Below are positions 1 through 64,000 of a stretch of DNA of 64,000 bases, in pieces. The position numbers were made by a program, and so were the translations under genes. The notes below the pieces were generated by a model. That model saw nothing but the letters and a program-made list of their open reading frames with translations, had not been told where the DNA came from and searched no databases. Each line of letters begins with the position of its first letter. Positions within the stretch are counted from its first letter, which is position 1. The stretch is from Lingula anatina (taxonomy: Eukaryota; Animalia; Brachiopoda): contig CM120644.1 in the NCBI GenBank assembly GCA_051362555.1, forward strand, positions 23,954,534-24,018,533, given 5' to 3'.

Positions 1-1558
1 GTAAGTGACAGCTACGAGTGAACAAGGAGCAGGGGGTGTTTAGTAAGGAGCAGGGGGTGTTTAGTAGTGTAACTTGACTTGATTGACATGACCTTGTAAT
101 GTAAACGAGGGAGAACGCTGTAAGAGGTTGAAGGGAGAGGAAAACATTGTAGATAGAGTAGTTACGAAGTAATAATAAAGGTTATGAAAGAACACGAAAT
201 TGTTTAGTTTTACCCCGCGCATCAAGTAAGACAAAGTCAATATCGCCGTCACAACCATGAGGAATAGACACATGGTTGCTTACACTTGGGGTGATTATTT
301 CGACAAGTCATAAAGTGTCATATAAATAATTTGATGACTTGGATAAAGCCTCCGCGGCAACAATAATACATGTTAAAATACTGCAGCTTTCTACTCTAGG
401 GCTGTACCGTGGAACGGATACGAATCGCAACGGTTTCAGAACATTTCAGCGCACCTTTAAATCCCACACACCCAGGGGGGATTATATTACACTGTTTTCA
501 AACAGTTACACTGGCTCTGTGATACATAGTTTATTTTATTAATTTTTGTAGGCATTTTTTAATCAATCAGCACCTCTTACCTACTGGAGCTAGTCGAACT
601 TTACCTCACAATACTTAATTAAAGATCACTCGATCAGTTATTGCTGACGGCATATAATGCTACCCTGAGTGTCAGAGCCCCTGTCAAGCTAGATTGTTTA
701 CTATTGAAACGTTTTGACGCAATCGCTTCACAGACGCTCTGACGAACAGCGGCCACGTTACATTTCCGTCAATCAAATAAAACTGCTCCGCAGTGAATCT
801 GCAGTTGAATGTCATCAAACCAAAATGCAGCGTAAAACAAATTTAAATCTGCTTTATATAATTTTATTTACTGTATTTAAAATGTAAAATGAAAAAATAA
901 ATAATATTCTTCGAAAAGAAAATATATATCCAATGTTTTTGTATTTTTTGTTTATCAAAAAACATTTGTCCCTGGAGGTATGAACGCGTCCTTGCCGTGT
1001 GCCAAGTTTGACAGCTACACTGTATGCCCGATACCAATATAAGGGCTGCACAATGGCTACATCAGAATCAGTTTTTAAAGCTGCGCGAGATAACGTCAGC
1101 GCAAGGCTGGAAAGGCAGCTCCAGGCGGCCAAAACCTGTGACGTACGACTCATGACTTCCAAATATAGATCCAGGCGGATTCAGCTGTGATGTGTGACTT
1201 CCAAATATGGAAGCGCCCCAGGCAAAATTTTGAAGAAGAATGCCTACGGATCGTGGGTATTCGCTAGAGCTTAGTATTGCTGATATGGGTTATATATGAA
1301 ATCAAGATCGAGCTGGCAATACCGGAATCTAGAACCTAGGGTACATAATGCCAGATTGAAAACTTACTAAATCTACAAATTCATCGACAGAAGTACGGAA
1401 CATTCCTCTTATTTGCTTATAAACAGCAGAGAATGAGTAAAAAATAACTAAAATGGTTAATCTTTTATTAAATCGTTTATGTTTACTAAGAAAAAATATT
1501 ACTTTAATTCAGTTTCATTTGCTGTCATAGATTTGCTAATTTTTTTTTGTTTGTTTGT

Positions 1559-1589
<31 letters not shown>

Positions 1590-1644
1590 TTTTTTTTTTT
1601 TTAACCTATCACCCATCTAAGACTTTAACTTATGTTATCAGACA

Positions 1645-3300
1645 TCAAATGCCTGTGTCTGCAAACACATTTCTAAACATTGCTACTGGATAGATATCTG
1701 GTCTCACTTCTGGAGCATGGTAATCATTTAACTCCATTTTGACTTCGGCTTCTGTATAAGATTCCACCTGTCCTTTTGCCCCATGTTGCATATAATCATC
1801 TTGGAATTCCTTTTTTATAGACTGTGGTGAAAGTATTGTCCTATTCAGTTCATTCCTTCCTTGAAGTTCCTTTTTTACAGGCGGATATGAAATTCCAGTG
1901 TGAACCATTTCATGTCGTTTGCAAACCTTTTTGCAAATAAAACTCTTTTTGCAATGCTGGTATTTGAATGGTTTTTCTCCAGTATGGGTCATTTTATGTT
2001 CTATACAACTCCGTTTACTGCTATAACATTTTTCGCAATGCTGGCATTTGGATGGTTTTTCTCCAGTGTGGGTCATTTTATGTTCTATACAACTCCGTTT
2101 ACTGCTATAACATTTTTCGCAATGCTGGCATTTGGATGGTTTTTCTCCAGTGTGGGACATGTCATGTTGTGCACAGCTTTGGTTAAACCTAAAACACTTT
2201 TCACAATACTGACATTTATATGTTTTTTCTCCTGAGTGGATCATTTCATGGTGTTTACATCTATCTTTGGCGGTAAAGCTTTTTTCACAATACTGGCATT
2301 TGAATGTTTTTTCTCCAGTGTGAATCATTTGATGTCGTTTGCAAACCTTTTTGAAACTAAAACACTTTTCACAATGCTGGCATTTGAATGGTTTTTCTCC
2401 AGTATGGGTCATTTCATGTCATTTGCAAACCTTTTTGCAACTAAAACTCTTTTCACAATGCTGGCATTTGAATGGTTTTTCTCCAGTATGGGTCATTTGA
2501 ATGGTTTTGCTCCTGTGTGGATCATTTCATGTTGTTTACATTTATCTCTGACAGTAAAGCTTTTTTCACAATACTGGCATTTGAATGTTTTTTCTCCAGT
2601 GTGAATCATTTCATGTCGTTTGCAAAGCTTTTTGAAACTAAAACACTTTTCACAATGCTGGCATTTGAATGGTTTTTCTCCAGTATGGGTCTTTTCATGT
2701 CGTTTTTGCAACTAAAACTCTTTTCACAATGCTGGCATTTGAATGGTTTTTCTCCAGTATGGGTCATTTGAATGGTTTTGCTCCTGTGTGGATCATTTAA
2801 TGTTGTTTACATTTATCTCTGACAGTAAAGCTTTTTTCACAATACTGGCATTTGAATGGTTTTTCTCCAGTGTGAATCATTTCATGACGTTTGCAAACCT
2901 TTTTGAAACTAAAACACTTTTCACGACGCTGCCATTTGAATGGTTTTTCTCCAGTATGGGTCATTTCATGTCGCGTACAATTATATTTAAGGATAAAACT
3001 TTTTCACAATGCTGGCATTTGAATGGTTTTTCCCCACTGTGAATCATTTCATGCTTTATACATGTGCTTTTGACAGTAAAACTCTTATCACAATACTGGC
3101 ATTTGAATGGTTTTTTTCCAGTGTGAACCATTTCATGTTGTTTACAGTGACCTTTGAAATTAAAACTCTTATCACAATACTGGCATTTGAATGGCTTATC
3201 CACAGGACTGGATAGTGTCTGTCTCCTTTCTTCATGGTGAAAACACTAACTGCTGCTGCTGAACGTTTTGTTACAAAACAGAGATCTGTTCTCATAGTGG
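1645..3300 (-). pseudogene. C2H2 (Kruppel-type) zinc-finger array gene, frameshifted
   Basis: Tandem 84-bp units encoding CxxC...HxxxH with TGEKPF linkers in ORFs 2961-3203, 2493-2711 and 1645-2412. Frame is broken by a 1-nt loss near 3000, 55-nt deletions near 2765 and 2495 and a 10-nt deletion near 2702. 5' end uncertain. Confidence 0.85.
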
Positions 3301-3870
3301 TATGAATTAAAGAAAAGCCAATCCTTCGGTGGTAGTTCCTTGAATTTCTAAGACTTTTATTTTAGTCACTCAGGTTTGAATTCCTGGTTTTCCTATTATA
3401 ATGTCACCTTCACTTCCATCCATAAATGACCTTTATGGTGCTCCATTGTTAAGCAAACTGAAAAAAAAAATAAATAAAAAAAATGAAGTCGAAGTATCGG
3501 TACTTGTACCTTCTTTTAAGAGCTGCAATGAATGAGGGTAAAAACTTACCACAAGACCCGATGTGGCGTGTACTGCTCGGAGCGTGAACCATCCGTTCTG
3601 CTCATGTGCACAAAGCGCAGGCAAATCTGAAAGACTTCCGGCATGTACAGCCAGTCTCTATCGAGTCATCAATACCTCTCAGCTAGCCATATATCAACAC
3701 ACTAGCCTAGTAAAATCAATACTAAAGTAGTGCGCCAACAGCTGAATAACGACGGCCTGTCCACGGTAGGTTCATGATTCTCTATCAAAATTTTCAATTA
3801 ACACATGAATCACACCTCCAAATATCCCCATCTTTGCTTTGATGTGAGATGAAGAACGCTTCCTATGTTA

Positions 3871-3884
3871 CAGGGCCGTAGCCT

Positions 3885-3928
<44 letters not shown>

Positions 3929-4138
3929 CTTGAGGTGCCAAAAAATAATCGCAATTTCTGACTTCTAATTGAGCAATAAGTAACAGTTAAAATGCACCAG
4001 AATGCAGTATTATACATAGTTTTTAAAAATTTCCACACCGTGGGAGGGGGACCTCCCACACCCTCCCCGCTCGGGGGCTTCGCCCCCTCGTGTCCGCTTA
4101 CTGCCGCCCCCTGGCATTTTGCTCAGGCTACGGCCCTG
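3871..4138. mobile_element. MITE with 14-bp TIRs
   Basis: CAGGGCCGTAGCCT...AGGCTACGGCCCTG flanked by TA on both sides; internal poly-G; no coding capacity. Confidence 0.8.
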
Positions 4139-4465
4139 TATTGCTGTTTTCAGTAACCAAATCAAAATACAAATAAAACAATTTAACACACATACTGTGT
4201 AGTTCATACATTTGAATAACGAGTTTCAGCATCCTCATTGTTTCCTAAAGCTACAAGCTCACCAAAAATGCTGAGTGCTTTTCTGATTACCCTAGTTAAA
4301 AATGACTGACCAGTCTAAGTAATGACATCTGTCGTCACGTGTATTGCCTCGTTTTCGCACGATAAAAAGGTGGGGGGGTTGTATCGCAGCCCTGGCCCGT
4401 GTATAATGCTGACGCAACAAGCTGACAACGGCTACCTATAAGGAGGCCAAGAAGATAACAAAATA

Positions 4466-5833
4466 TACATACCTAGGGATGTTATATGACCGTGGCGATA
4501 TGATGATCACTGAAGCCTGTCCATTTAGCCAAGCTTCAGTGAAGATCGAGGGCAACCTCGAGCCGCTACCCAAAAATATCTCGCTTCACTCGACATTTCT
4601 GCGTAGCGTCTCTCGGAAAACTCGGATTTTACCTCGATGTAGTCTAGAATTTCACGACTACATCTTGGTTAAATCAGTCGAGGTCTCTTAAATGCTGAAA
4701 GCCAAAGACAGAGTGATCATGTGACCATCTTGGCATCAAGAGAATAGTGACGTTGCTTGCGTTATACACCTACCATTAGACAAATTTAAAATCTCTCACA
4801 CTCTTGAAAAATTAGCATAAACTTTTAACGTTTAACAATTATTATTTATAATTTTATTACACTAAGTCATATCATATATGGTTTGAAAACGGAAATTCGT
4901 TTACATTTAAGCCACACGTGCATACATGTACAAATTATTTGTAAATCTGTAACTTTTTAACGAGGGTTGTGCTATTTACCTTTTGTTTTAGAGCTGTTCA
5001 TTCTTCTTCTTTATCAGATACATCGGTTAAAATCAAATATATTCCCCTTTGAACTTGTAATTACATGTATCACATAAATGCTCTCAAAACCAGCACATGT
5101 ACCGGGGTATATTCCGAACCGCCTCGTAGTAAGAAATGTCACCAAAACGTAGGATTGTTACTCCTGTGGACATGAAATTAACATCCGTTTGAATTTGACT
5201 ATATTCCGTAACCGCCTCGTCGTCAGAAATAACAATAAAAACTAGAATTATTATTCCCGTGAACTTGTAACAAACATCCGTTTGATTTTGACCATATTCC
5301 GAAACTGCCTCGTTGCCAGAAATATCACCAAAAAGTAAATCTCTTTCTCCTTTGCACTTGTGAAAAATTATATTCCGGTCCGACGCTCCTTATTTATCAG
5401 AAATGTCACTAAAAGGTAGAGGTTTTGCCTTGGGACCTTTTTTCCTCAGCAGTCCCAGCTAGGTGTGGCTCAGCTGAGACGCGCATGGTCAGTGTTGACG
5501 GTTGATTAAATACTTTTCAAGCCAGTTGAACGTCCACGACAAGTATTTAGCAAAAATTGACCAAATTGGTCAGACATTACGTAAGAATTTAGCGGGAGGT
5601 GACCAGCGCACATGGACGAGTTTATTCCGTATAACATCTCTAGAGCGTGATATAGGGTCACTTTATTCGATTTTAGGGGTGTTTTAGGATGAAATGACTA
5701 TGTTTGTTCTCGGTATGTATGTCAAATAATACACTGTCACCCTCTCGCGATATATGCCATGAACACCTCTCGCTGACGCTCGAGGTGTTATGGCATATAT
5801 CGCTCGGGAGACAGTGTATTATCTCACACATAA
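4466..5833. mobile_element. ~1.35-kb non-coding interspersed element, copy 1 (hairpin-rich ends, unclassified)
   Basis: Aligns end to end with 21659-23005 at high identity by eye. Long imperfect hairpin at ~5727-5822 and short hairpins near the left end (gatgtagtc...gactacatc). Confidence 0.8.
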
Positions 5834-6073
5834 GAACGATTCATTGTAAGGGAGCGGCATTGCATTATTTGACACACAAACAAAAGGAAATCGTACGTAT
5901 TTCCCGCCCAAATCCACTAATTAAGCGTAAGAATACGCTGATTTCACCGCTCTGATACCAACACTCCTAGGGTGATACAATATGAAGGTCCTTTGTTTAC
6001 TTTATTTACCGGTGTCCAGCCATTTCTCCAACAAGGTCAGGTCGAGGAAATATCGGTTCACGCGGAGCCCTTT

Positions 6074-6173
6074 ACCGAGCAGGCAAACGACATTGATTCT
6101 ACGTTGATTCAACGTTAATCCACCAAAATTAACGTTGATTCAACGGTGAATCAATGTTGTTTGTCTGCTGGGT
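6074..6173. mobile_element. ~100-bp palindromic MITE
   Basis: accgagcaggcaaacgacattgattc...gaatcaatgttgtttgtctgctgggt; near-perfect foldback; absent from the sister repeat units. Confidence 0.7.
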
Positions 6174-6788
6174 TACGTCTTAGTGCGGATATCGCTCACA
6201 GTCCTTGCGGCTTCAATTAAGATCGATATGCTGTCGGTGTAACCCCCTCCTAACGTTTTAAACACCCAAGCAGTCAGAATAAGGAAACACGCAACTTCAG
6301 ATCCATGCATGTGGATAAATCTAAGGTTTAGACATATTAATATTTATGTGCCTTATATAAACACCAAGGGGGTAAGTAAAAGGGAACAAATAAATTTCAA
6401 CCATGTATTATTACGATCGATCACCGCAAGTCCACCAAACAATACCCGTAGGAGATGTACGCAATATCATGTACGACCTACCTGTAGAGGTCCACGGTTT
6501 CAAATAAGATGTCAAAAGTTTTCGCTCGACTAATTGTGGAATGTACGGAGGCCATAAATCCGTACGGTTTCGCACAACCCCCGTCTACACGTACCTTACC
6601 TCAGACGCCACACGAAATGGGACATACCGACAGTGTAAGAGCGCCATATACTAGACTTCGCAGGACGCACGCACTTGATAATCTAAGTTTTAGAACCGGG
6701 GGGGGGGGGGGGATGTCAACAACACTACTGTTTTACGGCATACAGGTTTTATTTTCATACAAATCGTCATAACAAGAGAACATTCGAT

Positions 6789-6824
<36 letters not shown>

Positions 6825-7071
6825 AGAATGTATACGGTTATCGATCATGAACAGATTTATACACATTATTATGCACCTCACGTAAATCCTACATACTATC
6901 TCCAGTATTGAACGTGATATATTTAAGGAAGTTGACTATTATTACGCCTAGGGTGATATCAGTCCCACAGTATGGAGGCCCTGCGTTAACTTCATGCACG
7001 GGTGCCGTGCCATTTCTCCCACAAGGTCAGGTCGATAAAAAATCGATTCGCACGGAGCCATTTTCGCTTAA

Positions 7072-8104
7072 CCCTCAAGAGACCAAGCTATTTTACTGAC
7101 TGAAATGACCAAGTGGGGTCATCTATGACCCCATTGTGCTCTGTACAGGGATCCTTATTATATAAGGCTGTTGATGGTTTATCACACCTTTACTACTCCT
7201 AGGATTTAAGACAAGTATTTAATAATGATCTAATTTAATAATTATTCGGTAATAATACTTTTATTGCATAGAATAACCAAGCACAGATTTTAAGAACAAC
7301 ATTACACCGGTATTTAGACAGTCCTTGTCAGTCTCTACTTGCAGAAGTATTTCTCTTTTTATATCCACACTAAATGAAAAAAGTACATTACAAAATTACT
7401 TTGAGTAAAAATATTTTGACTTATGTTGAGATAGCATCTTGCTAAATTCAATAAGAATAATTAGCTGACTTGCTGAGTAGGGAATACCCTAATGCTGGTA
7501 AGGAAGTCACACTACTCAGAACACATTCAATCAACCTACATGTATGTTACTACCACATCTGTGTATAAAACAAAATCCACACATACAATTTGTTAATATA
7601 TGTATAATATGATGTTGACAGAATTCTTTAGATTTCCAAAATACCCGAAAATTGTAACCGTCAAAATGAGAGACCCAATTATGAGAACACGTTCCAACAA
7701 AGCTACTGAAATTAGATTCAGCGATGCACTGTTAGTAACACTTCAAGCACAATCTTCACAAACCACTTATCTGTGCCTTTGTTTTGGGCACACTGGCTGG
7801 TTGCATGAAACACATGCATGTGACATTTCTCTGTCAGTGTTGCTAGGGCAAAACATTTGAATAAAATTTAAAAACTAATATTTAAAAGCCAATGCTTCTC
7901 TTTGGGGTCATAAATGACCCCACAAGAGGTTGTGATGTATACGCCATACTAATTGATTGATCCCTACAAAAAACTGTGAAAGTGTGTAGGATTAGTAGAC
8001 TGACAAACTCATGCAAGGAAAGAAAATTCGAATAAAAAATAAAAAGATGGCACATTAAATCATATGGCTGGGGTCGTAAATGACCCCACTCGGTCACTTG
8101 AGGG
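7072..8104. mobile_element. Non-autonomous piggyBac-like element
   Basis: TTAA target duplication (7068-7071, 8105-8108), CCCT...AGGG termini with TIR CCCTCAAG(A/T)GACC(A/G)AG, and palindromic ggggtc-N6-gacccc subterminal motifs near 7115, 7904 and 8070. Confidence 0.85.
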
Positions 8105-11100
8105 TTAATGCTGATGCCGCACAACATTACATGAAGATCAACATGCTGTCGATGCCCCCCCCCCCCCCCCAACTGCCCCCCCCCCCCCCCCATAATGTTT
8201 TAAGCATCCAAGTAGTCAGAATAAAGAAACACAACTTCAAATCCATGCATGAGGATAAAACTAAGCTTTAGACATATTGCTATTTACTTGCCTTACATAG
8301 GGAAAGGGACCATATTATATTCAACCATTATCACGATCGATCTCCACAAATTCATCTATACTAACAATGTCCGTATTAGTGGAGTGGCTTCTGGTTAAAA
8401 AAAAATGGACAGATTGTGACACCGTGGATGGGGTGTGCGCAGTGCCATCTACGACCTAGTATAGAGGCCCATTTTTTCAAATAAAAAGTTGTAGGGCCTA
8501 ATTTTTCGATCGACAAAACCGCGAAATATGCAGAGGCCACGAATCCATATGATTTCGTACAACCCCGCCTACCGCGCAGTGTACGAGCACTGTATGTGGA
8601 TATCACAGGACTCATGTAGGGAATACTGTACATGTACTTTGTAATCTAAGCTTTAGAAACACAGAGGGGGTCTAAAACATAACTATTTTAATCGATATCG
8701 TTACTGTTTTCGGACAGAACGCCATAATAACAAAACAAAAAAGGTAGTTTTTGTTAGAATGTACCGTTATCGATTCTGTAAAGATTTATGCAAATGTCAT
8801 TATGCACCCTACTAAAAAGGGTTATTCACATACCCTGCAGTAAACTTCAGCTTTCGAATTTCAGGAAGATTTCAGGCGACTCAGCAATCTGTACACTTGA
8901 CAAATGTTTAAATCGGTAACCACTAAATTATAAACACTATGAAAACAATTAATTTCAAAATAAAGTGCGCTGAAAACACCGCACCTCAACATGCATAAAT
9001 AAAACGACAGGTCCAGGTCACGTGGTCGATTGACAACAAGCCACAGGGGAAAAGCCAGCACGTTATATTAAACTGATCTGTCATTGTCTAAGAGTTCCCA
9101 AACTCAGTAGACGTGAACGCAACTCCTGCAATTCCAGTGCTGTCAGGACAGGCGATTGTACCTGACAAGGTGAGTGGTTCCATGCTCATGGAGTGCTGAA
9201 TGGAAGAAAAGTGTCAATTATTACGTGTTACTGTATATGTACTTTATCAGTCTGTGTATTTTTGCCTCTGACACCTATTTTCAGTAATTTTAGCATTATA
9301 GGCCATTATGCTAGACTGCATCATAGCTTTTTGTAGGTCGCCAAACAGGCAAATAAAAACCTACGTTTATAAGAGACTTTAAGGTGAACGCATGGTCTAA
9401 ACCTTGATTACCCCTCACTTAACTTCTGGTTGGATTAGGTAAACAATGTGAGTCCGGTGCATAGACCCCTGTTATTAAAATGATCGGTTTATTTATACCC
9501 CGTCTATATTATACTCAAGTTCCAAACACCATTGACTTAAGTTGTGTTCATTGCCAAGTTGATATTTTGTTATTCGCCCTACTAGATATTTTGATCCCCA
9601 TTGCAACATTCTATTTTTTGACAATCAGTGAGGCCCGCAAAGTTGGCTTACGTGTTGTTACCAAAGCTCAGTAATACTTATGTTTTTTTCCCCTCTCTTC
9701 TTTACCCTGTAGTTTTTTTATGATTACCAAAACTCTTTAGGATTGCCTTTTTCAGAAACCAGTAGTTTATTTGGAAGAGTAAATTTGCTCTCATTCTTTC
9801 TTTGTTTTACTAGTTGTTTCTATTTCTTTGTAGCTAATTGTAAGGTTTACGAAACGTAGCTGTTGTATGTTCTGATGGAAGTTGATATGTATACTAGTGT
9901 TACTCATAAATGTCGACTAGACATGGTCACGTAACTTCATTGTGACTGATGTGTTGGGTCTAAAGTCCTCAGGGAGGCTTCCACCTTATTGTGTAGAAAA
10001 AATGAGCCTGGAATTGTGTGGGTGGATTTTTTAAAATGCTTATGCTGTTCATTGTTCTAAGCGGAGATACGTTTGCAGCATTTTCAATATTTATTAATTT
10101 ATCAGAAGTGGTTTTTAATCCCTCTTCAGATGACGGAAAGTGTGTATACTTTCAAGAGCCTACACAAATTTCTCAGTGGAATTTGTTTCCCAAATGTAGC
10201 GGTCTAATTGTGTAGATACTGTGAGGTGACTGATAATCATCCAAAATATGACACGAAGAAGCACTACTACTTAATTATATTTCCAGCAGTCTCTGTTGGC
10301 AAGTCATAAACAGTTTTTCCCAGGATGTTTTGAGGGTCCTTTCTTCTGAGGGCCAATCGGAAAAAAGGGGAAATCATGTATATTCGAAAAAAAATATTTT
10401 GAAACAAATACGTAGACATCATTAAATTATGCAATGAACTTAATGTAATCTGTCACTGTTGTTATATGATCGAAATAGTGATACAAAGACACAATATAAA
10501 ACAAAATGTAAGAATAACATCAATATCCCAGGCAACGTAATCATGAAAGAATATGTATTGACTACAAGAAATTAAATATTTTAATATTTAAAAGTTAATA
10601 CTTAAAAGTCTGTAAAACTGCCATGATTCTTACTAAAACGGAATATGCAAAACAGTCATTGCAGTATACCGTGGGTGATTCATAGCATATTATTGTACCT
10701 TTTGAAACTATATCGATCTTCCTTATTTAGTATATGCCCAGTATGGACTCTTGCCAGTATAATATTGACATATTTTGTATGCGGTGAATTATTAAATACG
10801 GAAAATTCGCCTTATAAAACATATGCATAAGTTGATGTGGACCTGTAGGAAATCGATTTTTGATAAAACCATTTTTCTGTTGATTTCTATTGACGTCATT
10901 GCACAGCAAAGCTGTTATTAAAGGGAATATTTCTGTGCTCCATGAAAGAGACCATTGTAAAAAAATCGAACTGAATGAAGACCTAAAGCTTATCGATCAA
11001 CTAAGTCGTGTTTTTTAATTAACATTCCAGCGCGTGCTAGGGAGTTTACCGTGTGTCCTTTCACATATTAATCACTCATTCATATTTAGGTCCATTAAAA

Positions 11101-11180
11101 TATTTGATTTTATGCGATTTTAACTACGCGACAGAGGGAATGTTTGTCCAGGTGTAACGAAACTTACATCAGCCTAGCAA

Positions 11181-11183
<3 letters not shown>

Positions 11184-11232
<49 letters not shown>
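11184..11232. repeat. (TA)n microsatellite at the retrotransposon boundary
   Basis: Pure TA run abutting terminal repeat B2. Confidence 0.95.
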
Positions 11233-11233
<1 letters not shown>

Positions 11234-12324
11234 TTATTCGTTTCACTTAATCGCATATAAATCATTTATTGTCTAATAACTCGCAACGAAAACACCAACC
11301 ACCGTTTCCAATACAAATCATTTATTTCGTTAACCCTTGCTATGAGCTGTTGTTTGCTTGGCTGCGTTACAGAATGCGTACACACCACGCACTGACTGTC
11401 ATTCACAAACTCTCCGACTATAACCATTTACAAACTTCTCTTATTTCCTCTACTTCTGCTATTTTCTTTTCAACCACCTTTTATATATTTCAATAAATTC
11501 TTTCGTTCCATATTTGAACTATTTCATTTTTATAGATATATTACCGAATGTGTAAATGCCCAGAATTTACTGTACCTCAGAAACCATTATTTTCTAATGT
11601 CTTATCCCAACTACTATCTCTTCTTTGTTACCAATTTTGTACATTTTACACTGATCTATGTTTTCTTCATTAATCATAATTATTTCTAAGCACATACCCT
11701 TTAATACTCCAATTAACTTATTACAACTGTTCCATTTTGTGCCTTCTCTGATGTATTACTTTCTTGACCAAACTTCTATATCATTTAAAATATTCTTTGT
11801 TTTATATTTGCGATTTACTTGGACCTGACGCAGCAAGCTGAAAACAGCCTCGAATGAAATCTGCTCATCTCACATTTCCTTTTATACTATTGTGCAATGC
11901 ACAATCTGCGCATGTCAAACTCCGCGCCCTATGAACTCATTTCCTCACCTGAATTGCTTCTCTAACACATTTTGCGTTGACTCGTTAAACGACAATAAAT
12001 TCATTTATATACTTATTCGTTTCACTTAATCGCATATAAATCATTCATTGTCTAATAACTCGCAACGAAAACACCAACCACCGTTTCCAATACAAATCAT
12101 TTATTTCGTTAACCCTTGCTATGAGCTGTTGTTTGCTTGGCTGCGTCGACCACAAAGAACGGGCAATTTTCATTTATTCTTATTCTTTAAAAAACAACCA
12201 TAAAATTATTTTATTATTAAGACATATATGTATACTTACCAGCTGAAAACAAATATATATTTATATATTTACCTTTATAACAAATTTAAAAATGAACACG
12301 TATTATTTATCTTAATATTTCTTT

Positions 12325-13311
12325 TTATATTCCAATATTTAGAGACACTTGAATCCTTTTTGACAAACTATCTTTTATATATCCGTCTTTCGCTTTATCA
12401 GAAATCCAACGTCCATGTTTTTTAAACAAACGGTCTTTTACTCCAAAATTTGCTGCCGCTGTAGCTCCTCCCGCACGCATACTATGTAAACCAAACTTTT
12501 GTCTGTCAAATCCTAATATTTCTAGCTTTTGTAAAATAACTTCTCTAATTCTTGTATACGACATTTTTCCGTTTTTACGTAAAATGTGCTTTTTGGATTT
12601 CTTTAAATAACTAACTGGTCTAAATATAAAATTATCTGAATGTTCTTCAATGTTAGCTGCTTCCAAATATCTTTGTAAAAAAGCATATGGACATGTAGAT
12701 TTCCCAGTTTTAGCAATCAAAACCGTAGATCCGTCCCTGTAAATGTCAGTTTTACTTTTTTCTATAAATATCTCAAAATATTGTTCTGTAAAAGAAATAT
12801 CCGATCTTTTAATATTGCATACCTCGCTATATCTCAAAAAAACCTGCAAATGATATAAGGCATATACAAACATCTCGTAAATCTGCTAAACTAGCATTTG
12901 TATTAGCGAAATGTTAATCATCATTTCTAACATTTTCGGAGTAACTATTTCCTTTTTTACTGTTTTCTTGCGTGACGTTCTCTTTGACGCTTCAACAATA
13001 TTATTTATCACAGGATTATCACACGGATTTGGATTTATACCTGCTATTTCATGTGTCCATTTTAAACCATATTTAACGTCTTGAATCGTTCCTGGTTTAC
13101 ACGAATGCTGTATCAAACTCAACATGTAAAGTGCAATGTGATGCGTTTGAGCTGGAAAAACTTTTACTTCTTCAAAATTACTCGCCCATTTTTTCCATCT
13201 CTGAAATACGGATGAGTACTTGCGTACAGTATTTTCTGCTCTTGAATGTTCCAAAACCTGTGGTAAATCTGCAGCCAAACTCTTTAGTGTTGTGTCCTGT
13301 ACCTCTCTCAT
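12325..13311 (-). CDS. Tyrosine recombinase of the retrotransposon (frameshift near 12880-12920)
   Basis: N-terminal SAM-like part (HSRAENTVRKYSSVFQRWKKW) in 12886-13311. Catalytic part 12325-12873 has R (FLRYSE), K (KSKTD), HxxR (HSMRAGGAT), HGRW and Y (DGYI). Confidence 0.9.
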
Positions 13312-13654
13312 CTTTGTCCAAATCCCTGTTCTGAAAATCTGTAATAGAAAATGTCCTTTCGCATCAATACCACAAATGCAATTTCTATGCTACTTGTCTT
13401 TAATCTTTCTCTCTGATCTTTATTTATTTCATTATGTCAACTTCACTATTCAACATTCACCTTACAATTCCTCTTTTATATGACATATTTTCATTCTATA
13501 ATTTGCATTTTTTTTTTAAACTTCAACCTGCAAACATGTAACAAGTTTTTCTTTTAACCATTACCATGTCATTACTTTTTATAATTTATCAATATGTATT
13601 AATTTTACATGTAAAACTGAATTTATATCCCATTTATCTTTTCAAATCCAATTT

Positions 13655-14240
13655 TGATTCCTATTAAATCTCATCTTGATTCATTTCTAATCACATCTCG
13701 ATTTATATCCAATCACATCTTGATTCATATTCATATCGAACCACACCTCGGTTCATATCAAACCACATCTTGGTTTCATCAAATGACATCTCAATTTATA
13801 TCTAACCACATTTCGATTCTCATCGTACCACATCTCTATTTGTATCAAACCAAATTTCTGTTCGCATCGAACCAAATTTCTGTTCGCATCGAACCACATA
13901 TCTGTTCGCATCGAACCAAATCTCTGTTCGCATCGAACCACACCTCTGTTCGCATCGAACCAAATTTCTGTTCGCATCGAACCACACCTCTGTTCGCATC
14001 GAACCAAATTTCTGTTCGCATCGAACCACATATCTGTTCGCATCGAACCACATATCTGTTCGCATCGAACCACATCTCTGTTCGCATCGAACCATACCTC
14101 TGTTCGCATCGAACCAAATTTCTGTTCGCATCGAACCACATATCTGTTCGCATCGAACCATATCTCTGTTGGCATCAAATCAAATCTGTTCACATCAAAC
14201 CATATCTCGGTTCATATCGAATCACATCTCGATTCAATTA
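13655..14240. repeat. 22-bp tandem array inside the retrotransposon
   Basis: 14 exact copies of TCTGTTCGCATCGAACCA at a strict 22-bp period (13857-14160) with 4 variable nt per unit, plus degenerate flanking copies. Confidence 0.95.
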
Positions 14241-14427
14241 TCCAACATATCCATCTCTATCTTATTTTTGTTTCTTCATAAATGAATATACTACATAAAA
14301 CCTTGTGTAACGAATGTCATGATCCATTATAAATCCTTCAAATCACTTCTAGATTTTATCATGTTCCATTGCATTTTATAATTTTCAACCTTTCACCTAC
14401 TTTAAATCTAATCTTGATCTAACCTTT

Positions 14428-16640
14428 TTATTCAGAACAATCTATCCTTATTGCCAGAATTTGATGCTTGAAGTTTTTTGATCCTATATAAGAATTTTTG
14501 TTTTTCCCTTGTTTGCAAATATCACATCCGTTCTTAAACTTTATTATATCTTTAATATACCATTTCCATTTTGAATTTTCATCTTGTAACAATGGCCAAA
14601 ATGTTGCCGATTTCCAGTCTGGTACTACCAAAGTACCCTTTGCTTTGCAACATAGTAAATGATTTATAACTTTTGGCACTAATGCTACTGGAGGTACTAA
14701 CCAATTATTTTCGTTTGACCAATCCTGTAAAAATGCATCAACCGCCTCTGTATTTGGATTCCAAAATTTTGAATTAAAACGAGTTACTTTTGTATTTTCA
14801 TAATTAGCAAATCTATCTATTGTATACGATCCCCATTTTTTATTCATAAAATTAAAGAAATTTTCCGTGACTTCCCAATCATCTGTGTCTATAATTTTAC
14901 TTATAAAATCTGCTTTTGCATTTTGTGTCCTTGGAATCCATTTTATTTGCAAAATAATATCATTTTCTACACAAAAATTGAAAATATTTAATGCCAATGT
15001 TTGCAAATGCACCTTCATCGATCCAGTCTGTACTATTCTAACAACATTTTGATTATCTGTAAACCATCCGATTTTTCGATTTTAATAAATTTCGTAAATG
15101 ACTGTAATGAAATAAATAGCGCCTTTAATTCCCTCCATGTTGAGCTCTGTTTTTTTCTCACTATCAGACCACATTTTGTGACAAATCTCAGAATTGCATC
15201 TAATCAAATATCCTCCGCATGCATGTTCGCTTGCATCTGAAAACCCCAGTATTTTTGGTACATCTTCCACAAACATGACTCTGCGATTTAGTCTGTCAAT
15301 GTTCGACAACCAAAATTTTAATTCATTTCGCAAATCTGACTTGTCCTTCAAATCCTCGATACCATCCCAATTTCTCCTGTCATTTATGACCTGATGCATA
15401 TTTCTAGTCATCAGTCTCGTTACATCTCCGAACACTATATATAAAGATATAATTTTTCCCGTAATTCTAGCTAAACTTCTAGCAGATGTGTTTGATATAT
15501 TTTCCATTATTTCCATTATATCAATTTTTAAATCTGCCACTCTTTTATCAATTATTGAAAGAATCCCTTTTTTCAAATCCCATTGTAAGCCCAACCAGTT
15601 TAATGTTTGTGTTGGTTTCCACATACTTTTGACTTCGTTTACTACGAAACCAGATTTCAATAAATCATGTCTGATCAAATTCGCAAACTTTCGCAAGTCT
15701 CAAAATTTCCGCTAAATCCCAAACCATCATCTAGGTACATAACAATTGGTATATGTTTTGATCTCCAATGTTTTACTAAACATCTCAAAACTTTCGTGAA
15801 TATGTAACCTGACGAAATTCCAAAAGGGAGCACTGTATAAACATAATATTTAATTTGACCATTCATACGCCAAGAAAACCCCAAAAAATCTTGTTGTGAT
15901 TCCTTAATATCTATGTGATGATAACCATCTTTCAAATCAAACTGAAACATATACCCTCCCAATTTAACATATTGTAGAGCCTCGTTTGCGTCTTCAAATT
16001 TTACTTTCTCTTTCCAAATGTATGGATTCACATGTCTTAAATCAAGTACTAAACGTTTCTTTTTGCCGTTAGATGTAACCGTTAATGGATTTACCACCTT
16101 TGGAATTTCCTTAACTTCTCGAATTCTGCCAGATTTTAATAAATCTTTAATGGTATTGATAACAAATTCTGTGTTTTCAAGCGATGATTTGTTATTCTTG
16201 ATAAATGAATTTGGTGGTGTCTCAATAAATGGAATAACATATCCATTTTTTAATACGTCTAAAATATATTTATTAGCCTGTATGCTTTCCCAGAATTGAT
16301 AGTTTCTCTTAAGTCTTCCTTTAACATTTACATTTTGATGATAATCTAACAACCCATCTGAATTTCTCAAATTATTATCTATCATATACTTATCTTTCAT
16401 TTTTGATTTGCTCATCTTGCTTTTATTTGTTTTGTTGCCACCCGCTGTATGTAGCTTCGCTTCCTCTGAAGTTCTGTCCGTATGTTCTTTCTCGTGGATG
16501 CACTGTACTCTGTGCTTGGTCTTTGTATGGACAGCTTTCCCTCCAATGGCCATATTGTCCACAGGCGAAGCACTGGTCGTTTGGGTTTGGGAATCTTTTT
16601 CTTCGAAAAAGAAAGCTTCCTCGATCAGATATACCTGCAA
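14428..16640 (-). CDS. pol: reverse transcriptase, RNase H and N6-adenine methyltransferase-like domain (two frameshifts)
   Basis: RT motifs KKRLVLDLRHVN, FDLKDGYHH, LPFG, YLDDG (15675-16640); RNase H FSDAS (15082-15696) and KWIPRTQNAKAD; IDRFA...DAF..DW...NWLVPP...GTLVVPDW (14428-15018), typical of the DIRS/PAT MT-like domain. Confidence 0.9.
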
Positions 16641-17277
16641 AATTGACTGATGCAGAATAATTCTTTTTATTGTAATTAAACTCGTTTTTGTTACGCCTGT
16701 TTTGATTTCGTATTCGCATTTTTCTACTGGCTCTCATTTGTGCAGACCGTATTTTCTTTTTATCATCACTATCTTCTGCTAGGTCATCTGATTCGTATTC
16801 TTTTACTGCTTGCCAACCTGCTTCTGACTTGTCTGCTATTCTTATAAGTTTATTTCTCTTTTGTAAAATGTCAATGCCTTCCTTTAGTGCCTTACGAGCC
16901 TCTTTTACATGTCCGTCCTTAATCAACATATCAGCTTTCTGCATATTTTCGATTACTTCAGTATTTATTTCGAACTGCTTTTGATTTCCCGCAAATTTTA
17001 ATTTTTTCTGTACTGTCTTGGCTTTTTTGTTCTGACTTTGACTTTCTTCGACTAGCTCCCTTTTCAGTGATTTAAACTTTTTGTCCATATAAGACTTGAA
17101 CACAGAAAATGTGTCCGTCATTTGTCCAGCTGAGCTGTTATCATTTACATCACCTTTCTCATTGAAAGTTCCTTCATTGCCCTCTTTTTTATCTTCTACT
17201 GCCAAATTTAAAAATTCTCTGCTCTCACTCTCGGTATCTTCACTCTCCGAGGTTGACTCCCTTCTTCTCTTCGACAT
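16423..17277 (-). CDS. gag-like protein with CCHC zinc knuckle
   Basis: 284-aa ORF with RNKLIRIADKSEAGWQAVKEYESDDLAEDSDD block and CFACGQYGHWRESC knuckle; overlaps the pol 5' end. Confidence 0.88.
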   Translation of the reverse strand: MSKRRRESTSESEDTESESREFLNLAVEDKKEGNEGTFNEKGDVNDNSSAGQMTDTFSVFKSYMDKKFKSLKRELVEESQSQNKKAKTVQKKLKFAGNQKQFEINTEVIENMQKADMLIKDGHVKEARKALKEGIDILQKRNKLIRIADKSEAGWQAVKEYESDDLAEDSDDKKKIRSAQMRASRKMRIRNQNRRNKNEFNYNKKNYSASVNFAGISDRGSFLFRRKRFPNPNDQCFACGQYGHWRESCPYKDQAQSTVHPRERTYGQNFRGSEATYSGWQQNK

Positions 17278-17323
17278 ACCAGCGATTTACTTGGACCTGA
17301 CGCAGCAAGCTGAAAACAGCCTC

Positions 17324-17358
17324 GAATGAAATCTGCTCATCTCACATTTCCTTGTATA
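17324..17358 (-). promoter_or_regulatory. Putative Pol II core promoter in repeat A (TATA + Inr)
   Basis: TATAAAA in A2 (11880-11886; TATACAA in A1, 17352-17358) begins 31 nt upstream of the A in a TCATTC initiator (TCAKTY consensus). Confidence 0.6.
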
Positions 17359-17480
17359 CTATTGTGCAATGCACAATCTGCGCATGTCAAACTCCGCGCC
17401 CTATGAACTCATTTCCTCACCTGAATTGCTTCTCTAACACATTTTGCGTTGACTCGTTAGACGACAATAAATTCATATAT

Positions 17481-18389
17481 ATTGAAATAACAGCACCAAA
17501 TGTCACCAAATTTACACACATTTAGCATTAGGCTGTGCTCGTTAAGGGCTCCTTGTCTAATAGCCTCTGAACATTGGGTTTCTGCAACAAATCACTCAGC
17601 AGACGAGAGTAGCGAGCACGTGCATTTCCACAATGACGCCTGCAGTATCCCTGAAGTCACCTTTTGCAAATCGAGTGAGATATTTGTTGAGAAAGTTTCA
17701 GTGAATTGCCTCAATAACGTTCTTTTCCGGAAAGAATAATGCACTAAAACCACGGGCTTGGAATTATCTCCAAACGAGGTCTGACCTGACACCTCAGGTG
17801 ATATTATCCTGCACACACCTTCCAAAATGCATCCAGCAACATGTCTACGGGTCCAAATTTGACCATCGAAGGCATAAAGAAATCCCTTGATTCTTCAGCA
17901 AAACCAACTTGTTCCTTGTGATGGTTGACCAAGTTCTGGTAGTTCTGGGGTAACTGAACCTAACATTCTTAACTGATACCTCATTCCATCTTGGGGGTGA
18001 TCTAGGCTTCATCATGACAGCACACTTGCACACAGTTCTCATGTGGTGAGTGATTTGTTGCAGAAACCCAATGTTCTGAGACTGGAGAAACCATCTTTGA
18101 ATCCTGATAATAAACCTACTGAGAACCCGTGGCGTGAATTAAAGTGTGCAATCCAGAGGAGAACCAAACTCCAACTAGTCCTGACCAACTCCGCCAAGCT
18201 TTTTAGGAAACATGAGGCAAAATCCCACAAAACAGAATTGTTACCCCTGTTGAAGGCGGTGGCGCCGTCTACAGGAGATAATTACAGTCCGCGGTAGCCA
18301 CACACGCTAATAGACACGTGGCCTTTAACGAGCACACCCTAATGCTAAATGTCTGTAAATTTGGTTGACTTTGGTGGTGTCTTTTCAAT
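17481..18389. mobile_element. Degenerate Tc1/mariner-like remnant with ~65-bp imperfect inverted repeats
   Basis: 17484-17549 is the reverse complement of 18321-18388. Internal NPDNKPTENPWRELK resembles the Tc1 SPDLNPIENxWxxLK motif. Confidence 0.6.
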
Positions 18390-18643
18390 TTAATGGACAT
18401 TTCTTTAACTCTTTGGAAATGACAGTGGAACATCGGATGTAAGGGGGTACATGTAATAAATGTGAATAAATGGTATTAAATATAGATAACTTAACCGTTA
18501 CTTAGTATTTTCTGTACCAATAATCATGGTAGTTATGGTATATGTAATGAAAATGACCATTCATAGCAATTAGCACCTGTGATGTGATCATTTATAAATA
18601 AAAGCACATAAAACTGGGGGTGGGACAACCTTTTTGACAAATG

Positions 18644-18699
<56 letters not shown>

Positions 18700-18953
18700 A
18701 ATAATAATCACATCTATCTGTTGTCAGACAGCCATTAACCGGGTTAATTATGAGATTTCGTTACTGTCGCTCACAGTGTCATCTCACATTTCCCAATCAA
18801 ATCCAGTTTATTTTTACTTCAATGGAAAATTTACGAGAAGCGAGTATGACGTCTAACGCTAAAAATTACTTGCTGTTACATTCGTGGTGTCGCCGGGTTT
18901 TTAAAAATTGAAAAGGCATTTTTATTCACATAAATACAACAAAAATACATATC

Positions 18954-18996
<43 letters not shown>

Positions 18997-19180
18997 GACA
19001 TTCGCTTAACATTAAGTAAACATGAAAAGTATATAGATAGCTAGACTACGTACAAAACAATATAATGCAAGTGATGCTGTACATTACACGACAGAAACAT
19101 TTCACATAGAAGTGAGTGGCAAAGAAGTACCATGATGACACTGTAAAGTACACTTGTAAATGGAGAACTAGTCAAAGAAA

Positions 19181-20746
19181 CAGACTTGACATTTAATATG
19201 GAATATTTTTCCAAATCGTAAATCATCAGTTTTTTCCTGTTTTGCTGACTAATAAATGTAAATAAGGATTAAAATCGTGTTTTAATAACTTTTTATAATC
19301 TCTTTGATGTCATTTTGACATCAGTTAATTAATTGAATTCGCCAGTGAAGCAAACAAAAATACATTGCCAATTCTAAGTCATACGACAACCATTGAAAGC
19401 GATATTTTGGATCTCCATATTTTCCAAACTATCGTCTCAAAAAGAGTTACACGCCCCACAAAGGACCCTCATATCAGTGTCTAGTCACAGCAACAGTCGT
19501 TGTTACGCATAACCTCATCTGGCCGCTACCAGAGCTTTCAAGCGGCAAGGCATTCCTTGGGATAGGTTTTTAGAGTTTAATCTGGAATAAAATTTCAGGC
19601 AACGGTCAAAACCTGTTCGATTTGGTTCAGTTTTGTTGTAGGACATGTAGGCCGTTAATTCGACGAGTAATGACCCACCCACATATTGTCTGGTTTAAAA
19701 CGGCAATTTTGATGACCAAAGTAGCTGCTCAATCCCTTGGTTCTGTAAGTTATCTGCTCTTAAAAGTGTTCTGTGTGAACCGGCAATCTCATCGTGCAAC
19801 CTAAAACTGTTCCTAAGGTGCCCAGTATCAGATGGAACCACATTGGTTCCCAGATTATTCCTTTATTTGATCACGTTCATTTTTTTTCATCGATGACTAC
19901 CATTGGTGTTTTGGCACCAATGTGGTATCCACTCCAAATACTGGCGCTGTCAATGACCCTAGTCACTTTAGAAGCAGCACACGCTTCATCGAAGACCTCT
20001 TCAGGATGTCCATAAGCTCTGTTTTGACCAGTTGAGCGGTCATGGTCCCCAATTCATTAGAGAAACAGACGATGCGTTTTTGCTGTTTAAAGTGGCTTCC
20101 TCAGAGGTCATCTTGTATTTTAACCTGCTGAAACCAGCTTGGTGCCTATAAAAACGCGTTTTGGTGACAATTCGCCCCTCATTCTGAACTGGGTGGCTTT
20201 TGTTTAGTTGCAGCAACAAATCTGGAAGGACAGCGAGTCCTGTACCATGGTGGATGGTGGTAAGATTTCAATACATTGGGCGTGGTCTCTGTGTAGGTAC
20301 ATCAGTTTTGGCATAAATCTATAAAACTGTGCGGACCATTCCATGTGACACCATAGTCTGTCTGGCAATGTATGTCTTTTTCGCTCCATTCTGGAACAGA
20401 TTAACACTTTTGTAAAACAATGCTAAACTCTTTTTTCGCACTACAAAACCGAACCCTTGCATGCAAAATTTCAAATTCTTAGATGAAGTAGTTGCCGACA
20501 TATGGATACTTTCTTGACAGAACCAAGCTTTGACCAGCCCAAAGGAGCACTACCCAATTAAATTACTGCATATTACACAATGCAGTAGTGCAACAGACAT
20601 AGTAGTCAGTTAATTGGAAGCGACACACCTGACTACACACTTCTTCAATCAGATATCTAATAGATCTGAGTTTTTTCAAAAAAGAACGCATTTTTACCAA
20701 GGTATACCTTTGGAACTGAAATATTCCATATTAAATGTCAAGTCTG
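19181..20746 (-). mobile_element. Degenerate Tc1/IS630-like DNA transposon
   Basis: TIR CAGACTTGACATTTAATATGGAATATTT at both ends, right end followed by TA. Decayed transposase-like fragments on - strand (RKPL.., DEKK, MPCRLKALVAAR). Confidence 0.7.
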
Positions 20747-20915
20747 TAGAAACCCAGGTTCTCTGTAAGAAAATGACATCACTGAAGATTCTTTTGAGGA
20801 ACATATTTTCTAATTCGAATTTTATTTTGATAGAAGGGAAGGGAAGGGAAGGTCGGCTGTATATTTCTTTTAAAACAGGTACACATATACATTTTGGAGA
20901 CGAGAATAATATAAT

Positions 20916-21488
20916 TTAGAGCCTTGACATTCGTTTTGGATACTCCCAAATTACATTTTCATCAGGAGGTGTAATTATTTCATTAGTTCTGTTGGCAGTC
21001 AAGCGTTCCATTTCAGCCCAAATGTTTCTTTTTCCATAGCAAATTAAAAAATACATGTCGCAAATCTTCCCTCTTTGCTCCACAGATAGATCATTTCTCT
21101 GACATCTCAATACCGATTCTTTTCAGGTATGACTTAACTGGTAAGATTCTAAATATTATTCTATATTGGAACCATTGAAGTTTTGTTCCTCGTGTAACAT
21201 GGAAACCATTCTCATAATATAAGCATACTTCCAGGTGATGTTTGTATTTTGACTTAAGTTCCATTTCCTTTTTACACCCATTTCGACTTTTTATAAGTAG
21301 CTGAACCGGCTGAGGAATATAAGGAAATAAAATCCCTTTAGAAGTTTTTTCATTGTTCTTTATTGATTAACCTACATTTTAAACTGTTACGTATTCCAAA
21401 ATATATATCAGATCACATTCCAAATTTGGTGGTTAAAAAGTTTCCTTCGTTGAAAAGATCAGCAATTATTCTAATACCCCCACTGTAC
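20916..21488 (-). mobile_element. Possible 5' fragment of another Tc1-like element
   Basis: MRCQRNDLSVEQRGKI resembles a Tc1 N-terminal HTH start; TACAGTGGGG-type terminus near 21488. Confidence 0.35.
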
Positions 21489-21658
21489 TATTCTTTATCG
21501 AATATTGATACCCCACCCGATTTTACTTTACTATTATACCACAGAGGTTCAAGAGCGACATTGCTATTCATATCTTCTATACCGTATGTTACATCTTTCC
21601 AGGAGATAATGACATCTCTCCAAAAACTATAATTCCAATTACGTAAGACAGTATCTAA

Positions 21659-23005
21659 ATACATACCTAGGGATGTTATATGACCGTGGCGATATGCTGA
21701 TCACTGAAGCATGTCCATTTAGCCAAGCTTCAGTGAAGATCGAGGGCAACCTCGAGCCGCTACCCAAAAATGTCTCGCTTCACTCGACATTTCTGCGTAG
21801 CGTCTCTCGGAAAACTCGGATTTGACCTCGATGTAGTCTAGAATTTCACGACTACATCTTGGTTAAATCAGTCGAGGTCTCTTAAATACTGAAAGCCAAA
21901 AGGCAGTGTGATCATGTGACCTTCTTGGCATCAAGAGAATAGTGACGTTGCTTGCGTTATATACCTACCAGTAGACAAATTTAAAATCTCTCACACTTTA
22001 AAAAAAATCAGCATAAACTTTTCACGTTTAACAATTATTATCTATCATTTTATTACACTAAGTCATATCATATAGGTATGGTTTGAAAACGGGAATTAGT
22101 TTACATTTAAGCCACACGTGCATACAAATTATTTGTAAATCTATAACTTTTTAACGAGGTTTGTGTTATTTACCTTTTGTTTTTAAGCTGTTCTTTCTTC
22201 CTCTTTATCAGATATATCGGTAAAAATCAAAGGTATTCCCCCTTTGAACTTGTAATTACATGTAGCACATGAATGCTTTGAAAATCAGCACATGTATATT
22301 CCGAAACCGCCTCGTAATAAAAATGTCACCAAAACGTAGAATTATTACTCCTGTGGACTTGAAATAAACATCCGTTTGATTTTGACTATATCCCGTAACC
22401 GCCTCGTCGTCAGAAATAACAATAAAAAAACTAGAATTATTACTCCCGTGAACTTGTAATAAACATCCGTCGATTTTGACTATATTCCGAAACTGCCTCG
22501 TTGTCAGAAATATCACCAAAATGTAAATTTCTTTCTCCTTTGCACTTGTAAAAAATCAGTTTGACTATATTACTGTCCGATGCTCCTTTTTTATCAGAAT
22601 TGTCACTAAAAAGTAGAGGTTTTGCATTGGGACCTTTTTTTCTGCAGCAGTCCCAGCTAGGTAAGGCTCAGCTGAGACGCGCATGGTCAGTGTCGACGGT
22701 TGAACGTCCACGACAAGTATTTAGCAAAAATCTACCAAATTGGTCAGACATTACTGAGAATTTGGCGGCAGGTGACCAGCGCACGTGGACGAGTTTATTC
22801 TGTATAACATCTCTAGAGCGTGATATAGGGTCACTTTATTCGGTTTTAGGGGTGTTTTAGGATGAAATGACTGTATTTTTTCTCGGTATGTATGTCAAAT
22901 AATACACTGTCACCCTCTCGCGATATATGCCATGAACATCTCTCGCTGACGCTCGAGGTGTTATGGCATATATCGCTCGGGTGACAGTGTATTATCTCAC
23001 ACATA
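21659..23005. mobile_element. ~1.35-kb interspersed element, copy 2
   Basis: Same orientation and ends as 4466-5833; small indels; immediate flanks differ. Confidence 0.8.
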
Positions 23006-25129
23006 ATCATTCCCATAGTCAAAAAATATTCCAAATAGATTGTAAACCAAAGGTGCTCTGGAGAATAGTGTTATATACTGTATCAGCCTCAAGGTATGGA
23101 CGCCTTTGGTTTACATAATGTACAGTGCCTTGATATTTCTCCTACAAGGTCAGGGCAGATCGAGAAAAATTGATTTGTCATCGAGCCCTTTTCGTCTCAG
23201 TTGCCGCACACCCTCCGTGCGGCTTTCAAGAAGATTGATAAATTAACGGTGCAAGTCCCTCCTTACGTTTAAAGCACCCAAGCAAACATACAACTTAAAT
23301 ACATGCATGTGAATAAAACTTAGGTTTAATCATCTCCGCTATTTTTGTTAATAATCCATCACCAAAAAGAAGGGCCTAAATGATGTTCAACCAATATCCA
23401 GTCCACGGCAAATCTACCGAACTATGGCTGTACAGGGATTGTGTAATGTCATCTATAATCAAGTGAACATACTGTTCAAACATAAAAATAATAAAAAATA
23501 AGAAATAAAAAGCTAAATGATATAAAAAAAGTCAACAGTTTTCATGTGAAAACAAAATGTAGAAGACACGAAAGCTGTGAAACCGTACGACACAGCCTGC
23601 CTCAGCTCAGGCGCCGCACTAAAATCGATATATGAGCATCCGTTCCGAGATCGCAAGGCCCAAGTACCTAGAAATCTATCAGTATGGGTAAAGGTAGTAT
23701 TAAGCAGGGAAATTGTTGACTAACATCACTGTTCTATCACGTGTAGAATCTTTTGGACATGTCCAACATCCTCTGTACGCGCTTACGGGATGTCTGCGAA
23801 CTCGAAAGAAGGCCTTGCGTGGGACGTGAGATTCTTCGTAAAATTTGGACGCAAACAGCCCGTAAGAGCCCGTACGGCCGGTTGTGACCGAGGCTTAAGT
23901 TGATTCTGAATCAGTAGATCAAATAACAACGGGACACATTTATTTAATTAACACATCGTTCCTTTCAACATTATGTACTTTTATCTCAGGAAAGAAAAGT
24001 ATGTTAAGTTAGTTCAAGGGATTTCTTTTTCTTTGTTGATCTCTGACATCATAACTTTGTAGGGCAGTAAAAAAGGTCAATTGAATTATAAGTTGTTAAT
24101 GCCCGCGAGACTATAATTTGGGTTAAACAGTAGGTGCATGTAGGCCTATTTTTTGTTGTGCTGTGCTTTGGGGAAATTGTAAGATCCCAACGTTGTGTTG
24201 ACCATCCCACTATTTATTATCATGGGTAAGGTTATATACATTGCTTATAAGCAATGTTTATTAAAAAAACACACTTGTTCACGTTATCTTCACCCACGCG
24301 AAACATAATTAAAATCAAACTCGTCACAATCGCATATCAAATGGATTGCACTAATTGCGCTAGGAATGCGGCGCAGCTACCGCAATCAAAGAACACCCAT
24401 ATATCTTGTGTACGTGACGTTATGCTCACCGCGATATTATTATTATGACCTTAATGTTTTCATGGGCGTAAAGACGTAACAACTATGCATGAAGTAAAAA
24501 AATTGAAACTCCCAGTTAAATTTATTTTTGCTTTAAAAAGAACGATATGTGCACATTGCCTGTATGGAAATGTGCTGTTACCGTTCTGTCACCGTCCTAG
24601 ATGACTTCCAGAGTCCCAGCCTGGATGACACCTTGCTATCATGCAACGTGAATTATATATGCTTCCCTGTTAAATAACAAAATCTTCATTTATTCATTCT
24701 CAAGGAAGGTCGACATGACGACCACGTGTCACCTGAATCCTTTTAAGTTATTTTTCTTCTGATGTTCTAGCTTGAATGTATAACTTTCTTAAATTAACAA
24801 GATTCTGTACTTACACTGTAAAAAGTGTTTAGCATTTAAATACACACTACACACGTTAGGCACCTATACGCATTTAGAAATATGTGTAAAAGTTAAGCAC
24901 GAATAGCTTTTCAAGCATTTAACAGAAGAAAAAGCAAGACACGTTGGCAGTGATACATGTTTAGATATGTGTTTAGCTTCACCGGCAAATGATTCTATAA
25001 CAAGTCTATCACAAGCTAAGCACATTGGCTAAGCACTTCCCCTGCTAAGCGCGTGAGGCTGCTAAACATAAGGAGCTGCTATACTGGTAGGGGTGGAACT
25101 GTTAAGATAGATCGGTCGTTACATGTTCC

Positions 25130-25397
25130 AACGTTCGAATTTTTAAAAAGATTTTTTTTGAAGAGACACCCAAGCACATTAAAAATTTGCAAAAAAAGTT
25201 GGGGGGTCACCGACCAAATAGGAGAACTACGCCCTAATATGTTACATCCTGCATATCGCACTAGTCCCCATTCAAATCAATGGAAAAATGGGTGTTTTTT
25301 CACTAAAGCATTATTTTTTTTTATGATTTTTTAAAGTTCGAATTTTCATTTTTTTTTTTTTTTTATGTAAAGAGCTATCCAAGTACATTTATATTTT

Positions 25398-25439
<42 letters not shown>

Positions 25440-25630
25440 ATGTGGGGTCATCGACCAAATAAGAGATCTACGCCAAGTAAAAGTGAGTTACACCCTGCGT
25501 GACGCACTAGTCCCCATTTAAATCAATGGGAAAATGGGCGTTTATTCACTAAAAAGTTATTTTTTATGATTTTCTAACGTTTGAATTTTAATTTTTGGTT
25601 TGTGTGGAGAGACATCCAAGTACATTTAAA
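25130..25630. repeat. ~240-bp tandem duplication, probably a TE fragment
   Basis: ggggtca(c/t)cgaccaaata...cgcactagtccccatt(c/t)aaatcaatgg occurs at ~25203 and ~25444. Confidence 0.65.
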
Positions 25631-26137
25631 ACTTTCATTATGTTTTTAAAACGGTTGAAGTCAGTATACTAGCTACATGTATTTTCAGATTTGTCATACT
25701 GAATCGAAGGTGTAAGGCATTAACTTCATAACAAATTTATTGAAGAGGGAAATGTTGTCATGCATGTGAAAATAGTTTATTGACGTTGATATTTATTTAT
25801 GTAATGAATATAATATGAATGTGACTTTTTGCCCCCCCCCCCCCCCCCCCCCCGCTAAAAATTGAAATCAGCACACAGAAAAATCTCATTAATGTTGTAT
25901 GTACCAGCACCACTCAAGAAGTCAAAAATCCACCAATAGCCAGAAAAATCTCAACAACACTGCCCTTCAAGAAATCGACGGAAAGACGTTTTTTTCGCGG
26001 TTTTGCCCGTCATGCTCTGCGTTAACAGTGTTGTCAATTAAAATGAAGCGTCTGATACAAAGTATCAAACGCGGCATTCACGTGCTTGCTTGCGATGCCT
26101 TCAGTACACTTTGTTACACTGACAAGATGAAAGCAGT

Positions 26138-26414
26138 TGCGGATTAAAGGGGGGGGGGGGGGGTCTGGGGGTTCTAGACCGCCCCCTTTGACTTCTGAAA
26201 AATAAATCACACCATCGGTCCCCATATGAAATGAGAATATTGACTAGCCGCATCCTAATTCTATGCCTTACCTTACCTTACCCTCTAAAATACCCTACGC
26301 CAAAGGGGGAGGGGGGAGTGTCGTCTTCGCATTCGCGGACCCTCCCTCCCCCCCCCCTCCCCCCCCTCCCCCCCCCCCCCCCCCCGCCTTCAAATAACCC
26401 TTGATCCGCCCCTG
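26138..26414. mobile_element. G/C-tract MITE
   Basis: gcggattaaagggg...ccccttgatccgcccctg inverted ends; left end degenerate. Confidence 0.5.
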
Positions 26415-26595
26415 GTTGAAAGATAGCAAGGGATCATTGCCCATAAAATTCATTCAGCTCACAAGCTCTGGTGTAAAACTGAAAAAAACCACGTTTCATG
26501 CGCAAGATGAAAAAATAATGCCACATATGTCATAAAGCGATCCTTTTCTGGTGAAATCTTCTTACAGAGCCGTCTTTCTACTACTCCATAGGATC

Positions 26596-27013
26596 ATGGG
26601 TCTCTTGCGTGCTGTGTATGGTGGTGATACTGGCGAGGTGAAGCGACTGCTGCGTGATGGGAATTGTGATGTAAACAAAAAGTATATGGTACGTACTGTT
26701 TCTGTATTTCACTACATTGTAGATTGTGTCTGTCGATCATAAGGATGCATTCATAAATACATCTTTGCTATAAAAAAACATATTCAGGTTCTATAAATAA
26801 CTATATGTTCTACCTCTAGGCTTCGTTGTCGATTCTTTTCACAAGACACGCAATAGATCATTTTTATAATGGGGCCTGGCTTCCTGTCTCAAATGTAAAA
26901 TAGGTTGGAGACTGGCATAGATTTAATTTTAGGGTGAAGATCTTTCACAGTTCTCTATAGTAGTAGCCTTACATAGAAATCGCACAATTTTCTAGTAGTA
27001 GTCTAGGTGTTCC

Positions 27014-27066
<53 letters not shown>

Positions 27067-30000
27067 TGATAACATTTCCATCAAATGTACTTTGCCGGTG
27101 TCCTAGTTTCGTATAGGAAATCGAACATGCATCGAGGCAGTGTGATCATCAAGAATTCCATTTTGCTGTCTTTACATGTATCACTAATTTGTTCTTTGCA
27201 ATCCAAGCCCTGCGGTTAGAAAAACTGCTTTTCATTTTCATTAAAGAAATTTCCCAATTCTTGATGTTACAGGGAGTGTACAGCTGAGTATCGTCAGTGT
27301 ATATGACATGTATCTAGTAGGATCTTGTGAGAGGGAGTCCTCCATGATAGAGTCTGCTATGATATGCCATTCATTTGTACATGTAAGACGTGGACCCACT
27401 CATGTCAATATAACCCTAGCTATCATAGGGGGCGGACTTTCTATTTCACGGACACTCAGTTTCGTTTCACTGGCACAATTTATTATTAAGATTAGCTGTA
27501 GCATTTTCATATAAGTATGCAATGATGACTGTGTTATCATTGTTTTTTAAGCCCAGTATTGTTTTCCTTCGCGTAAAAAAGATATGCCATTCTGTGGGGT
27601 GTTTTTTGCTCGATCATTCCCAGCAAGGTCATATTTTTTACGATTGATTACATTTTCTTCTTCTGTTTTTCTTTTTATTGTTTCATTTTGTGTTTTATTC
27701 TTTCCTTCAAGGCCTCGGTGACAACCGGGCGCACGGGTTTCAGGGTGGGACCTTCTCTGCGAGTTGTGGGTGCAGTGGAGGGCGTTGAAGGCGGGTGACG
27801 CACTCCCGCACTGCTTTTGATTAAGCTACTCTTACAACCAGTCGTGCGCGCTTCTACGAGCGGTTTGCGTGCAAAAAAAAAAAAAAAAAAAAAATTGGCC
27901 AAGTATCAAGATACACGCACGTGGAACGTACTTTTTTTGGTGGACGTAAACACGGCGCAAAGCACGCAGCCCGAAAACTGGCCGGCCAGTTTTTCGCTAC
28001 GACCTGTCTGCGACAATTAGAACGCCTGGAGCACGCTCGTAGCACGCAAGATAAAAATACTGAGTAAGTGCGCTAGGCGTGCGTGTAACGCATGAAAGGC
28101 ATGCAGAAATTCCGGGGTATTTTACCACGAAGACGATGTACTAACCACGCAAGAGACTCGTACGTTCAACTTGCTTTCAATGTACGTGTTAACAAAAAAA
28201 AAAAAAAAAAGGGGGGGGGGGGTTAGTGCACTTCCTCCGTGCGTTTATCTTACTTCCAAAGTGCGTGTTGAGTACTACTACCGTACTTGTGAAGTGCGTC
28301 ACACTAAGACGACGCACTTGACCAGCAAGATATAAGTGCGTCACAAGTACTTGCTTATAGGTGCATCGTGCGTCTATATCACAGCTGATACGAAGTCTGC
28401 TCTCAGTTTGGAAGTGCCATTGTGAAAACCAAAACAGTGGATGATAGGAGACTCGGTGCTCCCTTTTATATTACTTTGATTATTCGTGTGTTCCACCAAT
28501 TTGACGCACGAGTGTCGTTCTTAACACTTCCGTGCTCATTACGTTTCTCTTACGTTTCTCTAACTTCGTAAGTACGATTTCTGAAAACGTGCGCTTCGCA
28601 GTCACTCACTGTGTGCGACACAAGTACAGATCGTACGTGTTCCTTACTTCTTCCTTCTTCCAAAAAAGGCGTACAGACCTCTTGCGGGCCCCACGTTTAG
28701 AGCACGACACACCTAATCATAAAGTACTTACTACTTACGTCCGCTGCGATTAAATTTTCATCCTGCGACAACGCTACGCCTGACAAGAACTCCGAGAACG
28801 CACGATCTCTAAGCACGCACGACGGGTTGTAAGAGAGACTTTAAGTTTGGAAAGTGGTAGGGCGTGCGCCGTACTTAACACGCTGGTGGCACTTGCTTCT
28901 TCATTGCTTGCGACGTGCGTCTTAGATTAAAGTTTTTCTTCACACGGTAATCCTCCAGTCTCATTTGCGTACATCTTGCAAACTTCTTGCCAAAGGAGCA
29001 GATTATCCTTATAGTTTTTTTTTTCATTTAGCCTTTATGCAAACGAACCTTGTGGTCAAAGCGCACCCTCCTTTTGACTGTTACGGAGTATCCGTGGTAG
29101 AATTCGTGGTATTTATGTCCTAAATACTAACGAACTTTACATGTACCTTCAAGTTATATCACCCTGTGCGGAACCTTGGTAGGCTACATGTATACCGCTA
29201 TTCTTATTATCAGCTATGGTCTGTTGCTAATTACGCCCAAACAAATAATGCAAATGTTGGTCAGAGAGTATAAATAACAGATGATGACCATACGCTGACC
29301 ACAGAAGATAGAGTCGAAATAATACTTAATCTTGCAAAGATTACTACAAAAGTGAGATAATATGATAACGATCCAGTAAATAAACCTACACACACTGGAC
29401 AAAAGAAGTGTCACCCCCTAACTCAGAGTAATAAAAGTAGACGGATCTTGGGTACTTATAATGCCTGGTCTACTTATAATGTGACTAATGAGTATAAAAC
29501 CAATATACCATGGAATTGTATTGTTGGTCTTGTACATGTACAGCAAATGTTATTCCTGTCTTCCTCCAATATGGCAAGATACAGGCAATTATCTAACAGT
29601 TATAGGTGCAAGTTATTAACCTGAAGAGGCGGAATATAAGCAATGTCAGAATATCAATACAATTGAATTGTTCAGTCAAAACCGTGTAGAGGGTCTGGTC
29701 TCGGCATAGAAACACTGGATTTATTTATGATGCTGATATTGTTTTGATTTCACCAGTGTGGATGGTAAGATGCATGGGTGTGACTTAAGCCCCCATTTCC
29801 GTTCGTGCGATATTTATGTATATGTATAATTATTTTAATTTATATCGATATGGGAGTTTCAAATTATGCAGTTTAATGCTACAGATAACCCAACGAGTGC
29901 ATTTTCCATGAAAACATCGAATATTCCATTGTTTTGTGTATGTATGGTGTATTGTGTTAGCGAGTTGGGTAATACGGGTATGTTTTTTTTCTTTTTTAAC

Positions 30001-33000
30001 TATGATGTATTAGAACCGGGGATAGACATTTAACTTATTTCATTTCATCGTTTTTGAAGACAGTTGCCAGTTAGAAGAAATGGTCTATTTTTTGTTTTAT
30101 TTATTTAGGCTACTAGTACTTGAGAAACATATTGCAATACATGCACAACATGCGCTATAGATATCAAATAGACAAATAAAATGTGAGGAAAGATGACATG
30201 ATATGATATCATAATGCTGGTCATTTGTTGTTACCAGTGGGACAGAACACTATTACATGTGTCAGTAGGTAACAGACAGGAAGACATCGTGAGACTTCTC
30301 TTGGAGCATGGAGCTGATCCTAATATCACGGATGAGGTTTGTGACACATACATGTACTATTGTATAAATAAATTACCGTGGACTTTGTCGGTTGGTTTGA
30401 TAGACATCAGGAGGGTATACATGCACTTCCACTGTTTTGTCATAAACTATCCATGAGTTTGTTTAATTATGTACTTTTTATCTGGTTATAATAAGTGAAT
30501 ACAATGTAAAGAAAGAGAACATGGGACTGGTGTTACACGTAAACAGTTAGGTGCAAGTTAATCCATTTTCTTTCCTTACATATATGTACAATATATGAAT
30601 GATATGTGAAGAAAGACAACATCGGATGTTATCATTATGGAGATTATTTATTGTTACCAGTGGGGCAGAACTCCATTACATGAGGCAGCATTGTTCGGCC
30701 ATGAAGACATCGTGAAGCTTCTCCTGGAGTATGGAGCTGTTTATTTTATCATATAATTAACATTTAAAAACAATATGAAAAGTAAGCCAAAAGTAATACC
30801 TAATATCACTAATCAGGCTTGTGGCACGTACATATACTGTTATATAAATAAATTACCGTGGGCTTTGTCGACTAGTTGGATAGACATAAGGAGGGTATAC
30901 ATGTACTTCCATTATTTTCTCATAAACTTTTGTTTAATTTGTTTGTTTTATTATTTACTTTTTATCTGGTTATAATGAGTGAAAAGGTATGTAAAGAAAG
31001 AAAACATGGGACTGGTGTTACACGTAAACAGTTAGGTGCAAATGAAACCTTTTCCTTTCCTTGCATTAATAAAATGTATTATCTTTACTTGCACATTATG
31101 ATATTTCTTTTGCCATTAGATTATTTGTCAACATTCGCCCTGTAAGCATTTGACTGCTGATATAGATGAGCACTTTTTTTTAAACCAAAACGTTAGTTAA
31201 TCCAACACATGATTTAAATAAATGAATAAAATGTGAAGAAATACAACATGAGATGATATCATTATGCCGATCATTTTTTTGTTACCAGAATGGCTGTGCT
31301 CCATTACATGGGGCAGCGTATAAAGGGCATGAAGACATCGTGAAGCTTCTCCTGGAGCATGGAGCTGATCCTAATATCACGAATAAGGTAAGTGACATAT
31401 AATGTTATATAAACAAAGTACCCTGGAGATAGTTGTTTGGTTTGATACATTTAAAGTTTGTATACTCCAACTATTTCATTGCAAAGAATTGATAAATTTT
31501 GCTCTTATTATTGTTTGGTAACAATAAGTTAATACAATGTAAATAATGAAAACATGAGACAGGACATCACATGCAAATATTGAAGTGGCTCTTTATACAC
31601 GCACTGTATGATTTCTCCTTCTTTAGATTGTTTGCTCACGTTGGCAAAGGAAGCGTTTCAGTGTTGAATATAAACTTGTATTATTTCAACTGAGTGTTAC
31701 CTTTATCAGCACACATAGAATATATGAATGAAATGTGAAGAAAGACAACTTCGGATATTATCATTATAGTAGTTATTTATTGTTACCAGTGGGGCAGAAC
31801 TCCATTACATGAGGCAGCATCGTGCTGCCATGAAGACATCGTGAAGCTTCTCCTGGAGCATGGAGCTGATCCTAATAACACGGATAAGGTTTGTGGACAC
31901 ATAATACTATATACACAAAATGCCCTTAGTTGGTTGGTAACATACATGTACACTGGATTTTAGTGAATAGATGATTCATTTAAACAATGTTTAGAATAAT
32001 TACTTAAATTTATTTTTTTTATCATGTAATTAACATTTAAAAACAATATGAAAAGTAAGCCTAAAGTAATAACTGATATCACGAATCAGGTCTGTGGCAG
32101 TACATGTACTATTGCATAGATTAACTACCGTGGACTTTGTCGGCTGGTTTGATATACACAAGGAGGGTATACATGTACTACCACTATTTTGTCAATGATC
32201 GATGATTCCTTTCCCAATCATTGGGTTATTTGTTTGCAGATACGTTTGTCCTTTGTAGATGTAAGCATACTGTTGTTTTCTTGCAAATGTTAATTCTACA
32301 GCACTCATGTAAAAAAAAATTACAATATGTCAAATCTCAAAATCGAAGCTATGTAAATGATGCAACTGGATATTTATTGTCTTAACTTGATATTGTAGGA
32401 TAAAGAAACAGCATATGACAAGGCTGTAAAAAAGAGCCATGAACACGTTAAGATAGTGCTGCATAGATATGCCTTGCCACCAATACAGGTTAGTACTGTC
32501 AAATGATGTAATAGTTCTTCATTTGTAAAGTAATCAGGAAAAAGCCATAGGCCCCCTAATGTGCTTCCTTTTTTATCTTTATTTTCCGTTTTTGTTTCCC
32601 TTTTAATTTTCTCTTTTATTATTTTTTCTATGGGTCAACATGCTCAGTCAAGCTCTAGAGCGTCAAGATCAATGTTATTTTTCCAGGCCCATCTTCTCCG
32701 CGAGATGATTATGGCGATAAGTGACCACGTGTCTCTCAAAGATGTCCGCATGCTGGCACGTGCACAGCTGGGAATCCCAGACGCCAAGCTGGACAACATA
32801 GAGTATGAGTACCAACGCGATGCTCAGGAGCAATCCTTCCAGATTTTGTGGCTGTGGAAAGTAAGGACGGCTGGAGCTACAGTCCATAACCTGTTCCAGG
32901 CTCTGAAGGACCATCAGTTGAACGCATGCCTGGGTTCGTAGTATTTAACAGTTCTGATATTTTTAATACACTTGGGCCGTTTATGTATTTATTCTACTAA

Positions 33001-33451
33001 ATATTTTAAGAAGAAAGAGCCTGTCAGTTGGGTTGATTATACTTATCAATCGTGTTTCATTTGTTTTTATATTTCGAAAAAACCTTGATCGAAGCTTATT
33101 TATTCAACAAAACTGTTTTGCTTTGTTTTAATTATAGACAAAGTCAGAAATCAATATTCCTCATTGTTGAATGAAATATGGAGCAAGCCAGAGGACGAGT
33201 TCCAAAAGTTTTCCTCCTCCCTCCAACGCACTCAGTCAAGCACAGATGACGTCACGTTGTCCAACATGACGGAGATGAACCTGAAATGCTACGTATCCGA
33301 AGACTTGGAATCTTTGTATGTTCCACTTGAGAGCTTCAACGCCAATGCCAAGGTGGATGACAACGACAGCAACAAAGCCGTGGTCAAGTATCGCTTAGCT
33401 GGGAAGGGCGTCTGCCGGAATGCCGATACATTCGTTAAGATGACTGAGTAA
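26596..33451 (+). CDS. Ankyrin-repeat and death-domain protein (multi-exon)
   Basis: Exons with AG/GT and continuous frame: 26596-26688, 30238-30336, 31289-31387, 31790-31888, 32399-32488, 32687-32933 (death-domain-like, LGIPDAKLDNIEYEY..EQSFQILWLWK..ATVHNLFQAL) and 33138-33451. Broken cassette at 30661-30756. Confidence 0.85.
27824..28841. mobile_element. PIF/Harbinger-like non-autonomous element in intron 1
   Basis: Imperfect ~35-bp TIRs (ctcttacaacc(a/c)gtcgtgcg(c/t)gctt) flanked by TTA/TAA; CpG-rich non-coding interior. Confidence 0.65.
30661..30815 (+). pseudogene. Disrupted ankyrin exon cassette
   Basis: Starts WGRTPLHEAALFGHEDIVKLLLEYGA, then switches at ~30740 to sequence matching ~32012-32090. 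In-frame TAA at 30754-30756; donor position reads GC. Confidence 0.75.
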
Positions 33452-33912
33452 AGGGTTGTCCTTTATTGAACTTGAACTTTTAGCTGCCATTTGGAAGAAC
33501 CGTTGGCAAGTTATCAGGACATACTACTTCATTAATCACACTGAAAAAGAGAATATGCTTTGAACATATAACATTTCAAAGTGGCAATCTTTTGGCATAA
33601 ATTTTATACAATTGCAAGCTTAAAAAACAATGCATCTTTATTATTACCAGCGTAAGTTAAACTTTACTCGATTCCACTCAATAATCAAATTAGAGATTGA
33701 TGTTCAGTTATCACCTACGCCCAGAAACTCCATATCACTGAAAAGAAATCATCAAAATATTATTTCTGTTTACGTGATGATTATTACGGTTTATGTGAAT
33801 GTAATTGTTGATTGGTTGGTAAAGTGGTTTGATTTTTATTAATATAAAATATAATGTGATATTAACATTACTTTAGATAGCTGCACATGATATGTAGAAA
33901 ATATTTGAAATA

Positions 33913-33992
<80 letters not shown>

Positions 33993-35065
33993 TCTCTTTA
34001 GATACATTTTCAGGTGGTGGTTTGTATTGGTTTGTCTTTTATCGAATATAAGATGCTTGGCTATTGGAACTTGCACACATGTTAAAATATATAGGCGCCT
34101 ATAGTTTTGCACTGATATAGTATAATATACTTTTACTGAAATACGTGTATATTTGTATGGCACTTCTCTGACTTGGTTGATAAGAACTTAGCAGAAGAAA
34201 CATTCTGTTTAGTGTAAAATCGCCCGATATGGACAGAGGTCTAAAGTAACAACAGGACAGTAACCCAGTAACATCACATAAATAATGAGTCACTATTTAA
34301 AGCAAACTACTATGCATTTCAGGCATATGTCCTTAACATATTGGTGGAAATGCAATTTAGCAGAATACATCAACAAACGGAGAGTTTTAAAATGTATTAC
34401 ATGCACGAAAATGCAGTAGTATCGGAGTAGCAAATAAGCATTATTAACGCAGTAGTGGTGTGGAGCATATTTGCAGTAGAAATGCAGTATAGCCTACTGC
34501 AATTCTACTTCAAAAATTACATAGGGTCGTTCAGAGGAGGAGCATTAATGCAGTAGGTTAGTAGCATGATAGAAGCATGTTTCAAATATGCTAATTAGCT
34601 CCCACATCGAAGCAGATTTGAAGCATGTTTGCAGTATGATTGCAGTACTCTACTGCGCTGGAGTATCTACTGCGTTTTTGTGTGGGAATTAATACAACAG
34701 TGTGCAGGTGTATAAAAGTATGGTCTTTTTATGCATACTTGCTGGATATGTTTGAATTGAACTGTCGCTTTGTGCAATAAATTTAAATTTTGTGATTCTA
34801 CACTTTGTACTCTGTTTTTCATTTATCGAATTAAGTGCACAGCTATTTCCATCAAAGGTTGCTATTCACCAAGAGAAAGAAGGTGGATAGCAAGCGTATA
34901 TACTGTTATATATTTAAGGATCTTTCTGAAACAATTCAGTTGTAATTGTCAATATCGTCGTTCCTGTATATAGAAAATAAATGACAGACTCTGAAAATGA
35001 ATTTTTTTTACTCTGTCATTAATGAGAGAGACCTATCAAATGTATGAGGTCCAGGATTTGACATT

Positions 35066-35082
35066 TAGTGCAGTTGCTTAGG

Positions 35083-35122
<40 letters not shown>

Positions 35123-37765
35123 AATCGTGACACAGCGGATAAAAGCACCAAACTTTGCATGAGGGTACCTTTTGACATACTAAATCAAATTAGAGCCGTA
35201 GCCCACGGAAAAAATTTACCGTTTGGCCAAAAAATCCAAAATGGCCGCCAATTTGTGAAATTTTGTAGAAATATATACATATCTATGTTTATTTTTATCA
35301 AATTAACCGTTTTCCACATCGTTATTACCCATTTTATGCATATGTGTCAGATACCAAACTATTAGTGTCCTTGGACTTAATGAAAAATCCAAGATGGCCG
35401 CCGTATGGCATAGGAATACTAGAACATGTACAAGGGTTTTTCAACTAACTAATGCCAACTAGGAAGATGCATTGCCAACTATCTAATTAATTTTGTTTCC
35501 TATTACACAAATAATATATTGTGGTGAGTAGCTAACCTTAATTCACAGGCAATTCGAGAAAAATCCAAGATGGCCCCCATATCAAAGGAATACTAGTATA
35601 CACATAGGGCTGCATCTGCCATGGAGATATAATATTAATTGATAAATTAGGTTTGTTTCTGAGTATTTCCCACATCTTTTTAATTCACATAATATATATG
35701 TGACGAGAATGTTATGTGTATCCTTTTTGAAAACAAAACAAATATAAATGCCTCCCATATTAGCCAATAGAAGGTGGGGTTCAGTTAAAACCTGCAGGGG
35801 TAGGCTTACAAATAAAATGAAGCTGAATTCAGTTGTTATTCTGTTTTTTAGTATTATTGTCCCATGATACATATCTGTTAGGTAATTAATGTCCAAATTT
35901 TATCATTTTGGGGAAATCCAAGATGGCCTTCTTTTCCCCATAGGAAAACTGGTGCATTAGATTTTATGGCACTTCTAAGGCAAATTAGGGTAATCATGAT
36001 ATTTTTTCAAAATGCTTAAGGGTATACACTTGTTACCCACCAGATAGATATCTAAAAGTCCAAGAAGAATGTGGGAAATACAGAGAAACAAAATTCATTT
36101 TATATTGGACCCAATGTCTCTCTGGCAGTAGTTGACTGTTCTATTCATATTGTGAATTGCAGCAATCTTGAATTTTCTCAAATACGCAAGATGCACAGTT
36201 GCTACACACCAGATTTATAAAGAGTAAGGTTAATAAGGATGTCAACGTGTTTAAACATCAAACGGCTTTATTTCCTGTTGGAATAAATGTCTGAACTGTT
36301 CTATTAATTGACAGCTATGTGAATTTGAGTGATATATTCCTATGACAACTGGCAGCTATCTTGGGTTTTCACTGAATAATACTCAAGGATACATACTCTT
36401 TCAAAACACACAGAGTCTTTCATAAGAATAAATAGGATATGAAAAACAGTAAAAAAACGACCCAACGTTAACTACATTTAAATCGTACTCAGTGTATTTC
36501 TAGCATTATTTGATTATGTGTTCGAATATTCTAATGACAAAAGGCATACATCTTGAATTTTTTCAGAATACCCAAAAATGCACACATGCTACAGACCAGG
36601 TATACATCAAAGGGCTAATAATAAATGGAACGAAAAACATGAATTGTTTTTAAAACAAACCCATGGAAATGTAATTGTATAATGAACCATATGCCTCTCT
36701 AGCAGCAATTGAAACCCACCCATTAGTATTCCTATATGTAAAATTGTAGGTATCCTTTTCTTAGAATATCTAAGGATGCATACTATTTACCCACCAGATA
36801 TATATCATAAGACTAATAAGGATGGGCAAAACTTGATAAGCAAACACAAATTCACCCTGGTAGTAGATGAAAAGCCATGAATGTGCAGTGGCAATTCCAG
36901 TAGTATTCCTATGGCCAGTGACGGCCATATTGGGTTTTCTCAAGATGATCAAATATGCACATTTATTACCTGCTAGATATGTATCACAGTGTAATAATAA
37001 TGTGTAAAAAAATAAACTGAATTTGATAGTGAATTAGCTGGTATTAGTTCCAACCCGGCCTTTGTAATACTAGGAGTATTCCTATTACATATGACGGCCA
37101 TCTTGGATTTTCTCACAATGCCCAAGAATACTGTTAGTTACTCACCACATACATATTGTGTAGGTAGAAAGGATGTGGAAAACACTCAGAAACCAGCTTA
37201 ATTTGATAGTGAAAAATTTATCTTACCAGTTGCCATTAGTTCAATCCCCGTATTATACTAGAATTCCTGTGGCACGTGGCAGCTATCTTGGATTTTCCAA
37301 AATGCACAAGAACACTTCGTAGTTACTCACCACAAACATATTATGTGGGTAACAAAGATCTAAGAAGCATACTTAATTTGATAGTGGACAACGTATCGTT
37401 CTAGCTGGTAATAGTTGTGCACTGGTATTCCTATGGCTGTTAATTTCTGTGGCAAATGACAGCCATCTTGGATTTTTTCAAAAAGTCAAAGGGAACTTGT
37501 TTGCTATTTGACATATATGAATAAAATGGGTAATAAGGGTGTGGAAAACTGACAAAATAATTTATTTGATAAAGATCAACATAGGTACATACATATTTCT
37601 AAAGAATTCAATAAATTGGCGGCCATTTTGGATGTTTTGGCCAAACGGTAATTTTTTCCATGGGCTACGGCTCTAATTTAATTTAGAATGTCAAAAGGTA
37701 CCCACATACAAAATTTGGTGCTTTTATCCGCCGTGTCACGATTTTTTCCTTAAGCCACCGGACTA
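35066..37765. mobile_element. 2.7-kb non-autonomous DNA element with long TIRs (foldback-like)
   Basis: ~35120-35400 is the reverse complement of ~37460-37745; further nested inverted blocks and many aaatccaagatggc motifs; possible ATT duplication. Confidence 0.8.
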
Positions 37766-38243
37766 ATTGGCTTGGCATTTTGAAGGATTTTTCATCTTTA
37801 TTGACCAGTGTCAAATTTCATACACGTATGATATTTTAAGCATCCATGTCAATGTAGACACATAGCATTTCCTTGCAGTATTAGGGTTAACTTGTTCCTA
37901 TTAGGAAAAGGAGCCACAACTAATCCTTTGCAATGTTGGCTGGTATTCTTCCATTCCATTAATCTTGTAGAAAAGAAAATTAATGTTCTTAGCGTCTTTC
38001 ATAACATCTTTGCAGAATACATCCCTAATGTTTTGAATGTCTATTACTGTAATTATTTCACCACAGAACCATAAAAAAAAGTTTTACAGAATGGATTTTT
38101 TTCTGCCCTTGTATAGAAAGAAAATATATTTAAGGGAAAGGGTACTGAAATGTATAATAAAAACAAAATAGTTATCACCGATGGAATCACTTTATGTAAT
38201 TAATATAGATGAAAAGAAAACAGAAAAGCCATCAGTGGCTGTC

Positions 38244-40398
38244 CTAGCCATTGCTTATTCCACTGACTAAATATATTGTATCTTCCATAAAAGGAAACCT
38301 CATGTCCCTGATGTTATCTAGTTCTGGTAAAGTTAGTAATTTAAGCAAAGAATCTGGGAGCTTTAAACTTTTTATATGACTTTCAGTAACTTTCCCCTCC
38401 CCGAGAGTTCTGCGTATGGCTCGAACACAGCAGTGTAACAGAGAAGGAAAACAGGCTAAATTGTCTCGATAAAACTGGGCGATTCTTGAGTCTAAATCCA
38501 CAGGAAGTTCAAGATGAGTGGCAGAGATACTGTTAACAAGATTATACTTGAGTCCCACTGAGTTCAGCATTCTCAGAGCGTCTTTAATGTCCCCTTCTGT
38601 CACAGCCAGTAACAATATGATCTGTACCACGGAATGTAGGTCTGCCTCGTACCTTATAACACGAGACGCAGCGTAAAATTTTCTCCAGATTTTTTCCACC
38701 ACCATCTCTTCAAACCAATCCCTTACTACATTCACAGCTCCAAGCTGTAATAATGTCTTAATCAGTTCCACAACATTTCTGTTTATGATATATCGTGATT
38801 TTCTCAACAATTTACACCAGTCAATCTTGCAAGGTATTTCCACCCCAGCATCTATCAGTATTTTAAACAAAGTTGTTAGATTGGAGGAACTGGACTTGAG
38901 AACTATCTCCAGAGGAGTCAAGGCAATCTTTCCTCTCTCCCTCACCCCAAACAAACTGTATTTGTACTTCAGGAGAAGTCTCACTGTGTCTGGATCACCT
39001 AGAAATAAAATAAAAAGATGTAGATACAGAATTACTTGGATATTATATTAAACAACAATAATTATTATTATCGGTCAGGGGTAAGAGTGCTTACTTTTCT
39101 ACATTGCCAACAAATATGACATTATGAATGCTTGCTGCGATTTTTGTTTGATTTTTATAGAGCTTTATGTACAAGGTTCGGCTTTTCATGCTGGCCATTG
39201 CAGATACCAAGAAACGGGACTAGTTTCTGATGGAGACTCACTGAAAAGTTTTAAAGAACCGCCATGACGTTATGTTTTTCAGCCAGTTGTCATACAACTG
39301 TATAGATATTGTGTATGGCCTGTGCATTTTTATTGCATTGGATTGCATTGGACCAAAACTTAAAAGCTAAGAGATAATACAACAACTACAACACAATATA
39401 TAAATTCACATTTCATGTTGTCAAGTGTGTGTCTGTATTTTAGAATGTGAGTTTCATAAACACAGTCACAGAATAAATGAGCATGTGCATTCTAACTGGT
39501 AAACAACTGTGTTACCTGTCCTCAGGGCTGAAATTATTGCAGTGTCTTCTGTTTCTGTGTTCTCCCTGGCACCAAGCTCCAAAAGTCTTTCTATCAATTC
39601 AGGAGAACAATCTGAAATAACATCATTACATAAAATGAAAAGCAATAAATATATATGGTAACCTAAAGGTAGGGCAGCTCTATTGCCAAAATGAAATGCT
39701 CTCAATCTGCGAAATGGTTTCACAACTTTTAACTGAGGCATGGGAACGATGGAAACCATCAAAAGTCACAGAATACCAACAAACTTTTTAAATTTGTGAC
39801 CAGTGTTAGAAATTAAGACTGGACCGTCTGCCCGGGGCTGACAACTTTCAGAACGGGCTGAGAAGTTTTCCCACCTGGCAGACATTCGAGCCAGCTACTT
39901 TTTAAGATGGCTGGACTTTCGGTCCAGCAACTTATTTTCCTAAGAGGCAAACACTGTTTGTGACAGTTTACAGCTCACATCTGTGCCACTATTCTAAATA
40001 GAAATAAAGTGACTTACGCAAGTGGCATTGAATCACATGTGGCTTATACCTATTTAATACAGATATGTATAGATATTAATTCAAACAATTATATTACACC
40101 ATCATTTTAGAAGGTGATGATTAAGCAGGCAGTACACTACATGTTTATTTAAAAAATTCAAAGTCATGTGAACCAGTCACAAGTGTTTTGAAGTCAGAAG
40201 GCAACCAGTCAAGTTGAGTTATCCATAAAATACTTACTAGCATTAATAGCTCTGGTCAACGGTGACGTGGACACCCCTTGAATACAATTCACCAAAGCTC
40301 CGGCCTCCAGGAGACACCTTGCAATTTCCTCATGTCGCCACCAGAGGGCAGTCAGAAGGGGTGTAGTAGGATTCTGGCTCTGGTGGACCACCTGGTAG

Positions 40399-40440
<42 letters not shown>

Positions 40441-43400
40441 TAGTTTACATCTAAAATTTTATTATCATCATGAGCTATAAATGGAAATATTACTCTTAAG
40501 GGCATAAGGGCACCAGATGAGATAGAATCCACTAAAGTTAATCTGCTGATTCTAGAATATTTACTTAAATTTGAAATAAAAAAAATTATGTTGGGTTGTT
40601 GAAAATGAGCTATATTAACCTATATGCAGCTAATACGCACTAACTCTGCAAGTACTCTCGCTGAATACAATCAGATTAAAAGAACAGCATGCCTCCTTTG
40701 ATATCCTGACATTGAGTAGAATACGTAACAGATTAACCGTTATTTATATGGGTTTGTTGGTTACCTGGTTACCTTTAAGATCTTGACATTGAGTAGAATA
40801 TGTAACAGATTAACTGTTGTTTATATGGGTTTGTTGGTTACCTGGTTACCTTTAAGATCCTGACATTGAGTAGAATATGTAACAGATTAACTGTTGTTTA
40901 TATGGGTTTGTTGGTTACCTGGTTACCTTTAAGATCCTGACATTGAGTAGAATACGTAACAGATTAACTGTTGTTTATGTGGGTTTGTTGGTTACCTTTA
41001 ACATCCTGACATTGAGTAGAATACGTAACAGATTAACTGTTGTTTATATGGGTTTGTTGGTTACCTGGTTACCTTTAAGATCCTGACATTGAGTAGAATA
41101 TGTAACAGATTAACTGTTGTTTATATGGGTTTGTTGGTTACCTGGTTACCTTTAAGATCCTGACATTGAGTAGAATACGTAACAGATTAACTGTTGTTTA
41201 TGTGGGTTTGTTGGTTACCTTTAACATCCTGACATTGAGTAGAATACGTAACAGATTAACTGTTGTTTATGTGGGTTTGTTGGTTACCTTTAACATCCTG
41301 ACATTGAGTAGAATACGTAACAGATTAACTGTTGTTTATATGGGTTTGTTGGTTACCTTTAAGATCCTGACATTGAGTAGAATACGTAACAGATTAACTG
41401 TTGTTTATATGGGTTTGTTGGTTACCTTTAAGATCCTGACATTGAGTAGAATACGTAACAGATTAACTGTTGTTTATATGGGTTTGTTGGTTACCTTTAA
41501 GATCCTGACATTGAGTAGAATACGTAACAGATTAACTGTTGTTTATATGGGTTTGTTGGTTACCTGGTTACCTTTAAGATCCTGACATTGAGTAGAATAC
41601 GTAACAGATTAACTGTTGTTTATGTGGGTTTGTTGGTTACCTTTAAGATCCTGACATTGAGTAGAATACGTAACAGATTAACTGTTGTTTATATGGGTTT
41701 GTTGGTTACCTTTAAGATCCTGACATTGAGTAGAATACGTAACAGATTAACTGTTGTTTATATGGGTTTGTTGGTTACCTTTAAGATCCTGACATTGAGT
41801 AGAATACGTAACAGATTAACTGTTGTTTATATGGGTTTGTTGGTTACCTGGTTACCTTTAAGATCCTGACATTGAGTAGAATACGTAACAGATTAACTGT
41901 TGTTTATGTGGGTTTGTTGGTTACCTTTAAGATCCTGACATTGAGTAGAATACGTAACAGATTAACTGTTGTTTATATGGGTTTGTTGGTTACCTGGTTA
42001 CCTTTAAGATCCTGACATTGAGTAGAATACGTAACAGATTAACTGTTGTTTATATGGGTTTGTTGGTTACCTGGTTACCTTTAAGATCCTGACATTGAGT
42101 AGAATACGTAACAGATTAACTGTTGTTTATATGGGTTTGTTGGTTACCTGGTTACCTTTAAGATCCTGACATTGAGTAGAATACGTAACAGATTAACTGT
42201 TGTTTATATGGGTTTGTTGGTTACCTGGTTACCTTTAAGATCCTGACATTGAGTAGAATACGTAACAGATTAACTGTTGTTTATATGGGTTTGTTGGTTA
42301 CCTGGTTACCTTTAAGATCCTGACATTGAGTAGAATACGTAACAGATTAACTGTTGTTTATATGGGTTTGTTGGTTACCTTTAAGATCCTGACATTGAGT
42401 AGAATACGTAACAGATTAACTGTTGTTTATATGGGTTTGTTGGTTACCTGGTTACCTTTAAGATCCTGACATTGAGTAGAATACGTAACAGATTAACTGT
42501 TGTTTATATGGGTTTGTTGGTTACCTGGTTACCTTTAAGATCCTGACATTGAGTAGAATACGTAACAGATTAACTGTTGTTTATATGGGTTTGTTGGTTA
42601 CCTTTAAGATCCTGACATTGAGTAGAATACGTAACAGATTAACTGTTGTTTATATGGGTTTGTTGGTTACCTGGTTACTTTTAAGATCCTGACATTGAGT
42701 AGAATACGTAACAGATTAACTGTTGTTTATATGGGTTTGTTGGTTACCTTTAAGATCCTGACATTGAGTAGAATACGTAACAGATTAACTGTTGTTTATA
42801 TGGGTTTGTTGGTTACCTGGTTACCTTTAAGATCTTGACATTGAGAAGAATACGTAACAGATTAACTGTTGTTTATATGGGTTTGTTGGTTACCTTTAAC
42901 ATCCTGACATTGAGTAGAATACGTAACAGATTAACTGTTGTTTATATGGGTTTGTTGGTTACCTGGTTACTTTTAAGATCCTGACATTGAGTAGAATACG
43001 TAACAGATTAACTGTTGTTTATATGGGTTTGTTGGTTACCTTTAAGATCCTGACATTGAGTAGAATACGTAACAGATTAACTGTTATTTATATGGGTTTG
43101 TTGGTTACCTGGTTACCTTTAAGATCCTGACATTGAGTAGAATACGTAACAGATAAACTGTTGTTTATGCAGGTTTGTTGGTTACCTGGTTACCTTTAAG
43201 ATCCTGACATTGAGTAGAATACGTAACAGATAAACTGTTGTTTATATGGGTTTGTTGGTTACCTGGTTACCTTTAAGATCCTGACATTGAGTAGAATACG
43301 TAACAGATTAACTGTTGTTTATATGGGTTTGTTGGTTACCTTTAAGATCCTGACATTGAGTAGAATACGTAACAGATTAACTGTTGTTTATATGTTTTTG

Positions 43401-46391
43401 TTGGTTACCTTTAAGATCCTGACATTGAATAGCATACGTAACAGATTAACTGTTGTTTATATGTTTTTGTTGGTTACCTTTAAGATCCTGACATTGAGTA
43501 GAATACGTAACAGATTAACTGTTATTTATATGGGTTTGTTGGTTACCTGGTTACCTTTAAGATCCTGACATTGAGTAGAATACGTAACAGATAAACTGTT
43601 GTTTATGCAGGTTTGTTGGTTACCTGGTTACCTTTAAGATCCTGACATTGAGTAGAATACGTAACAGATAAACTGTTGTTTATATGGGTTTGTTGGTTAC
43701 CTTTAAGATCCTGACATTGAGTAGAATACGTTACAGATTAACTGTTGTTTATATGGGTTTGTTGGTTACCTGGTTACCTTTAAGATCCTGACATTGAGTA
43801 GAATACGTAACAGATAAACTGTTGTTTATATGGGTTTGTTGGTTACCTGGTTACCTTTAAGATCCTGACATTGAGAAGAATACGTAACAGATTAACTGTT
43901 GTTTATATGGGTTTGTTGGTTACCTGGTTACCTTTAAGATCTTGACATTGAGAAGAATACGTAACAGATTAACTGTTGTTTATATGGGTTTGTTGGTTAC
44001 CTGGTTACCTTTAATATCCTGACATTGAATAGAATACGTAACAGATTAACTGTTGTTTATGTGGGTTTGTTGGTTACCTTTAACATCCTGACATTGAGTA
44101 GAATACGTAACAGATTAACTGTTGTTTATATGGGTTTGTTGGTTACCTTTAAGATCCTGACATTGAGTAGAATACGTAACAGATAAACTGTTGTTTATAT
44201 GGGTTTGTTGGTTACCTTTAAGATCCTGACATTGAGTAGAATACGTAACAGATAAACTGTTGTTTATATGGGTTTGTTGGTTACCTGGTTACTTTTAAGA
44301 TCTTGACATTGAGTAGAATACGTAACAGATTAACTGTTGTTTATATGGGTTTGTTGGTTACCTTTAAGATCATGACATTGAGTAGAATACGTAACAGATT
44401 AACTGTTATTTATATGGGTTTGTTGGTTACCTTTAAGATCCTGACATTGAGTAGAATACGTAACAGATAAACTGTTGTTTATATGGGTTTGTTGGTTACC
44501 TGGTTACTTTTAAGATCATGACATTGAGTAGAATACGTAACAGATTAACTGTTGTTTATATGGGTTTGTTGGTTACCTTTAAGATCCTGACATTGAGTAG
44601 AATACGTAACAGATTAACTGTTGTTTATATGGGTTTGTTGGTTACCTGGTTACCTTTAAGATCCTGACATTGAGTAGAATACGTAACAGATTAACTGTTG
44701 TTTATATGGGTTTGTTGGTTACCTTTAAGATCCTGACATTGAGTAGAATACGTAACAGATTAACTGTTGTTTATATGGGTTTGTTGGTTACCTGGTTACC
44801 TTTAAGATCCTGACATTGAGTAGAATACGTAACAGATAAACTGTTGTTTATATGGGTTTGTTGGTTACCTTTAAGATCCTGACATTGAGTAGAATACGTA
44901 ACAGATTAACTGTTGTTTATATGGGTTTGTTGGTTACCTGGTTACCTTTAAGATCCTGACATTGAGTAGAATACGTAACAGATAAACTGTTGTTTATATG
45001 GGTTTGTTGGTTACCTGGTTACCTTTAAGATCTTGACATTGAGTAGAATACGTAACAGATTAACTGTTGTTTATATGGGTTTGTTGGTTACCTTTAAGAT
45101 CATGACATTGAGTAGAATACGTAACAGATTAACTGTTATTTATATGGGTTTGTTGGTTACCTTTAAGATCCTGACATTGAGTAGAATACGTACAGATAAA
45201 CTGTTGTTTATATGGGTTTGTTGGTTACCTGGTTACCTTTAAGATCCTGACATTGAGTAGAATACGTAACAGATTAACTGTTGTTTATATGGGTTTGTTG
45301 GTTACCTGGTTACTTTTAAGATCCTGACATTGAGTAGAATACGTAACAGATTAACTGTTGTTTATATGGGTTTGTTGGTTACCTTTAAGATCCTGACATT
45401 GAGTAGAATACGTAACAGATTAACTGTTGTTTATATGGGTTTGTTGGTTACCTTTAAGATCCTGACATTGAGTAGAATACGTAACAGATTAACTGTTGTT
45501 TATATGGGTTTGTTGGTTACCTGGTTACCTTTAAGATCCTGACATTGAGTAGAATACGTAACAGATTAACTGTTGTTTATATGGGTTTGTTGGTTACCTT
45601 TAACATCCTGACATTGAGTAGAATACGTAACAGATTAACTGTTGTTTATATGGGTTTGTTGGTTACCTGGTTACCTTTAAGATCCTGACATTGAATAGAA
45701 TACGTAACAGATTAACTGTTGTTTATGTGGGTTTGTTGGTTACCTGGTTACCTTTAAGATCCTGACATTGAGTAGAATACGTAACAGATTAACTGTTGTT
45801 TATATGGGTTTGTTGGTTACCTGGTTACCTTTAAGATCCTGACATTGAGTAGAATACGTAACAGATAAACTGTTGTTTATATGGGTTTGTTGGTTACCTG
45901 GTTACCTTTAATATCCTGACATTGAGTAGAATATGTAACAGATTAACTGTTGTTTATATGGGTTTGTTGGTTACCTTTAAGATCCTGACATTGAGAAGAA
46001 TACGTAACAGATTAACTGTTGTTTATATGGGTTTGTTGGTTACCTGGTTACCTTTAAGATCCTGACATTGAGTAGAATATGTAACAGATTAACTGTTGTT
46101 TATGCAGGTTTGTTGGTTACCTGGTTGGGATCAGCACCAGCAGCTAGCAGAACTCTAGCCATCATCAGGTTGGAGCGAATACTTGCATTATAAAGGGGAC
46201 TTCGACCATCAACACTGGTGGAGTTTACTGCACAACCAGCCTATAGGAGATTGATTTAATAATAAATATTATATAATATCATTTCACATGTTTTTTTTTT
46301 CTTTCATGTTACTGATGGCCTGGTCGGTCTACTGTTACTTAAAAAAAAGATTAAAGAATTAAGAAACAAACAAACAAACAAACAAATCATC

Positions 46392-46422
<31 letters not shown>

Positions 46423-46954
46423 GAAAAAAGAAAAGATGTGTGGAATGAGACATAATATAAAACTTTGCATTCTGTTGATTCTCTTTTGATTAATTAATTA
46501 ATCATTATTATTGATTAGTACTATTTATTTTATTTTCTGATTTTTTTATATTTCTTTTTTGCTTGTTTAAATTCATTTATTATCAAACTACATGAATAAC
46601 TTTAATCTAACTGAAAATACTCTGTATGCATTTGAAAATATCCCCAAGTCATATTTTCCTTGTCTACATATTCTGCAAAGCTAATCAGCTAATTAAGAAT
46701 GGCATTAATCATTGAATCTGAGTACAGGGACGAGATGAGATTTTTGCTTTTTGAGTGTAGCAAAAAAAAAAAAAAAAAAATTTTGTCCCTTAGTGAGCAG
46801 AAGACCCCACCCACCCCAAATAAGGATAATCCGATCAAATCAACTATAATGGCAAAGTCTATTGATAAATTACCCGTAAAAGCAGCTGCACCTGCTCTAA
46901 GGTTCCAAACTTGGTGGCCTTATGGATATCCCAGTCTTGCCATTGTAAATCCAT
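38244..46954 (-). CDS. Ankyrin repeat and SOCS-box (ASB-like) protein
   Basis: Exons 46954-46874, 46240-46121, 40391-40238, 39611-39516 and 38998-38244 join in frame with GT/AG. Ankyrin motifs (GRSPLYNA, TTPLLTAL, TSPLTRAI); C-terminal SOCS box PSLLHCCVRAIRRTL..IKSLKLPDSLLKLL. Confidence 0.88.
40701..46126. repeat. Intronic satellite of 69/77-bp units, roughly 70-75 copies
   Basis: Unit gatcctgacattgagtagaatacgtaacagattaactgttgtttatatgggtttgttggttacct[ggttacct]ttaa; highly homogeneous; ends at the exon boundary 46121. Confidence 0.98.
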
Positions 46955-47642
46955 CCTCTTGCCTTGGAGGCCTACTGTAGCTCTTCAATGTCAACATCAA
47001 CTGGAGAATCAAACTATATACAGGTATATAGAAAGTGAATTCAAAGCCAAAGGGGGATGGGTCTTTAATTATCTGAAATATTGTATTTTTATTGTGAAAC
47101 CTTGCTACATGTATTTAAGTTCTAATCTTTAGAAAGAAAAAAAATGAAAAAAAAAAAAACTGCAGGATTGATATTAATTAGTCTGTTTATTATATATGCT
47201 CAAAGGTTTTTAACTTTTTACCCCTGACAGATTTTACTATTAGTAGTATGGCTATTTTATTACATTAGTATAACTTAATAATACCGAGCCTTAACATTTC
47301 CAAAGAGAGTTATAAAACTGTTCCCAAATCATTTATACAATTATACATGTACTACCATTTTTGAAGTTATTTTTCAATGAAAATTGAAGTGGAACGAGTC
47401 TGTGGAGGACTACCACGAGGACTACAACCCCAGCTTTATCCTACTAGCGAGTTAAATGAAAAAAATATTTATACAACCTTCACTACCTCTAGGGCACTGT
47501 ATATTTCTTGTAAATTAGTTTGAGTGAGTCTCTCTCTCTCTCTCTCTCTCTCTCTACCTACCTACTTGCCACGGGTTGTGCCTGTCTTGCAACCTTGACC
47601 TCCAAAAAGGAGGAAAACTATACATCGATACCAATTTGCTAC

Positions 47643-48562
47643 ATGGACGGCACGACGGTGTTAAAACACCACATAAAGCATGAATTGTGCTCTACACGCC
47701 CTGCCTATCGAGAAGGGAGGGACCTTAAGGCTGTGAAGGTAAGAAATGGATTTAGATTTATGAGTAAACCACTTAACTGTGGCAATGCGTAACTTTTTAA
47801 AACTAAGTTTGCCCACAATTGGATCTCGATTTGTCCGAAGACGTTCAGGGGGTGGAAACGCGCTACTTATATGATTAAGACGAGCCTAGCCGTCAGTACC
47901 GGATGTTGTTTTGTGACCTTGAGGAGCAATTAGGTTCGGTCGTTGCGGCACGCATGAACAGTAGTTGAACTACCACACCTGGGTCTTTTGTTTTTGACAA
48001 CTGTTCACTCGTCATCGAGGCGCTTGTTCAAGACTACAGGCTGATATCTACTAGTACTACCAGTGGCTTCATTAGTAACGTTCCCACAATACTTAGTTTT
48101 CTGTCTGTGCGTACATACCCTGAAAAAAGCCAGCCTCGCTGACGAGGACAATGGACGTTTCTCACCCCTCTCTAGGATTACCCCTGACGTTTTCAAACTC
48201 TTATCTGCGTTCTGTATTATTACTAGTCCTAGCCTTTACAACTAGTATATACAACCAATTATCTGTCTCTGACACCCTGAAAACTGCTTGGAACAGCTAG
48301 TGAATATGTATGAGTAGGAAATTTGATGAACTCGATGAACTCGAGAATATGTATGAATAGGAAATTTGATGCAGTGAGTAAAAATAAATAAATGAATGAA
48401 TAAATAATGATAATAATAATAATAATACAAATTAAGAATTTTCTACTTAATATGGAATTTTAATCTGTGAAATATTTACTATAAAACTTCTTATGTAGTC
48501 TACTGCCAAGGTGCACAGTAAAAATGGAATCCGCCATGTAAAAAGAAATTATAATAAGAACG

Positions 48563-48602
<40 letters not shown>

Positions 48603-51375
48603 CACCATTCCCAGGTATACAGTGTAGCTCAGGAGTCCCAGTACCTCCTAGTTCAGGGAGTACCAGCTGTGGGGGCCTCTGCAGAGCTGATCAAACTGTT
48701 TGCTTTATATGGGGAAATCTTGGAGTACAGAATTCTGGACCAGTATCCCACAGATGACAACTACACAGAAGTTTACTGGATAAAATATAAGAAGATACAG
48801 TCTGCAAGGTGGGTCTGGGTGACTGGAATTTTTTTCTTTAATTCTGTATTAATTTACTCATAGATTATGTAAGCACAGCCAATGCGTTTTATGGTATATC
48901 TAGATTTTTCTGAATTGTCAGATGTTGCTTTGATAATTTGTAATAAATATACTATTTTTGGTTAAGTTACTAGTAGATTTATTTACTTGGCATACTGGAC
49001 ATTTTTGATAAAACTAAGACCATAGTTTTAAACTTCCATATATAACTGAAGTAACTGTCTTGGATATAAGGTATCAAACATTATGCCTAAAAATATTGAA
49101 TTTAAAATGGATTTAATTGATATAACTTTAGAGATCTTTAAATCAACTTATAGAACAAATGTTGGTTCATGGCAGTATTGGCTATATAGCCTTGTAGAAT
49201 TTTATACAGTGTACTGTGGACGGGGCAATAGTCCGAAGGTTCAATAGTCCGAAGGTTCATTGGTCCGAATTTTCACTACAGAACCTTCGGACCAATGAAC
49301 CCTTGATTTATAAACCGATGAAAATGTTACCGTTTTTTGGACCAATGAACCCTCAGACCAGTGAACCTTCGGACTATCAAGATGCCCCCCTGTGGACAGC
49401 AGTTGTTAACACTTGTTGTTAACCTTCACTTTCCAGGTTTGCCAAGAAGAAGCTAGACGACTATGCCTTCTTTGGAGGTGCACTTCACATCTGTTATGCC
49501 CCAGAATACGAGTCTGTCCAGGAAACCAAGGACAAGCTGCGGGAACGTAGAAGGGAGGTAGCAGTGAGGCTCAGAAAACTTAGTAAGTGGTACCAAGACT
49601 AAAAATGATAGAAGTTTAGTATGTGGCTGTAATAACTCAAGATTCTGAAGTGATGATAACTTGGCTAAAATTTGCTAAGTGGTTTTGAGGCTTAATAATT
49701 CAGTCATTGGCAGAGAGGCCAAAAGTCTCAATTGCTATAAATTGAAAATTAATAGAATAACTATTTATGTATTAATAAAACATAACTTATACCAGGCCAG
49801 CGCTTCGAACAATAGGATAATTGCACTTGTATTTCACATACAGGTTTACCTGTATTTTTATAGGCTTCGATGTGTTCATTCTGTTGTTTGATTGAAGTAA
49901 TTTGAAATTTAGGTGTGGAAGTCTAAGAATGAATTTCTTTAGTTCTAGATATATGGAATTTTTAGTGCTGCATGGCGTATTTTATTTATTTCTTAATCTA
50001 TGTGTCATCCTTTTATGTTTACCCAGCATATCTCATTTCAGAAGAGGCAAGTAGTTCCCAGTCTTCATTAGTGTCTGAGACAGCTACAGGAGACAGCTCT
50101 TCCATACTCCAGACCATAGCCACTGATACAGCCCCTGGGTCATCCCAGCCAGGGCTGGACAACACTGGACATCAGCACTGGTCAGATAGTGGACATCAAC
50201 ACATCTCAAGCAGTGGACAGAGGCCAGGGACTGACCACCATCACCATCAACACACAAAGACACAACAGGATCTCCAACATGAAACACGCATGTACAACAC
50301 CCCACCCCCACCACCCCCACCACCCCCTCCTTTCCTCCCACCCCCACCCCTACCTCAGCCACACCCACCCTGGGGACACACCCACCACCACCCTGGGTAT
50401 CACCCCCACCCATTGTATCCCAGCATGCACCCAGAAGGGCGGTATGGGTGGGGGGTTCCAGGACTTCACCCCCAGCCTCAGGGTACACCAGCAGGACCCC
50501 CGGGTCACTTAACCCCTGGGCATCATCCTGTGGTCACTTCCCATGGACATGCTGGTTATAGTACAGGAAGTGACCAACAGGGGGCGTTAGGAGGGACAAA
50601 TCTCAGAAACTGGAATAATGCCATGAAGCAGGATTTGACAGAAAAATTGCATGGTGACAAACAAAGCTCTGTTAATAAAAGTCATAATAATTCTCTGTCA
50701 CGTGATGGACCTACACAACCAGTTGTAGATAGAAACCTGACATCAGGAGACATTGTTGTCAAAAATTTCAAACCCAAGAACCAGACAGCACCAAAGTTTA
50801 TACCTAGACAGGCTTTACAAAAGATTCAAAAACAGAGTGAAACCAAAGAATCCTCAAATGCGGACAGAGATCTCTTAAATGAAGACTTACGGCGGAATGC
50901 ATGTATTCTTGGAGATGTTAAAGGTCCGGCAGTAAAACCTGGAGAAGAGAGGAAGGCGATGGAGGAAGAAGAAAAATCTGTTGATAACACTGTGAAACAA
51001 ATCAGGGACAAAGTGAAAAGTGTAGGTGAAAATAACTGAGATTGTGAACAGAACAAAGATTGTGACAATTTGGAGTTTTGGTTAAGCAGAGCAGAGTTTA
51101 TTATTTTTTGCATTTTTTTTTTTTTTACTTACTTAGATTTGACTAAAGAACTGTTTCAAAAGTCAGTGAAATAATTGTAACAATATTCAGATTTTTGAAT
51201 CAACCAACAGTTCATCAGCTTTTACTTTTTTTTAGTTAAAATGCTAATATAATGTGAAGTATAGAATGTATTAATTATCAGCAGTAACATTGTGGTTTCT
51301 TTCAACTTCCAGTTTTCAACAACTTTGCCGTTACCAATTCCAAAGAAGAAAAGAAAAACTGAATCAGGCAGCTGA
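47643..51375 (+). CDS. RBM48: RNA-binding protein 48 (minor spliceosome factor)
   Basis: Exons 47643-47738, 48615-48808, 49437-49582, 50027 (or 50042)-51021 and 51313-51375. CSTRPAYREGR..AVKVYSV..ESQYLLVQGVPAVG..FALYG..FFGGALHICYAPEYESVQETKDKL matches the RBM48 RRM as I recall it. Confidence 0.92.
49222..49389. mobile_element. 168-bp MITE with 8-bp TSD in an RBM48 intron
   Basis: CTGTGGAC duplicated at 49214-49221 and 49390-49397; internal inverted short repeats gtccgaaggttc/gaaccttcggac. Confidence 0.8.
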
Positions 51376-51576
51376 CGATGAGACACTGCTTGAAGAGTGC
51401 CAAGAACACAGGCAGATACTAATAAAGATTCTGCCGTTTTGGCTTACCTAAACAGGGGAAAGTGCCTTCATTAGTTGACTGAAGCATCAACCCTCACAGG
51501 TGTTTTGACTCTGTAAAATTAACATTTCTTTTTCACCATCGTTTCTTAAAAAAATGAAAAACTCTTTTCACAGTTA

Positions 51577-52935
51577 TGTGGATTGTGTTTGTTATGATAC
51601 TTTGTCTGACAATTAAACTACTCGGTGTCAATACACAGACAGGACAGAGATGTGGTGGTGATTGTGTTTGTTATGATACTATGTCTGACAATTAAACTAC
51701 TCGGTGTCAATACACAGACAGGACAGAGATGTGGTGGTGATTGTGGTTGTTATGATACTATGTCTGACAATTAAACTACTCGGTGTCAATACACAGACAG
51801 GACAGAGATGTGGTGGTGATTGTGTTTGTTATGATACTATGTCTGACAATTAAACTACTCAGTGTCAATACACAGACAGGACAGAGATGTGGTGGTGATT
51901 GTGTTTGTTATGATACTATGTCTGACAATTAAACTACTCAGTGTCAATACACAGACAGGACAGAGATGTGGTGGTGATTGTGTTTGTTATGATACTATGT
52001 CTGACAATTAAACTACTCAGTGTCAATACACAGACAGGACAGAGATGTGGTGGTGATTGTGTTTGTTATGATACTATGTCTGACAATTAAACTACTCAGT
52101 GTCAATACACAGGACAGAGATGTGGTGGTGATTGTGTTTGTTATGATACTATGTCTGACAATTAAACTACTCAGTGTCAACACAGACAGGACAGAGATGT
52201 GGTGGTGATTGTGTTTGTTATGATACTATGTCTGACAATTAAACTACTCGGTGTCAATACACAGACAGGACAGAGATGTGGTGGTGATTGTGTTTGTTAT
52301 GATACTATGTCTGACAATTAAACTACTCGGTGTCAATACACAGACAGGACAGAGATGTGGTGGTGATTGTGTTTGTTATGATACTATGTCTGACAATTAA
52401 ACTACTCAGTGTCAATACACAGACAGGACAGAGATGTGGTGGTGATTGTGTTTGTTATGATACTATGTCTGACAATTAAACTACTCAGTGTCAACACACA
52501 GACAGGACAGAGATGTGGTGGTGATTGTGGTTGTTATGATACTATGTCTGACAATTAAACTACTCAGTGTCAATACACAGACAGGACAGAGATGTGGTGG
52601 TGATTGTGGTTGTTATGATACTATGTCTGACAATTAAACTACTCAGTGTCAACACACAGACAGGACAGAGATGTGGTGGTGATTGTGTTTGTTATGATAC
52701 TATGTCTGACAATTAAACTACTCGGTGTCAATACACAGACAGGACAGAGATGTGGTGGTGATTGTGGTTGTTATGATACTATGTCTGACAATTAAACTAC
52801 TCAGTGTCAATACACAGACAGGACAGAGATGTGGTGGTGATTGTGGTTGTTATGATACTATGTCTGACAATTAAACTACTCAGTGTCAACACACAGACAG
52901 GACAGAGATGTGGTGGTGATTGTGGTTGTTGTGAT
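51577..52935. repeat. 79-bp minisatellite, ~17 copies, between the convergent RBM48 and ENKUR ends
   Basis: Unit gattgtgtttgttatgatactatgtctgacaattaaactactc(a/g)gtgtcaatacacagacaggacagagatgtggtggt. Confidence 0.97.
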
Positions 52936-53728
52936 GTCAGATTTGTCTCATCTAACACAATTTTAATTGAGGACCAAATTAATCAATGCACTGTCCTCGG
53001 CACAAACAAAACAGAGAACTTGGAAGGTTAAATATTGATGTTTTTGCCTTGGTGTATAAAAGTCCTCTAGCTGACATGAAACATCTTTAGTGTTTGATCC
53101 TATTAGTAAATAGAGTGACAATGACGATTTCAAATTTATTCGAAGTTAATGAAAAGGACTTCTTTTGTTTAATGGAGGGGGAGTGAAAGTAAGAGTGAGA
53201 AAGAGTAAAATAAGGACATATTGGTAATTAAAAAAAAGAACTAAAGCCGGTTATATTTACATGTAAATTTTATTACTGTAACAACTTGCTTTCAGAGTGT
53301 TGATGACATTAACATTACATAATATATGTTTTTATTTAACATTAAAACAAGTTGGCAAACTTACAAATGACAATGATGACTTATTTACAAAATGAGCCAT
53401 GAAATTATTACTCCTACACCAAGAAATACTGTGTACATGATGCGTACGTGACAACAAGGTCTTTGAGCAGATTTTCCAGATGTGAAATAGGTTCAAAAAT
53501 GAATGATTGCTTTTCTGCTTTCACAAATTAAAAGTTTCATCAAAGGCACTGTTTAGATGTAAACCAGAAAAACTAATAATACTTTTAGGGAGTTAAAACA
53601 AAAATCCTTCCATTTTCAATTCGGTAACACATGTAACAAAAGACACAGTCTTTGAAAAGATTGCTTTTTCATATACACTTGATTTCGTGGAAGTTTATAA
53701 ATACTGACATTAGAAAAAAAAGTCCCAC

Positions 53729-55454
53729 TTAATTTGCAATGTAGATGACTTTGTGCTTTTCTATTGTTTCAATGTCTCTTTCTAACTGCTTCATCTCCGC
53801 CTCCATGCGCTCTTTGCGGTTCTTCTTGGGCACAGTATCCGTGACAACTGACAGCCCTTGATATTGGTGGTGAATCTCCTCCCAGTTTGCTTTGAGTCCC
53901 GCGAGAATGACTTGTCTCTCGGCCTCGGAGAGCTGCTTCATGGCCCCACGACGGAAGTGCTCAGCGATGTAAGCTTCATACTCTTCCTGTGCTCTAATCA
54001 CCTCCTTGTTACGCTTCACAAGATATCCTGGTGTCTGACCAAAATCCTGGTAACATAATAGATGTATATTTTAATTATTGAAATTAAATTATCTTTATAT
54101 TTTTATTTAGTTTTCTTAATAATTTTTTACATATCAATTTCTTTTAAAACAGACAAAGTAAATATGCTGTGTGTCTTTTAACTTGGTGATTCAACATCAT
54201 TTTTTTAACAATAAATGAAGAAGTGGACAATATAATTTAAAATATCTACAAAAACATTTCCCCTAATGATCCTGCAATTTTGTATCAAACACAACACATC
54301 AAATAAAAAAAATAAATAAATAAAAAAAAAAAATCTATCACATTTGGATTGAACAAGAATGGATATATATTGCAAGCCATCCTTACCTTCTTGTGGATAA
54401 ACTTAGGCTCCAGTCCAGATGGATCAAGTGGCCACTTATCTCCTCCCCTGGTGTCCACAAAGTTCTTGTCTGGCTTCTTGGGGACAGACATGATGTTACC
54501 CACAGCGTTATTGGTGATGAAGTTCTTCGTTGTCCTCAGTCCCATGAGAGGTTTGTCTTCTTTGTGTGGAACTGGTGGTCTGCGTCTGTCCGCGTCTGGG
54601 TATGTGAAGGGTTCACCGGCAAACACGTGCTCTCCTAGGAAGAACAAGATTGGATATTGTAAAGGTTTTGATTATATTCTGATGACATTATGTTAGATAC
54701 ATTGACTTGACAGGTACCAAAATGTAACCAAAATTGTAACTCACATTTAGCTATGATTATAGAAGTCACACACTAAGGGGCTGTTTCAAAATGTTTAAAT
54801 AAAATAAAATAGAAAAGTGTACTTATGTTAAAATAATTTTACACTGATTCATAAGAGAAATAAATTTAGAAAATAAATGAAGGGGATATTTATTGAAGCT
54901 AAGTATAAATCAAAGCAGTTAGTGGACTAGACAAAGATCAATGTTGTATTTTGACACTTACGAGGGGGTAATTTTGGCTCCTTGGAATGTTTCTTAAGGA
55001 AGTTATCAGTGGTTGGCACAGGAACCTTGGCCTGCCCCATTGTCTTGTAACCCGACTTCCCTTCTTGTCTTTCTTCTCGAGCCATTTGCTTGAACTTTGA
55101 CGTATACCTAAATAAAGTAAGAAACACTGATAAACTGTTTACCTTTACTCAAAACATTAAAATCATTAAAATAAAAACATCAGTTTACAACTTGTCAACT
55201 ATAATTTCCCCCCTATTTTCACATTTTAATGGAATTTTTAATATCCCCTGCAATGTTTGGCGGCTGCACTTATAGATACAAAACAGACGCATATGTTAAT
55301 ATTAAATATCAGTATGATAATATCATAAGATGGCTTGTTTGAAAAATTCTTCAAAAAGGGTGAAAATTCTAGATCTTATAACTTACCTTGCTGGTTTTGG
55401 AGGCTTTACCTCCTCTCTAGGAATCAAATTGTAGATATTCTCCTCTTGCAACAT
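53729..55454 (-). CDS. ENKUR: Enkurin
   Basis: Exons 55454-55387, 55107-54962, 54634-54387 and 54046-53729. ENIYNLIP..RYTSKF..KTMGQAKV..FLKKHSKE..GLKANWEEIHHQYQGLSVVTDT..KHKVIYIAN matches enkurin as I recall it. Confidence 0.93.
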
Positions 55455-55857
55455 CTTGAAATCTTAGTAAAATTGCACGAAACACAACAAATAACAATCC
55501 TGACGGTCCGTCAGCTGTGAAACCTGCAGTATAATGTGAAATCAACGTGGAACACAGCAGAACAATACGACCTACAAACAAATAGACGTCTCCTAGGAGA
55601 CGGGACCCGGATGTGGAATACTGGACACTAGAGGGCCAAGACAATCCTAGTTACAACACACGTTAGCATTGCAATGACCCTTTTTGGAAATAGCGAGTAC
55701 AATAATTGTTTTGATATTAAACGATAATTTGATTGCCCTATGTTTTTGTAACTTGTGTAAACATTTATGCTTCACTTTAAATCTGACTTTCTTGAACTTC
55801 CTGAGACCCACTGCGCATGCCTGAGAGGTCAGAGAGGTCAACTAAATGAAAGCAAGC
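55455..55857. promoter_or_regulatory. Bidirectional promoter of ENKUR and HPRT
   Basis: ATGs ~400 bp apart and divergent. Palindromic X-box-like GTCTCCTAGGAGAC (55588-55601), ETS-like CCGGATGT (~55607) and NRF1-like TGCGCATGC (55812-55820). Confidence 0.65.
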
Positions 55858-56951
55858 ATGGCTGGGAATGACTGTGTAGTGGTAAGTGCCAATGTCACAA
55901 CGTGTTTAACAGACTTTCATTGGAAAATATTAACCAAAAATTAGAACCTAAATACTATTTCAGATATAATCTGTGCGTGTACTTGTTCAAAACATTTAGT
56001 TGATTTAAAGACTATCTAATTTCACTTATCAATGAATCGGTGACAGCTACTAGTAAGTTGAAACTGGGGTGGAACAATCCTCAAGCCCAGCTTGCCTCTG
56101 TTGTTCGCCAAAAATAATCGATGAGCGACAGAGGCAAGCTGATAAGAGGGCATTTTTTAGTGCACTTCCAGTCTCAGGTAAGAGCTCGAGTGATAAGTCA
56201 AGAGATCGCTACTCCAAGTATATAGTGATAAAATGGTGTCATTCGAGTACTAATACGTTTTGACGTGCGATAATGTCACTGAGTCTACTTAAGTCATTCG
56301 GTGCTACTACATTACTTTGGTATCTGTAAGACCACATATTGTAGGCTTTTGTCTGATGGTGTATTTAACTGTTTTATTTCAGAAGCTTTTGAACTGTGGC
56401 GATTTACTAGTATTTATTTACAGTATATTTATTTGATTGTTAATTTATTTGTAATATACTGAGTAAACTTTAATAAAAATATCCTAATTAATTTAGCCAT
56501 TATTTAGGATTATCATACACATACTGTAATCATGGTGCAGAAATAGACACACTTGAACTTTAGAGATGCATATATAGAGTGTGAAGTGATCATAAACTGA
56601 CAGTACCCAACCTTTCCATGAAACATTAGTAAACGTTAGAAACAGCTGCATCTGTGTAGATTTTCCAATTAAACTGAGATACAAGGGTGACTGCACCTAT
56701 TATAGTGAGGTATTTTGAGATGTTCTCAACTATCAGCTAAAGGAAATACATTCTGAAAACCCTTATCCATCATTCTGTTTGTGTTGAGAATACATATTTG
56801 AGAATTATTATGGTATGATATGATATTCTCCCCTCATACCCTCATCCTACCCACATCCCTCCCACCCACCCCTCTGACATTCTCTCACATGCCACCCCAC
56901 CCCAGCTCACTCCAACTCCCCGGGCATTCTCCAACACCCCCCCCCCCCCCT

Positions 56952-57006
<55 letters not shown>

Positions 57007-57996
57007 TACTTAATTATCATCATTCTGGATAAATTAATATAATATTATGTGAACCCTGGCACTGGGTTGCGTGTGATAATAGAAGGTATTTTCTGACTTT
57101 TAACATGACTTTTAACATTTTGAACTTTGTATTGGTGACATTTACTTTAAGACTTTCATACTATAAAAGTATGTGTTTGAGAACTTACTGCAGTCCTACT
57201 TTTACTAGACAAAACAACATGCAGTTGTTACTGTGTGAACAGAAATCTGCATGGATTCAAATTTGTATTCCTTTCTGCTTGTATTACTCTGTTCGTGATC
57301 TGTGGAATTTTCTGCAACCTGCTTTCATTATTGTACAAATTAAAATTTAACTTCACACTAAGCTCATCACTGAAGCTCGAGATAAACACTGCGCGTTTGA
57401 CGTAATATTTGTTGACTTTTCAAAGATAAGTGCAGATAGCATAGTTGTACTTACAACATATTGAATCGTGCCCCTGATTCCTGATGTCGTAATGCAAGTT
57501 GACAAAGTGTAGCTCAGGTATTCCCAGGCAAAGTGCACTTGAGAACTTTTGTCTGATAATTGGTCTTAGCTTATAGACCAAAACTTTATCTGCTTTCCAT
57601 GTGTTATTACTACCTTGCACTTTTTGTGCTCTTGTTTATTTATAGATCAACCTCTTATAATTAATAGATTGATTAATTAAGTAATTGATTAATGACTATA
57701 ATTAATACACAAGAGACAGATGCAAGAGACAGATTTCAGTGCTTCTTTTTTCTTGGGGGGTCTATTTATGTATTTCATTTATTTCTCTATTTAGATCCCA
57801 GATAACTGGCACTTTTACAATTTGAACTGTCCTGTCAATTTTTCTTTGTACTTATTTCTACATTTTATTGTAGATCCCTGACGACTGGCAGGGTTACAAG
57901 CTGGACCTGTTCTGTATCCCCAAACACTATGAAGATGATCTGGAGGATATTATGATTCCTTCAGGACTTATAGATGACAGGTGATTGAATTACAGC

Positions 57997-58079
<83 letters not shown>

Positions 58080-61000
58080 TGATTGAGGGAATATTGGCAA
58101 AAATCTGTTGACTTGGGTGAACTGTACAACTATACTATAGTCATGAAATGTACTGTGAAATAGTTTTTCAGTGTCTCTTGTGTAGAATTAAATTAGTTTG
58201 TAAAAAAAATAATGTTTTAAAATTAAATACATATCATTTAAATACATAATATATGTAATAAATAAATACATAAATTAAATACATATCATTTTCATATTTC
58301 GACTTGTAGAGTGGAGAGACTGGCGCGGAATATCTGCCAAGACTTCGGCCATGCTGACCACTTGGTGGCGCTGTGTGTGCTGAAAGGAGGCTACAAATTC
58401 TTCGCAGACCTGCTGGACAAGATAAAACAGTTAAACAGGAATATCGAACACTCAGTGCCCATCTCCATTGACTTTATCAGGGTTAAGAGTTATGTGGTAT
58501 GGACAGTCAAATTTATTTAAAGATTCAAAATCATATTTACTTTATACCAGCAGAAAAGTGTTTTGATTAATTTTATTGTTGCCTCATATTTTAGCCATCT
58601 GTGGCCATGTTGTAATGATTTTGATAATATTTATTGATTGACTTATACGATATATATCTATTTACTTACTGCCATTGTTCCCCATAGGATGACCAAACAA
58701 GCGATGAAGTTCAAATCCTAGGAGTGGATAACCTGGATAATATCACAGGAAAGGTATATCTTTTGGTTATAAATGTATATGGGTCACTTATAATTTATTC
58801 GGACGAATTGCCAGTAATTTTAAAGATGGATACCTCCCCTTCCCCCTTGGTGATCCAACTTGTGAAATGGCGTATAAGCTAGATAAGATTTTGGTTCAGG
58901 ATGCATTTTCAGCATTCAGCATTTTCTACCACCACCCCCCAACACACACACACACATACACACACACACACACAAACGCGCACACACACGCACTTGTGCT
59001 ATTATAACCAAGGTTCACCATATCTAAACTTACCAATCAGATCTGTAAGCACATTTGAGTTCAGTCTATTTCTTTAACATTATTATGTGAAACTCGCTGC
59101 GTTGTGTGACAAACCTCATGTTAAGCTGTGAGATGTTCCCTTCAAGAGGTGATGGAAAATTACCAATGACTAGAAAGAATATATATTAAACATATTATTG
59201 TATCTCAGATTGTAAAATATACGTTTGTTTCGTATGTTTCCAGGATAAGGAAGGTACTTCCTAAAAAATTCCAAAGCTAGAAAAAATTAGTATTAAAACT
59301 AAATGCTGAAGACCACATACAAGTCTGAATTCACTTTATCTGTTCAACATTTTCTATGTATAGTTTACTGCTCTGTAACAGTCAAGAGATGATGGAAAAT
59401 TACCATCAGGTAGAAAGTATGTATATAAATCAAATATTTTAGTGTGTCTCAGATTGTAAAATATCGGTTTGTTTTGTCTATTTTCAGAATGTGTTGATAG
59501 TAGAAGACATAGTAGATACTGGGAAGACAATGGAAAGGTTACTAAAACACCTAGAACAGTACAAACCCAAGAGGGTTAGGGTCACCAGGTACTGCTGGAA
59601 AAAACGTTTTCAAGTTAGCAAAATTAGTTTTACAAAATGTCAAAGACAGTATGCTGTGATTTGAGTTTTAATTTTTGATCATGAGCACTTATTATATTTT
59701 ATTTTATTTTATTTTATTTTATTCTAGCTGTTTTGTCAGGAAAGAAAAAAAGCAGAAGTTAAACACAGAAAAGACCATATACTTTGACTCAAGTAATATG
59801 TATAGATCTTGAGGAATTCAATTTAGGTAATTTTGTGAAAGATGAATTTTATCAAAAAAAAAAAAAAAAAGAGAAATGCATTTATATCAAAAGTATTTTT
59901 ATTTTGTTTTCAGTTTACTAGTTAAAAGAACCAAAGGCAGCACAGGATACAGACCAGATTGTACGTGACTATGGTAACAGTTACAATAGTAACACTTACA
60001 ATTCTACATATCATGAATTATCCACTACTTAATTTACTATACTTAAGATTTATACCATTATATCGGTAATGTTTGAGTTGGACTTCATTCCAAATAGGTT
60101 AGCAAAATTTTTCCACACCATAAAACTAGTTTTACTCTGACATACACTTGGGAAAACTAACAAGTGACAATAGAACCTAACACCCCATTTCCATAGATTA
60201 GATCGACCTACTTTGGATCGACCTAACTCCCTGGGGGTTCGCGCTGAATAGCTGTCAGCCGGGCGGACACGAAAGTTAATTGCCCCTTACGGCTTGTAGT
60301 GGGCGGGGACGGACACTTAAGGGGGATTATCTGACGGTAGTCTGGTGAGACTCCCCGCGGTGATAGATCGATCTAAAGTTGTGGGAATAGACCCATAGTC
60401 ACAGGTTTTATAATGAAAAGTGCAGCTGGTTTCTTGTAAAATGATGCTAATTATGGCCCAGAGCATTTGATAGACAAAGTGTAGCTAATAAGATTAATTA
60501 AGAGATAAAACTCCAAGAGGGCAATCCTCCTATCAAAATGCAAAAAAATTTAAGCGGAAAATATATGATAAAGTAATCATTTGTAAAATATTTGGAGAAT
60601 TGATTTCAGTTGGAATTGTAAACAAAGAGACTTCTAAATTCAAAGTTCATAGTCATGTGTATTTATGTATTAGTACATAATTGGAGTTAATTTATTCATT
60701 TCAGACATAGGCTTTGAGATACCATGTCGTTTTGTCGTAGGGTACGCACTTGACTATAACGAGCATTTCAGGGACCTAGGGGTAAGTGTTTCGTTTGTGG
60801 ATGTGCAGTGTGTGTGTGTGTGTGTGTGGGGGGGGGGGGGGGTGAGTGGGAAACTGTGGGAGGCTGTGGGGGGGGGGGGGGCAGTCCTGCTCCTGAGCAC
60901 TCTTAAATAATACTTTAACATTCACTTCAAGTTTATAAATGTGTACACAATTTTTTGAAAGATTTGCAAGTTTATTTAAGCCATGATGACTTTTATGGTT

Positions 61001-61165
61001 CTGTAATTGTATTGTTTTATGATATGAAATAATACAGGGAAAGTAGATGTTTCTGACTTATTGTTAAACAATATTTCATAATTTAAGAAATAAATATTTT
61101 AATTTCAGCATATTTGTGTCATCAATGAGAAAGGAAAGAAAAAATATGCAGCAGGAGCTATGTAG
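55858..61165 (+). CDS. HPRT1: Hypoxanthine-guanine phosphoribosyltransferase
   Basis: Exons 55858-55881, 57874-57980, 58310-58496, 58688-58753, 59488-59588, 59914-59960, 60705-60781 and 61109-61165. Motifs [45 protein letters not shown]. Confidence 0.95.
57998..58076. repeat. (TA)n microsatellite
   Basis: Long pure TA run in HPRT intron 2. Other microsatellites lie at ~18645 (TA), ~18957 (CA), ~27015 (TTA), ~33914 (TA/GA), ~40401 (TAA) and ~56953 (CA). Confidence 0.95.
60184..60393. mobile_element. Possible MITE in an HPRT intron
   Basis: Imperfect inverted ends around ttagatcga(c/t)cta; GC-richer than its flanks. Confidence 0.4.
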
Positions 61166-62017
61166 AGATGTGACCAAGACTAAAACGGAGAGTTTTGAGC
61201 TGCCATTTGTAAAACTTTTTTACACCAGAGTAAGAATTTATAAAAAAAAAATAAAAAAAACTAGTCTCACAAAAATGGGGGCTTCAATTTGGATGTGTAG
61301 TAAACTATGAAGGTCAGCACACTATAGCCGTCATATAAGCAGCATTCTTATCATATCTGTACCTAGTTCTCCTCCGTCTCTCCCCAGGGAGTGAGAGGAA
61401 CCCGAGATCGAGAACAGGATGGTGGAGACTGTGGCCATTTAATTTGACATTAATCACAAATGTATGCCTTATCTATTATGTTCTCCAAATTACAATACAT
61501 AAATCCAATTTTTAGAGTTGTGACTTTTTTGTTTTTGAGAATTTCTCATAAGGGATACATGGAGATATATAGTCTGAATGGCACAGATTGTGGTTATAAT
61601 AAAAAAAAATCCAAGTGGGTTTATATATTTCAAATTAACCTCAGTAGTTTGGGACTAAGGGAAATTTGTTGTAATTTCCAGGAAAATGAATTAATATATT
61701 AAAATTTGTTATTGTGAAGATCTGCACTACTAATACAAGGATAAATGTCTGCAAGTAGGCTTTTTATTATAGACATTTTGTTATGTGGTATCTGATGCAA
61801 AGTTTTACCCAGAACTTGGCATCTTTTTTATTGCCAGTGGTAAATTTTAACATCTGCTGTACTTAATACCAAAACATGTAGATTTTAGGTATATTTTTAA
61901 CTCAATATTTCTCTCATATGTAGAATATTTTAATTAGCATACACCTCTATTTGTAAGGAAATTGATTCCTTTGTGGCTTTTGTCCTGTAAAAAGAAAAAA
62001 AAGCCAATTGTGCCATC

Positions 62018-64000
62018 ATTTTTTATGTACAGACACAGATGTGTCTGTACATATTGCCATCACCTGCGTCTGTCGTCGCCGTCGCCGTTCATGTCGCCGT
62101 TCATGTCGATGTCGCCGTCGCCGTCGCCGTGCACTTTCAGCGTTAACACCATAAGTGGAAGACAGTTTTACTTTTTGGCTTTATATTTACAGAGCTGATG
62201 AATATTCATAAAACGCAGGTCAAGTTCGAAAATCAGCATGATCGGGCCATTATTGTAGAATTTATGCTGTTTTTTCACTTTTCAGCATATATGCAACACT
62301 GTTAACACATTTCAAAGAAAACCGATAGGCCTGTTGTCATGAAACTCACAGGAGTAATCAATCTTACTTAAACGCAGGTCAAGTTCGAAAATCGGCATGA
62401 TCGGGCCACCATTTTAGTAGTTATGCTGTTTTTTCACTTTTCAGCATATATGCAACACTGTTAACACATTTCAAAGATAACTGATAAGCCTGTTGTCATG
62501 AAACTCACAGGAGTAATCAATCTTCCTAAAACGCAGGTCAAGTTCGAAAATCGGCATGATCGGGCCACCATTTTAGTAGTTATGCTGTTTTTTCACTTTT
62601 CAGCATATATGCAACACTGTTAACACATTTCAAAGAAAACTGATAGGCCTGTTGTCATGAAACTCACAGGAGTAATCAATCTTACTAAAACGCAGGTCAA
62701 GTTCGAAAATCAGCATAATCGGGCCATTATTTTATAAGTTATGCTGTTTTTTCACATTTCTTCTTGATTCAATTCTTAGGCATGTTAACAGTCTCATTAT
62801 TTAATTAATAAGATATGTTAAAGTGTTTGCTTGACATTTCCTGCATCTTTACAACATTGTTAGTTGATTATGTAAAAATGATGGTAAACTTGTTATCATG
62901 TATTGTGTAATAAAGTGTCAAAAATGGAAATAAACTCATATTATTGCAGTTTGTAAGATTCAATCATTCATTATGTTCAGAAACTCAGAATGGAGGAAAT
63001 TGGACATTTGACACTGTTCTATTGATATTTTTCACATCTCATCAACTTTCTTAGTTGAACATATAAAAATGGCAGTAAACTGTTAATTTTGTTTTATGTT
63101 AAAAAAGTGTTAAAAATGGAAATAAACGCATTTCATTACAGTACTGTCTTGTTTCACATTTCCTCAGATTCAATTCTTAGGCATGTTAACAGTCTCATCA
63201 TTTAACTAATAAGATACGTAAAAGTCTTTGTTTAACATTTCCTGCATCTTTGCAACATTGTTAGTTGATTATGTAAAAATGATGGTAAGCTTGTTATCAT
63301 GTATTGTATAATAGAGTTTCAAAAATGGAAATAAACTCTTATCATTGCAGTTTGTCAGATTCATTCATTCATTCACTATGTTCAGAAACTCAGAATGGAG
63401 GAAATTGGACATTAAACACTGTTCTATTGATATTTTTCCCATCTCATCAATTTTCTTAGTTGATCATATAAAAATGGCAGTAAAGTGTTAATTTTGTTAT
63501 ATGTTAAAAAATTGTTAAAAATGGAAAAAAATGCATTTCAGGACAGTACTGTCTTGTCTACATTTTGGCATTTTCAAGTTGTGACTTTGAAGTTCCATGG
63601 GCCTGAAGACCTTTGCTAGTCACATTTTCTGAATATCCATGATACTAATATTTTATTATTAAAAATTGATGGTTATTATCCTGTTAAACATTATGTAATA
63701 TTGCATCAAAATTTGAAGAAACCCCTATTTTGGACACTGCTCCCTTAATGACCATTTAAAGAAAACTATGTCAACTGTTCTCAAACTTACAGGAAAGAAA
63801 CATGGGACTAAAATACAGTTTCATTAGGCAGTGCAGTCTATTTGGTAAATTTTTCTGGCAGTTAATCAGTTTTTTGTGAAAATTTAATTTTTCACATATT
63901 GGCAATTTCAAGGTGTGACTTAGAACCACCTTGGGCTTGAAGACCCATGCTAGTCACATTTTCTGAAAATCCACGATACGTATATTTTATTATTAAAAAC
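62018..64000 (+). mobile_element. Helentron-associated (HINE/DINE-like) non-autonomous element with internal tandem repeats, truncated by the window edge
   Basis: T-run then palindrome atgtacagacac-agat-gtgtctgtacat, a (GTCGCC)n microsatellite, 159-bp units (~3.5 copies, 62205-62760), then ~405-bp and ~335-bp duplications. Confidence 0.7.

Follow-up and report, generated by a model that had tools for sequence, protein, structure and literature searches.

Four ankyrin exons of nearly one design lie side by side in the genome of the brachiopod Lingula anatina. Do they make up a binding surface that is kept variable by exchange of its units, or are they the repeats of an ordinary ankyrin gene? 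The window analysed here is the whole stretch of 64,000 nucleotides around them (GenBank assembly GCA_051362555.1, contig CM120644.1, positions 23,954,534 to 24,018,533 of the forward strand). An earlier note, made from the letters of this DNA, had proposed a sensor in which single-repeat exons (“cassettes”) carry a DARPin-like face, are diversified by unequal crossing-over and exon skipping, and are joined to a death domain.

Anatomy and state of the window gene

The gene starts with its N-cap exon, 3.5 kb upstream of the cassettes (Table 1). The four cassettes, W1 to W4, are all above the Pfam Ank cut-off and each is preceded by the same nine bases ending in AG. Four exons of the same design do begin at 30238, 30661, 31289 and 31790, as first described, and three of them (W1, W3 and W4) are intact, i.e. 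99 nt long, in phase 0-0 and with GT donors; but W2 is broken and its old donor position (30817) now reads GC. The intron ends in front of the cassettes, which had been called near-identical, proved to be related only, being 14-32% different over about 62 nt. Cap-like exons were found on both sides as announced, the N-cap lying outside the stretch to which it had been assigned. The death domain follows the C-cap as expected (Pfam Death, PF00531, E 1.2e-14), and after it comes a further exon of 103 residues plus a stop, for which there was no Pfam match below E 0.09. The seven exons other than W2 join into a single open frame of 346 residues, all introns being GT-AG. Further cassettes were sought on both strands of the window; none was found, and no inverted cassette either. 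Animal ankyrin genes commonly encode one repeat per 99-nt exon, a pattern that the neighbouring ankyrin-SOCS gene does not clearly show.

Table 1. Features of the window, in window coordinates: exons of the cassette gene, then other features.
Feature	Position	Strand	Remarks
N-cap exon	26596..26688	+	first coding exon, 31 codons from ATG, phase 0 donor; 23/31 identity to P0005 N-cap
Cassette W1	30238..30336	+	99-nt phase 0-0 ankyrin exon, degenerate framework; Pfam Ank
Cassette W2	30661..30816	+	broken; 26 intact codons, 3' end replaced, stop at 30754-30756
Cassette W3	31289..31387	+	intact 99-nt phase 0-0 ankyrin exon; Pfam Ank
Cassette W4	31790..31888	+	intact 99-nt phase 0-0 exon, Cys at conserved Gly15; Pfam Ank
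Remnant of a fifth unit	~32013..32194	+	cassette 3' end, donor and following intron, no ankyrin head
C-cap repeat exon	32399..32488	+	90 nt, phase 0-0; 28/30 identical to P0001 and P0002
Death-domain exon	32687..32933	+	FADD-like; Pfam PF00531
Last coding exon	33138..33451	+	~100-residue tail ending in TAA; 102/103 identity to P0001
C2H2 zinc-finger array	1645..3361	-	84-nt period, frameshift-broken
DIRS-type retrotransposon	12325..17286	-	apparently near-complete; gag-like ORF, reverse transcriptase (PF00078), adenine-methyltransferase-like and tyrosine-recombinase-like ORFs
22-bp tandem array	13735..14230		inside the DIRS-type retrotransposon
2.6-kb element	35122..37744		terminal inverted repeats of 143 nt, repeated motifs inside; likely non-autonomous DNA transposon
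Ankyrin-SOCS-box gene	38244..47010	-	convergent with the cassette gene; SOCS box slightly below Pfam cut-off
5.4-kb minisatellite	40695..46126		~74 copies of a 69-77 nt unit; intronic in the ankyrin-SOCS gene
RRM gene and enkurin (PF13864)	47900..55500	+ (RRM), - (enkurin)
79-nt minisatellite	51581..52935		between the RRM gene and enkurin

Two of the other features call for a remark. The 5.4-kb minisatellite starts where the 46240-46121 exon has its donor, and its unit seems to include that donor sequence. The RRM gene presumably resembles RBM48; the exon of it that was tested had no Pfam match.

The damage to W2 can be traced to its neighbours. Positions 30587-30739 are 92% identical to 31716-31868, and 30740-30922 are 86% identical to 32013-32194. 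W2 and its flanks are, by these alignments, a copy of W4 and the remnant unit minus 31869-32012 (144 bases); the array thus bears the scar of a duplication plus a deletion. Of the six donor candidates between 30730 and 30830, a single one keeps the exon open (26 codons): the GT at 30739, which looks weak. An assembly artefact was judged unlikely, as the units are 8-28% different and, in two DNA runs, there are single contigs that come back to the start of the unit, the behaviour expected of a tandem array.

The framework is changed in W1 (positions 7, 11, 12, 15 and 16, in its first half) and in W4 (position 15), and for this reason part of the cassette diversity in the window copy looks like decay. 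The window gene lacks a repeat that P0001, P0002 and P0005 all have as their constant second one; intron 1 holds no match to it. The window copy is probably a damaged allele, with even odds that it is a weak or dead one, but if W2 is skipped a short array may still fold. Damaged copies are expected in a frequently recombining array; dead repeat exons are likewise described for brown-algal genes, in passages of PMC3341825.

Copies of the gene and turnover of their cassettes

A search with the death-domain exon matched four L. anatina proteins (4 among 51 candidates). The P0001 tail, searched without a profile against 1.84 billion representatives, gave 21 matches, and all six that extend through the last exon are L. 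anatina records; names were checked for 10 of the 19 new matches, the remaining nine aligning only within the first 146 of the 216 query residues. Nine L. anatina records in all carry the death domain and the tail. Paralogues were counted from protein records and sequencing contigs only, and the RefSeq models (P0001, P0002 etc.) are automatic predictions. On a single cassette 56 and 92 contigs were found in two DNA runs, which means many copies and gives no copy number. With the last exon of the ankyrin-SOCS neighbour as synteny probe no protein relative was found in either length range.

The last three exons of the window gene (216 residues) are identical to RefSeq P0001 at 213 positions and to P0002 at 206; these two are either alleles or recent paralogues of the window gene. 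Their cassettes are another matter. The window has three intact cassettes and a broken one, P0001 five, P0002 three and P0005 six. No cassette of P0001 or P0002 is identical to any window cassette, while two of the six in P0005 are identical to each other. W3 shares 31 of 33 residues with the second cassette of P0002, both differences falling at surface positions (5 and 10), and the head of W2 is nearest to the third P0002 cassette, so the W2-like and W3-like units stand in reversed order relative to the window. A W1-like head sits last in P0001: this last cassette is the nearest relative of W1 (23/33 identical) and also the closest to W4 taken as a whole (27/33), the head of W4 resembling W2. 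Since the tails are near-identical while the cassettes differ in number, order and sequence, the cassettes outpace the remainder of the gene by far in all three respects. The gene is not, then, a single-copy one with fixed cassette number and order, which the earlier note had named, along with the lack of a non-synonymous excess at surface positions, as the case against its own proposal: it is multi-copy, and its near-identical copies differ in just these features.

The window, P0001 and P0002 together have 11 full cassettes, and no two of these have the same head. All four residue combinations occur in 12 of 66 informative column pairs of these cassettes, some of which recurrent mutation could explain. 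The W2 scar and the differing number and order of cassettes between copies point strongly to recombination as the mechanism of cassette variation. Germ-line gene conversion and unequal crossing-over, the latter as first suggested, are the likely source of the differences in number, order and surface residues of cassettes between near-identical copies.

Cassette identity is 0.66-0.73 between genes and 0.67-0.82 within genes. Exchange between distant paralogues, which this equality suggested, was not retained: with 74% to P0005 the N-cap shows no less conservation, and constraint explains the equality just as well. Identity of the repeats to their own majority residue is 0.90 for P0001 and 0.82, 0.82 and 0.80 for the others; the criterion of 85% over 100 residues for NLR/STAND receptors with variable repeats uses T-REKS, which is another measure.

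Further relatives were seen outside this close group. P0006, a distant family member, has a homogenised repeat type of its own (75% between repeats), and P0008, an older paralogue, has divergent repeats (32%). In two subfamilies, then, homogenisation arose or was kept up separately.

Variable positions and possible selection on the ankyrin face

Across W1-W4, codons 1-14 hold 22 variable columns in 42 nt and codons 15-26 only 4 in 36 nt, which confirms the framework as nearly invariant at the DNA level. For the finer pattern 17 cassettes were compared: 4 from the window, 5 from P0001, 3 from P0002 and 5 of the 6 from P0005, the 31-residue one being excluded. Positions 13, 14, 10 and 3 are the most variable (6 to 8 residues each), followed by 1, 5, 9, 12, 16 and 26; positions 8, 20, 24, 25, 30 and 33 are invariant. 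The first helix of the cassette corresponds to positions 6-13 in the single-sequence model of P0001, which folded in its ankyrin part only.

The residues that differ between cassettes had been likened to those randomised in DARPin libraries, which we take to be positions 2, 3, 5, 13, 14 and 33; the DARPin sequences among the PDB matches agree with this list. Mean entropy is 1.65 bits at these six positions versus 0.59 at the other 27 (permutation P 0.003, an optimistic value as the cassettes are related). Variation is indeed concentrated there, but the likeness goes only part of the way. Position 33 is the same residue in all 16 full-length cassettes, genomic and RefSeq, unlike in DARPin libraries, and position 10, among the most variable here, is Leu in most DARPin repeats examined among the PDB matches. 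In the best 12 of 56 junction rows, read by eye, expressed copies show further residue types at position 3 (Tyr, Phe, Asp, Cys, Ser, Trp) and at position 2 (Glu, Val, Trp, Gln, Ile). In ankyrin repeats generally it is the contact positions that vary most.

For W1-W4 the mean pN of seven surface positions (the six of DARPins and position 10, added after looking) is 0.50, versus a pS of 0.15, a framework pN of 0.11 and 0.14-0.32 in the upstream introns. With the six positions alone, 3 of 6 pairs have a surface pN above pS and above the divergence of the introns (P 0.026 or less). A non-synonymous excess at the surface is thus present in these three pairs, all of which include W3, but the other three pairs show nothing. 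Because every significant pair shares W3, the signal is close to one independent observation; gene conversion can moreover lower pS.

Variants among the reads and contigs were also counted, in the best 40 of 109 rows, 27 of them in the exon; the rows are unphased and mix paralogues, and the reference itself is deviant at codons 1, 3 and 4. Rows affecting an amino acid at the six positions number 11 on 15.3 non-synonymous sites, against 8 synonymous rows on 22.4 sites and 8 non-synonymous rows elsewhere on 61.3 framework sites, three of these at position 10. The counts fit purifying selection on the frame and an excess of about twofold on the face. Between the cassettes of the closest pairs, 5 of 7 differences lie at surface positions versus 1.5 expected. 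From such comparisons, diversifying selection on the contact residues is moderately likely.

How far this reaches is less firm. In its boldest form the proposal would make the family a library of DARPin type that arose naturally. Its ankyrin exons would be an interchangeable stock in the germ line in which selection favours difference at the contact residues; they would be swapped within and between genes and joined directly, with no NTPase switch, to a FADD-like death domain. Recognition would then vary from one brachiopod individual to another, perhaps widened by cassette skipping. We put this forward as a tentative possibility.

Ordinary repeat turnover is a less likely account of the same facts. 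The genes would be a young family of ankyrin/death-domain adaptors in which similar exon-intron units recombine, folding holds the framework, the surface drifts and many copies decay, that of the window included. The damaged window copy, odd cassettes in RefSeq relatives, e.g. the 31-residue repeat of P0005, and the dependence of the selection signal on W3 are in line with it, and ankyrin repeats with a death domain are a common pairing (ANKDD1A, in passages of PMC6318269). But drift predicts a surface pN near pS and intron divergence, and the observed one exceeds them, on average by a factor of 2 to 3; the share of surface positions in the differences of the closest pairs is above expectation as well. 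The alternation of variable and invariant codons follows the protein structure and forms no DNA hot spot, and the divergent repeats of the older paralogue P0008 make homogenisation specific to two subfamilies.

Death domain, expression and rival functions

The best solved-structure matches of the death domain are FADD, then RIPK1 and TRADD. A model of the paralogue P0003 (pLDDT 86-94 over residues 21-120) matches the FADD death domain with Z 16.3 and rmsd 1.5 over 98 aligned residues; the domain is predicted to have a six-helix death fold, FADD-like. The tail has motifs conserved across the family. No fold was identified for it, the best Atlas match having an unusably low TM of 0.40 and the alignment model a low confidence there (blocks of 33-80). 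The Pfam scan of P0001, P0002, P0005, P0006 and P0008 found no NTPase or enzyme family, and neither a ROC-COR nor an NB-ARC core; the exons of the window gene leave no room for an NTPase. Without one the NLR-type switch is absent, a point against the sensor reading.

NF-kB p105 and p100 also have ankyrin arrays followed by a death domain. The Lingula proteins could in the same way be decoys or inhibitors, with a variable ankyrin face that blocks foreign or host signalling proteins (IkB-like) and a death domain that acts as dominant-negative brake or anchor. That the proteins have neither NTPase switch nor enzyme domain agrees with such a role, as does the appearance of the p105 and p100 death domains lower in the fold list. 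But with Z 7.9 and 7.5 these are far more distant than FADD, and an inhibitor of a fixed host protein needs no 11 distinct heads in 11 cassettes. An inhibitory function thus seems unlikely.

Four RNA runs (X11, X13, X14 and X17) were mapped on the gene. X17 covers the exons, including the N-cap exon, and X11, X13 and X14 leave almost nothing on them: the depth on the death-domain bin is about 91 in X17 versus 0 (X11), 0.6 (X14) and 0 (X13). X18 also expresses cassettes (679 reads). Among the joints listed for X17, GT-AG joints connect a cassette to the C-cap (27 and 5 reads), the C-cap to the death domain (93 reads) and the death domain to the last exon (50 reads). Cassette-to-cassette joints were seen in the same run; the N-cap-to-W1 joint is absent among the best 15 of its 20 joints. 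Since 1163 of 1308 X17 reads are under 95% alike to the window, they come from other copies and report other alleles or paralogues, not the transcript of the window copy itself. Family members are spliced and expressed in some samples, and strongly sample-dependent.

Two short intronic stretches of the window (33039-33072 and 29387-29720) collect foreign RNA reads in all four runs; they are probably dispersed repeats.

In X17 some joints look as if W2 (8 reads) or W4 (27 reads) had been skipped. They were rejected as evidence of exon skipping: the reads are short and mostly differ from the window, and the W2-skip joints carry other letters at the joint, which assigns them to other alleles or paralogues. 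A Dscam-like repertoire, in which cassette skipping makes many sensors per gene in each animal, is therefore very improbable, for although symmetric phase-0 exons permit skipping, a full-length product of the window copy requires W2 to be skipped or cut short, and splicing of this kind is reported for brown-algal ROCO genes (in passages of PMC11378527), the skip-like joints that seemed to favour it are explained by other copies and the 3 to 6 cassettes per gene give few combinations.

Known systems and the meaning of the family

Internally conserved ankyrin repeats, repeat-number polymorphism and positive selection on the concave face are described for fungal NLRs in passages of PMC4986451; conserved-repeat sensors occur in animals too, where the parts of PMC13449251 that treat them mostly discuss them with an ATPase. 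The fungal ankyrin NLRs (Podospora Pa_3_8560 and Pa_2_8180; passages of both papers) are like the Lingula genes in their near-identical repeats, number polymorphism, variable inner helices and hairpin, and signalling or effector domain. They carry a NACHT or NB-ARC NTPase, whereas none was found in the Lingula family, whose array precedes a FADD-like death domain, whose repeats each have their own exon and whose host is an animal. The nank (NACHT-ankyrin) genes of Tuber melanosporum, as cited in a passage of PMC4986451, are likewise a family of ankyrin sensors that has expanded and owes its diversity to its exons, but these are codon-sized microexons with alternative splicing, and a NACHT domain is present.

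The brown-algal ROCO (LRR) and NB-ARC-TPR genes, in passages of PMC3341825 and PMC11378527, share with Lingula the one repeat per equal-length exon and the dead repeat exons in introns; their duplicates, like the Lingula copies, are nearly identical outside the reshuffled repeat domain (a passage of PMC3341825). The same two sources report diversifying selection and a proposed immune role. The algal genes differ by LRR or TPR repeats (up to 49), a GTPase or NB-ARC core and reported alternative splicing (passages of PMC3341825 and PMC11378527).

Human ANKDD1A, like the Lingula genes, has ankyrin repeats and then one death domain, but it has nine repeats and a host partner, FIH1 (passages of PMC6318269). 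The Lingula tail matched only Lingula proteins, and the ANKDD1 label is absent among the 10 named matches of the P0001-tail search. We know of no homogenised, reshuffled cassettes in ANKDD1A. DARPins, as presented in passages of PMC8683736 and PMC8229355, have the same order of N-cap, self-compatible 33-residue repeats with a fixed framework and a variable turn and helix 1, and C-cap. They are synthetic, whereas the genomic and RefSeq Lingula cassettes fix position 33, vary positions 9 and 10 and are fused to a death domain.

No paper describing the Lingula ankyrin-cassette death-domain family was found among titles and starts of abstracts, mostly from outside the subscription journals; the passages on Lingula or ankyrin in PMC8195603 and PMC11463336 describe other things. 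In their way of working the Lingula genes resemble those of the fungi and algae, yet they are neither NLRs nor ROCOs. The principle is not categorically new because fungi and brown algae have described equivalents. The family is nonetheless more dynamic than an ordinary ankyrin gene.

With its N-cap, shuffled ankyrin cassettes, C-cap, FADD-like death domain and lineage-specific tail, the family is on balance somewhat likely to be a variable intracellular sensor. The ankyrin face would bind a cytoplasmic target; clustering would expose or gather the death domains, and these would recruit a death-domain adaptor (a FADD/RIPK-type partner). By analogy with known death-domain biology, binding of a ligand might in this way lead to death-domain clustering in defence or non-self recognition.

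If the sensor reading is true, the strategy of constant scaffold, variable face and shuffled repeats seen in fungal and algal candidate immune receptors would extend to an animal, and in its simplest form, a binder and a death domain. The cassettes would show which ankyrin positions are varied by evolution (3, 10, 13 and 14 above all), a natural check on the design of DARPin libraries. And the family would be a small case of how an invertebrate may diversify intracellular recognition without adaptive immunity.
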